Shown here: one piece after another, positions 1 through 25,058 of the stretch | Position numbering within the stretch: position 1 is the first letter of the stretch | Layout: the number at the start of each line of letters is the position of its first letter | Assembly (NCBI GenBank): GCA_008632985.1 | Contig: QPGO01000257.1 | Span: 62,001 to 87,058 of the forward strand | Origin: Psammoneis japonica | Lineage: Eukaryota | Reading direction: 5' to 3' | DNA: 25,058 nucleotides | Made by a program: the position numbers and the translations under genes | Notes under the pieces: model-generated | What the model saw: only the letters and a program-made list of their open reading frames with translations | The model's database searches: none | What the model was told of the DNA's origin: nothing

Positions 1-359
1 ATCCGCATTATAATCATCGTCGTCCAGATCAGGTTTTGATTTGAAAGCCCTCCAACCAAGAAGAACAGTCATGTTTCATGAAGGACCGTAGAGAACACTC
101 ATGGGGCGGAACTTTACAAATGATGATTTTAAAAGGCAAGCATCCGCAGAGTGAGCGTTAGTAGGAAGCTTGCCATCAAGGTGTTCATGCGCTTAGCACT
201 CAGCGTCTCCTTTTCTTTTGGAATAACAACTTCCAACGCAACAGCTCCGAACCAATGCAAAAGTCCCTTAAGAAGCCACTTTTAATTGCCAAGAATTCAA
301 GGTCGCGAAAGGGTTGCGGTGCCCATTGTTCCATTTTATCCCAACAGAAATACTAGCGT

Positions 360-3173
360 TCAATCATTATCTTCCTCCTCGTGCAATGACTCCAGTTGAC
401 GCTTATTGTCTGTCTCCTCGCTCTCGACTGGTACACCTTTTCGATCAACTGTGTTTGAAGTGGCAACAGAATCATCTTCCGTATTCTTATCGCCGCTTTT
501 CAATGCTTTCAGCTCTTCGCGCAGAGCCAGATTTTGCATCTCGAGATCATCAATTTTCGTCTGCAATGACGTGGGGTCTGTAGCTGAATGATTTGATCCC
601 CTTATGCCCCGCCTCAATGAATGGCTCGATGATCCACTGAAAGGTTCAGATACCCCAGTAATACGGACGGAGGAAGAATCATTTGGCAATCGCACTGACG
701 GAGTGCTAGACCTACTTGTATTCAAGCGTCTAGTAGGAAAGTACTTCTCTTGAAGTACCCGATAAATCTTGGGCCAAATAACCATGACTGGCGTAGAAGT
801 AGAAAGCACGAACACAAAGAAAACCCGAGTAAGGTAGGCGGCATCCTTGGACACGTCGTCAAGCACGAAAATGAGTGGTAGACCGACCAACCATGACTGA
901 AGGTGTGCGAATACAGCGAAGAAGACCCACATGGATTCAGAATATTCAGACTGTATTTCTCTTGTTTTCCATGCGACAACCATTGTCATTACGGTGATCG
1001 TGGCAAGCAGGGCAAGCAATGGAACTACCCATGCGGCCAAGTTTGTATCAACAGTCTGACAGTCTCCGTAGGTAATTTCTCTACCGGCGGAATCCGGGTC
1101 AAGAAATCTTCGCACCCATGACAATGGATCAACCAACTGCCAAACAATAAGTACCACAAGGCAGAGTGTGACAAGTACAAGAAACGGTATCATTGCCCGG
1201 GTCACCGTAACAGTTCTTCGTCGAATAGAAAAAATCTTTTTTATCCTCCAGAGTTTGCAATACATCGCGCAGTACATCACCATGTAGCCTATGGTGAAGA
1301 ACCATGGTACGGCTGCGCATCCCCTGTTCAGCTTCGTTTGAGACCATCCATCGCTCTCATCGAACGACACGAACATAACTGATGACATGAGTACCGAGGA
1401 CCCAACGCACAGCAAACCAAGAAAGAAAGGTTGAGATGCCTTGAGAATACTGGTATTTCTCTTCCAGATAACCCATACCAAATAAGAAAATGAAATAACG
1501 TATGATAGAGCCACAAGCATAAACCCAGCCATTTGTACAGAGTTGGAAAGAAAGTTTGGCTCTATGACGGTTACCAGCACCTCCGGCTCATCTGGGGTCC
1601 CGTCGTAGTAAAGGAATTCGGCGACTTCAGTCCACTCTCCTCTTTCGTACAGAGATGATAGCACTGCCTCGATCCTGGGAAACATGGAAGTGAAATAGGC
1701 CTTTTGAAATGATATCTAAAAATAGCATTGACGTGTTCCAGGAACGTACCTTCCTCCATCAGACCTCAAATTGTAAATTCCAAACCTAGAATCGTCACTG
1801 CTAACTTTCCCATCAACCATTTCCACTTCTCCTGAAGCACCGTCAAAACTAAATTCTCCACGTTTCAAGAAATCTTCTTTGCTACAGGTTCTCAAACAAT
1901 GGGTTATTACCGCATCATAGACAAAGGATGAATATGGCACGGGATCATTAGATTGGAAGAAATCCGACTCGGCAGGAGTGAAATCGGGCATGCCACGCTG
2001 CGGGTGAATAGCGTTCATCTTTTCAACTTTACTGGAATCTTGGGCTCTCCACGTATCGAGAAATGGATCGCCTATCGGCTCATAAATAAAGGGATCATGA
2101 TGTGTGTAGATCGCAGCACCTCGAAGTAAACGCTCTAAGGCTGAACCCACTTCAAGCTCCAAGGGCTCCGGGTTCAGATGGGTCAATCCGGGAAAGAGGT
2201 CTCCATTCAGGATCCAGAACCAGTCGGGACCCACGACATTGTATTCTATCGCAAGCTCAGCTAGTTCTTGCAGAACCTCAAAATTGTCACTAAGAACAAA
2301 AATGGTGTGCATGCCGTCTTCCTCGACTTCTTCGGCGGCGTCCTCCAGGATGCTATAGCTATCCTCACGGCCAGTGCCATCGCCGCTTCCCGAACCGCTT
2401 CCCGACATTGATTGAAGGCGTCGATTTGATCCCTGGGGTATCTTCGCCCCCTCCTGTTCAGTCGCTGGCGGTAACAAATTGTCAGGCAAAACATTGACCC
2501 TGGTTTCTTTAAACTTCCTGGTGGTGCGCAAGATATTCTTGAGAGCCTCGTTGCCGCTGTCAAACAAGAGCTGCATATATCCTCGATGCTTAAATTTGGA
2601 AATCAGTGCCTTGGCTAGCACATCGACATCACCCACAAGGTTTCTTTCGGTAGCTAAACTAGAAGACCCGGTTCCAGGTGGAACATTGTATTCGCTGAAA
2701 AGTATCTGAGGAACATTCCAAAATTCTGCCCACGCCGCCGTTGCAGTCACCATGTCAGGAATTGGTGGGCCCACAATGCCGAGTGTATCCGTCAAGTTGG
2801 TGTCCACGAACCGTGCTAGGGCGGTCGGTGCATTAAGACTTGTATCAATGGCTTTTAGAAACAGATCCTCGATATTGCTACTGTTGCTATTGCACATGGT
2901 TGACAGTTCCTTGACAATCACTGGATTGCGGGTGTTCTGAAATAAAACGAAAGAAAAAGGTTGTAAGAGCAAGAGTTTCACTTTCGAAATCACAATATTT
3001 ATTAAGGGCGAGAAACGTACGCAATGGTCCAGAGCTAGAGCTGCAGAGGCCAGATGAGCGACACTTGACGGGTTTTCAAAAGGCAAGAGAGTCAGCAACT
3101 GAGATGCATCCGCTAGCAGAGAACTGCACCACTGCAAAACAATCACTGCAAGAACTGATGTTCTCCGCATCAT
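360..3173 (-). CDS. Class C (GABA-B-like, 7tm_3) G-protein-coupled receptor, ~884 aa; exons 3173-3021, 2936-1750, 1674-360
   Basis: Signal peptide MMRRTSVLAVIVLQW is followed by a periplasmic-binding/Venus-flytrap-like domain (GIVGP, WNVPQI, YDAV, FDGASGEV). The 7TM part has class C motifs (ASQPFFLGLLCVG, CAAVPWFFTIG, KLWRI, WQLVDPLSW, EYSES, WPKI) and there is a C-terminal coiled coil. Introns 3020-2937 (84 nt, GTACGT..TTTCAG) and 1749-1675 (75 nt, GTACGT..CCCAG) join ORFs 1716-3527 and 360-1685 in frame (2655 nt). Confidence 0.88.
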
Positions 3174-3637
3174 TGTCCGTTGAAACTGATTGTACCCTGG
3201 AGCCTTAGCAAGGAAGATTGTGGTGACAAAACAGGTGCAACGACCCGACAGAAGCTGCTCCGTGATCGGTGACATCCTTATTTCGGTGCGACATATAGAC
3301 TCCGCCCTTGGGAGTTTGGAGTTTGCCGTTGTCAGAATTTCCAAATTTGAAACTTCCGGCAGTGCACATGTGGACAATGGACAGCTTGCCGAGTTCATTT
3401 TTGGTATGCCAGTACAAAGTTGTGTAGATCTGTACATACCAGTTTCTACGTACGTTTGTACTGCAATGGCAGTTGGACCCATCAGCTCATTCAAATTTGT
3501 ACGGCGACCTACCCGTGCTTGCCGCACTCACAATGGTGATGATACGACGGCGTTGTTTGTACTCTGACGCTACCTCTCCTCATCATATCTCCCCTTACCG
3601 TGGAGTTTAAGAATGTAACTGACAATCGCTTCAAGAA

Positions 3638-3981
3638 AATGGCCGGTTGTGACCGGGTCACAGGGGTTTTGTTTCGCCATGAAAAGACGCCGTTGGACCC
3701 ATCAACGTGACGTACAATGGTCGGTGTTGACATTGAGACGACAAGTTGACCCTATTTGAAGTGTCTTTAGCGCTGTCATGCGTTGGCATGCAGCATGGAA
3801 GACTCAGCAATGGCCGGTCGTGACCGAGTTGCAGGGGTTTTGTTTCGCCACAAAAAGACGCCGTTGGACCCATCAACATGACGCACAATGGTCGGTGTTG
3901 GAATTGCGACAATGCATTGATCCTATTTGAAGTATCCTTGGCGGTGTTACGACGTCAGTGTTCAGCATGGAAGACTCAGCA
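3638..3981 (+). repeat. Tandem duplication, 171-bp unit x2
   Basis: AATGGCCGGT...AAAAGACGCCGTTGGACCCATCAAC...CCTATTTGAAGT...CAGCATGGAAGACTCAGCA starts at 3638 and again at 3809. Confidence 0.9.
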
Positions 3982-4204
3982 GTTCTCAATGTGGTGGCAT
4001 GATGGTGGAGTTAGCTGGAGGCCAAGGAGGACTTGCCCTGAATGTGTTTCTGTGGATGCAAGAACCGCAAATGACGCATTGGCCCCATTGGAAGTTGCTT
4101 GAGCAGCACTGTGGCAAACACAACCGGTGTGGACGACTCAGCAGAGCTCAAATTGGTGGCATGACAGTGAGTTCAGCCTGATCCCAAGGAGGGCTTGTTC
4201 TGAA
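3973..4204 (+). repeat. Second, more diverged direct repeat (~70-bp core, ~162-bp spacing)
   Basis: GACTCAGCAG..CTCAA..TGGTGGCATGA...CCAAGGAGG.CTTG..CTGAA occurs at ~3973 and ~4135. Confidence 0.7.
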
Positions 4205-5933
4205 AAGGTCGCTCATCCAGGAACTGTGACTGGCTGCTTTGTCGTCCTTTTCTCCATGCAGCAGCAGTTTAGAGGGCTCTGCTTTGTGGGTGCAAACAAG
4301 CAACACTTCCAAAAATGTTTGTGGTTGTGGATGTCAACCAGTCACATGACAAATCTGTGACTGAGATGGAAATGCTGGAGAGCTGTTGAGTCGGCGGCGT
4401 TGTCCTCTTGTTGGACGAGCTAGAAGTCTCATCATTTGCTCTCCTGCTGCAGAGAGCATTGTGTGAATTGAACAGCAACTTGACACAGGAGATGACAGTG
4501 ACATTGGTGGAGGAGTTGGATGTGGTTGTCATTTGAGAATGATTCACAGTGGGGGGCGCAGGCCTCTGTTACGACCCAACAACATGCAAACAGCTGTGCA
4601 GTCCATTGAAGCTTCTGACCAGCTTTGAAGGCGACACATTTTTGTCTGTCAATGGACCAACCATCCACATGTTGTGTGACAACAATGTTTTGGCATTTTT
4701 GCTTTACATTCACAGTGTGCCAGCAACGCCATTTGCTCTCTCGCAAACTCTTCGTGCTTCGTGTTGTTCTCGTGTTGGAGCTCGCAGAGTTCGTGATGTT
4801 CGTGTGCTTGCATGAGAAACTGTCGCATGTAGAAGCATGTTGACTTTCCACTGGTGTGCCAAAAATGAAACTCGGCAAGCTGTCCATCGGCAATCGGCAT
4901 GTGTCCCACCCCTGCACAGGGAAGAGCACAATGGATGCACCGGCAATTTGGGCGTTCATGAAATTTTCATGTGCTGTTGTTCAACAAAATTTGGCATTGT
5001 TTGCACACAAAAAATGGTGTTGGCAGAGACAATTGAAGGCAACACCAAAGGCTTTGTTCTTTCCTTCACTTCTGACAGTCATCACTTTGGTGTCGCCACT
5101 GCCCGCCGGCCTTGGAGCACGTTCCAGCCCCAGGTGACGTGCAAAACGATGCTCCCTTTTGAGCACAATTTGTGCGAGCTTTGCACTTTGAGGTCGTCAA
5201 TTGAGGGCACTTGTGAGTTCTGGCTTTTGTGTTTGATTGGAGTGCAAACATTTGCGCAACTTTTTTCATCAGCACTCAAGCCCTCACAGGGTGTGTTGCA
5301 AAAATTTTTCTGTGGCGGAAATGATGCTGGCTGCATGTCAGACCAGCCTCCACTTGGGCCACGACTTTGCCCCCGTTGCATCACATGAGCGGCATGACAG
5401 ATTGTGCTGCCAAGTGTGGCAAGTGTGGAGATGGCCTGGGAACAGATGTTTTCATGCGCTGCACCATGATTTCTTGCATGCACTTTTTTTCACATTCCAT
5501 TTGTTCATTCTTTCAAACACAAGGCCTTTTTTGTGTTCTGTTTTTGACTTTTCTGTGGAACATGCCCTCGCACACTCCACATCAAAGTGTCAGCGATCGG
5601 AGTGCGATGGGGTCACACTCCGTTCCGACAACCAAGACAGCGGCACTCCATTTTCATGTGGAATGTGTTGAGGCCTCTTTGCATTCCATCATGACCAAGA
5701 AGAATGTCAAGCCTGTGTCTTCTGTGCACAGCAGCACTCCATGCACAGGAGGACAGAGGTCAACGCACTCTCACATTCTCTGGCATCGAAGTGTGATGAT
5801 GCCAACACGCTTGTGTCATTTGGCACACAGCATGGAATGAGAACATTGCAGCCAAGGCAATGAACATCGGCATGGTTCACGACACCACTGCTTGAATTCT
5901 CTCTGTTCATCTCTCTGTCACTGCGATGATTCA

Positions 5934-5957
5934 AACAACAACAACAACAACAACAAC
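5934..5957 (+). repeat. (AAC)8 microsatellite
   Basis: Eight perfect AAC units. Confidence 0.9.
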
Positions 5958-8025
5958 ATCAAGATGGGCAGGGGATGGGGGCGTTGTCATGGGGGCCCCA
6001 GATTGCACCTGAGTTTTTGTGTCATCTTTTGGTCACAGAAAATGTTGTTCAATTCATTCATTTCTGAATTTGCATCAAATTCTCTGTTGCATTTAGCACA
6101 ACAATGCAGAAGTGATGGTTGAGGTCCTCAAACAGAATTGGAACGAGAATCCTGAAATCTGCACTTGCCCCATTCATTGCAACATGGCACACACTCAAAC
6201 ACACACTTTCAAAAATGAGTGAAGCAACAGTTCGAACCTCAGGAGTGACCGATGGACACAGAAAACAATGTGGAAAACATTTGCAGTCACATTTGATGTT
6301 CATTTGACAACACCTGGCAAAACATCATTTGGCTCTGCATGTTTTCTTTTTCGGTGTAGAACACACGACGATTGACGCCAGAGGAGAGGAGTCTCATTGG
6401 ATGCAGTTTTTTCTCTCACTTCTCACCCGCTCTTGCACAAACCAGAAACACAACAGAGCTGCAGCATCTGAAGCAACAACAGCAAAGAATGGCAGCACAT
6501 GATTGGGCGGTTTGATGGGTGATGATTGTGGCATGCTTGACGGCAAGTTGTGATGGGATTGCTCAGAACTTCAAAGTTTGCTTGCACTTGCATTTTCTTT
6601 TCTCTCTTTGCTGTTGAGGTTTGTTTTCCACAGGGTTCTGATTCCAAGCATGGCTGCTCTCTGCAGCTGAGAGAGTGGTGCTGCATTGCTGCCTGCTCCA
6701 TTTTCTAATGACAGAGATGTGTGGGCAGTCGTGTCCATCAACAGCCTGCAAGTGCCACCTTTTTTGTTTTTTCTGCAACCTTGAACCTGTTGCTCACTTT
6801 TTACTTTGACTCATTGTGCTCATGTTTGGGAAAGGTTGAGGCACCCCTTGTCATCCAGCAGGCAACCAAGATCATCAAAAGAAGAAATGCATCATTCTGA
6901 GATTCGGCTGAGCGGTGCTTCGAAGCAATCGGTCAATCAAGGGAGGGCAGAGCACCAGCATGGGTGGAGCAGGAGTTCTTGTTCAATGGAAATGCAGCAG
7001 CAGCACCATGGCTTCACTTTAGAATTTCACTTCATTCCACTGCAAGCTCTGCATCACACGCTTTGGTTGAGTGCAAGGAATCCACAAACAGAGGGCAGCA
7101 AAAGGAGTGGCAAATGGAGCACAAAACAAATGGCCTCTTTTCAACAAAAGAAGTGATGAAATGGGCACAGGCATCACTCATCTAATCAAAATTGTGCAGT
7201 GCACACATCCAGTTTTTGTTGTTTTTTGCATCATTTCTGCAAGCACTGCATTGCTGACGAGTGCAAACAATGTCATTTCTTGTTTGACCTCAAATGCTGT
7301 GTTTGTTGTTTCCGCAAAGGAGTCCATGAGACATGAAGACACATCGGACATTTTCCCACACAAAGGCCTGACATCATCTTCCACCAATTTGGTTGAGCCT
7401 TTGACGCCAAATGAGGCCGGTGTCAGGCAGCTCTGATGCACGCCTGCCTGGAAAGACCTCTGTGACATCGCTGCTGATGCAAGTTCAGATCACACTGCAT
7501 GTTTGAATGAAAGTCATTTGAGTGCAGTTGTTGCATTTCTTTGTCAACAATGTCTGACAAATGAGCAATTGTCCAGAACAACAAATGACAAACACTGGAT
7601 CGGTGACCCCTGCACGCAAATTGCGCCCCAGGTGCAGAGTGTGGCACATGCGCTGGAATGTGATGCAGATTTTGACGAGGCTTTTTTGTTCTGCACCCTG
7701 TTGCTCGCAATCCATTTTGAGGCCTTTCTTGAAGGAGCCACACACACATTCCATGTGATTCCATGGATTCTTGTTTCCTGTGCAAGTGTGATGAAGCTCA
7801 GGAATTTTGCACTTTGCAGCATGGGCACAGGTTGTTTTTGTGCCCTGCACACAGAAAAAATCCAAAGCAAGCTCTGGGATGCACCCACTCTCCATTGTGA
7901 GTCTGTGTGTTGACCATTCTTTGCATGTGCACTTGCACGCACCCAAAGGCAACAGCAATCTTTTGGCTCTCAGAGTCATTTTGGCCAGCGCAGCAGCCAA
8001 ATTCAATTGGCGCTGATGTGAGCCA

Positions 8026-8421
8026 GACGCGTTCCAGCCCTAGGTGGGAGCTCGTAGTGCTGACGTGTGACAACAATAATTTTTATCATCCGTCGTATGT
8101 TTCGTACGTAGATTTCTACGTGTGACATTTAAAAAAAATTGTCCAGACTCGCTGTTTTGCGAAGCCCCAGACGTTTTATGTGACATATTTATAGAAACAA
8201 TAATGCGCCAGTTACATTCTTCAATGTCTGAAGAATGTAACTGGCTAAGTAAAAAATGATGTACTTCAATCATGTGCGAGTTTGTGCGTTCGCAAAATTG
8301 CCTCATTTTCTGTTGGCGATCATTGACATTTAAATTACCGTATAATTTTACTACGGAGCTCGCACGTAGAAGTCTACGGGCCCAATGTCACACGGATTCC
8401 CACCTACGTCTGGAACGCGTC
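8026..8421. mobile_element. MITE, 396 bp, with imperfect ~24-bp TIRs and 4-bp TSD GCCA
   Basis: Left end is GACGCGTTCCAGCCCTAGGTGGGA; the reverse complement of the right end is GACGCGTTCCAGACGTAGGTGGGA. GCCA flanks both sides (8022-8025, 8422-8425). It has subterminal GTGTGACA motifs and an AT-rich non-coding interior. Confidence 0.85.
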
Positions 8422-9445
8422 GCCAACAGAAAATTTTGTTTGGCACTTCTTGTCATGCGACATGTGAAACGCAAAAATTCTGGGTGTCTTTCGAAATCAC
8501 ATCCTTGCAATCTGCAGTGCCCTCAAGAAAGCAATGGCGATGCATTGTTTTGCATCATGGGAGGATGCTCAGCCAAACCCCAGCTGCCCTTGCATCAGGA
8601 TCAACTGGTTGTGGGCCAGCATCTCCACAGGTGAATTTTTTTTGTGGGTTGCAGCGCCGCAGCACTTGAGAACAAAATCAATGACGCCAACAGCATCTGC
8701 ACCAGAGCAGCTGATGTTGCAGCAAATGGGGGTTGGGGAGTGTCAATCTTTGTCCCACTTTGGCTGATGCCATCCAAAGCAAACTGTCAAGTTTGCAATT
8801 GGCAATGTCTCAGAGTGACACATCCCTGAAGTTTGCCAATCAGGCTGGAGCCTTTGGGTGGCAAAAGACAAGATTGTGGCTTTGTCCTTCATCAGAGCAT
8901 GCAATGCAGTGATCCAGACCTCCATTCTCATGATGATGTTTTTTCCTTTTGCAGTTAAAAATTCAATGGTTTCAAACCTCATCAGTTGTGTGCGTGGCGA
9001 CAATTTGTCATCCATGAAAGATGAGCTTTGTTGCTGTGGAGCCCCCCAACCATCCTGTGAGGTGACACCACTCACTGTGAAACAGCCAACCCTTTCCCTG
9101 TGAGAGTGCCCGCCCTCCATTCCTGCAAAACCTGCAAATTAAAATCATTTTTTGTGTTGCAAAATGTCCTGTTTTGTTGTTTGCATTTCATTTGAATGAT
9201 GCTGACAGAGACAACGCCATGATGCCTGAGGCTTGCCATCCAGAGACACAAGCCCAGCGGAGATGCTGCTGACAACACTCCAGTCTGCCCCTGCATGGGA
9301 GTTGAGCTGAGCAGCAGGGGACCAAAGAAGGTGTCATGCGCCAGTGCAAAGGGGAGAGGCAAAGCCTGTCAGACAAATCTGGACAAGAGCAGTGCCAAAA
9401 AAATGCAGGCAAAGAGCCGTCTTCTCCACCCTGCATGTCTCACCT

Positions 9446-9718
9446 TTTGCCATCAAGAGCATGTGTGATGGCTTGGTTGTGCATGATTTGAAGGGAGGGT
9501 TCTCCACAATTGCCACCTCGAACCACAATGGCATTGGCAACTTGCAGTGTTGTCTCAATGTCTTGTGCATTTGACGCTTGTCAATTCCGGAGCAAGAGAC
9601 CGACCAGGCCACAACAACGGTGGGTGTTGCAATGGTCCTCAACAAATGCCTTGGTTGCAGTGGCCCACAATTGAGAGTCGTCTTGATCAAACTCAGCATC
9701 CATCATTCCTTGCAGTGT
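9446..9718 (-). pseudogene. Pseudogene fragment paralogous to the juxtamembrane extracellular domain of the FG-GAP gene (22664-22930)
   Basis: My translation TLQGMMDAEFDQDDSQLWATATKAFVEDHCNTHRCCGLVGLLLRN*QASNAQDIETTLQVANAIVVRGGNCGEPSLQIMHNQAITH aligns with SLVGMDTEFDTVDTDLWTATTELFVEDFYNTRRRRRGLSTLLRVLQVSNIQNMETTLSVTKTSVVRNGNGTNSSLQVIYNQAVTY. This frame is not in the ORF track. Confidence 0.85.
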
Positions 9719-11741
9719 GTGGCAAGAAAAGTGTCATTGCAAGAAACAAACACCCGTCAGATTCTTGCTGAGAACAACTGACAAGTTGAGACACAAGATG
9801 ACTGCAGCTCCTGCTCCAGATGCATCGGACTTGCCACCAACGGATGTGGACAACATCAATGATGTGGGCACACCTCCAAGCCATGCACAGCAAACATTGA
9901 CCTCTGCTCCACCAAATGAGGGAGGCTCACAAACAACAAGTGCCACTTCTGAAGCTTCTGCAGCTGACTCAGGATCGCCAACCCCAATGGTCACAACACA
10001 CTCATGTTGTGGACAGTTCATCAATGACACATTTGGAGTGTGGACCAGAAACAGCAGAGAGAAGCTCAAGCATCCTCCAATGGGTTGCCTCCCCACTCTC
10101 TGCCTCTGCAGTCTTTCTGGATCAGTGCACAAGAATTGGAGAAGATGGGTGCAACATCAGCAAACACATGAAAAACAAGTGAACCTCTTTTTGCACATGC
10201 CACCTTGTTTGAAGATTGTCATTTGTGGTGACTTGCGATGACTCTAGATGCAAAACTCTGACATGCGCAATCAATGCTGCAGAAAAAATTGTGATGTGCG
10301 TGCACACAACAACACGCTGTTTCGGCATTCTGGATGATGATTTTTTGACGTGGCAGATTCGTGACAGCACACTCACGATCTTGAAACTCAAGCGATGCCC
10401 CCCATTCAAAAACCGTCTTTGCCAGCCATGAGGACAGCAGGTCTCGCCATGCATTGAGCTGCTGTCATGGGCCAATGGGGCAATGTCTTTCACCGCCATG
10501 GAAGGTTGCCGGCTTTGCAGATTTTGAGATCACACGCAGAGTCCACGTGAATCACAACAGCGCACACTCTCATTTTTTTAATTTTGGGGAGAGGGTGCAC
10601 TGTCATGAAGTGTGCAGGAAATTGCACATGTAAAAAAAAATGCTGAAAATGCCGCAGACCAATGGGCTGTGAAGCATGAAGAAATTTTTTTAAATGAGGG
10701 TGGGTCACGTGTCAAGTGCTGCATGAAGTGCACTGCACACATGCAAAGACACACGCGCGTGAGTGGGGAAGACAAAGTTAAAACCAAGTTCAAATTGATG
10801 ACCATCAAAAGGAAACCAAACCATGCATCACATTTTGACCCCCAACCAAATTAAACATTGCACGCATTTGATCGAAGCTTGTGCAAGAAAAGCAAGTGAG
10901 ACATCAGATGAAATGCACAAAACAGTTGAATTTTGTCGAGCACTTTTGCTGGCAATTTTTAAATTTTGCTTGTCAACAATTTTAACAGCGCACATTAAAA
11001 AATTGACAAAGGAAAGTGGAAACCACCACATTGCAGCCTCTGATGTTTGTGTTCCACACCAATCACATCAGGAGGCAGGAGGAGCATTTGGTGCAAGGGA
11101 TGGAAAGAGCCTGGATTTTTGATGTTCAGGCTCAAGGGACCAGAGCATTCTGAAATTGCTCATGTCAGAGGCGAGCTTTTCAAATCCTTTCCACATGAGC
11201 TTGTGTCACATTTGACATTGTTTGTTGATCTGAGCACCTCGTGTTTGGTGTTTGATGGTGTCTTGAGTGTTTCCAAGGCACTTGTCCAAATCCTCAACTG
11301 TGGGCAAGAGTCTGCAGGACGACTCTGTTGAGACAGGTGGTGCACTGGAATTTCTGATGTGGCACTTGAGTTCATCCAACATGCTGCTGATGCAACAAAC
11401 CCTTGGGATGCAGCGTCAAGAACTTGACATGATCAGCTGGCAACCCTGTCTGAGCTGTTGGGTGAGTCTGCTGTGGGCAGGTTGCAAGTGAAACACCAAC
11501 TCAAAGTCGGCACCACAGCCCACCTCAAGCTGAATGACTGCATCAATCATGCCACTGGCTCTGAAGAAGAGGAAAATGAGTTTCAAAAAAGAAAAACCCA
11601 TCGCGGCATTGGCACTCTCCACAATCGCCTTTTCATTTGGCTTCACATCTGCCAAGTCTTCCTTGAGAGCAACAAGCAATTTCCTGCTGCTGATCCTCTC
11701 CTTCAATCATTCTCTTTTGTCTTCCATGGAACCACAAATGC

Positions 11742-12533
11742 TCATCTGTCTGAGGTTTGACTCTCTGTCAAACAGTTCACCAAAGTTTGTTGCTTCATCT
11801 GTGGCCTCTGGCTGGAAATCAATTGACAAAAGGTCATGATTGCCTGCACCCATTCCTGTTTCAGACAGTCTTGTCTTTGTTTCTCTGTCTTTGGGCAACA
11901 TTTTTCCCACAGTTGTTTGCAGACAAGCCAACTCCTTGTCCAGTTTCTCAACAAATGTTTCATCACCAATCTCTTGGTGGTGGCAAAAAGCCACTCGTTG
12001 TTGCCTCTGTGCAGCTCTTTGCACCTTTGGCATTTCTTGGCTTTTGGCACAGCACAGATGTCAGATTTGTGTGGGCAGCATGGGCAAAAGTGTTCAGCCA
12101 CCTCACAAGCTCCACCTTTGTGAAGGCCCTTTTGATGGGCAATGTGGTCACCAGTGTGTGATGGTTTCAGAGTTTCTGTGTCTTCATTCAAAGATTCCTC
12201 CCCACAGTCATTCATGAATTCATGGAAATCTTCAAACAGATTGAGTGTCTCATGGCTCTCCTGACCTGTCATCACTTGAAATGGGAAACAGCAGCAGCTG
12301 GATTGTGCTGTTGCTGCACTGCTTGTGACCACCAAGCTGGCAAGTTTGTCTGTTGGTTTGACACCTGCCATGATGTTCTTGTCACACTTGTTGAGTGTCA
12401 TGCTGTCAACAGCAGCACTCACTTTTCCACTCTTCTCCTGGCTGCTTTGTCCCACAGGCGGTGTGCTTTTGACAATGTGGCGAGTGTTGGGGTTGAACAT
12501 TGGCACGAGTGCTTTCCCGTCTTGTGCTGCCAC
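11742..12533 (-). pseudogene. Degenerate DDE transposase fragment with RAG1/Transib-like motif order
   Basis: QSSCCCFPFQVMTGQESHETL resembles RAG1 [22 protein letters not shown]. Downstream TGD..AHQKGL.KGG.....FCPCC resembles the second catalytic Asp plus CxxC region. The third catalytic region is not recognisable. Confidence 0.45.
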
Positions 12534-12949
12534 CTCAACTTTTTTTGCTGTGCCACACAGAGCTCAGGTCAATGGCATCACACCATGAAAATGCCTGGCA
12601 CCACCACTTTCCACTGACTGAAGAACCGCAACTCCTGAGTGTGACAGCTTTGATCCAGCAAGATCCATGGCTCTTAGAAGTTTAGAGGGTTTGAGTGCAT
12701 TCTCCCCAAACCATTTCCAAGGCCGCTTGACATGCTTCCACAGAAGTCATCTGAGAAAACAGTGCCCACCACTGTTGTGTTGGTCTTCTTCATGCTGACC
12801 TTGTTGCATTGGCAGTTTGACCACTCTTCTAAAAAGGTTCGCAGCTCTTCCTTTGTGTCCACTTCATTGCTTGATGCACCCTCATCTTCCTCAGATTCTT
12901 CCTCTTTTTTTTTTCTTCAATGTCGTCACCATCATCTTCTTTTTCTTCT

Positions 12950-13135
12950 AAAGAAAAAAAAAAACAAAAAACAAAAAACCAAACCCAATTTAAAGTGCTG
13001 TTGCACCTTTGCCCAGCAACGCTGGCTCCAGCCAACCCACACCTCCAGTGCACCCAGTGAGGGGTGCGGCAGAAGCGGACTTGATTGGCCTGAATCAGCA
13101 TCTCCCTGAGGAGATGCCCGATGGAAATGGTTGGT
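12950..13135 (-). mobile_element. 3'-terminal fragment of a LINE related to the element at 19420-20780
   Basis: The reverse complement aligns with ~20610-20780 (stem-loop, GGCCAAT, CTGCCGCACCC, GTGCACTGG, CAGCACT) and ends in a T-rich (TTTTTG) tail. Confidence 0.7.
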
Positions 13136-13184
13136 GCAGAGAGCACAATGACACTTGAAGTTTGCTGCAGCATTGCTGGTGACA

Positions 13185-13616
13185 TGCAGCATGCCTTGCT
13201 GCTGGACAACACGGCGAGACCGTGCACAAGCCTCTTGCCCGTGGCAATGCAGCATTGTCAACACGCACCTGGGAAGCATGACCACAGGAGGGCGTGGCTC
13301 CAGGTCTCAGGCAATTCCAGAAGGGTGCTAAGAGAGCATCCGTGTGAAGCACACCAGCCCGTCGTCTGGCCCATGATGGTGGCGTGATTCCACATGATGA
13401 CATCACTCGTGCACAGCGCGTGATGGCTTGATTCGCACGATCCACAATGCGAACGCACGATCGATTTGATGCGATCCAAATGCGAACGAACAGGGATTTG
13501 GCAAGATTCCCTGTTCACACGATCCCATTTTCTCTGCTCTAAACTAGCTCACAATTTTCACAACGACAAAGTCGCAACACATCTTCTTTTTCAGCGCCCA
13601 GCACACACACAGGGCA
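13185..13616 (+). repeat. 5' LTR (432 bp)
   Basis: TGCAG...GGGCA; about 90% identical to 18054-18486. Confidence 0.95.
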
Positions 13617-13677
13617 CAGTGATGTTGCTCCCGCATGTTGTGCGAGGCAACGAAATCTACAGAAACAAAACTACGAA

Positions 13678-14754
13678 ATGTTGGCAGGACCGACAAATCT
13701 TAAAACGACCATGAAGAAGCGGATTGAGCCGCCAATTCCGTTCGCACGGCCGGAGAAGAAAGAGCTGCAGCAGGGCGAGTGCCAGACGTTCAAGCTGCGT
13801 AACAACCCTGCTGATCCGGACAGTCCAACACACGAGATGGGCATTCCGCACCTTTCCACGGCTACATGCGAGACACTCCTGATCTTTCTGCGCAACGTAG
13901 ATCGCGTGCATGAAGGACAAAACATCACGACTGGGCCAGCGAAATTTGCCCTCATGCGTGACCCACTGCAAGGTGATGCTCTGACGTCATTTAACAATGC
14001 CGCTGACAAGCAGGCATCCCAAACCAACGCCACGCACGCAGCATGCGTCGCGAAGCTAAAGGAAAGCATCTTCCCACATGGGGCGGCACTGTTGCAGAAG
14101 CGTTGTCTGAGGCGCTTCATGCGCAAGCCCGCAGAGGTTTCTGCTCGTGACTGCGTCGCGAGGGCTGTTGAAATTAACGGCTGTGTCTCTCAGTTTCCAC
14201 CCGTGATGGAGGATGGAGAAGCACAGGCACCATCACCCAATGACAAACTGTGCGACATGTTCGAGTGCGGTGTGCCGAACGCATGGCAGAAATTCATGAC
14301 GCCACAGAATTTTGACCCGTTGGCGCATGCTGTCACCGAATTTGTGCAGTTCTGCGAGCGCATTGAGCAGGTCGAGCTTGCCGAAGGTAACCTGGACCAA
14401 CATGCCAAGGTTCCACGCAAGCGGGGACGTAGAACGGACAATCCTGAGTCGTTGATTACGACCCAACGGAACACCCAGAAGTCATGCATGCCACACGGGA
14501 CCAACTGTGGACATCATGCGGAGGATTGCCGTCAGCTCAAGCACCACACAAAACGTGTCAAGACTGGACATTCCAATGACGGAGGCAGCAAACCCAGTGC
14601 AAAACCCTGGAATGAGGAAGACATTGATGCTCTCATCAGATCGAAGGTCGAGGAGTTCTTTGCCAATGCTCAGAAAAAGCGCAAGGCACGCGAGGAGGAG
14701 CTCAATCACTTCCGCGACCTCAACTCAAGCGATTCCGAAGATTCGGGCACTTGA
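13678..14754 (+). pseudogene. gag: Gag (358 aa, open frame but hypermutated; contains no Tyr)
   Basis: It follows the 5' LTR and has a LRRFMRKP/EIN...FPP segment, a zinc-knuckle-like CMPHGTNCGHHAEDC and an acidic C-terminus. Confidence 0.85.
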
Positions 14755-17700
14755 GAAGGGGGCCCACACGACACAGGCAGCTTCAATGCATTGGACGAAT
14801 GCACAAATGAACAACTGAATTACCATCGTACACGTGTTGCAGGCCAATCCTGCAAACGAGTTAAAAAGACTCATCTTGCTCCAATCTTGTTCACAACTGT
14901 GAATGCCAAACATGGCAAGGGCAAGACTCAAACCATTAAGGCACTGCCAGATAGTGGCGCCAGCAGCACTCTACTCGACAGTCGACACTGCAAACGTCTG
15001 CGAAGCCATTCAACGGCTGAGACAAACTGGACTACGGTAGCAGGCTCGTTTAGTACGTCTAACGACTGTACCGTTAAATTTCGGTTACCAGAATTATCCG
15101 AAACTGCAGAACTTAAACATACCGTCCACGTACACAACGGAAAGTTGGGCAAGTACGATATGATTATTGGACGTGACATTCTGGAGACACAAGGCATTGA
15201 TATTGTCTTCTCTAAACAGATGATAGAGTGGCCATTAGTCAATGGAGAAGTACCAATGAGGCACGTAGATGCTACGGTAGAAACCTCCTTCTATCTTCAA
15301 GATCCAGAAGCCTTATCTTCGGAAACCAACCGGATTTCGCGTATTTTAGACGCTAAGTACGCGCCGGCCTGCCTTGAGGACATAACGCGATAGGCAATAG
15401 GATTTTTCTATAGTTCAATAAAACGACCTTTTGGCATTATTGAAACGCCATGAGTCCTTATTTGATGGGACATTAGGAGAATGGAAGGGAGAACCCTACC
15501 ATATCCAACTCAAGGAGGGTGTAGAACCATACCACGCTCGTCCGTATAAAGTACCTCGTGCGTACGAAGCTACGCTACGTAAAGAAGTAGAACGCCTAGT
15601 GCGCATCGGTGTTCTCAAACGCGTTAACCGATCCCAATGGGCAGCTCCATCATTTATCACACCGAAGAAAGATTTAACGGTGCGCTTTATTGATGATTTC
15701 AGAGAGCTGAATAAACGGATCAAGCGATTGCCTTGTCCGATTCCTCATGTCCAAGACATGCCACTTGAGCTCGAAGGCTTTGTGTGGGCCACATCGCTGG
15801 ACCCCAAATGTGGGCTGTCATCACATCCGATTGGATGCTGACAGCAAGAAGCTCTGCACGCTCATCTTCCCGTGGGGCAAGCATGAGATGCAGGCATTGC
15901 CCATGGGATTGTGCAACTCGCCAGACATTTTCCAAGAACGCATGTCAGGCTCATTTGAAGATCTGTCGTTCGTTCGAACGCACTTAGATGACCTTCTCGT
16001 CGTGACGAAAGGCACCCATGAAGATCACCTCAACAAACTTGAAGAAGTTTTGTTGAGGGTCCAGAAAGCAGGACTAAAAGTCAACGCAACTAAATCTCAC
16101 TTCTGTCAAACCCAATTAGAATGCTTGGGTTGTCCAGTTGACAGAGACGGAACACGACCAACACCTGATAAAGTCGACGCCATTGAGCGAATCGCGACCC
16201 CAGCCAATGAACGCGACCTGCGCTCATTTGTTGGCATGGTGAACTGCCACCGTGACATGTGGACCAGACGTTCTGAAGTCTTGGCTCTGCCAACACGACT
16301 CGTGAGCGAGACTGTTGAGTGGAAGTGGACGTCCGTTGAAGACGAGGCGTTCGAAACCGTTGAACGGGTGACATCGGATGATGTTTTGTTGTCACATCCT
16401 GATTTTAACAAACCCTTTGAGGTGCATGCCGATGCCTCTAAATGTCAATTGGGAGCAGTTGCATCCCAAGACAATAAACCCATCGCCTTTTACACCAGAA
16501 AGCTTGGTGGTGCACAATTAAATTGCACAACAACGGAGAGAGAATCGCTCGCCATTGTGGAGACGTTGAAAGAATTTCGAATGATTCTCCTTGGTCATCG
16601 TGCAATTGCACACTGATCATAAAAATCTTGTGCACAAAGCATTCAATGCTGAGCGCGTCATGCGCTGGCGGCCAACATGTGAAGAATGCGGTCCCGAATT
16701 ACGCTGTGTTGAGGGTGCCCACAACCCAGTCGCTGATGCTCTTAGTCGCCTTCGGCTGGCACCCAGCTTGCCTTCCGAGGCCAATCCGGATGTAAAAGAC
16801 ACTCCATCGAGTCGTCCTTTGCATGAAGCTTTTAATGCAGACGTGCAAGATGAGCTGTCTCTGCCTGTTGGCTTCAAGCGCATTCAAAAAGCACAACAAA
16901 AGGACAAGCGCCCACTCTCATCAGCCAAGGACTCGTCCGACCACTCCATTCGCGCGCATCGTGGGGGAGGGTCATCACGACAGTTAATCTGTCACAAGGA
17001 CAAAATCACAGCACCACAGTCATTGCATTGTTCCGCTAACTGAATGGTGCCACAAGACACTGTGTCATCCAGGTGAGACACGCACGGAAATGTCTGTTGC
17101 CCAGCACTTCCATTGGCCTGGCATGAGGTCTACGGTGCATTCTACGTGCGTCAAGTGCGATCGATGCCAGAAGACAAAATGCCGAACGCAGCATTGTGGG
17201 AAGCTGCCAGAAAAGGTCGCAGAGATGATTCCATGGGAGACTCCATGCACAGATGTGATGGGGCCACATAAAATTCAAAGACGCGGAAAGGACACTTTGC
17301 AATTGTGGGCAGTCACAATGATTGACCCAGCAACCGGGTGGTTTGAGATTAAAGAAGTGTCTGCGAAACGCGCAGACGTCGCAGCAAACGTCGTGGAACA
17401 AACATGGCCATGCAGATGTCCGTGGCCAACCCAGGTGGTTCATGACCGTGGGACAGAATTCATGGCAGAATTTAGCCAGATGATTAAAAATGACTGTGGG
17501 ATTTTGAAGAAACCCATGAGCAAACGGAATCCACAAGCGAGTGCCATGGTGGAACGTGCACACCAGACACTTGGCAACATGGTGTGTTCCTTTTCAGCAC
17601 AGGATGTGGAGCTGGACGAAGATGACCCATGGAGTGGCATCCTCTCCGCAGTGGCCTTCGCTGTTAGAGCTGCGGCACATGCGACCACGCATGCAAGTCC

Positions 17701-18013
17701 CATGCAATTGGTCTTCAGACGTGATGCGGTTTCATCTGTTGCTCATCGTGCCAAGTGGAAGCACATAGAAACCAGAAAGCAGAAGCTTGTCCACTTGAAC
17801 AACAAACGTGAAAATCAGAAACGCAAGGAGTGTCAACATGCTGCAGGGCAATTGGCACTTGTCAAACAGGAACAATCCTCGAAATGCGGTTCTGACAGCC
17901 ATGCAGGACCCGCCAGAATTGTCCGCGTGTGTGACAACGGCACGTTGCGTGTCCAGAACGGAGCGCTGACAGACACGTGCAATCTACGGCAGATTGCACC
18001 CCATCACCAGTGA
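14755..18013 (+). pseudogene. pol: Pol: aspartic protease, reverse transcriptase, RNase H, integrase; broken by stops and frameshifts (~15391-15421, ~15802, ~16600, ~17035)
   Basis: PR: ALPDSGAS and DMIIGRD. RT: WAAPSF, DFRELNK, LPMGL, HLDDLLV. RH: ADAS..QLGAV, TTTERE, TDHKNL, NPVADALSRL. INT: H..LCHPG..C..C, then D(VMGP), D(RGTEF), E(RAHQTL). No chromodomain. Confidence 0.95.
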
Positions 18014-18043
18014 GACATCCTGTCACTTGACGGCCCTGATCAT

Positions 18044-18051
18044 GGGGGGAG
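18044..18051 (+). other. Polypurine tract
   Basis: GGGGGGAG ending 2 nt upstream of the 3' LTR. Confidence 0.8.
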
Positions 18052-18053
18052 TG

Positions 18054-18486
18054 TGCAGTGTGCCTCGCCACTGGACAACACGGCGAGACTGTGCATGAGC
18101 CTCTTGTGCGTGGCAACACAGTGTTGTCAACACGTGCCTGGGAAGCACGACCACAGGAGGGCGTGGCTCTGGGTCTCAGGCAGTTCCAGAAGGATGCCAA
18201 GAGAGCATCCGTGTGAAGCACACTGGCCCGTCGTCTGGCCCACGATGGCAGCGTGATTCCACACGATGACATCACTCGTGCATGGCGCATGATGGCTTGA
18301 TTCGCACGATCCACAATGCGAATGCACGGTCGATTTGATGCGATCCAAATGCAAACGAACAGGGATTTGGCAAGATTCCCCATTCACATGATCCCATTTT
18401 CTCTGCTCTAAACCCAGCTCACAATTTTCACAACGACAAAGTCGCAACACATCTTCTTTTTCAGCGCCCAGCACATGCATGGGGCA
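18054..18486 (+). repeat. 3' LTR (433 bp)
   Basis: TGCAG...GGGCA followed by TSD GACA. Confidence 0.95.
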
Positions 18487-19419
18487 GACACACACGTTGG
18501 TTGCACCACCACCACAGAGGACAGCTGCATTTGGGAAAAATTCACACAAGAGCCACAAAGGGAGCCAAAAGGAAGACAAAGGAAGAGCGCCAAACCACTG
18601 GCTGTCCCTCATCAAGTGGGAAACCTCATTCAAACCTTGAAGAAATGAAACAATGAAAGATCACTGCATGCAACCGAGAGCTTGATTTGCCAGTGAGAGA
18701 GGGAGAGTTTGCCCAGAACTGGGAGACAAGAAATGGGAGTGCTTGATGATTCGATGAGTCGGTCATCAGGAAAGACATTTTTCACACATGGAAGCTGCAC
18801 CGGATCTTGCACAGAAATGCCGTTGTGCACAGCAAATGGATGGAAATCACTTGTTGCCGAAGGGAGGCTCATGCTCACACTCGTCAGCATCACAGCAGAA
18901 GCAGCGCTTTCACCACACAAGCAGCGAAGGACTTGATTGGCTGATGGGGACAAAGAGAGTCATTGGAAATGGAAGAGCACTGGCGTGAGAAGCTTGGAGA
19001 CTTGACGAAATCTGTGTAGAAAATTTCTTGGATCTGGAGAAAATGATGAAAAGAGTCAACATGCATGCGACCCATGAGGAGTCAATGCCAGTTGTTTTCC
19101 ACTTGGCAACATTGCTTGGCATGCTGAAATGAAGGCACGCCATTGACAGAAAGGGCCAGCATGGTCGTGGGAGACCCAGCAAAAACTGCCGTCTGAGAAG
19201 GGTGACATCAGTGTGAGAGCGCACGCAGAAACACACACAGGGTTTCTTGGTGGGTGGCTGCCGCAGAATTGTTCTTTTTCTTCTAAAGATTCTTCATTGT
19301 TGTCATCTTGTTGGCTTGCCTCTGCCACCATCTTTCCTTCCAGAGCCTCCTTCTCTTTTTTGGGCCACCCTTGTTTTTGCGGTTCATTGCTGCAGCAGCT
19401 TTGCGGTGGTGGGTCATCA

Positions 19420-20780
19420 CATCTGATTTGTGGCGGCATGTCATCCATGAGATCTTTGCTTCATTGACAAGCTTGGAGGCCCAACATGACGGACACCCTG
19501 CAAGCAATGTTGTCGACATGAAGTGGATTAAAAGCCATCAGGATGACAACACTCCTTTTGAGTCCCTCCCATTTCCAGCAAAATTGAATGTCAGAGCTGA
19601 CAGATTGGCAGGTCTGCTTCAGGGTCAATGCACTGGAGATGCCTCAATGGCCCCCCACATGCCCCATTGCTCTGCATTGCCAAACGTCCAGCCGGCATCA
19701 GTGAACTCGAAGTTTAAATCAGTTCTCCATTGCAAAGCTTCCAGCACAGCCCTGATGCAACACATGAAGGAGAAGTGCAGATGGTCTGACTCAGTGCGCG
19801 AATCTGTTGATTGGAGAGTGCATTCCAAACTGATGTCTTGCAACATCCGACGAAAGGTGAGCACCGTGAAATTGGTCCAAGATTTGCTGCTGACGAACAA
19901 GATTATCCACAGACATGATCCCACACGCCCCGACTGCTGCATGCATTGCCAACACCCCCTTGAAGATGGGGATCACATTCTGCGTTGCGCTCACAATGAA
20001 TCATGGCGGTGCACGTTTCTCCAAGGATTGCGGAAGAAATGTGATGACATGCATGCACCCCTGTCTGTGCGAGACCTGTTGTCACATGCCTTGGAAGGTT
20101 GGTTCAACAAGGAATTGCTTTGTTCTGCCCACGTCCATCACAGCATCACAGAGTTGTTTCGATCTCAAGACGACATCGGTTGGCGTCACATTTTCAGCAG
20201 GTGTGTTTCTTCATTGTGGAACAAGTCACAAATGCCACACTTGGTGTCCTCTGGCTTGTGTTGCTCCTTGTCCGATAAAGACAAAAGATTAGACTGGGCG
20301 GCAACAATTGGCAGTTGCGTGTGGTCACAATGGCGGGAATTGTGGGACTCCCACAATGACGCAGTGCACGGACATGATTCCGAGACGAGAAAGTCTTTGC
20401 AACGATGGGGTGCAGAGGCGGAGGTTAAAGAAATTTGCTCAAGGGCAGACGAGCACTTGGCCCGTGACTGAGCAGAGTTGTTTGATTCAGCAGATGAACA
20501 TCTCACCCATTCCACCCACAGACTCCGAAATTGGCTCGCCGCGGCAAAGCCAATGTTCAAGTCGAGCATCCGAGAGGCCCGGCGTCCAGCTGTCAGAGGC
20601 ACGCACACCATTGCAAGCTGCTTTGGTGTGGCATCACCCGAGGGTGATGCCGATCTTGGCCAATTGTTGCATGCTCCTGCCGCACCCAGTGCACTGGGAG
20701 TGTGGGCTGGCTTGTTGCCGGAGTTGCAGGGTGGAAGCGTGGCAGCACTCAAAGTTGGATTTTGGGTTTTGTTTTGATTT
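19420..20780 (+). mobile_element. 5'-truncated non-LTR retrotransposon (LINE with RNase H and C-terminal CCHC; diatom Ambal-like type)
   Basis: RNase H C-terminal motif WIKSHQDD...AKLNVRADRLA, zinc knuckle CMHC..LEDGDHILRC, Q..IGW and W..HN..VHG. There is an internal TGA at 20469; the ORF ends near TIASCF, followed by a 3' UTR and T-rich tail. No Tyr in the 387-aa ORF. Confidence 0.8.
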
Positions 20781-21360
20781 GTGGTGGCATGCTTGATGCT
20801 TCATCTCCAGCTTCTGTGTGGGGCCAATCAACAATGTGTGGTTGACTTCATGCTGACACCTCACACTGCTGCACTTTGCCTTGCCACCAAGGAGATGCTT
20901 CTCCTTGTCCCACAGGTCACAGTTGTGGCACAGAACATGTGGGCAATCTCAAAATGCAGTGCACCTGTTGATGCCACAGTTGCAGCAAGCAACAACAGCA
21001 CATCCCCTTCTTTGAAGCATGCAGCTGGTGGATGGCCATGTGTGAGAACTCTGGCTTGGCTTGGCTGCTCTGCTCTTGCCCTTGAGACCGTTGGGGAGCT
21101 GGGGGGTGGCTGAGCCAGAATGTCCAGCAATTCTTCCAGCAAGCCTCTTGCTGGCATGCAGTGCAGCCAGAGCCATTGTGCTCATCTCATGTCTCTTCTG
21201 CATCGGCATGTTCCGCATCTCGTCTGCTCTTTTTGGAAACTGGGCTGGCAATTTCTGCAGGTTCCCACGCAGGAGGATGCACTGAGAATGTTGACGTCCC
21301 CAACCCAAATCAGAACACCGTCTTAGCCAGTTCTGTTTCGGTGAAAAACGGACTTGACTC

Positions 21361-21419
21361 TTAACTGATCAGGTGCATTTTTTGTCAACACATTTGCAGC
21401 AATGCGCCTGATCAGATAA
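21361..21419. repeat. 19-bp imperfect inverted repeat with 21-nt spacer
   Basis: TTAACTGATCAGGTGCATT vs the reverse complement of AATGCGCCTGATCAGATAA (17/19). Confidence 0.75.
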
Positions 21420-21825
21420 GAGTCAAGTCAATTTTTGCAACAACTGTGAGCAAACTGCTAGTGGCAGTTTCAGTAGATTCTACGAAGAGCCATAAGTAAT
21501 TTTGGCGTTTTCCGTGAGGGGTCATTTTCGAAAGATTCCTACCATGTCCTCCTCTGGAGAGGTGACGGAGACCGGCTGTCATCAACGGCCGGCTTCCGGA
21601 TGGCATTTATGGGGTCATCTCAGAAATGACTTGAAAACCGATCAATAAACACAAGATGACCTCTGGGCAATAGAAATCTAATAAGTCATTGCCAATGGCA
21701 TTTTCGGAAATACTCTAAACGAACACTCTTCACACACTTTTTATGTTGTGCAGCTTTGGCAAGAGCGAATTACAAAATGAGTTCGCATCTGCTTTAGAGC
21801 GACAAGGATAGCTACTACCGGCATC

Positions 21826-24460
21826 ATGATGAACCGTTCCAGCGAGTTCTGCGAGTTTGACAAAGACGATGACCACCAAGACTTGTGCGACATGTCCGGT
21901 GGCGGCGATATAATCATGAGCCGTATGGACGAAGACGGAGAAGAAACCAAGAAGAACCATGGGATGGAGGATCATCCTGGCACTAGCACGACAAAGCAGA
22001 TATGGCGGGCCGCTCTTGGCAGCCAGCAGCTAAAGCACCGAGAGGTTGAAGAGTTGAATGTAGAAGAAGAACAACAACAACAACTTCAGACAATTGCAGA
22101 AGCTGCAGACAACACTCTGATTGTTTCCCATGCCGCACTCATTGATACGAGTGGCTCAGGCACTGCCTCGGCTGGGGCCTTTGCTGTTGGTCGCGCAGGG
22201 CGACTAGTTCGACGCGAGAGAAATACTGATGCTGATTCTCAATTTTCTGAAATCGAAACTGTACGCTCCGATCATAGTGATGCCCTTTTGACACCTCCAC
22301 AGACGCAGCCTGAAAGTAGCGACGGCAACGTACTCATCGAAGCACATCTCGCCGAACCAGGGGGGATCTTGAGGTACGGGTTGCCCGTCTCGAAGAAGGG
22401 ATTCGAAATGCAGAAGTTGCCCAAGTTGTAGATGACTCACATGAGGAGAGCACTAACAAGAAGCAGCTCGTGTTGAAGAAACGACGCTTGTCGAAGGTGA
22501 TAGCGACGAAGATATCAGGCGGAAGCGTCGCCTTCGATGCATCATTATTCTAGGGATTGTGGTGATCATTGCGGCGATTGTAGGTATAACCGTCGGACTC
22601 CTTTCTGGCGGCTCAGGCAGTGGCCCAACCAGAGTGACCAAAAATGCAAGCGGGTTGGTTATGAGTTTGGTTGGCATGGACACGGAATTTGATACCGTCG
22701 ACACGGACTTGTGGACCGCAACAACGGAGCTATTTGTAGAAGATTTCTACAACACCCGTCGTCGTCGTCGTGGCTTGAGTACTTTGCTTCGGGTTTTACA
22801 AGTGTCGAATATACAAAATATGGAGACGACCCTCAGCGTTACCAAGACCAGTGTAGTCCGAAACGGCAATGGCACCAATTCATCTCTACAAGTAATATAC
22901 AACCAAGCCGTTACGTATACTCCCGGCCAGAACAACCACGAAGTGTCCATGGATGAGTTGGCGACCGAGCCATTCGAAACATCTGCTAGGAGATTGGCCT
23001 ACGTGGAGGACCTTCGGACGGCAGCGACAAAAGCGGGAAATGGTATTTTTGAGAAATTGGTTACTACTAGCGAAGTCACAACTTCAGCAAGAGTGCCAAC
23101 ACCGTTACCCATGACAAGTTCCCCGGCAAGTGAGTCTTCAACGATAGACCCGGACTCGCCACCGTCTACTCCGGTTCCAACGACATCGCGCCCTACCTTG
23201 AATCCTACTCCACCCCGTGCTACGCAAGCTCCGACAAGCAATCCGAATGATTTGATTCCAAATGGTCCGTGGCAACCATTTGGACAAGTCTTGCATGGCA
23301 AAGCTGGAAGCGATTACTTTGGTAAATCCGTCTCCTTGTCACGTGATGGAATGGTCATGGCGGTAGGTGCAGAGCAATCTTCCAGCAATCCCGGCTATGT
23401 TTTTGTCCACAAATACGATCAAGCTACTCGGCAATGGTCACGCATTGGACAAGAATTGATTGGGCAAGCCAGAGGTGACAATTTTGGTACTTCCTTATCT
23501 CTCAATGGTGACGGAACGATCCTCGCGGTTGGGGCTGACCAGCATGACAGTGATAGTACAAAAAATACAGGTTATGTCCAAATTTTTGAATACAACTCTT
23601 CTTCAGATTGGTGGGTCCAACTTGGCAACGTCATCCCCGGACAAGCTGCTGGTGATTGGTTTGGTCATTCCATTTCGCTGTCGGGCGAGGGAGACACCGT
23701 AGCTGTCGGAGCCTGGGGTGAAAACACGGCAAATGGCAATGATTCCGGGTCGGTGCGGTGTTTTCAACTTATACGCAGTAAGGCATCTTGGGACAAACTT
23801 GGACAAACCCTGATTGGTCAAGCCGAGGATGATGACTTTGGCATTTCCGTGTCCTTGAGTCACTCAGGCACGGTTGTTGCCGCTGGAGCAGATGAAAGCG
23901 ACATAGGTGGAAGCAGTGCAGGTCAAGTATCGGTGTTTGAATGTGATTCTTTGTCATCAAGGTGGGATTCATTGGGCGATCCAATCAATGGACAAAATAT
24001 ACCTGGCTATTTTGGAGCTTCTGTTTCGCTTGATGACGGTGGTTTGATAGTGGCGGTGGGTGCACCAGGAGAAGATGAGAGGGTGCTTGTTTATGAGCAT
24101 CATAGGGACACGTCGACATGGAGTCAACGAGGCCAAACTCTTTTAACAAAACAGCCTGATGATGATTTTGGTTGGTCAGTGTCATTGAGCGGAAATGGAA
24201 GTGTCATGGCTGTTGGAAGTTGGGAGCATGACGTTGATGGGTTGACCAACGCGGGTCAAGTCAGAATCTTTCAATTCGACATCACCACAAATGAATGGGA
24301 TCAAGTTGGGGATCCTTTGAATGGCGCGGCTGAATGGGATGAATTTGGGGTGTCTGTGTCCTTGTCAGCTGACGGAAGCATTGTTGGAGCTGGCGCAATG
24401 TTCACGGATGCCAATGGAGAGGATTCTGGATCTGTTCATACATTTGCAATCAACAAGTGA
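21826..24460 (+). CDS. Type II single-pass membrane protein with P/T/S-rich stalk and 7-bladed FG-GAP (integrin-alpha-like) beta-propeller; reading frame discontinuous at 22360-22460
   Basis: Acidic, disordered N-terminus (with GAFAV), RRKRR plus TM IIILGIVVIIAAIVGITVGLL, a PTPLP..APTS linker, and seven FG.SVSLS.DG...AVGA repeats. Confidence 0.85.
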
Positions 24461-24589
24461 ACAACTTTAGCCCTTTCCATCTTTGCCATGTACGGCAGTT
24501 GCTTCGTGCACCACTGCGGGTGTGGCATGAAGAAAAAACAGCTTTTTCGAACAATGTAATTAGGATGACTGAATTTACCAGTGTGTGCA

Positions 24590-25058
24590 CCATCATGGAG
24601 CATTTCTGCGAAACGGGGCGTCACGTGATTTTGTCACTTTGTTGATTCATGCTGGCTCCTGCTTTGACATTTGTGGCAATGCGAGACCCAACACCAGGCT
24701 GTCCACATGCCCTGTGGAGACTCTCAATTGTTCAGTCTTGGAGCAGACACCCCCAAAAATTCCTCTGGTCAAATCACCAAGCTGTTGCTTCTGCAGCAAT
24801 CTCTTGTGGGGACCACAGCAGCTCCCATCTCGGTGGCCTGCCAGCTCCTTCCACACTCACTTGCACTTTGGCTCTGAAACCATGAAACAACACAGCTGCT
24901 CTTGACCCACCCACTTTGTGCGGAGCATGCTGCCACTGTGTGGGGGCTGCAACTGGCCATTTAAAAATTTTTCATTTGGGAGACCCAAGCGCTCTTTGCT
25001 GTGGTTCAGCTGGGGCTGTCGTTTTTGCTGCTGTGAGCAATTTTTTGCGCCAAAGCCT
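24590..25058. repeat. Start of another TpA-depleted, unclassified repeat region
   Basis: Only one TA (TTTAAA at ~24961) in ~470 bp; CA/TG-rich; no recognisable protein. Confidence 0.6.

Follow-up and report, generated by a model that had tools for sequence, protein, structure and literature searches.

A probable TpA-specific transition process acting on integrated, silenced mobile DNA of Psammoneis japonica

We analysed a window of 25,058 nucleotides of Psammoneis japonica DNA (GenBank assembly GCA_008632985.1, contig QPGO01000257.1, positions 62,001 to 87,058 of the forward strand), and the end states within this single window make it likely that silenced mobile DNA undergoes a DNA-level, TpA-specific transition process after its integration. 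The rate of this process is at least two orders of magnitude above that of background substitution and about 16 times that of CpG decay in the same DNA, and the process ends sharply where the mobile-element domain ends.

Results

Loss of TA from the mobile-element domain

Between positions 3640 and 21360 there are 175 TA dinucleotides (observed/expected ratio, O/E, 0.15), and the O/E values of CA, TG and CG are 1.66, 1.63 and 0.56, respectively; the left and right flanks have TA O/E values of 0.61 and 0.45. Along the window the depletion comes in sharply bounded blocks, and the longest TA-free gaps are 1679 bp from position 10996, 1264 from 4830, 1105 from 9140, 898 from 20426 and 858 from 7183. 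The saturated blocks, defined as 4000-8020, 8430-13184 and 18054-21320 (12,043 bp in total), retain 37 TA (O/E 0.05; over 200 mononucleotide shuffles the mean was 800 and the lowest count 748); TG and CA are at 1.7-1.8 times expectation in them, and their CG O/E is 0.37. A mild shortage of TA is seen everywhere (O/E 0.65 in the normal parts); if TA occurred at the density of those parts, the 1679-bp run (10996-12675, within block B of Table 1) would have a probability of ~2e-34. Other steps are unchanged (O/E of AA 1.18, AG 0.99, AT 0.88 and TC 0.98). TA O/E rises and falls with CG O/E (rho 0.81, n=50) and runs opposite to TG/CA (rho -0.91), so the process tracks CpG depletion, a sign of long-term cytosine methylation that serves here as a proxy only. 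G+C goes slightly up as TpA is destroyed.

These values confirm the near-complete loss of TA over ~17 kb that an earlier note on this DNA had described, and they support its statement that the flanks are normal and the change is confined to mobile-element DNA. Its outline has to be redrawn in places: two pieces of the domain, 8026-8421 and 14821-15712, are fully normal, the LTR element still has 10 TA per kb in its mutated interior, and another depleted block begins at ~24576, beyond the limits of 3640-21360 (at 24501-25000 the O/E is 0.13 for TA, 0.35 for CG and 1.71 for TG/CA, with a TA-free gap at 24576-24962).

Table 1. Features of the window
Feature	Position	Strand	Basis or remark
Class C GPCR gene (ANF_receptor + 7tm_3)	360-3527	-	Pfam 7tm_3 E 3.6e-29, ANF_receptor E 1.2e-4
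Two 171-bp tandem units, partly mutated, left domain edge	3638-3981	.	TRF
Saturated TA-free block A, old repeat DNA	4000-8025	.	Composition, ORF scan
Weak FAD_binding_8 relic	7795-8013	+	Pfam E 4e-4, 20.9 bits (cut-off 22)
Unmutated very high-copy MITE inside TA-free block	8026-8421	.	TIRs, k-mer depth
Saturated TA-free block B, repeats of unassigned type	8422-13184	.	Composition, ORF scan
5' LTR of Ty3/gypsy element	13185-13616	+	TG...CA ends; 3 TA remaining
Gag-side interior of Ty3/gypsy element, mutated	13617-14820	+	TA O/E 0.2-0.3
Island inside Ty3/gypsy element, unmutated	14821-15712	+	Protease + N-terminal part of RT; TA O/E ~1.0
RT-RNaseH-integrase part, mutated, frameshifts	15713-18053	+	Conserved-Tyr columns
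3' LTR of Ty3/gypsy element	18054-18486	+	Purine-rich tract just before
Saturated TA-free block C	18487-21324	.	Composition
LINE ORF2 C-terminal relic in block C	19287-20468	+	0 Tyr in 394 aa; protein homologs
FG-GAP_2 repeat protein gene, right flank	22457-24460	+	Pfam FG-GAP_2 E 4e-36
Next TA-depleted block, continues past window end	24576-25058	.	TA O/E, TA-free gap

The genes of the window are intron-poor, a database search gave no protein nearly identical to theirs, and the look-alikes lean weakly towards diatoms; the GPCR gene, which makes up the left flank and has normal composition, contains a single in-frame stop at 1716 that probably lies within a short intron, and the FG-GAP_2 gene is normal in composition apart from its final 295 bp (24144-24439), which are TA-free. 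The two 171-bp units differ by 22 events, among them four CA/TG, four TA-versus-TG/CA and four CG-versus-TG/CA differences. The MITE has 24-nt terminal inverted repeats (8026-8049 and 8398-8421, 92% complementary) and 28 TA, and the CG O/E of its 500-bp window is 1.39. The LINE relic has 1528 matches among the library proteins (E<=1e-3; the best at 7e-51); two of the six long matches scanned have an Exo_endo_phos domain and one has RVT_1. The earlier list of repeat types thus stands for the Ty3/gypsy LTR element and for one LINE relic, but the transposase relic that it included was not found in the 143 of 153 ORFs of >=60 aa that were scanned, and its "gene duplicate" corresponds to a single sub-threshold Pfam match, the FAD_binding_8 relic outside which block A has no recognisable coding capacity.

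Timing and direction of the changes

Both LTRs of the Ty3/gypsy element are bordered on their outer side by the sequence GACA (5' of the 5' LTR and 3' of the 3' LTR), a candidate 4-bp target-site duplication. The LTR pair shows 31 difference events, and in 13 of them one LTR reads CA where its partner reads TG; the remainder are two TA versus CA, nine CG versus TG/CA, four other A/G and three other differences or indels, and only one TA is common to both LTRs, versus 21 CG. Because the LTRs were identical at integration and are now CA versus TG at 13 sites, the changes post-date integration, which supports the proposal that the process acts on genomic DNA.

The direction of change can be read from conserved residues. 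In pol outside the island, 25 conserved Tyr columns now hold 11 His, 11 Cys, one Trp, one Ala and one Tyr (22/25 are His or Cys), which confirms that TA became TG or CA by A:T>G:C change at TpA on either strand, the polarity first put forward in the earlier note; inside the island all five conserved Tyr are retained, as TAC. The integrase ORF has no Tyr in 341 aa (homologs, 4.0%), all nine of its Tyr columns that are conserved among 40 homologs have changed (four His and five Cys), and its other changes include V>A (GCA) five times, I>M three times and L>P (CCA) twice. Tyr-free relatives number 0 among 120 Ty3 pol homologs and 0 among 150 LINE homologs, and 78 related loci have TA O/E values of 0.56-1.18, with 2 of 1276 500-bp windows below 0.2. 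The idea that relatives of these elements might themselves be TA-free with His or Cys at these positions is therefore not borne out: they and the internal island are TA-normal and keep Tyr.

The island could be the result of gene conversion or of an assembly chimera within a high-copy family. That it and the MITE are unmutated means either that both pieces are very recent or that the process comes in episodes or has ceased. A comparison of reads with the 15 kb as a whole listed 97 places with C>T or G>A, and 40 of 209 places were seen individually; this is fewer than would be expected if most other copies of the LTR family had kept TA at every site that is mutated here, so some mutated states may be common to several copies.

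Copy number and preferred sites

Is the process induced by repetition? The summed k-mer depth of the MITE is 105,189, versus ~31 for unique DNA, a ratio of ~3,000 that very roughly corresponds to at least a thousand copies, and the MITE is untouched, whereas TA-free blocks of near-single-copy k-mer depth are saturated. Copy number is therefore not the trigger, "repeat-induced" in the sense of RIP does not apply, and age and chromatin state fit better.

Both strands are affected equally and sites independently: TG/CA counts in the blocks are balanced (451/454, 519/529 and 339/353), and runs tests gave z values of -1.6, -0.9 and -0.5. Surviving TA lie in TTAA, CTAA or TTAG in 47/78 cases versus 40/345 in normal DNA (p 2e-18), and in ATAT, GTAC, ATAC, GTAT, ATAG or CTAT in 1/78 versus 139/345 (p 3e-14). 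The excess of products per kb favours the strand with the 3' pyrimidine at ATAA/TTAT sites (5.1 versus 1.6), and the same strand is favoured at ATAG/CTAT (6.5 versus 0.0) and GTAA/TTAC (8.0 versus 3.8). With coding flanks and islands standing in for the ancestral composition, R-TA-Y contexts appear to be the first to go and the targeted A tends to precede a pyrimidine (TAY); TTAA, CTAA and TTAG are the slow contexts. This early clearing of TAY and persistence of TTAA, CTAA and TTAG is a new detail.

Discussion

Proposed process and alternatives

In the process that we favour, one of the two A:T pairs of the palindromic 5'-TA-3' would become G:C, yielding TG or CA, and neither product would any longer be a target. 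The agent would be an enzyme brought to chromatin that is silent and methylated. Our leading guess, and the likeliest candidate, is an adenine deaminase of the TadA/ADAT2-3 type; on DNA it would produce hypoxanthine, which is then copied as if it were G. This family naturally acts on U33-A34 in tRNA, which would fit the T-A requirement. Such changes destroy coding capacity: Tyr codons all turn into His or Cys, ATA into ATG or ACA, GTA into GCA and CTA into CCA, and stop codons TAA and TAG are removed while none is created.

A modified base at TpA could instead be the primary lesion, for example thymine in R-T-A oxidised by a TET/JBP-type enzyme to 5-hydroxymethyluracil (or a base-J-like derivative), or an N6-modified adenine. 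In that case mispairing or error-prone repair in silent chromatin would yield the transition as a by-product, and it would not be a dedicated defence. TA>CA can be read as T>C in R-T-A, A-centred and T-centred chemistry give identical products, the tight link with CpG depletion (above) suits a by-product of a chromatin mark, and dinoflagellate 5-hydroxymethyluracil prefers TpA and TpC. We nevertheless consider this rather unlikely, since TC is not depleted and saturation at >=100 times background is very high for a mispairing by-product.

Modified bases also cause motif-specific consensus errors, and a long-read assembly with systematic errors of base-calling or polishing at modified TpA might imitate the pattern. 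However, k=31 contigs at unique depth (31-38) from a public sequencing run (all runs found belong to one sample, probably the source of the assembly) agree without a single difference with six TA-free stretches of 334-1612 bp, at 5036-6647, 6779-7607 and 7578-7983 in block A and at 8397-9094, 11563-12135 and 12263-12596 in block B. Miscalls on one strand would break up contigs of this kind at each site. The TA-free sequence is thus carried by independent k-mer contigs and is not an artefact of assembly; the protein-level pattern and the sharp-edged unmutated islands are also hard to obtain from base-calling, and we regard a technical origin as highly improbable.

The signature of ADAR, A>G with a 5' U preference (cited in bioRxiv 10.64898/2026.01.13.699255), matches ours, and the targets best characterised in this window are retroelements. 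One might therefore consider A-to-I editing of double-stranded RNA from transposons, with the edits entering the genome through reverse transcription and renewed insertion. This route is contradicted by the LTR comparison, which places the changes after integration; in addition, sense-strand outcomes are balanced (11 Cys, from coding-strand A>G, versus 11 His, from the other strand), and tandem repeats and unclassified DNA are mutated too. ADAR moreover favours a 3' G, and the 3' preference here is for pyrimidine; we give the RNA route extremely little weight. Native TA-poor composition of these families, or selection against TA, has next to no probability in spite of the mild TA deficit of the normal parts, as it is contradicted by the TA-normal island in the same element, by the related loci and by the 270 related proteins that keep Tyr, and the blocks are non-coding relics with frameshifts.

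Comparison with known systems

RIP of Neurospora and other Ascomycota likewise wrecks mobile elements in sharp-edged blocks through a burst of dinucleotide-specific transitions at the DNA level, and leakage into neighbouring DNA may possibly be a further likeness. It runs in the opposite direction, however (CpA>TpA, giving AT-rich DNA, whereas TpA is destroyed here), it requires duplicated sequence and a sexual cycle whereas near-single-copy relics are saturated here, and in this window no stop codons arise. Deamination of 5-methylcytosine at CpG is a second, slower signature in the same DNA (the low CG O/E of the saturated blocks and the nine CG-versus-TG/CA LTR differences) and contributes to the TG/CA excess, but it cannot remove TpA and is ~16 times slower per site in the same LTRs. 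ADAR and APOBEC3 share deaminase-driven, clustered transitions that cripple retroelements, and ADAR the 5' U/T preference, but each works on a single strand prior to integration, whereas the changes here are post-integration and strand-symmetric, and APOBEC acts on C, not A. Polymerase eta (phase 2 of somatic hypermutation) makes A:T>G:C changes at A after T, and the earlier note had listed its WA>WG errors as a candidate; AA should then be affected too, and the absence of AA depletion and of AG enrichment speaks against it.

TadA and ADAT2-ADAT3 deaminate A after U/T, engineered forms (adenine base editors) and some natural ones accept DNA, and TadA's own site, U-A-C, resembles the TAY preference seen here. 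Natural TadA/ADAT enzymes are not known to be targeted to chromatin domains.

The closest counterpart is in the alga Bigelowiella natans: integrated DNA of giant viruses and virophages undergoes TpA>TpG/CpA hypermutation there, as first reported in a 2026 preprint by Mettrop et al. (bioRxiv 10.64898/2026.01.13.699255), so the earlier opinion that no such system had been described no longer holds. According to that preprint, two integrated viral regions acquired 231 de novo mutations in mutation-accumulation lines, 230 of them A>G or T>C; the GC-biased ones were all at TpA, the rate was ~6e-7 versus 3.5e-10, and RT and DDE domains were over-represented in coding sequences of low TpA. Its authors proposed an ADAT2-type adenine deaminase and cite DNA activity of amphioxus ADAT2. 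There de novo mutations were observed in the laboratory in regions that are still TA-rich (3.3% and 9.2% TpA), whereas the present window, from a different host, offers the end state in saturated retrotransposons and unclassified repeats, together with CpG loss, extended context and LTR-based timing, which the Results and Discussion of the preprint do not treat. The likenesses, as far as the preprint describes its side of them, are A:T>G:C change exclusively at TpA on either strand, restriction to foreign DNA with the remaining genome normal, a rate excess of hundreds- to thousand-fold, genome-wide clusters of TpA-poor, CpA+TpG-rich windows, and no need for repetition (its giant-virus region is single copy). 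The window probably records the same kind of process, here run to saturation on retrotransposons.

Extent and composition of the TA depletion

The depletion of TA in the window is real and striking. The domain, a long stretch of mobile-element DNA nearly without TA, contains 175 TA at an observed/expected ratio (O/E) of 0.15, with CA, TG and CG at 1.66, 1.63 and 0.56, respectively; TA O/E is 0.61 and 0.45 in the two flanks and ~0.6 in both flanking genes. Its edges are sharp (near 3640-4000 on the left and at 21324 on the right) and the pattern inside it is blocky, as listed in the table below. In its three saturated blocks (12,043 bp in total) 37 TA are left, whereas 200 mononucleotide shuffles had 800 on average and never fewer than 748. 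If TA were as dense as in the normal parts, the longest TA-free run, 1679 bp, would have a probability of ~2e-34. Within these blocks TA and CG are the only dinucleotides that fall (O/E 0.05 and 0.37) and CA and TG the only ones that rise (1.81 and 1.71), the other steps being ordinary (AA 1.18, AG 0.99, AT 0.88 and TC 0.98), and G+C is 48.4% compared with 47.1%. Over fifty 500-bp windows TA O/E follows CG O/E (rho 0.81) and runs opposite to TG/CA (rho -0.91). Error-prone synthesis of the polymerase eta type (WA>WG), one mechanism put forward in the earlier note, does not fit the AA and AG values of the saturated blocks, where ApA is not affected.

Features of the window, with their positions, strands and properties
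Feature	Positions	Strand	Properties
Class C GPCR gene	360-3527	-	left flank, intron-poor
Domain	3640-21360		mobile-element DNA nearly without TA
Saturated blocks	4000-8020, 8430-13184, 18054-21320
TA essentially missing	~4000-8040, 8405-~13500, 18000-21324
TA lowered, not gone	13500-14820, 15712-18000
TA at normal level inside domain	8041-8405, 14821-15712		the second is the island in the Ty3/gypsy element
Exact-match stretches (k = 31 contigs)	5036-6647, 6779-7607, 7578-7983, 8397-9094, 11563-12135, 12263-12596
FAD_binding_8 match, sub-threshold	7795-8013	+	E 4e-4, 20.9 bits (cut-off 22); ends just before MITE
MITE	8026-8421		396 bp, 24-nt terminal inverted repeats
Ty3/gypsy LTRs	13185-13616, 18054-18486		432 and 433 bp, TG...CA ends
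Integrase ORF	16988-18013
LINE relic ORF	19287-20468		1528 library relatives at E<=1e-3
Inverted repeat	21344-21436		36 nt, 89% complementary, 21-nt loop; at right domain edge
FG-GAP_2 repeat protein gene	22457-24460		right flank, intron-poor
Further depleted block	begins near 24576

Is the TA-free sequence an artefact of assembly, as reads carrying TA at these sites would indicate? Contigs built with k = 31 from a public run, at a depth of 31-38, reproduce six TA-free stretches (table) with 0 differences; run and assembly probably share one sample, and so the method of this comparison is independent and the sample is not. If a modified base were miscalled on one strand, k-mer contigs of this kind would be interrupted at each site.

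Elements of the domain and the flanking genes

The Ty3/gypsy element encodes protease, reverse transcriptase (RT), RNase H and integrase in a frame broken by frameshifts, and it has a purine-rich tract before its 3' LTR and GACA immediately outside both LTRs. The LINE relic ORF aligns with the C-terminal 300 residues of proteins of 1200-1950 aa, and among six long relatives scanned an AP-endonuclease domain was present in two and an RT domain in one. The gene duplicate named in the earlier note was not verified; the best BLASTP E value of this ORF against the neighbouring FG-GAP protein is 0.22. The MITE is TA-rich, CpG-rich and wholly unmutated though it lies within a saturated block. The summed k-mer depth of its bin is ~105,000 (105,189) versus ~31 for unique DNA, and its copy number should therefore be, as a very rough estimate, a thousand or higher. 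Rfam and tRNA scans gave 0 matches, and by these tests it is thus not tRNA- or SINE-derived.

Pfam gave no identification for the remaining 9 kb of the domain (ORFs >=60 aa; 143 of 153 were scanned, the other 10 being left-edge ORFs or ORFs that overlap with LTRs and gag). The sub-threshold FAD-binding match (ferric reductase/NADPH oxidase) may be what is left of a host gene that was captured or duplicated, and a sub-threshold YxzE match was taken as spurious. A looser scan (17 ORFs, E<=5) contributed no more than a hint of zf-RVT, and the transposase relic reported earlier was found in neither scan. Self-comparison of the window in purine/pyrimidine code (k = 36) recovered the LTR pair and a 171-bp tandem repeat and no other duplicates.

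The two flanking genes are nearly intron-free; genes of the rhizarian Bigelowiella are intron-rich. The GPCR frame has 1054 codons with one in-frame stop at 1716 (minus strand), which falls within a stretch resembling a short intron, and a second low-complexity stretch near the N-terminus is possibly another intron. The nine differences that the run's contigs carry at 3126-3224 are linked and at half depth (30.6 of 62.3). Transitions and transversions are mixed among them in the usual manner, and they point to a second haplotype and so to a diploid, heterozygous organism. The FG-GAP ORF has no match above 41% identity among 5.8 billion clusters, and its named eukaryotic matches are diatoms. 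Look-alike clusters likewise lean to Bacillariophyta, although these leads are weak and the protein and cluster searches gave no close relative with a name; Bigelowiella natans itself is an unlikely source of the window. The final 295 bp of this otherwise normal gene (24144-24439), just before the next depleted block, are without TA, which may be leakage from that block or chance. The inverted repeat at the right domain edge may be another small hairpin element.

Direction of change from proteins and relatives

When the integrase ORF was aligned with 40 homologs (49-59% identity), all 9 conserved-Tyr columns were found to be changed in the window, 5 to Cys and 4 to His. There is no Tyr in its 341 residues, compared with 4.0% in the homologs, and His and Cys are two- to fourfold over-represented. 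Other recurrent changes also match TA>CA/TG, namely Val>Ala (GCA, 5) and Ile>Met (3), as do Leu>Pro (CCA, 2) and Leu>Ser (TCA, 1). Outside the island, the 25 conserved-Tyr columns of pol hold 11 His, 11 Cys, 1 Trp, 1 Ala and 1 Tyr (adjoining pieces of the pol ORF share 131, 32 and 56 nt, a few columns possibly being double-counted as a result, and positions in the third piece are approximate); mutation has thus affected both strands of pol, coding and non-coding, to the same extent (11 Cys versus 11 His). Inside the island conserved Tyr is retained at 5 of 5 columns, as TAC. The LINE ORF likewise has no Tyr in 394 residues versus 2.9% in 30 homologs; its conserved-Tyr test is weak at ~30% identity, with 3 of 7 loosely conserved columns holding His/Cys and the others Phe/Leu/Ile.

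The same picture would arise if these families were natively TA-free with His or Cys at such positions, an alternative that the earlier note had itself raised against its reading. None of 120 Ty3 pol homologs (lowest 3.0% Tyr) and none of 150 LINE homologs (lowest 0.8%) is without Tyr, the TA O/E of 78 related Ty3 loci from metagenomes is 0.56-1.18, and only 2 of the 1276 500-bp windows in those loci fall below 0.2. The relatives are normal in TA and Tyr, and therefore the families are not natively TA-poor and the window's copies were altered; the Tyr codons kept in the island agree with this.

Timing and rate from the LTR pair

Both LTRs of one insertion are copied from a single template and are identical at the start. 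The pair in the window now shows 31 difference events, which are distributed as follows: 13 have CA in one LTR and TG in the other, 2 have TA versus CA, 9 have CG versus TG/CA, 4 are other A/G changes, and 3 are other changes or indels. Ancestral TpA sites thus account for 15 of the 31 differences, and 1 TA and 21 CG are still common to both LTRs. A CA/TG pair can arise only if an ancestral TA was mutated independently in each LTR, on different strands; since the LTRs were identical at the start, the 13 such discordances place the changes after insertion, in chromosomal DNA. At the left edge, the units of the 171-bp tandem repeat differ by 22 events, among them 4 CA/TG and 4 TA versus TG/CA.

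If strand choice is random, there should be about as many sites with the same product in both LTRs, from which we estimate ~29 ancestral TA per LTR with ~93% of site-copies mutated, a corresponding CpG figure of 15%, and a TpA rate ~16 times the CpG rate. Divergence at sites that are neither TA nor CG is ~0.8% per copy. Judged from LTR divergence, the TpA rate would exceed background by a factor of 100 or more, a lower bound because of saturation.

Several known processes bear on these differences. Decay of methylated CpG to TpG/CpA does occur in the window (CG O/E 0.37 in the saturated blocks and 9 of the LTR differences), where it is a slower companion and does not account for the loss of TpA. 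RNA editing of the ADAR type, fixed by retrotransposition, would act before reverse transcription and is ruled out as the cause by the post-insertion action; both the 13 CA/TG discordances and the balanced strand outcomes go against it. APOBEC editing was rejected, the process being post-integration and strand-symmetric.

Strand, context and copy number

TG and CA counts are balanced in each saturated block (451/454, 519/529 and 339/353), and the two products are randomly intermixed (runs tests z -1.6, -0.9 and -0.5, not significant) with a between-window spread near binomial. The strand-coordinated patches expected of a processive single-strand deaminase were not found by runs tests in the three blocks.

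The TA that survive in depleted DNA (n = 78) are in TTAA, CTAA or TTAG in 47 cases. These contexts make up 40 of the 345 TA in normal DNA (p 2e-18) and 16 of the 88 in the two unmutated islands of transposon origin (p 3e-8); ATAT, GTAC, ATAC, GTAT, ATAG or CTAT account for 1 of the 78 survivors versus 139 of the 345 TA in normal DNA. Comparison of product tetranucleotides at asymmetric sites indicates that the converted A is the one with a 3' pyrimidine: in three site classes the excess per kb favours it by 5.1 versus 1.6, 6.5 versus 0.0 and 8.0 versus 3.8, and in two others the excess is about even. This surplus of products on the 3'-pyrimidine strand points to 5'-TAY-3' as the probable preferred target, with the normal parts standing in for the ancestral composition.

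Copy number is no predictor of mutation; age plausibly is one. Summed k-mer depth in saturated stretches ranges from 41-135 (5004-8009 and 11517-12518), close to the ~31 of unique DNA, up to 1000-2600, and it is 11,000-41,000 in the LTR element. A repeat-induced process, as the earlier note had it, does not agree with saturation of stretches at near-unique depth and an untouched MITE at 105,189. The island is a colinear part of pol (protease and the N-terminal part of RT) with sharp edges, within an otherwise mutated copy; either gene conversion by an intact copy or chimeric assembly of a high-copy family could have produced it. From the island and the unmutated MITE it follows that the process either comes in episodes or has been idle since the two arrived. 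Paralogous contigs differ from the window at 183 transition and 26 transversion places. C>T or G>A differences number just 97 over 15 kb (40 of the 209 places were inspected one by one), and therefore some of the mutated states in the element interior may be common to other copies.

Consequences for coding and annotation

Per kb, TAA drops from 7.8 to 1.7 and TAG from 9.7 to 1.0, and all Tyr codons are gone in the mutated DNA. Because these stops are lost, long stop-free frames are many (75 of >=100 aa in the window) and occur on both strands of depleted DNA. Such DNA is a trap for gene prediction, and annotation fails in it; the mutated elements, having lost all Tyr, are mostly missed by Pfam, and purine/pyrimidine-coded or Tyr-tolerant searches are required.

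Comparison with known systems

The central claim of the earlier note, that mobile DNA is subject to a mutator which works at the DNA level and is specific for TpA, is upheld by the dinucleotide ratios, the LTR differences and the Tyr columns. Its statement that such a system lacks precedent has been superseded: a full-text literature search for TpA hypermutation found one description, a 2026 preprint on Bigelowiella natans (bioRxiv 10.64898/2026.01.13.699255), and the portions consulted of three other papers (PMC4504042, PMC5124317 and PMC9258296) contain nothing about TpA loss in diatom transposons. According to the parts of the preprint consulted, 231 of 302 nuclear point mutations in B. natans mutation-accumulation lines lie in an integrated giant-virus region and a virophage region, 230 of those 231 are A>G or T>C, the GC-biased ones are all at TpA, and the rate is ~6e-7 per site per generation versus 3.5e-10 elsewhere (bioRxiv 10.64898/2026.01.13.699255). 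The same parts describe 124 genomic clusters of TpA-poor, CpA+TpG-rich windows and an enrichment of RT and DDE domains among low-TpA coding sequences, and their authors propose an ADAT2-like DNA adenine deaminase (bioRxiv 10.64898/2026.01.13.699255).

The window is a further case of this very recently described kind of hypermutation, with the same signature carried to completion on retrotransposons. As in Bigelowiella, A:T>G:C change is restricted to TpA (dinucleotides, LTR differences and Tyr columns), occurs on either strand with TpG and CpA as products, and is confined to integrated or mobile DNA with the rest normal (sharp edges and normal flanking genes). New in the window are the proof from the LTR pair that the process acts after integration, its link to the loss of CpG, its preference for TAY and its independence of copy number. 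With a second case, saturated and on retrotransposons, the process looks like a protist genome defence of wide occurrence or else a mutator of heterochromatin, in either case one that raises G+C. The TAY over TAR preference, strand symmetry, CpG-loss link and copy-number independence are handles for an enzyme search, and a naturally occurring enzyme that edits A to G in targeted domains of chromosomal DNA would be of interest to base-editing research.

We consider it possible, while leaning slightly the other way, that a chromatin-guided enzyme converting A:T to G:C at 5'-TAY-3' in double-stranded genomic DNA is common to SAR protists as far apart as Rhizaria and the source of the window, probably a diatom or another stramenopile, as a G+C-directed, duplication-independent counterpart of fungal RIP. 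If so, the window would be its first sign outside Bigelowiella and the first evidence of saturation on retrotransposons, of coupling to cytosine-methylated chromatin and of an extended sequence preference able to identify the enzyme. RIP needs sequence duplication and changes C:G to T:A at CpA, so that TpA and A+T go up, whereas the process in the window works without a duplication trigger (depth data and self-comparison) and in the opposite direction, with TpA lost, CpA/TpG gained and G+C at 48.4% versus 47.1%.

Follow-up and report, generated by a model that had tools for sequence, protein, structure and literature searches.

A Dead Copy of a Predicted SEA-Like Domain with TpA and CpG Changes in a Gene-Free Tract of Psammoneis japonica

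When a copy of a host gene segment is found ruined by dense, context-specific transitions, the question arises of whether it was mutated because it was a duplicate or because of the place where it lay. This question is raised by a window of 25,058 nucleotides from Psammoneis japonica (GenBank assembly GCA_008632985.1, contig QPGO01000257.1, positions 62,001 to 87,058 of the forward strand), which is the whole stretch of DNA analysed and to which all coordinates below refer. An earlier note, made from the letters of the window, had described a minus-strand fragment as a duplicate of the neighbouring gene, destroyed by the process that marks the surrounding DNA, and had drawn an analogy to RIP in fungi.

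A Domain Relic in a TpA-Depleted Tract

The window contains a family-C GPCR gene at 360–3527 (minus strand; matches to 7tm_3, E 3.6e-29, and to ANF_receptor) with observed/expected ratios (O/E) of 0.62 for TpA and 0.86 for CpG. No recognisable host gene was found between about 3950 and 21320, and this gene-free tract of ~17 kb (3950–21320) has had its TpA nearly erased and is depleted of CpG. In three segments of it (4000–8000, 8500–13100 and 18624–21250) the TpA O/E was 0.04–0.05 and the CpG O/E 0.26–0.44, and TpG and CpA were raised to about 1.65–2.1. The TpA loss is regional: the GPCR gene, at 0.62, and the domain of the FG-GAP gene described below, at 0.79, have much higher values. The segment 8500–13100 contained 16 TA (TpA O/E 0.05; CpG O/E 0.26), and its stop triplets, both strands counted, were 25 TAA, 6 TAG and 250 TGA. 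Because a change of TpA to TpG or CpA makes no stop from a sense codon, and only TGA from TAA, long false frames fill the tract. For annotation this is a warning: in TA-erased DNA, with TGA as the sole remaining stop, long false open frames persist.

An unmutated 396-bp element with 24-nt terminal inverted repeats lies in the middle of the tract (8026–8421; 28 TA, O/E 0.85) and is very abundant in read contigs. Outside a gypsy element, none of 107 tract frames of at least 70 aa matched a transposon protein family, and a candidate ferric-reductase-like relic at 7795–8013 received no support from 25 further frames.

On the other side of the tract lies an FG-GAP_2 gene, whose main open frame (22457–24460, plus strand; Pfam FG-GAP_2, E 4.2e-36) encodes a membrane anchor, a domain, a Pro/Thr/Ser linker and six Pfam-matched FG-GAP_2 stretches; a seventh FG.S.SL unit was spotted by eye. 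As the main frame has no Met before the anchor, the start of the gene must lie upstream. The intact domain of this gene (22634–23056, plus strand) has 22 TA (O/E 0.79) and 30 CG (O/E 1.22).

A tblastn search of the 667-aa FG-GAP frame against the window gave a single match outside the gene itself, on the minus strand at 9703–9461 against residues 74–154 (22676–22918), with 40 of 81 residues identical, 50 of 81 positive, no gaps and E 2e-18; the next best match had E 1.4. At the DNA level 156 of 243 nt were identical (64%). In a purine/pyrimidine code, which collapses transitions, the match comprised 291 columns at 83.5% (9415–9703 against 22676–22966) and was the strongest between different loci of the window, the LTR pair excepted. 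A profile of 11 outgroup domain segments from which the gene had been left out also recognised the relic (9694–9455, profile positions 8–83, iE 9.9e-5, 11.3 bits). The same gene-free profile gave iE 4.1e-28 for the FG-GAP gene, and with the gene included the relic reached iE 2.1e-9 and 26.2 bits. The paralogy of minus-strand 9446–9718 with 22664–22930, as claimed in the earlier note, is borne out by this independent profile and by the tblastn alignment, which the note had proposed as a check and which is significant in its window part; the coordinates were right.

The relic is a dead copy of one extracellular domain with a predicted SEA-like fold. It was placed at 9338–9769 (minus strand), probably its full span, because weaker in-frame similarity extends on both sides of the core with clear homology (9415–9703): an N-glycosylation-type motif upstream, and Pro-Phe and Leu-Arg positions with matching spacing downstream. 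It is read in one frame and no frameshift was seen. Its 144 codons include no Tyr, 8 His, 9 Cys and three in-frame stops, all TGA, at codons 12 (9734–9736), 63 (9581–9583) and 110 (9440–9442) of the minus strand. Both the gene and a closer paralog (see below) have TTA (Leu) in place of the stop at 9581–9583, which therefore arose by a T>G transversion and not by the TpA signature. The 432 nt of the relic contain 9 CG (CpG O/E 0.34) and no TA, for which the Poisson chance is 2e-10; its flanks hold 2 TA in 838 nt and 1 TA in 731 nt, and the domain of the FG-GAP gene 22 TA in 423 nt. Near the relic no FG-GAP repeat homology was found by tblastn or in the scanned frames of the tract, the domain alone being shared with the neighbour, and a C-terminal anchor/tail profile from six homologs had no match beside it. 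As a member of the domain family the relic is recognised by a significant profile match, and the features of intact members (aromatic columns, open frame) are absent.

Contigs of four public sequencing runs of the same organism were aligned to 7900–10700 at 80% likeness. Two contigs of run X1, of 228 nt (9439–9666) and 697 nt (8397–9094), had no letter differing from the assembly, which excludes an assembly error as the source of the TA-free sequence. The DNA on either side of the relic recurs elsewhere in the genome at 80–88% identity in these contigs. A chance similarity, or a working gene of odd composition, is ruled out for practical purposes by the E value of 2e-18, the three stops and the loss of all conserved Tyr. 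The only point for a working gene is the presence of long open frames in the tract, and these are no sign of one because they result from the loss of TA itself.

The domain of the gene was used as query in an exhaustive search of 1.84 billion representatives, which yielded 11 matches with E ≤ 0.001. One of these, P0003, a 1630-aa repeat protein matching query residues 60–101 only, was left out of the family alignment; the outgroup set consists of 11 domain segments from the ten homologs P0004–P0013. In these homologs the domain stands beside a membrane anchor, in tandem or with fasciclin (the last in P0004), and their cluster names read only "hypothetical protein". A word-index protein search with gene residues 30–200 returned 1542 candidates, none with E ≤ 0.001. 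Pfam placed no family on the domain of the gene or on that domain in the 10 homologs, and a sequence match to SEA (PF01390) was absent. A metagenome locus, the sole one from a single-protein scan, was dropped as a short motif match with normal TpA.

The structural model of the domain, predicted from an 8-sequence alignment, had a pLDDT of 83.4 and a pTM of 0.80, with a beta-alpha-beta-beta-alpha-alpha order. Foldseek with this model gave no match in the PDB at E ≤ 0.001. The top rows of VIA-align had Z 6.2–6.9, rmsd 3.0–3.9, 91–96 aligned residues and 4–12% identity, and at Z below 8 such likeness may be a common arrangement. They included protocadherin-15 MAD12 (Z 6.9, rmsd 3.8, 92 aligned), TMPRSS6 (Z 6.8, rmsd 3.0, 96 aligned), the SEA domain 2e7v (Z 6.5, rmsd 3.4, 91 aligned) and MUC16 SEA (Z 6.2, rmsd 3.3, 94 aligned); the matched chain ranges are taken to be SEA or MAD domains. 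A protein atlas gave a SEA cluster as lead (score 0.80). With Z values that are only moderate, the predicted fold looks SEA-like and is not called SEA. The domain is probably a lineage-restricted one of about 130 aa; in intact proteins of the family it is combined with FG-GAP repeats, with fasciclin or with an anchor at the C-terminus. The combination of a SEA-like fold with anchor, FG-GAP repeats and fasciclin supports a host surface-protein family.

Signature and Direction of the Changes

Over the aligned 243 nt the gene has 17 TA and the relic none, and 11 of these 17 face CA (6) or TG (5) in the relic. Likewise, 9 of the 19 CG of the gene face CA or TG. When the comparison was reversed, from relic to gene, there were no TA-type and two CG-type changes. 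The direction of the changes is fixed by the 11 outgroup domains together with the closer paralog. Three columns of the alignment have Tyr in the gene and in 9, 10 and 10 of the 11 outgroups, respectively; the relic has Cys (TGC), His (CAC) and His (CAT) there, each a single TpA-site transition from TAY. It also has His in a fourth aromatic column, which holds 8 Phe, 2 Tyr and 1 Ile in the outgroups. Each outgroup segment has 4–7 Tyr, 0–1 His and 0–1 Cys, and the domain of the gene 4 Tyr, 1 His and no Cys. His or Cys occurs in the four columns in none of the 12 intact sequences; the presence of these residues at the same positions in intact expressed paralogs was what the earlier note had named as evidence against its reading. 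The two strands of the relic were hit about equally, with 6 TA>CA and 5 TA>TG changes relative to the gene and 5 and 4, respectively, relative to the closer paralog. Changes of the CpG-decay type include Arg CGT>TGT twice. Most of the examples previously listed for this signature (FY>HC, both Y>H, I>M and RRRRR>HRCC) hold in the alignment. The exception is VSN>ASN, which had been read as TA loss: the codon is GTG in the neighbour and GTC in the closer paralog, and its change to GCG creates a CpG.

The tract also contains a degenerate Ty3/gypsy element encoding protease, RT, RNase H and integrase, with its 5′ LTR at 13190–13612 and its 3′ LTR at 18059–18486 (both plus strand). The two LTRs differ in 43 of 424 columns, and 37 of the 43 differences are interchanges among TA, CG, TG and CA, including 13 CA-versus-TG sites, 2 TA-versus-CA sites and 9 CG-versus-TG/CA sites. 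As LTRs are identical at integration, these changes arose in DNA after integration. Neither reverse transcription nor RNA editing is needed; the DNA was hit in place. The gypsy element, which is younger, has a TpA O/E of 0.33, already low, with a near-normal CpG O/E of 0.87, so the TpA process is separate from CpG decay and faster.

The relic is a host-type copy with this signature, and together with the LTR pair it upholds the statement that the mutator is limited neither to retroelements nor to reverse transcription. The further statement that the relic was destroyed by the same process as its surroundings stands in part: the relic shows the same rewriting of TA to TG/CA and of CG to TG/CA as the surrounding DNA, and this was not the sole cause of its ruin, the stop at 9581–9583 being due to a transversion. 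The relic was ruined mainly by the TpA and CpG rewriting of the tract, with some of the damage coming from elsewhere.

Position or Homology

The 87 differences between the relic and the neighbouring gene comprise 20 of the signature type (11 at TA sites and 9 at CG sites), 30 other transitions and 37 transversions. The transversions fall on codon positions 1, 2 and 3 in numbers of 10, 8 and 19, a spread which suggests that the divergence took place partly under selection. A closer relative was found among the read contigs. Record 5 of run X1 (304 nt, 9448–9689) and record 13 of run X3 (623 nt, 9448–9694) each have 33 letter differences and 3 gaps. Their sequence runs on unlike the window at both ends, so they represent a paralog and not an allele. 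Read on the minus strand, the loose ends resemble the family and contain several Arg codons in a row, and it is from two such 30-letter ends that the paralog is taken to be intact. Among the 23 differences listed, of 33, the paralog has TA against TG/CA in the relic at 9 and CG against TG/CA at 6; the remaining 8 are 4 transitions and 4 transversions, with no change in the opposite direction (binomial p 6e-5). Within these 23 listed differences the letters of the paralog restore His-Cys of the relic to Tyr-Tyr, one His to Tyr and two Cys to Arg, and its Tyr-Tyr-Asn-Thr-Arg run is also present in outgroup P0006. The X3 contigs within 7900–10700 cover only 9404–9779. At two Tyr-codon sites the letter of the relic was found in much of the summed X1 depth, and more dead copies of the domain may exist elsewhere.

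On these comparisons the nearest relative of the relic is another paralog elsewhere in the same organism. The description of the relic as a duplicate of the neighbouring gene had therefore to be given up: the neighbour is 64% identical with 37 transversions and shares the domain alone, and the other paralog has 33 differences and 3 gaps over 247 nt.

The neighbouring gene itself carries the signal, in a part that is not homologous to the relic. Its 291 nt homologous to the relic have a TpA O/E of 0.93 and a CpG O/E of 1.31, among the highest of the window. Towards the non-homologous 3′ end the TpA O/E drops from 0.8–0.9 to 0.05 in 24107–24406, with CpG still at 0.79, and past the stop of the gene a second tract begins. 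Among the T- or C-ending codons of the last third of the frame, the split was 5 T to 23 C before a codon starting with A versus 90 T to 26 C otherwise (p 7e-9); the same split in the first third was 14:21 versus 39:33 (p 0.22). Judged from codon usage, this 3′ pattern looks like TpA>CpA changes passed only at synonymous sites, and the signal could come partly from the codon bias of the repeat region.

Four things are observed: the homology, the direction of change, a process that acted on the DNA where it lay, and a neighbour whose homologous segment was spared. The best explanation, with a probability of roughly 0.7, is that a domain copy not derived from the neighbour died in a repeat-rich tract in which DNA was rewritten in place at TpA and CpG, and that it was targeted by its location. 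The copy of the domain lies in the ~17-kb repeat-rich, gene-free tract, where a DNA-level process has turned nearly every TpA into TpG or CpA (A:T>G:C on either strand) and CpG has decayed to TpG/CpA. As a result of this rewriting, the relic has His or Cys in place of every Tyr, Cys or His in place of Arg encoded by CGY, and ATG in place of ATA. The frame stayed long because the TpA process cannot create stop codons, and of the three stops, all TGA, at least one stems from an ordinary transversion. The copy would have been hit owing to its location, presumably a silenced repeat domain, and not to its status as a duplicate. The chemistry may be adenine deamination, or a similar TpA-directed lesion, accompanied by 5-methylcytosine deamination at CpG.

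Duplication-triggered mutation of the RIP kind, in which a duplicated gene segment is recognised as a repeat and mutated and the growth of the family is thereby limited, would account for the fact that the relic is a duplicate. It would also agree with the small number of differences from the closer paralog that are not of the signature type (8 of the 23 listed, or by extrapolation about 12 of 33 over 247 nt), because of which the relic may have been more than 90% identical to its parent when hit; and the relic-type letters at two Tyr codons in other contigs could be further dead copies. Against this, none of the 15 signature-type sites among the 23 listed differences has lost its TA or CG in the closer paralog, and the homologous segment of the neighbour has a TpA O/E of 0.93, whereas RIP mutates both copies. 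Furthermore, erasure covers the entire 17-kb tract, including the DNA on both sides of the relic, the very abundant inverted-repeat element inside the tract is untouched, and the signal in the neighbour is found in its non-homologous 3′ end and is absent from its homologous 5′ domain. Targeting by location is favoured over recognition of duplicates because the homologous segment and the paralog were spared, the non-homologous 3′ end was marked and the abundant inverted-repeat element remained unmutated. Mutation triggered by duplication is accordingly an improbable account of this locus, and the RIP analogy of the earlier note finds no support in the window, where position is favoured over homology: the neighbour is marked in its non-homologous 3′ third and unmarked in its homologous segment.

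Transduplication, by which a mobile element would have picked up a fragment of the domain that was then mutated as part of that element, is likewise considered unlikely. The presence of the domain only, some 430 nt free of anchor, tail and FG-GAP repeats, would suit it, as would the contigs of the closer paralog, which are unlike the window past 9448 and 9694, and the recurrence of the flanks of the relic at 80–88% identity. However, no terminal repeats bracket the relic, the 107 tract frames outside the gypsy element gave no transposon protein match, and the paralog contigs supply part of the cover of the relic bins. Still less credible is a retrocopy of a hyper-edited (A>I) mRNA, with the changes made in RNA. 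ADAR-type editing prefers A after U, as stated by Mettrop et al. (bioRxiv 10.64898/2026.01.13.699255), but editing of a sense mRNA would give A>G only and the strands of the relic were hit about equally; CpG decay and the equally erased non-coding flanks would be left unexplained, and the LTR pair shows the process at work after integration.

Among genome defences, RIP is the textbook example of one that restricts gene duplication as well. A process of the opposite chemistry, in which TpA is erased by A:T>G:C changes, has so far been described in one preprint, for viral insertions in a chlorarachniophyte. New here are another organism, a host-type gene copy and a direction fixed by outgroups and a closer paralog. 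In addition, the window holds a natural control: an intact relative 13 kb away, whose homologous part was spared and whose synonymous sites are marked at the border of the second tract, and which makes the choice between position and homology testable. A broader proposal, which we regard as speculative and rather doubtful, is that the TpA eraser is a homology-free mutator directed by chromatin domain, which kills transposons, retires surplus surface-protein copies and leaks synonymously into genes at the border. If so, fast-growing surface-protein families would permanently lose those surplus copies that come to lie in silenced DNA, the eraser would leak into the ends of live border genes, where selection would pass only synonymous TA losses, and it would thereby influence the size of gene families as well as the codon usage near domain borders.

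Comparison with Known Systems

No account of a comparable host-gene relic, or of TpA erasure in a diatom, was found in the full-text literature searched; Tables S6–S9 of the Bigelowiella natans preprint may list host-type TpA-depleted genes. The predicted alpha/beta sandwich of the domain and its place beside a membrane anchor resemble those of the SEA and MAD domains of animal mucins, TMPRSS proteases, protocadherin-15 and adhesion GPCRs, from which the present family differs in having no Pfam match, with identities of 4–12% and Z of 6.2–6.9 only. CpG decay of the kind caused by deamination of 5-methylcytosine in methylated repeats would account for the changes of CG to TG/CA in both relic and tract (CpG O/E 0.34 in the relic and 0.26 in 8500–13100). 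Such decay would explain only part of the pattern, the TpA process being separate.

In Neurospora and other ascomycetes, RIP kills repeats by dense, context-specific transitions and can kill duplicated host genes as well. It changes C to T (CpA>TpA), so that TpA is raised, and mutates both copies of a duplication; it acts before meiosis and requires methyltransferases of the RID/DIM-2 type. The locus resembles it in that dense, context-specific transitions ruined a duplicated host-type copy. Unlike in RIP, the direction is opposite, with TpA erased and CpA/TpG raised, and the intact relatives of the relic were spared. RIP is also outlined briefly in the B. natans preprint (bioRxiv 10.64898/2026.01.13.699255). 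Diatom DNMT4 has been reported as related to RID (PMC9998398).

The closest parallel is found in B. natans, where two viral insertions carry A>G/T>C changes almost exclusively, all at TpA; according to the preprint, these changes are regional and leave a long-term trace of TpA depletion with CpA and TpG enrichment, and the rates were obtained from mutation-accumulation lines (Mettrop et al., bioRxiv 10.64898/2026.01.13.699255). Host-type Pfam domains are reported there among TpA-depleted coding sequences, 24 of them "of likely host origin" (bioRxiv 10.64898/2026.01.13.699255); neither diatoms nor paralogs are mentioned in its text (0 occurrences of either term). The present locus shares the A>G/T>C transitions at TpA on either strand and their confinement to regions. 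It differs in that B. natans is a chlorarachniophyte with viral insertions and measured rates, whereas here the trace is historical and combined with CpG decay, and in that a single copy of a host family, with the direction of change resolved, is seen here beside an intact relative.

TpA and CpG in the gypsy element and its flanks

The degenerate Ty3/gypsy element lying in the gene-free, TpA-erased tract (element at window 13181–18623) showed a low TpA O/E of 0.33 and a near-normal CpG value of 0.87, whereas in its older flanks both dinucleotides were lost; TpA erasure therefore seems to outpace CpG decay. Escape from TpA depletion within the gypsy pol is patchy. A TpA-normal stretch of 750 nt (15000–15750, 56 TA) extends from the protease to the start of the RT, and on either side of it, in the same element, TpA was depleted to 0–6 TA per 250 nt.

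Two repeats were detected in purine/pyrimidine code. One is an inverted match (171 columns, 84%) with its arms at 12968–13136 on the minus strand and at 20612–20775, one on each side of the gypsy element. This match may be part of an older element that received the gypsy insertion. The other is a tandem repeat (3638–4409) at the left edge of the erased tract, where TA density declines; its unit measures about 171 nt, and identity was 81% over 617 columns.

An inverted-repeat element and candidate relics in the erased tract

Normal TpA content was also found mid-tract in a 396-bp element (8026–8421) bounded by 24-nt terminal inverted repeats, 92% complementary, which contained 28 TA (O/E 0.85) and a CpG O/E of 1.48, counted as normal. 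In the public sequencing run X1 the summed word depth over this element was 30,000–205,000 versus about 35–40 for unique contigs, and the element is thus very abundant. Either it arrived later than the erasure or it is exempt from it.

An adjacent open frame on the plus strand (7795–8013) matched FAD_binding_8 weakly (20.9 bits against a cut-off of 22, E 4.1e-4) and contained a motif of the HP..I.S type. This frame is possibly a second host-gene relic (ferric reductase/NOX type) that the inverted-repeat element has cut; no support for such a relic was found in 25 further frames checked.

Additional dead copies of the extracellular-domain relic (9338–9769, minus strand) may also exist. At window 9481 and 9630, where the relic codons correspond to Tyr in its closer paralog, the paralog's letter accounted for only 249/549 and 125/530 of the summed X1 depth, respectively, and the relic's own contig had a depth of 39.6. 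Relic-type letters are therefore also present in other contigs that are at least 80% alike, and these may be the additional copies, although summed depth does not equal copy number.

On both strands of 8500–13100, 25 TAA, 6 TAG and 250 TGA were counted. Because TA was lost, long open frames are present in all six frames, and gene finders could make false gene calls there.

The 3' third of the FG-GAP gene

In the 3' third of the intact neighbouring FG-GAP gene (23657–24460), TpA drops toward a second erased tract beyond the stop codon. The segment 24107–24406 contained a single TA (O/E 0.05), with CpG at 0.79. In this third, codon-final T was shunned only ahead of codons starting with A (5:23 versus 90:26, p 7e-9), which looks like leakage of synonymous TpA>CpA change into the live gene.

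Follow-up and report, generated by a model that had tools for sequence, protein, structure and literature searches.

What removed nearly all TA dinucleotides from the retrotransposon at 13185..18486, when it acted relative to the insertion, and from which ancestral dinucleotide the present CA and TG steps arose are the questions raised by this locus of the 25,058-nucleotide stretch of DNA analysed here (the window). Judged from its sequence, the element is a Ty3/gypsy-type LTR retrotransposon, with TG...CA LTRs, a short target-site duplication and the domain order PR-RT-RNase H-IN. Since GACA occurs at both ends, both LTRs should be parts of one insertion. The following parts were delimited:

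13181..13184, plus strand: target-site duplication GACA, 5' copy, identical to 18487-18490
13185..13616, plus strand: 5' LTR (TG...CA), 432 bp, 3 TA remaining (MAFFT LTR alignment)
13617..18053, plus strand: internal region, Ty3/gypsy-type, with a gag-like ORF followed by PR, RT, RNase H and IN (Pfam, tblastn of 92 Pol homologues)
14755..15393, plus strand: putative aspartyl protease part of pol (Pfam Asp_protease_2; tblastn HSP 14761-15390)
15428..16616, plus strand: reverse transcriptase and RNase H (Pfam, tblastn, run X1 contigs)
16988..18013, plus strand: integrase, H2C2 zinc finger and rve core (Pfam)
18054..18486, plus strand: 3' LTR, 433 bp, 1 TA remaining (MAFFT LTR alignment)
18487..18490, plus strand: target-site duplication GACA, 3' copy, matching the 5' copy

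The internal region is split over six frames and is followed by the polypurine run GGGGGGAG, located immediately 5' of the 3' LTR. The Asp_protease_2 match stays under the curated Pfam cut-off (E 1.9e-4, 22.5 bits versus 24.3), while the RT/RNase H part contains frame shifts near 15403/4 and 15805, at both of which other copies are one base shorter. The 120 homologues listed, with 55-64% identity, carry RVT_1 and RNase H, and most of them also rve. Neither a further LTR copy (purine/pyrimidine self-comparison) nor other gypsy remnants (tblastn with the 92 Pol homologues) were found within the window.

The element is enclosed by a hypermutated domain, which sits with sharp limits between two host genes of normal dinucleotide composition:

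360..3527, minus strand: class C GPCR (ANF_receptor and 7tm_3), TA o/e 0.62, host gene
3950..21320, no strand assigned: hypermutated domain (~17 kb), TA o/e 0.04-0.17, CA/TG o/e 1.5-2.0
8026..8421, no strand assigned: MITE-like insertion with 24-nt TIRs (92% complementary) and a 4-bp duplication GCCA
15033..15712, plus strand: unmutated island inside the element, 680 bp, 55 TA, Tyr codons intact
22457..24460, plus strand: FG-GAP_2 repeat protein, TA o/e 0.59, host gene, dinucleotides normal until ~24140

In 1-kb windows from 4001 to 21000 the TA o/e was mostly 0.00-0.12, compared with 0.5-0.7 in the host genes, and the domain edge is marked by a transition zone from 3620 to 3950. Outside the element the domain has a CG o/e of 0.26-0.43; of its 95 stop-to-stop ORFs none matched a Pfam family above threshold (one weak match to YxzE was seen), Rfam gave no matches, and the Atlas returned just unnamed eukaryotic clusters, most commonly from Bacillariophyta, which we treat as a lead only. 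Two tracts inside the domain are not mutated, namely the MITE-like insertion (TA o/e 0.85) and the 680-bp island, beside which a shoulder from 14821 to 15032 is partly depleted of TA. An island that kept all its TAs would not be expected if the process acted uniformly over the whole domain. Near 1674-1748 the GPCR gene appears to contain a single small GT-AG intron. Among named sequences, both host genes match diatom proteins best, with 26-38% identity, and no near-identical protein was found; according to these matches the host is probably not a chlorarachniophyte.

The timing of the mutation can be read from the LTR pair. Globally aligned with MAFFT, 13185-13616 and 18054-18486 are 90.07% identical and differ in 43 columns, which comprise 13 reciprocal CA/TG doublets, one CC/TG doublet containing the sole transversion of the pair, nine sites with CG in one copy and TG or CA in the other, two TA-vs-CA sites (13329 and 13545), three other transitions (13314, 13325 and 13460) and one 1-base indel. 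Recoded as purines and pyrimidines, the LTRs are 99.5% identical. These figures reproduce in every class the original prediction, which was based on a manual count of ~28 sites (13 doublets, nine CG sites, two TA-vs-CA sites, about four others with about one transversion, and one indel) and on roughly 20 CGs intact in both copies; 21 such CGs were counted, along with one TA, 47 CA and 26 TG common to both LTRs. Doublets in this number are not expected by chance, as 42 substitutions placed randomly in 432 columns gave on average 4.0 adjacent pairs with a maximum of 13, and 14 or more in none of 20000 trials. On the coding strand the outcomes at mutated sites are balanced (23 CA, 25 TG), and the strand-coherent runs expected of a processive single-strand event were not observed (27 runs versus 25.0 expected, z = 0.6). 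The differences between the LTRs, the balanced strand outcomes and the mutation of flanking DNA that does not belong to the element indicate together that the changes arose after insertion, independently in each copy, and not by editing of an RNA or cDNA intermediate, just as had been predicted. The expectation that LTR dating (~10% divergence) overestimates the age of the element also held, since outside the TA- and CG-derived sites only 3 of ~314 columns differ (~1%).

The ancestral state of the doublets admits two readings, TA and CG. Under the second one, decay of a methylated CG would have left TG in one of the LTRs and CA in its partner, and hypermutable CpGs would lie beside protected ones. 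CpG decay does operate here, as follows from the nine CG-vs-TG/CA sites (9 of the 30 LTR CpG sites differ) and from the low CG o/e of the older domain. Nevertheless, a homogeneous CpG model, with p taken from the intact versus single-hit CpGs, is rejected for the LTRs (chi-square 24.4, 1 df) and predicts 0.48 opposite doublets against the 13 observed, whereas a TA model with p = 0.93 (loss per copy) predicts 0.14/3.7/12.2 against 1/2/13 observed for shared TA, TA-vs-CA and doublet sites, respectively. CGs that are still intact occur 0-3 bp away from doublets, which also counts against this CpG reading. The codons of the same element bear on the matter as well. At conserved Pol columns (at least 70% agreement among the 92 homologous Pol proteins), 21 of the 22 Tyr codons in the mutated part are lost (10 TGY, 9 CAY, 1 TGG and 1 TTC, with a single TAC remaining), while 19 of the 20 CGN Arg codons are kept, one having become TGT; within the unmutated island Tyr is encoded by TAC in 3 of 3 columns. 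The 56 single-step transitions at conserved columns include 25 A>G after T and 21 T>C before A, so that the TpA type makes up 46 of all 52 A>G and T>C changes; 6 of the 56 are A>G or T>C outside TpA, and 4 are of the CpG type. Relaxation of the motif giving CA>CG was not seen, as no conserved His, Gln, Cys or Trp column had turned to Arg. Composition points the same way: the LTR ancestor reconstructed under the TA model (TA o/e 0.99, CG o/e 1.17, GC 48%) resembles the unmutated island (TA o/e 1.06, CG o/e 1.27, GC 45%), unlike that implied by the CpG model (TA o/e 0.18, CG o/e 1.41, GC 61%). Thus, three independent lines, from pol codons, statistics and composition, support the earlier reading that CpG decay is insufficient for the 13 doublets and that they derive from TA, a state which at the LTR sites themselves we infer, and a CpG origin appears exceedingly unlikely. 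No outgroup copy covering the 13 doublet sites was found in the window, in metagenome_contigs, in viral_contigs or among the variable places listed for run X1; a 33-letter degenerate LTR pattern matched both LTRs of the window and gave no match in metagenome_contigs and none in viral_contigs.

The loss of TA depends on its neighbours. Among the 78 surviving TAs none is in the context RTAY and 50 are in YTAR, compared with 90 RTAY and 41 YTAR among the 284 TAs of the unmutated baseline. Hence R-TA-Y has been lost completely, and the longest-surviving contexts are Y-TA-R (TTAA, CTAA/TTAG). Each TA site of the LTRs mutated at ~500 times the rate of background transitions and at ~16 times that of CpG decay. 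In 78 related gypsy loci from metagenomes the TA o/e has a median of 0.77 and a minimum of 0.52, versus 0.17 in the mutated parts of the present element.

Other copies of the family were sampled in run X1, from which 5757 contigs aligned to the element, varying by transitions at 575 places and by transversions at 43. CA>TG doublets occur among these changes (14549-50 and 16135-36), and the loose-end consensus of other copies has TA (TTTATG, GCTACAT) at positions that are TG and CA in the window. Changes outside TpA were seen at ~15802-15805, where the window has CCCC and other copies TTT; none of the 40 variable places listed of 623 falls within an LTR. Word depth in the element is ~10,000-22,000 as opposed to 139-163 at the flank 12500-12869 (depth is not equal to copy number), and this flank is free of TA despite its low word depth. 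Runs X2 and X3 contain next to no words of the window.

These data also bear on the possibility that the pattern is a sequencing or assembly artefact, in which modified TA steps are still present in the DNA and are misread as CA or TG. The sharp domain limits coincide with CpG decay, as would be the case in a modified heterochromatic block, and the sole run with this stretch, X1, may be the window's own source sample, so that agreement of its contigs is no independent proof of the letters. Still, the separate Logan assembly of X1 contains 0.58 of the sampled window words, 1041 of the 5757 contigs are at least 99% alike to the element, and thousands of variant contigs display the same transition pattern; moreover, a systematic miscall should follow the sequence context, whereas at 13 LTR sites the same context has opposite outcomes. 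We consider an artefact very unlikely. Editing before integration, either ADAR-like on RNA or on cDNA, would find some favour in the ADAR-type preference for a 5' U pointed out in a preprint on Bigelowiella natans (10.64898/2026.01.13.699255), and recombination of two already mutated elements in the existence of numerous family copies that mutated independently. Against the former, LTRs of one insertion share a template, yet ~26 TA-derived positions differ between them; editing of the sense RNA would leave the coding strand with A>G changes alone, contrary to the CA:TG balance observed; and the flanking DNA outside the element is mutated likewise. Recombinant LTRs are hard to reconcile with matching GACA on both sides, and we regard this whole group of explanations as scarcely credible. 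Finally, an unusual composition could arise with no targeted enzyme at all, through selection against TA or through GC-biased gene conversion, and the host genes are indeed mildly TA-poor as well (o/e ~0.6). GC-biased gene conversion is not dinucleotide-specific, though, and composition accounts neither for the conversion of conserved Tyr codons in a dead element nor for the normal TA of the young MITE-like insert and the 680-bp island in the same domain; of all the readings it deserves the least credence.

The direction of the change, its TpA specificity and strand symmetry, its action after insertion, its confinement to the domain and the sparing of the host genes are direct observations, and we are confident, short of certainty, that locally targeted post-insertion TpA to TpG/CpA hypermutation of chromosomal DNA explains the element. 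Under this preferred explanation, a Ty3/gypsy-type element with roughly normal TA would have inserted into an already degraded intergenic domain, after which its chromosomal copy would have been hit by a local process turning TpA into TpG or CpA by A:T>G:C changes on either strand. Each site, and each LTR, would have been hit independently of the others, until ~93-95% of TA was lost. The presumable cause is an enzyme, for which an ADAT/TadA-kind adenine deaminase acting on DNA is the candidate and a thymine-modifying enzyme the alternative, and the process may serve as a chromatin- or RNA-targeted defence against mobile or foreign DNA.

Mutation of this type has a precedent. In Bigelowiella natans, viral DNA integrated into the genome was described as undergoing localized hypermutation at TpA (Mettrop et al., bioRxiv 10.64898/2026.01.13.699255, April 2026); according to the main text of the preprint, de novo TpA>TpG/CpA changes in integrated DNA were seen directly in mutation-accumulation lines, and an ADAT2-like DNA adenine deaminase, of the ADAT/TadA kind, was proposed as the leading candidate. 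As far as our sequence comparison and that text allow, the mutation of the present element is of the same TpA-specific A:T>G:C type, already known there: in both cases nearly all changes are A:T>G:C, occur in TpA only, yield TpG or CpA depending on the strand and are restricted to regions of foreign or mobile origin, host sequence mutating at normal rates. The preprint text gives a rate excess of ~1000-fold and, genome-wide, TpA-depleted, CpA+TpG-rich clusters and RT/DDE-bearing CDS (10.64898/2026.01.13.699255). The targets it describes are two inserts, one from a giant virus and one from a virophage, in which TpA still makes up 3.3% and 9.2% of dinucleotides and the mutation is far from saturation, unlike the high-copy LTR retrotransposon with its surroundings studied here, which are 83-96% depleted. 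None of the terms "LTR", "gypsy", "retrotranspos", "flanking" and "context" occurs in the main text of the preprint, so this text contains neither the evidence from LTR pairs nor the RTAY/YTAR bias. In the full-text literature covered by our searches, neither TpA hypermutation in diatoms nor its detection via LTR pairs was found to be described.

Among other systems, fungal RIP resembles the present process in being post-integrational, DNA-level, transition-only and dinucleotide-specific, and also in destroying mobile elements, inflating LTR divergence and sparing neighbouring genes. RIP of ascomycete fungi consists of C:G>T:A changes, mostly CpA>TpA, in duplicated sequence, which it requires; it enriches TA, the opposite of the direction observed here (TA o/e 0.04-0.17), where the flank of low word depth (139-163, which is not copy number) is mutated too. 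Methylation-driven CpG decay likewise starts from a palindromic YR step and leaves TG/CA, whichever strand is hit; it is present at the locus as a slower second process, which accounts for neither the doublets nor the losses of Tyr codons. ADAR and APOBEC share with the present process the deaminase-type hypermutation of retroelements, the 5'-U preference being that of ADAR, and APOBEC changes are C>T/G>A; both act before integration and on one strand and leave the LTRs alike, and neither agrees with the LTR differences and the balanced strand outcomes seen here.

On the evidence of its host genes, the genome seems to be another than that of B. natans, and a diatom-like one. Tentatively, with a probability that we place somewhat below even, we propose that a TpA-directed DNA defence exists also in this diatom-like alga, acting episodically and with a preference for R-TA-Y and bringing about near-complete TA loss within ~1% background divergence; episodic action is suggested by the later MITE-like insert and the 680-bp tract, both untouched in the same domain. 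In genomes where such a process works, LTR-divergence dating would be inflated ~10-fold, long spurious stop-to-stop ORFs would appear as TAA and TAG vanish, and mutated elements would be missed by homology searches. The LTR pair serves as a natural experiment, which reveals action after integration and the relative rates TA >> CpG >> rest, and the reciprocal CA/TG doublet as a simple assay applicable to any genome. If the proposal is true, LTR pairs alone would suffice to detect the defence in any assembly. Candidate deaminases can be tested for the bias of RTAY over YTAR, which should fingerprint the enzyme. If the window is non-chlorarachniophyte, as the host genes suggest, TpA hypermutation would be a recurring eukaryotic defence rather than a single-species curiosity; this "RIP in reverse" would then not be peculiar to one chlorarachniophyte and may be an ancient form of genome defence that is widespread among eukaryotes.

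The LTR retrotransposon at 13181-18490 (GACA duplications included), hereafter the element, is of the Ty3/gypsy type, its coding region being split over six frames in the order gag-like ORF, aspartyl protease, RVT_1 with RNase H, integrase zinc finger and rve core. The gag-like ORF had no Pfam match, and the protease and rve matches score under Pfam's curated cut-offs; nevertheless, 92 Pol homologues align over both, and among the matches listed at least 120 homologues were polyproteins on metagenome-derived contigs (55-64% identity). As the other family copies are one base shorter at 15403-15404 and again at 15805, the element carries two one-base insertions shifting the pol frame. The window has CCCC, against TTT in the other copies, at about 15802-15805, a T>C cluster not all at TpA.

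Global alignment of the 5' LTR (13185-13616, 432 bp) with the 3' LTR (18054-18486, 433 bp) gave 90.07% identity with 43 differing columns, and the difference classes counted in the original prediction, including about 20 intact CGs, were reproduced.

Differences between the two LTRs
reciprocal doublets (adjacent bases, CA in one LTR and TG in the other): 13
CC/TG doublet: 1, containing the sole transversion
CG-vs-TG/CA sites: 9
TA-vs-CA sites: 2
other transitions: 3
indel: 1

Common to both LTRs are 21 CGs and 1 TA. Random placement of 42 substitutions yielded about 4 adjacent pairs on average, and 14 were reached in 0 of 20000 trials; purine/pyrimidine recoding, which masks transitions, raises the identity of the LTRs to 99.5%. 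Their termini are TG and CA, a purine run lies just before the 3' LTR, and the matching ends together with GACA on both outer sides indicate a single insertion; descent from a recombinant of two elements was rejected on these features. Purine/pyrimidine-coded self-comparison revealed no further LTR copy within the window, and a degenerate LTR pattern had 0 matches in two public collections (metagenome_contigs, viral_contigs).

Could the doublets descend from CpG? Such a model must account for 21 sites left intact, 9 hit in one copy and 13 hit oppositely in both, and in its uniform form it is rejected. With a single rate, its best fit expects 13.4, 24.1 and 5.4 sites, respectively (chi-square 24.4), and with the rate taken from intact versus single-hit sites it predicts 0.48 doublets against the 13 observed, in keeping with the original proposal that CpG decay cannot yield them. 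Regional methylation differences are disfavored by intact CGs lying 0-3 bp from doublets. The TA model (1 intact, 2 single-hit, 13 opposite sites) was fitted at 93% loss per copy, with 0.14, 3.7 and 12.2 sites expected. Ancestral LTR compositions, computed including about 13 hidden same-direction sites, were compared with an unmutated island within the element's pol; the island matches the TA model and not the CpG model.

Composition of ancestral LTRs and the island (o/e, observed/expected dinucleotide ratio)
TA model (29 ancestral TA): TA o/e 0.99, CG o/e 1.17, GC 48%
CpG model: TA o/e 0.18, CG o/e 1.41, GC 61%
unmutated island, same element: TA o/e 1.06, CG o/e 1.27, GC 45%

The direction of mutation was read from the coding part, to which 92 homologues (at least 950 residues) were aligned by tblastn, a conserved column being one covered by at least 30 homologues with at least 70% agreeing. 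The mutated part was 75% identical to the element's homologues at 429 conserved columns, and 14821-15712 was 86% identical at 112. Conserved Tyr in the mutated part (22 columns) appeared as TGY (Cys) in 10, CAY (His) in 9, and TGG, TTC and TAC in one each, versus TAC in 3 of 3 in the island. Conserved Arg (31 columns of the mutated part) was retained as CGN in 19 and AGR in 9, the remainder being TGT, GCA and AAT (one each).

Changed conserved columns of the mutated part (n = 106)
A>G after T: 25
T>C before A: 21
other A>G or T>C: 6
CpG-type: 4
transversions: 22
more than one step required: 28

By these codon counts, about 95% of the element's TA steps have gone to TG or CA, versus about 5% of selected-codon CpGs; the Tyr codon loss agrees with the loss fitted for the LTRs. 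Among the conserved columns no His, Gln, Cys or Trp had turned to Arg, hence no CpG was created. In 78 related gypsy loci from metagenomes TA depletion is absent (median TA o/e 0.77, minimum 0.52). The earlier observation is confirmed, and its interpretation of the doublets as TA-derived is supported by the Tyr codon losses, the model fit and the island-like ancestral composition.

Since a single template gives rise to both LTRs of an insertion, the differences between them arose in the chromosome. On the coding strand, CA and TG outcomes were balanced (23 CA : 25 TG) and alternated as at random (27 runs vs 25.0 expected), which excludes both sense-RNA editing and one processive event on a single strand; the DNA surrounding the element shows mutation of the same kind. 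Mutation was therefore post-insertional and separate in each copy, and editing of the RNA intermediate is excluded, both as originally proposed. Miscalling of modified bases is an unlikely source of the TA losses, chiefly since the same contexts yield opposite outcomes in the two LTRs. Once TA- and CG-derived positions are set aside, only 3 of about 314 columns distinguish the LTRs, so the naive 10% divergence exaggerates the age about ten-fold, in keeping with the predicted overestimate. By arithmetic from the LTR alignment and model fit, TA loss amounts to about 2.65 hits per site; background transitions come to about 0.005, roughly 500-fold fewer, and CpG changes to about 0.16, roughly 16-fold fewer.

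Further copies were found in X1, one DNA sequencing run that contains 0.58 of the sampled words and may be the window's source sample; 5757 of its assembled contigs aligned at 80% likeness or more to 12500-18040. Summed word depth, which is not a copy number, was 139-163 in the flank (12500-12869), about 9,800-22,300 in the element interior and about 67,700-72,400 in the LTR. The contigs vary at 575 transition versus 43 transversion places, and together these data point to a high-copy family, every copy of which is mutated in its own way. Among 40 of the 623 variable places, none of them in the LTR, CA>TG doublets at 14549-50 and 16135-36 set the window apart from every other contig, and at 13898-99 and 14457 the window has TA where all other contigs have TG or CA. 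The loose-end consensus of other copies reads TTTATG and GCTACAT, the window TTTGTG and GCCACAT. These comparisons are in line with the TA reading.

TA depletion forms a block and is not genome-wide. The block, or domain, begins about 100 bp past the GPCR ORF and ends about 450 bp short of the next ORF; inside it CA and TG o/e are 1.5-2.0.

Composition along the window
360-3527, minus strand, GPCR gene: TA o/e 0.62, CG o/e 0.86
about 3950-21320, domain outside the element: TA o/e 0.04-0.05, CG o/e 0.26-0.43
element's mutated parts: TA o/e 0.17, CG o/e 0.85
to about 24140, FG-GAP_2 gene: TA o/e 0.59, CG o/e 0.95

The contrast in TA and CG marks the element as a younger insert in an older domain, already mutated and CpG-decayed. 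Pfam on 95 stop-to-stop ORFs, Rfam and tblastn with the 92 Pol homologues yielded no further identification in the domain. Numerous long stop-to-stop ORFs without family match, reaching 394 aa, occur on both strands of 4000-21300, probably as a side effect of TAA/TAG stop loss and not as genes. In the transition zone from the GPCR gene to the TA-free domain, 3638-4204 holds two tandem direct-repeat pairs (139 nt, 85% identity; 75 nt, 76%), alternatively viewed as one duplication of about 400 bp, 86% identical in purine/pyrimidine coding. Beyond about 24150 TA becomes scarce once more, up to the window end at 25058 (0 in 24200-24399, 0 in 24600-24899), including the final 300 bp or so of the FG-GAP_2 ORF; this may be a second hypermutated domain starting within or just past the 3' end of that gene. 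The GPCR gene is probably intact, as the in-frame stop that separates its ANF_receptor half from its 7tm_3 half lies in an apparent GT...AG intron of about 75 nt (about 1674-1748). Neither host gene had a near-identical protein in a collection including EukProt and MMETSP; their named eukaryotic matches were diatoms at 26-38% identity (FG-GAP_2: Cyclotella, Cylindrotheca, Cyclostephanos; GPCR: Skeletonema in three of four, the fourth being an unnamed MMETSP transcript). The Atlas added a weak lead to Bacillariophyta; a host outside the chlorarachniophytes is likely, and the window is thus probably not from Bigelowiella natans.

Two pieces within the domain have normal TA.

8026-8421, 396-bp MITE-like insert bounded by 24-nt terminal inverted repeats (92% complementary), 4-bp duplication GCCA and a perfect 17-bp internal hairpin at 8207-8245
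15033-15712, island of 680 bp in pol, keeping all TA steps (55 TA)
14821-15032, island shoulder, partly depleted of TA

With its normal TA and CG amid the TA-free domain, the MITE-like insert probably arrived once hypermutation had stopped there. The island is in frame with pol, and its being an insert was rejected; pieces of other copies over it are 13-16% different from the window. Our leading guess for its escape is that gene conversion, with an unmutated copy or the cDNA of one as donor, came later, ahead of local protection and, in third place, an assembly mosaic. Both pieces being pristine suggests that hypermutation is not currently active on the domain.

In 16 kb of mutated DNA 78 TAs survive, 0 of them R-TA-Y and 50 Y-TA-R, versus 90 and 41 among 284 baseline TAs (host genes, island, MITE-like insert; chi-square p = 3e-10 for the element, p = 3e-16 for the older domain; p = 8e-5 for the element against the island only). 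The survivors show 6.5-fold enrichment of TTAA and 4.4-fold enrichment of CTAA/TTAG, none is ATAC, GTAC or ATAT, and all 3 TAs remaining in the LTRs are Y-TA-R. These contexts suggest that the preference of the mutating activity extends over four bases.

Hypermutation of this kind, at TpA, is already in print, the single match of a full-text literature search being a recent study of B. natans (Mettrop et al., bioRxiv 10.64898/2026.01.13.699255). According to this preprint, 231 of 302 new mutations in mutation-accumulation lines fell in integrated giant-virus and virophage regions, at rates about 1000-fold over the remaining genome; all but one of the regional mutations were A>G or T>C, every such change at TpA, and TpA-poor CDS were enriched in reverse-transcriptase and DDE domains. 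The enzyme proposed there is an ADAT2-like deaminase; in our case, the process would involve adenine deamination or thymine modification, presumably guided by a targeting signal. The suggested lack of current activity on the domain fits the episodic action described in B. natans. The main text of the preprint does not treat LTR pairs, near-saturation, RTAY/YTAR bias or coupling to CpG decay, all of which are seen here, and relative to it the element and its domain add detail on the kinetics, motif and timing of targeted hypermutation.

Follow-up and report, generated by a model that had tools for sequence, protein, structure and literature searches.

The window, by which we mean the whole 25,058-nucleotide stretch of DNA that was analysed, holds an LTR retrotransposon set among blocks of old repeat-derived DNA, with host genes on its flanks. 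Its features are listed below by coordinates and, where one applies, by strand.

3950..8025, no strand: hypermutated block A, an unannotated repeat relic that is mostly single-copy today, with TpA almost absent and CpG low
8026..8421, no strand: young MITE-like insertion of 396 bp, untouched, with normal TpA
8422..13182, no strand: hypermutated block B, unannotated; ORFs lacking Tyr occur on either strand
13185..13616, plus: 5' LTR, a direct repeat with 18054-18486, 3 TpA left
13678..14751, plus: gag frame, 358 aa from the first Met
14755..15393, plus: protease region of pol, its 3' part inside the unmutated island; weak aspartyl protease Pfam match below the cut-off
14821..15712, plus: unmutated island, covering the end of protease and the start of RT, with TpA normal and Tyr kept
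15713..18013, plus: hypermutated RT, RNase H and integrase, 26 TpA in 2341 bp
18054..18486, plus: 3' LTR, direct repeat, 1 TpA left
18491..21320, no strand: hypermutated block C, with a LINE-like ORF2 tail at 19287-20468 (plus)
23651..24460, plus: 3' end of an FG-GAP repeat host gene, with partial TpA loss (TpA observed-to-expected ratio [o/e] 0.27)
24461..25058, no strand: further hypermutated block, continuing past the end of the window

Based on its LTR pair, its gag frame and the order protease-RT-RNase H-integrase, the element is a Ty3/Gypsy LTR retrotransposon, and the 4-bp sequence GACA lies on each side of it (13181-13184 and 18487-18490). Pol is colinear with Pol homologues of 1000-1100 aa, and its protease region with residues 2-220 of homologue P0121. 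The Pfam profile check proposed in the preliminary description placed RVT_1, RT_RNaseH_2 and Integrase_H2C2 above their cut-offs, and rve and protease below them. The pol frame is broken near 15805-15814, 16598/16600 and 17028/17036, and a fourth time, within the island, near 15390/15428.

Protein searches with two flanking host genes returned matches with 26-41% identity, and the named eukaryote matches were all diatom (three per gene); a fourth eukaryote match of one gene, labelled CCRYP, is presumably diatom as well. Neither flanking protein searched had an identical database entry, and an Atlas search with the flanking receptor gene returned generic family-3 receptor clusters only. No RNA gene was found in the window by Rfam or tRNA scanning, and no RNA dataset was among the sequencing runs matching the stretch.

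TpA is lost on both strands from ~3950 to ~21320, and the loss resumes from ~24460; the block borders near 3950, 21320 and 24460 are sharp, falling within tens of bases. The three old repeat blocks have a TpA o/e of 0.04-0.05 (35 TpA in 11,620 bp) and the Gypsy element one of 0.04-0.20, compared with 0.59 in the flanking host genes (0.46-0.75 across flanking host DNA in the 800-bp windows tested). CpA and TpG are in excess, with o/e of 1.67-1.95 in the old blocks and 1.35-1.95 across the hypermutated DNA, and the CpA/TpG counts in the old blocks are near-equal (456/448, 530/519 and 297/300). In the depleted DNA, ApT and the remaining A/T dinucleotides occur at normal frequency, GC content is little changed (0.51-0.54 beside the island versus 0.46 within it), and CpG o/e in the old blocks is 0.27-0.44. 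The LTRs, other non-coding DNA and DNA that could not be annotated are as strongly depleted as coding DNA.

Block by block, there are 11 TpA in 4028 bp of block A (4013-8040; o/e 0.04, with CpA 1.95, TpG 1.67 and CpG 0.39), 16 in 4762 bp of block B (o/e 0.05, CpG 0.27), 8 in 2830 bp of block C (o/e 0.05) and 6 in the 598 bp of 24461-25058 (o/e 0.17, with CpA 1.69, TpG 1.70 and CpG 0.37). TpA o/e in the gag region (13617-14820) is 0.20, and outside the island the element is otherwise 80-95% mutated. The last 268 aa of the FG-GAP gene contain two Tyr (0.7%), compared with 3.5% in 120 homologues; this partial loss is possibly spill-over from the adjoining block at 24461.

The preliminary description had proposed that the process inactivates by missense and, by removing TAA and TAG, leaves long ORFs behind. 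Stop-codon counts and ORF density bear this out: in six frames, TAA plus TAG number 17 versus 203 TGA in 4013-8040, compared with 138 versus 166 in host DNA, and ORFs of at least 100 aa occur at 3.2-5.0 per kb in the hypermutated blocks versus 1.0-1.3 per kb in host DNA.

The old blocks contain 107 ORFs of at least 70 aa, none of which, including those of block A, matched a Pfam family at or above the cut-off. Tyr is absent from all ORFs of at least 70 aa contained entirely within block B, and the longest old-block ORF (11745-12563, minus strand, block B) gave no usable Atlas match. The LINE ORF of the preliminary description is indeed LINE-like, but its matches are confined to the final ~300 aa of LINE-like ORF2 proteins, which are 1200-1950 aa long. 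Eight long homologues were scanned; three have an APE-type endonuclease domain (Exo_endo_phos), and one has RVT_1 just below the cut-off. The frame is Tyr-free as claimed, whereas its length, given as 387 aa, measures 394 aa from stop to stop and 317 aa from the first ATG. Its 127 aligned homologues average 3.1% Tyr, and the frame has H, H, C and F at the four columns where Tyr reaches at least 50%.

Sequencing run X1 was the sole run matching the stretch; it may be the window's own assembly sample, so that it does not confirm the letters independently. Exact X1 contigs at single-copy depth span parts of blocks A, B and C; those in block A match at 5036-6647, 6779-7607 and 7578-7983, with a depth of 31-35. 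This single-copy depth indicates that the process is independent of current repetition and of retroelements.

The MITE-like insertion between blocks A and B has a TpA o/e of 0.85 and a CpG o/e of 1.52. Its 24-nt terminal inverted repeats (8026-8049 and 8398-8421) are 92% complementary, it contains a perfect internal palindrome of 17 nt, and by our reading GCCA stands at both flanks. Summed X1 contig depth in its bin is ~68,000, compared with ~35 for unique DNA, which corresponds to roughly 2000 copies, and the contigs show a loose end at 8421 and a joint at 8026. We considered a TA-flanked Stowaway type and dropped it, as the 24-nt terminal repeats end at 8026 and 8421 and the flanks are GCCA. 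An untouched MITE inside a targeted block fits a recent insertion or episodic activity; the targeting rule may also differ from the one assumed here.

Pol was compared with 60 intact full-length homologues. Twenty columns have Tyr in at least 80% of these, and there the element has one Tyr, 10 Cys, eight His and one Trp; at the 24 columns with at least 60% Tyr, it has one Tyr, 10 Cys, 11 His, one Trp and one Phe. The six motifs in which the preliminary description reported Tyr converted to His or Cys all fall at columns with Tyr in 97-100% of the 60 homologues:

15816/15819: GYYH>GCHH, codons TGT CAT
15981: YLDD>HLDD, codon CAC
16245/16248: NYYR>NCHR, codons TGC CAC
16524: NYTTTE>NCTTTE
17048: WYH>WCH
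17267: FYWP>FHWP

Active copies carrying the same His and Cys residues would have spoken against this interpretation; the intact homologues have Tyr at these columns. Residue types rarely touched by TpA loss are ~93% kept in Pol by our own tally. The hypermutated part of Pol has 368 conserved columns with 71 replacements among them, of which a single TpA>CpA or TpA>TpG step accounts for 40. The residual rate of non-TpA replacement is alike in the two parts of Pol (31/368 hypermutated columns versus 5/93 island columns).

The 40 TpA-type changes divide by our count into 21 of the TpG type and 19 of the CpA type. Together with the occurrence of both Tyr->Cys (10 times) and Tyr->His (eight times), this split agrees with the earlier proposal that A>G and T>C changes struck both strands; Tyr->Arg never occurs at these columns. 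Leu>Pro and Leu>Ser changes, which had been proposed as well, also occur. Leu>Pro was found six times, always as CCA, and Leu>Ser three times, twice as TCA and once as TCG; the TCG codon, at 16545, is the proposed ERELL>ERESL change, and a single TpA step is insufficient to explain it. Gag has no Tyr over 358 aa from its first Met, and integrase none over 307 aa from its first Met or across its 341-aa open frame, in line with what had been reported for both. The loss of Tyr is far above chance and extends much more widely than the region in which it was originally noticed. It is a symptom; the actual target is the dinucleotide TpA, whether coding or non-coding.

The island has 61 TpA in 892 bp (o/e 0.94), with CpA at 1.04, TpG at 0.97 and GC at 0.46, and its CpG per base is similar to that of its flanks. 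Tyr is kept at all three of its columns with at least 80% Tyr and at five of the six with at least 60%. Only two of the seven replacements at its 93 conserved columns are TpA-type. Colinearity with the homologues shows that the island was not inserted, and because its non-TpA divergence is no lower than that of its flanks (5-7/93 versus 31/368 columns), recent repair from an intact copy is unsupported. The island could stem from repair from an intact copy, local protection or a polishing artefact, and we favour none of these.

The two LTRs of an element are identical at insertion. The LTR pair in the window differs at 43 of 432 columns: 26 columns form 13 adjacent pairs with CA in one LTR and TG in the other, two are TA versus CA, and nine are CpG-type. 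The remainder comprises three other A/G changes, two columns that make up one CC-versus-TG pair, and one indel. As CA opposite TG arises only from an ancestral TA mutated separately in each LTR, the damage followed integration and fell on either strand; it was made in place, in integrated genomic DNA. Based on the LTR pair, we estimate that ~93% of TpA sites changed, compared with ~15% of CpG sites. A rough estimate of the rate, inferred from LTR divergence, is a few hundred-fold over background, and this is a lower bound. Both the Pol replacements and the LTR differences are dominated by TpA>CpA and TpA>TpG transitions, with CpG-type changes in addition in the LTRs, which is the A>G/T>C pattern.

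The 77 TpA that survive in the mutated DNA include no R-TA-Y and 49 Y-TA-R, compared with 21 and 18, respectively, among 89 TpA in unmutated DNA. Two metagenome contigs with related elements (loci L074 and L009) carry the same damage, and their 113 TpA include six R-TA-Y and 68 Y-TA-R, compared with 26% and 25% in 69 unmutated relatives. Survivors that are nearly all Y-TA-R indicate a target preference for 5'-TAY-3' on the mutated strand, and fitted per-strand hazards for TAT and TAC are 2-6 times that for TAA in all four data sets. The base 5' of the Tyr codon points in the expected direction but falls short of significance, with Cys after a pyrimidine 7:3 and His after a purine 7:4 (Fisher p = 0.20). 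At sites that read CA or TG in the window, other copies in run X1 retain TA; at 16995, for instance, T accounts for 7765 of a depth of 8083.

We judge it quite likely that a host process of the kind behind TpA-hypermutation in the alga Bigelowiella natans mutates genomic TpA in transposon-derived or silenced blocks. A struck TpA becomes TpG if the top strand is hit and CpA if the bottom strand is hit. In the window, mutation took place after integration, on both strands about equally and on coding and non-coding DNA alike, stopped sharply at host genes, ran near to saturation and favoured TpA before a pyrimidine on the struck strand. Its by-products are the conversion of Tyr codons to His or Cys and the loss of the stops TAA and TAG and of codons for Leu (TTA and CTA), Ile (ATA) and Val (GTA), such that the element dies by missense and long Tyr-free ORFs open in six frames. 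Chemically, adenine may be deaminated, with the resulting hypoxanthine pairing as G. Our best guess for the enzyme is a DNA adenine deaminase, possibly one of the TadA/ADAT2 kind acting on DNA; the natural tRNA target of TadA/ADAT2 is an A after U (U33-A34). The enzyme would probably find its targets through chromatin or silencing marks, not through repetition of the sequence, and its role may be genome defence.

A second reading keeps the phenomenon and moves the chemistry to the thymine of TpA, where TET/JBP-type oxidation to 5-hydroxymethyluracil, or a further modification, would yield a base that mispairs with G or is misrepaired, giving T>C that is read as A>G on the opposite strand. TpA is its own reverse complement, so thymine chemistry predicts the LTR, composition and context patterns equally well; under that chemistry, the preferred context on the modified strand would be 5'-RTA-3'. 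The thymine modifications of kinetoplastids and dinoflagellates reportedly favour T in TpA. However, this route to T>C is less direct than A>I>G, and the sole published proposal, in the main text of the B. natans preprint, is adenine deamination (bioRxiv 10.64898/2026.01.13.699255). We regard thymine chemistry as unlikely.

Editing of the element's RNA or cDNA before integration, either by an ADAR-like enzyme acting on double-stranded RNA or by a particle-borne deaminase, would suit a retroelement. ADAR prefers A preceded by U, and it hyper-edits RNA from repeats. Against it, the 13 CA-versus-TG sites are impossible before integration, and 11.6 kb of non-retroelement, non-coding, single-copy DNA was struck harder than the element. 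TpA specificity is also near absolute, unlike that of ADAR, and strand bias is absent. We consider this route very improbable.

We give equally little credence to an artefact of sequencing, base-calling or polishing, such as systematic miscalls at modified TpA. Base modifications can give systematic consensus errors on some platforms, and polishing with reads of other copies could have produced the unmutated island. However, X1 contigs match TpA-free single-copy stretches of 334-1612 nt with no other letters; strand-specific miscalls would be expected to leave two word populations, and none are present across 4849-10242, where no alternative letters are listed. Moreover, two unrelated metagenome assemblies share both the damage and the context rule, and the B. 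natans result, according to the main text of its preprint, is based on short-read resequencing (bioRxiv 10.64898/2026.01.13.699255).

Selection or compositional drift, through UpA avoidance in RNA, avoidance of TA-cutting nucleases or GC-biased gene conversion, is the least credible account: a mild TpA shortage is common, as the host genes here show (0.59), but catalytic residues such as those of YLDD were destroyed and the changes in the element are therefore unselected, GC and ApT are nearly unchanged, biased gene conversion lacks dinucleotide specificity, the borders are sharp, and the rate estimated from the LTRs is a few hundred times background.

Within the preferred reading, a host process mutating TpA in silenced DNA, we suggest more tentatively, as a proposal that may well turn out otherwise, that a 5'-TAY-3' mutator of silenced DNA is a genome-defence system common to distant algal lineages, aimed by chromatin state and not by repetition, bursty in action, leaking ~0.8 kb into host genes and seeding predicted proteomes with Tyr-free, Cys/His-rich pseudo-proteins. 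Such a system would mirror fungal repeat-induced point mutation (RIP), with adenine as its target. The lineages embraced by that suggestion are the diatom-like host, a chlorarachniophyte and the hosts of the two metagenome loci.

With its signature at saturation on retrotransposons and present on two environmental contigs, the process may be widespread among protists. LTR pairs allow its rate to be estimated, and the TAY rule can be checked against published mutations and candidate enzymes. Each copy takes CA or TG at random, so copies diverge fast and age estimates based on LTR divergence are misled; homology searches for transposons are weakened, and where TAA and TAG have been erased, gene prediction will return numerous long ORFs without Tyr on either strand. 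For base editing, an adenine mutator that acts naturally on DNA in a defined context would be of interest too.

Several known systems resemble the pattern in the window. RIP, in Neurospora and other fungi, likewise acts on DNA and on both strands, is dinucleotide-biased and saturating, kills transposons through missense and nonsense changes and can leak into neighbouring genes. RIP, however, changes C to T mostly at CpA, creating TpA and stops and lowering GC, and a test of direction gave the opposite result here: there is less TpA and more CpA, and GC is higher (0.51-0.54) than in the island (0.46). RIP also needs duplication, whereas 5036-7983 and other parts of the window are single-copy today (at a likeness of at least 90%) and the high-copy MITE is untouched; the single-copy parts may have been repeated anciently.

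APOBEC3, a mutator of the deaminase type, likewise inactivates retroelements and prefers particular neighbouring bases, but it acts on cytosine in minus-strand cDNA before integration, with strand-biased G>A, whereas the changes here are A:T>G:C, follow integration and are unbiased. ADAR, an animal enzyme family, makes A read as G and prefers a preceding U; it acts on RNA, however, with a loose neighbour preference, and cannot make LTRs differ after insertion. RNA editing would leave the same edits in both LTRs, and this expectation failed, with CA opposite TG at 13 sites and non-retroelement DNA struck. TadA and ADAT2-ADAT3 deaminate adenine after U or T, as at U33-A34, and engineered TadA works on single-stranded DNA, whereas natural activity on DNA in chromatin-defined regions is not established. 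The decay of methylated CpG also removes a symmetric dinucleotide to TpG and CpA, in the same transposon blocks; it differs in the dinucleotide, in its GC>AT direction and in being much slower (~15% of CpG versus ~93% of TpA sites in the LTR pair).

The closest likeness is to B. natans. According to the main text of the preprint, mutation-accumulation lines acquired 231 new mutations in two viral regions; of these, 230 were A>G or T>C, and all 230 lay at TpA (Mettrop et al., bioRxiv 10.64898/2026.01.13.699255, 2026). The targets described there are integrated giant-virus and virophage DNA, mutated at a rate of the order of 1000 times background; TpA-poor coding sequences are enriched in reverse transcriptase and DDE domains, and an ADAT2 homologue is named as a candidate enzyme (bioRxiv 10.64898/2026.01.13.699255). 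As far as that text goes, the two cases share A>G and T>C changes at TpA only, resolved to TpG or CpA by strand, in foreign or mobile DNA beside normal DNA, and TpA depletion with a gain of CpA and TpG. They differ in the host, the flanking genes here being most diatom-like; in the targets, which here are LTR and LINE retroelements and unannotated relics rather than viruses; and in saturation, with TpA o/e at 0.04-0.05 here versus 0.45 in the B. natans viral region. New mutation is measured in B. natans and deduced here. A full-text literature search, extended to papers on diatom transposons, found no report of TpA-directed hypermutation besides this preprint, and a term search of its main text returned no LTRs, flanking-base context or retrotransposons (bioRxiv 10.64898/2026.01.13.699255). 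Relative to that main text, the LTR evidence for mutation in place and the TAY preference are thus additions, and we read the window as a further case of this very recently described process, apparently in another lineage.

About 17 kb of mobile-element DNA lies between two host genes at the edges of this eukaryotic window, with the following features:

360-1715, minus strand: family-3 receptor gene, 7tm_3 part (Pfam)
1716-3527, minus strand: family-3 receptor gene, ANF_receptor part (Pfam match under the cut-off)
8026-8421: MITE-like element of 396 bp with 24-nt terminal inverted repeats, GCCA flanking both ends
13185-13616 and 18054-18486: LTR pair of a Ty3/Gypsy element
14821-15712: unmutated patch of the Gypsy pol, colinear with homologues
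22457-24460, plus strand: FG-GAP_2 repeat protein gene (Pfam)

Among the matches listed for the host genes, those to eukaryotes with an organism name (three per search) were all from diatoms, at 26-41% identity; neither of the two protein searches returned an identical entry. Based on these matches, the host is best described as diatom-like and is probably not Bigelowiella natans, the subject of a 2026 preprint on TpA hypermutation of integrated viruses. Within the receptor gene, one TAG parts the in-frame ANF_receptor and 7tm_3 portions and closes a GT...AG-like stretch of 34 nt (1716-1749, minus strand), which may be a very short intron, though 34 is indivisible by three. Upstream of this gene, two groups of tandem-like direct repeats occupy 3638-4204, exactly where the TpA-free block has its left border; repeats of the first are 139 nt long (85% alike, spacing 171) and those of the second 75 nt (76% alike, spacing 162).

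The Gypsy element, with GACA on either side, follows the usual gene order (gag, protease, RT/RNase H, integrase) and is colinear with Pol homologues of 1000-1100 aa, although four frame changes interrupt its pol. We aligned 60 full-length Pol homologues (~60% identical, each with 2.9-4.6% Tyr) to the window's five pol segments. The preliminary description had reported systematic conversion of tyrosines to His or Cys in 15720..18013, and the alignment bore this out: at 20 columns of that region with Tyr in ≥80% of homologues, the window has 1 Tyr, 10 Cys, 8 His and 1 Trp. All six tyrosine motifs named there fall within these columns, with the codons as described, and residue types rarely touched by TpA loss were roughly 93% retained in our own tally of the Pol alignment. 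As had been noted, Tyr is absent from the frames of gag (358 aa) and integrase (307 aa), both counted from Met, and from the LINE-like frame (19287-20468). The last of these matches long proteins over their C-terminal ~300 aa; of eight such proteins scanned, three have an APE-type endonuclease domain and one has RVT_1 just under the cut-off. On these grounds, we identify the frame as the tail of a LINE-like ORF2. Tyr averages 3.1% across the 127 homologues aligned to it, and at the four columns with Tyr in ≥50% of them the window has H, H, C and F.

The mutational target is TpA, rather than tyrosine. The window deviates at 71 of 368 conserved Pol columns, and a single TpA>CpA or TpA>TpG step accounts for 40 of these; the steps are Tyr to His/Cys, CTA to CCA, TTA to TCA, ATA to ACA/ATG, GTA to GCA, as well as A>G at the first position where the preceding codon ends in T. 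Observed/expected ratios (o/e) by compartment were as follows.

TpA content of compartments of the window
Host genes: TpA o/e 0.59
Old blocks (4013-8040, 8421-13182, 18491-21320): 35 TpA in 11,620 bp; TpA o/e 0.04-0.05; CpA/TpG 1.67-1.95
LTRs: 3 and 1 TpA; TpA o/e 0.13 and 0.04
Remaining Gypsy element, unmutated patch excluded: TpA o/e 0.19-0.20

A/T dinucleotides besides TpA are normal, and GC content is scarcely altered. It had also been proposed that the process removes TAA and TAG and so leaves long ORFs open. Consistent with this, six-frame TAA+TAG versus TGA counts are 17 versus 203 in the leftmost old block (4013-8040) and 138 versus 166 in host DNA, and ORFs of ≥100 aa occur in the hypermutated blocks at three to four times their density in host DNA. 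Most of the 107 ORFs of ≥70 aa in or beside the blocks lack Tyr, the exceptions being mainly in the MITE or at block borders. CpG o/e is 0.27-0.44 in the old blocks (4013-13182, 18491-21320), compared to 0.78-0.95 in the Gypsy element and 1.52 in the MITE, which suggests that the same blocks are cytosine-methylated and that CpG levels give a relative order of age.

Up to sharp borders near 3950 and 21320, the host genes and the regions upstream of them are normal. In the final 810 bp of the FG-GAP gene (23651-24460), TpA o/e is 0.27 and CpA 1.73; this 3' part has 2 Tyr in 268 aa, compared to 3.5% Tyr across 120 homologues, and a repeat position with Tyr in 36% of homologue repeats is Cys or His in the window. 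The mutator may have spilled over here from a block starting at ~24461, which would be comparable to the leakage of RIP.

At insertion, both LTRs of an element have the same sequence. The present pair differs at 43 of 432 aligned columns, 26 of which form 13 adjacent double differences with CA in one LTR and TG in the other; the others comprise 2 TA versus CA, 9 CpG-type transitions, 3 other A/G differences, one CC-versus-TG pair (2 columns) and 1 indel. CA opposite TG arises when an ancestral TA is hit independently in each LTR, and this discordance therefore excludes pre-integration editing of RNA or cDNA as the main cause. If both outcomes are equally likely, the 13 discordant sites correspond to ~26 sites at which both LTRs were mutated and to ~29 ancestral TpA in 431 bp, in agreement with the density in the unmutated patch. 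As a rough estimate from the LTR pair, ~93% of TpA site-copies would have changed, compared to ~15% at CpG and ~0.5% at other positions, with a TpA rate of at least a few hundred times background; the main text of the preprint gives a ~1000-fold rate for B. natans (bioRxiv 10.64898/2026.01.13.699255). That both strands were hit, as first described, is upheld by the balance of Cys to His (10 versus 8) and, in our own count, of TpG-type to CpA-type changes (21 versus 19); in the old blocks, CpA and TpG totals are nearly equal.

Surviving TpA sites reveal a neighbor-base preference. In the hypermutated parts of the window, R-TA-Y accounts for 0 of 77 survivors and Y-TA-R for 49 of 77; among 89 TpA in the unmutated patch and MITE, 21 are R-TA-Y and 18 are Y-TA-R. 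In each of four data sets, a simple two-strand survival model gave TAT and TAC higher hazards than TAA, and from the survivor bias and these hazards it follows that the struck strand is preferentially 5'-TAY-3' (5'-RTA-3' if thymine is targeted). The predicted Cys outcome for Tyr codons after a pyrimidine showed an agreeing but nonsignificant trend (p = 0.20).

A scan of metagenome contigs using the RT alignment recovered 80 loci with related elements (mean TpA o/e 0.75), with a bias against damaged copies, as one of the two scan patterns demanded Tyr or Phe. Despite this bias, two loci are plainly damaged. Locus L074 (TpA o/e 0.23) has 1 Tyr, 8 Cys, 6 His and 1 Trp at 16 conserved Tyr columns, and locus L009 (TpA o/e 0.30) has 0 Tyr, 6 Cys, 7 His and 1 Trp at 14; these are separate cases, since they share only ~65% DNA identity with the window's element. 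Their 113 surviving TpA obey the neighbor-base rule seen in the window, with 68 Y-TA-R and 6 R-TA-Y, compared to 25% and 26%, respectively, in 69 unmutated relatives. Two further loci with related elements, L068 (TpA o/e 0.43 across the locus) and L063 (0.27 at 3001-3500), have an intermediate or patchy loss of TpA and may be partly mutated copies.

One public sequencing run (X1, contigs) covers the stretch; it may be the window's source sample and hence is not independent. Exact contigs at single-copy depth cover TpA-free stretches, and no position from 4849 to 10242 has an alternative letter listed, which speaks against strand-specific miscalls. Copy-equivalents of the Gypsy family number in the hundreds, and contig differences comprise 240 transition and 39 transversion places. 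Among 40 rows listed, we examined the 31 left of 21.3 kb: 7 have TA in other copies versus CA/TG in the window, one adjacent pair is CA versus TG, and 6 or 7 are CpG-type. Other contigs have 1-2-nt indels at 15403, 15805, 16612 and 17028/17029, the four frame-break places of the window.

Two islands of normal TpA lie within the block. The MITE, which contains repeated CGTGTGACA motifs and, internally, a perfect palindrome of 17 nt and has a summed contig depth ~2000x that of unique DNA, shows no TpA damage despite its position inside a saturated block; it looks like a young insertion, so far not mutated. The pol patch has a TpA o/e of 0.94, normal CpA/TpG, lower GC and retained tyrosines, and its non-TpA divergence from the family resembles that of its flanks; it may reflect protection, restoration from another copy, or assembly polishing. 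The Gypsy element itself sits between two blocks that were already TpA-poor. In a run X1 contig (depth 64), the element is missing, 13182 being joined directly to 18491, and TG stands where the window has CA; this contig is an empty-site paralogue or allele with the opposite outcome at an ancestral TA. On thin evidence, the suggested order is that an old repeat was mutated, the Gypsy element was inserted and then mutated, and the MITE was inserted last.

The mutational process in the window is TpA-specific, strand-symmetric, post-integration and region-limited, with a preference for a 3' pyrimidine, and we regard this explanation, at the level of the phenomenon, as very probable. Mechanistically, a TadA/ADAT2-like enzyme acting on DNA would deaminate the adenine of TpA to hypoxanthine, a step that seems to us about equally likely to be right or wrong; the main rival, thymine-directed chemistry at TpA, fits the sequence data equally well. 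The mutator may be aimed by silencing marks and may serve genome defense; CpG, too, has decayed in these blocks (o/e 0.27-0.44).

The process belongs to a very recently described kind. According to the main text of the preprint, mutation-accumulation lines of B. natans gained 231 new mutations in an integrated giant virus and a virophage, of which 230 were A>G or T>C, all 230 at TpA; TpA-poor CDS were enriched for reverse transcriptase and DDE domains, and the agent proposed is an ADAT2 homologue (bioRxiv 10.64898/2026.01.13.699255). Full-text literature searches and look-ups in diatom transposon papers gave no further report of TpA hypermutation in diatoms or other lineages, and no mention of context, trinucleotides or LTRs turned up when the preprint's main text was searched by term. 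The window widens the range of the process beyond the one described case and supplies two new handles for tracing the enzyme. Fungal RIP is its mirror image, changing CpA to TpA and requiring repeats, and APOBEC/ADAR editing, unlike the process in the window, acts before integration. Relative to the preprint's main text, the window shares all sequence-level features of the B. natans process and goes further in showing saturation, retrotransposons as targets, LTR proof of in-place damage, and the TAY rule, in a host that is likely different.
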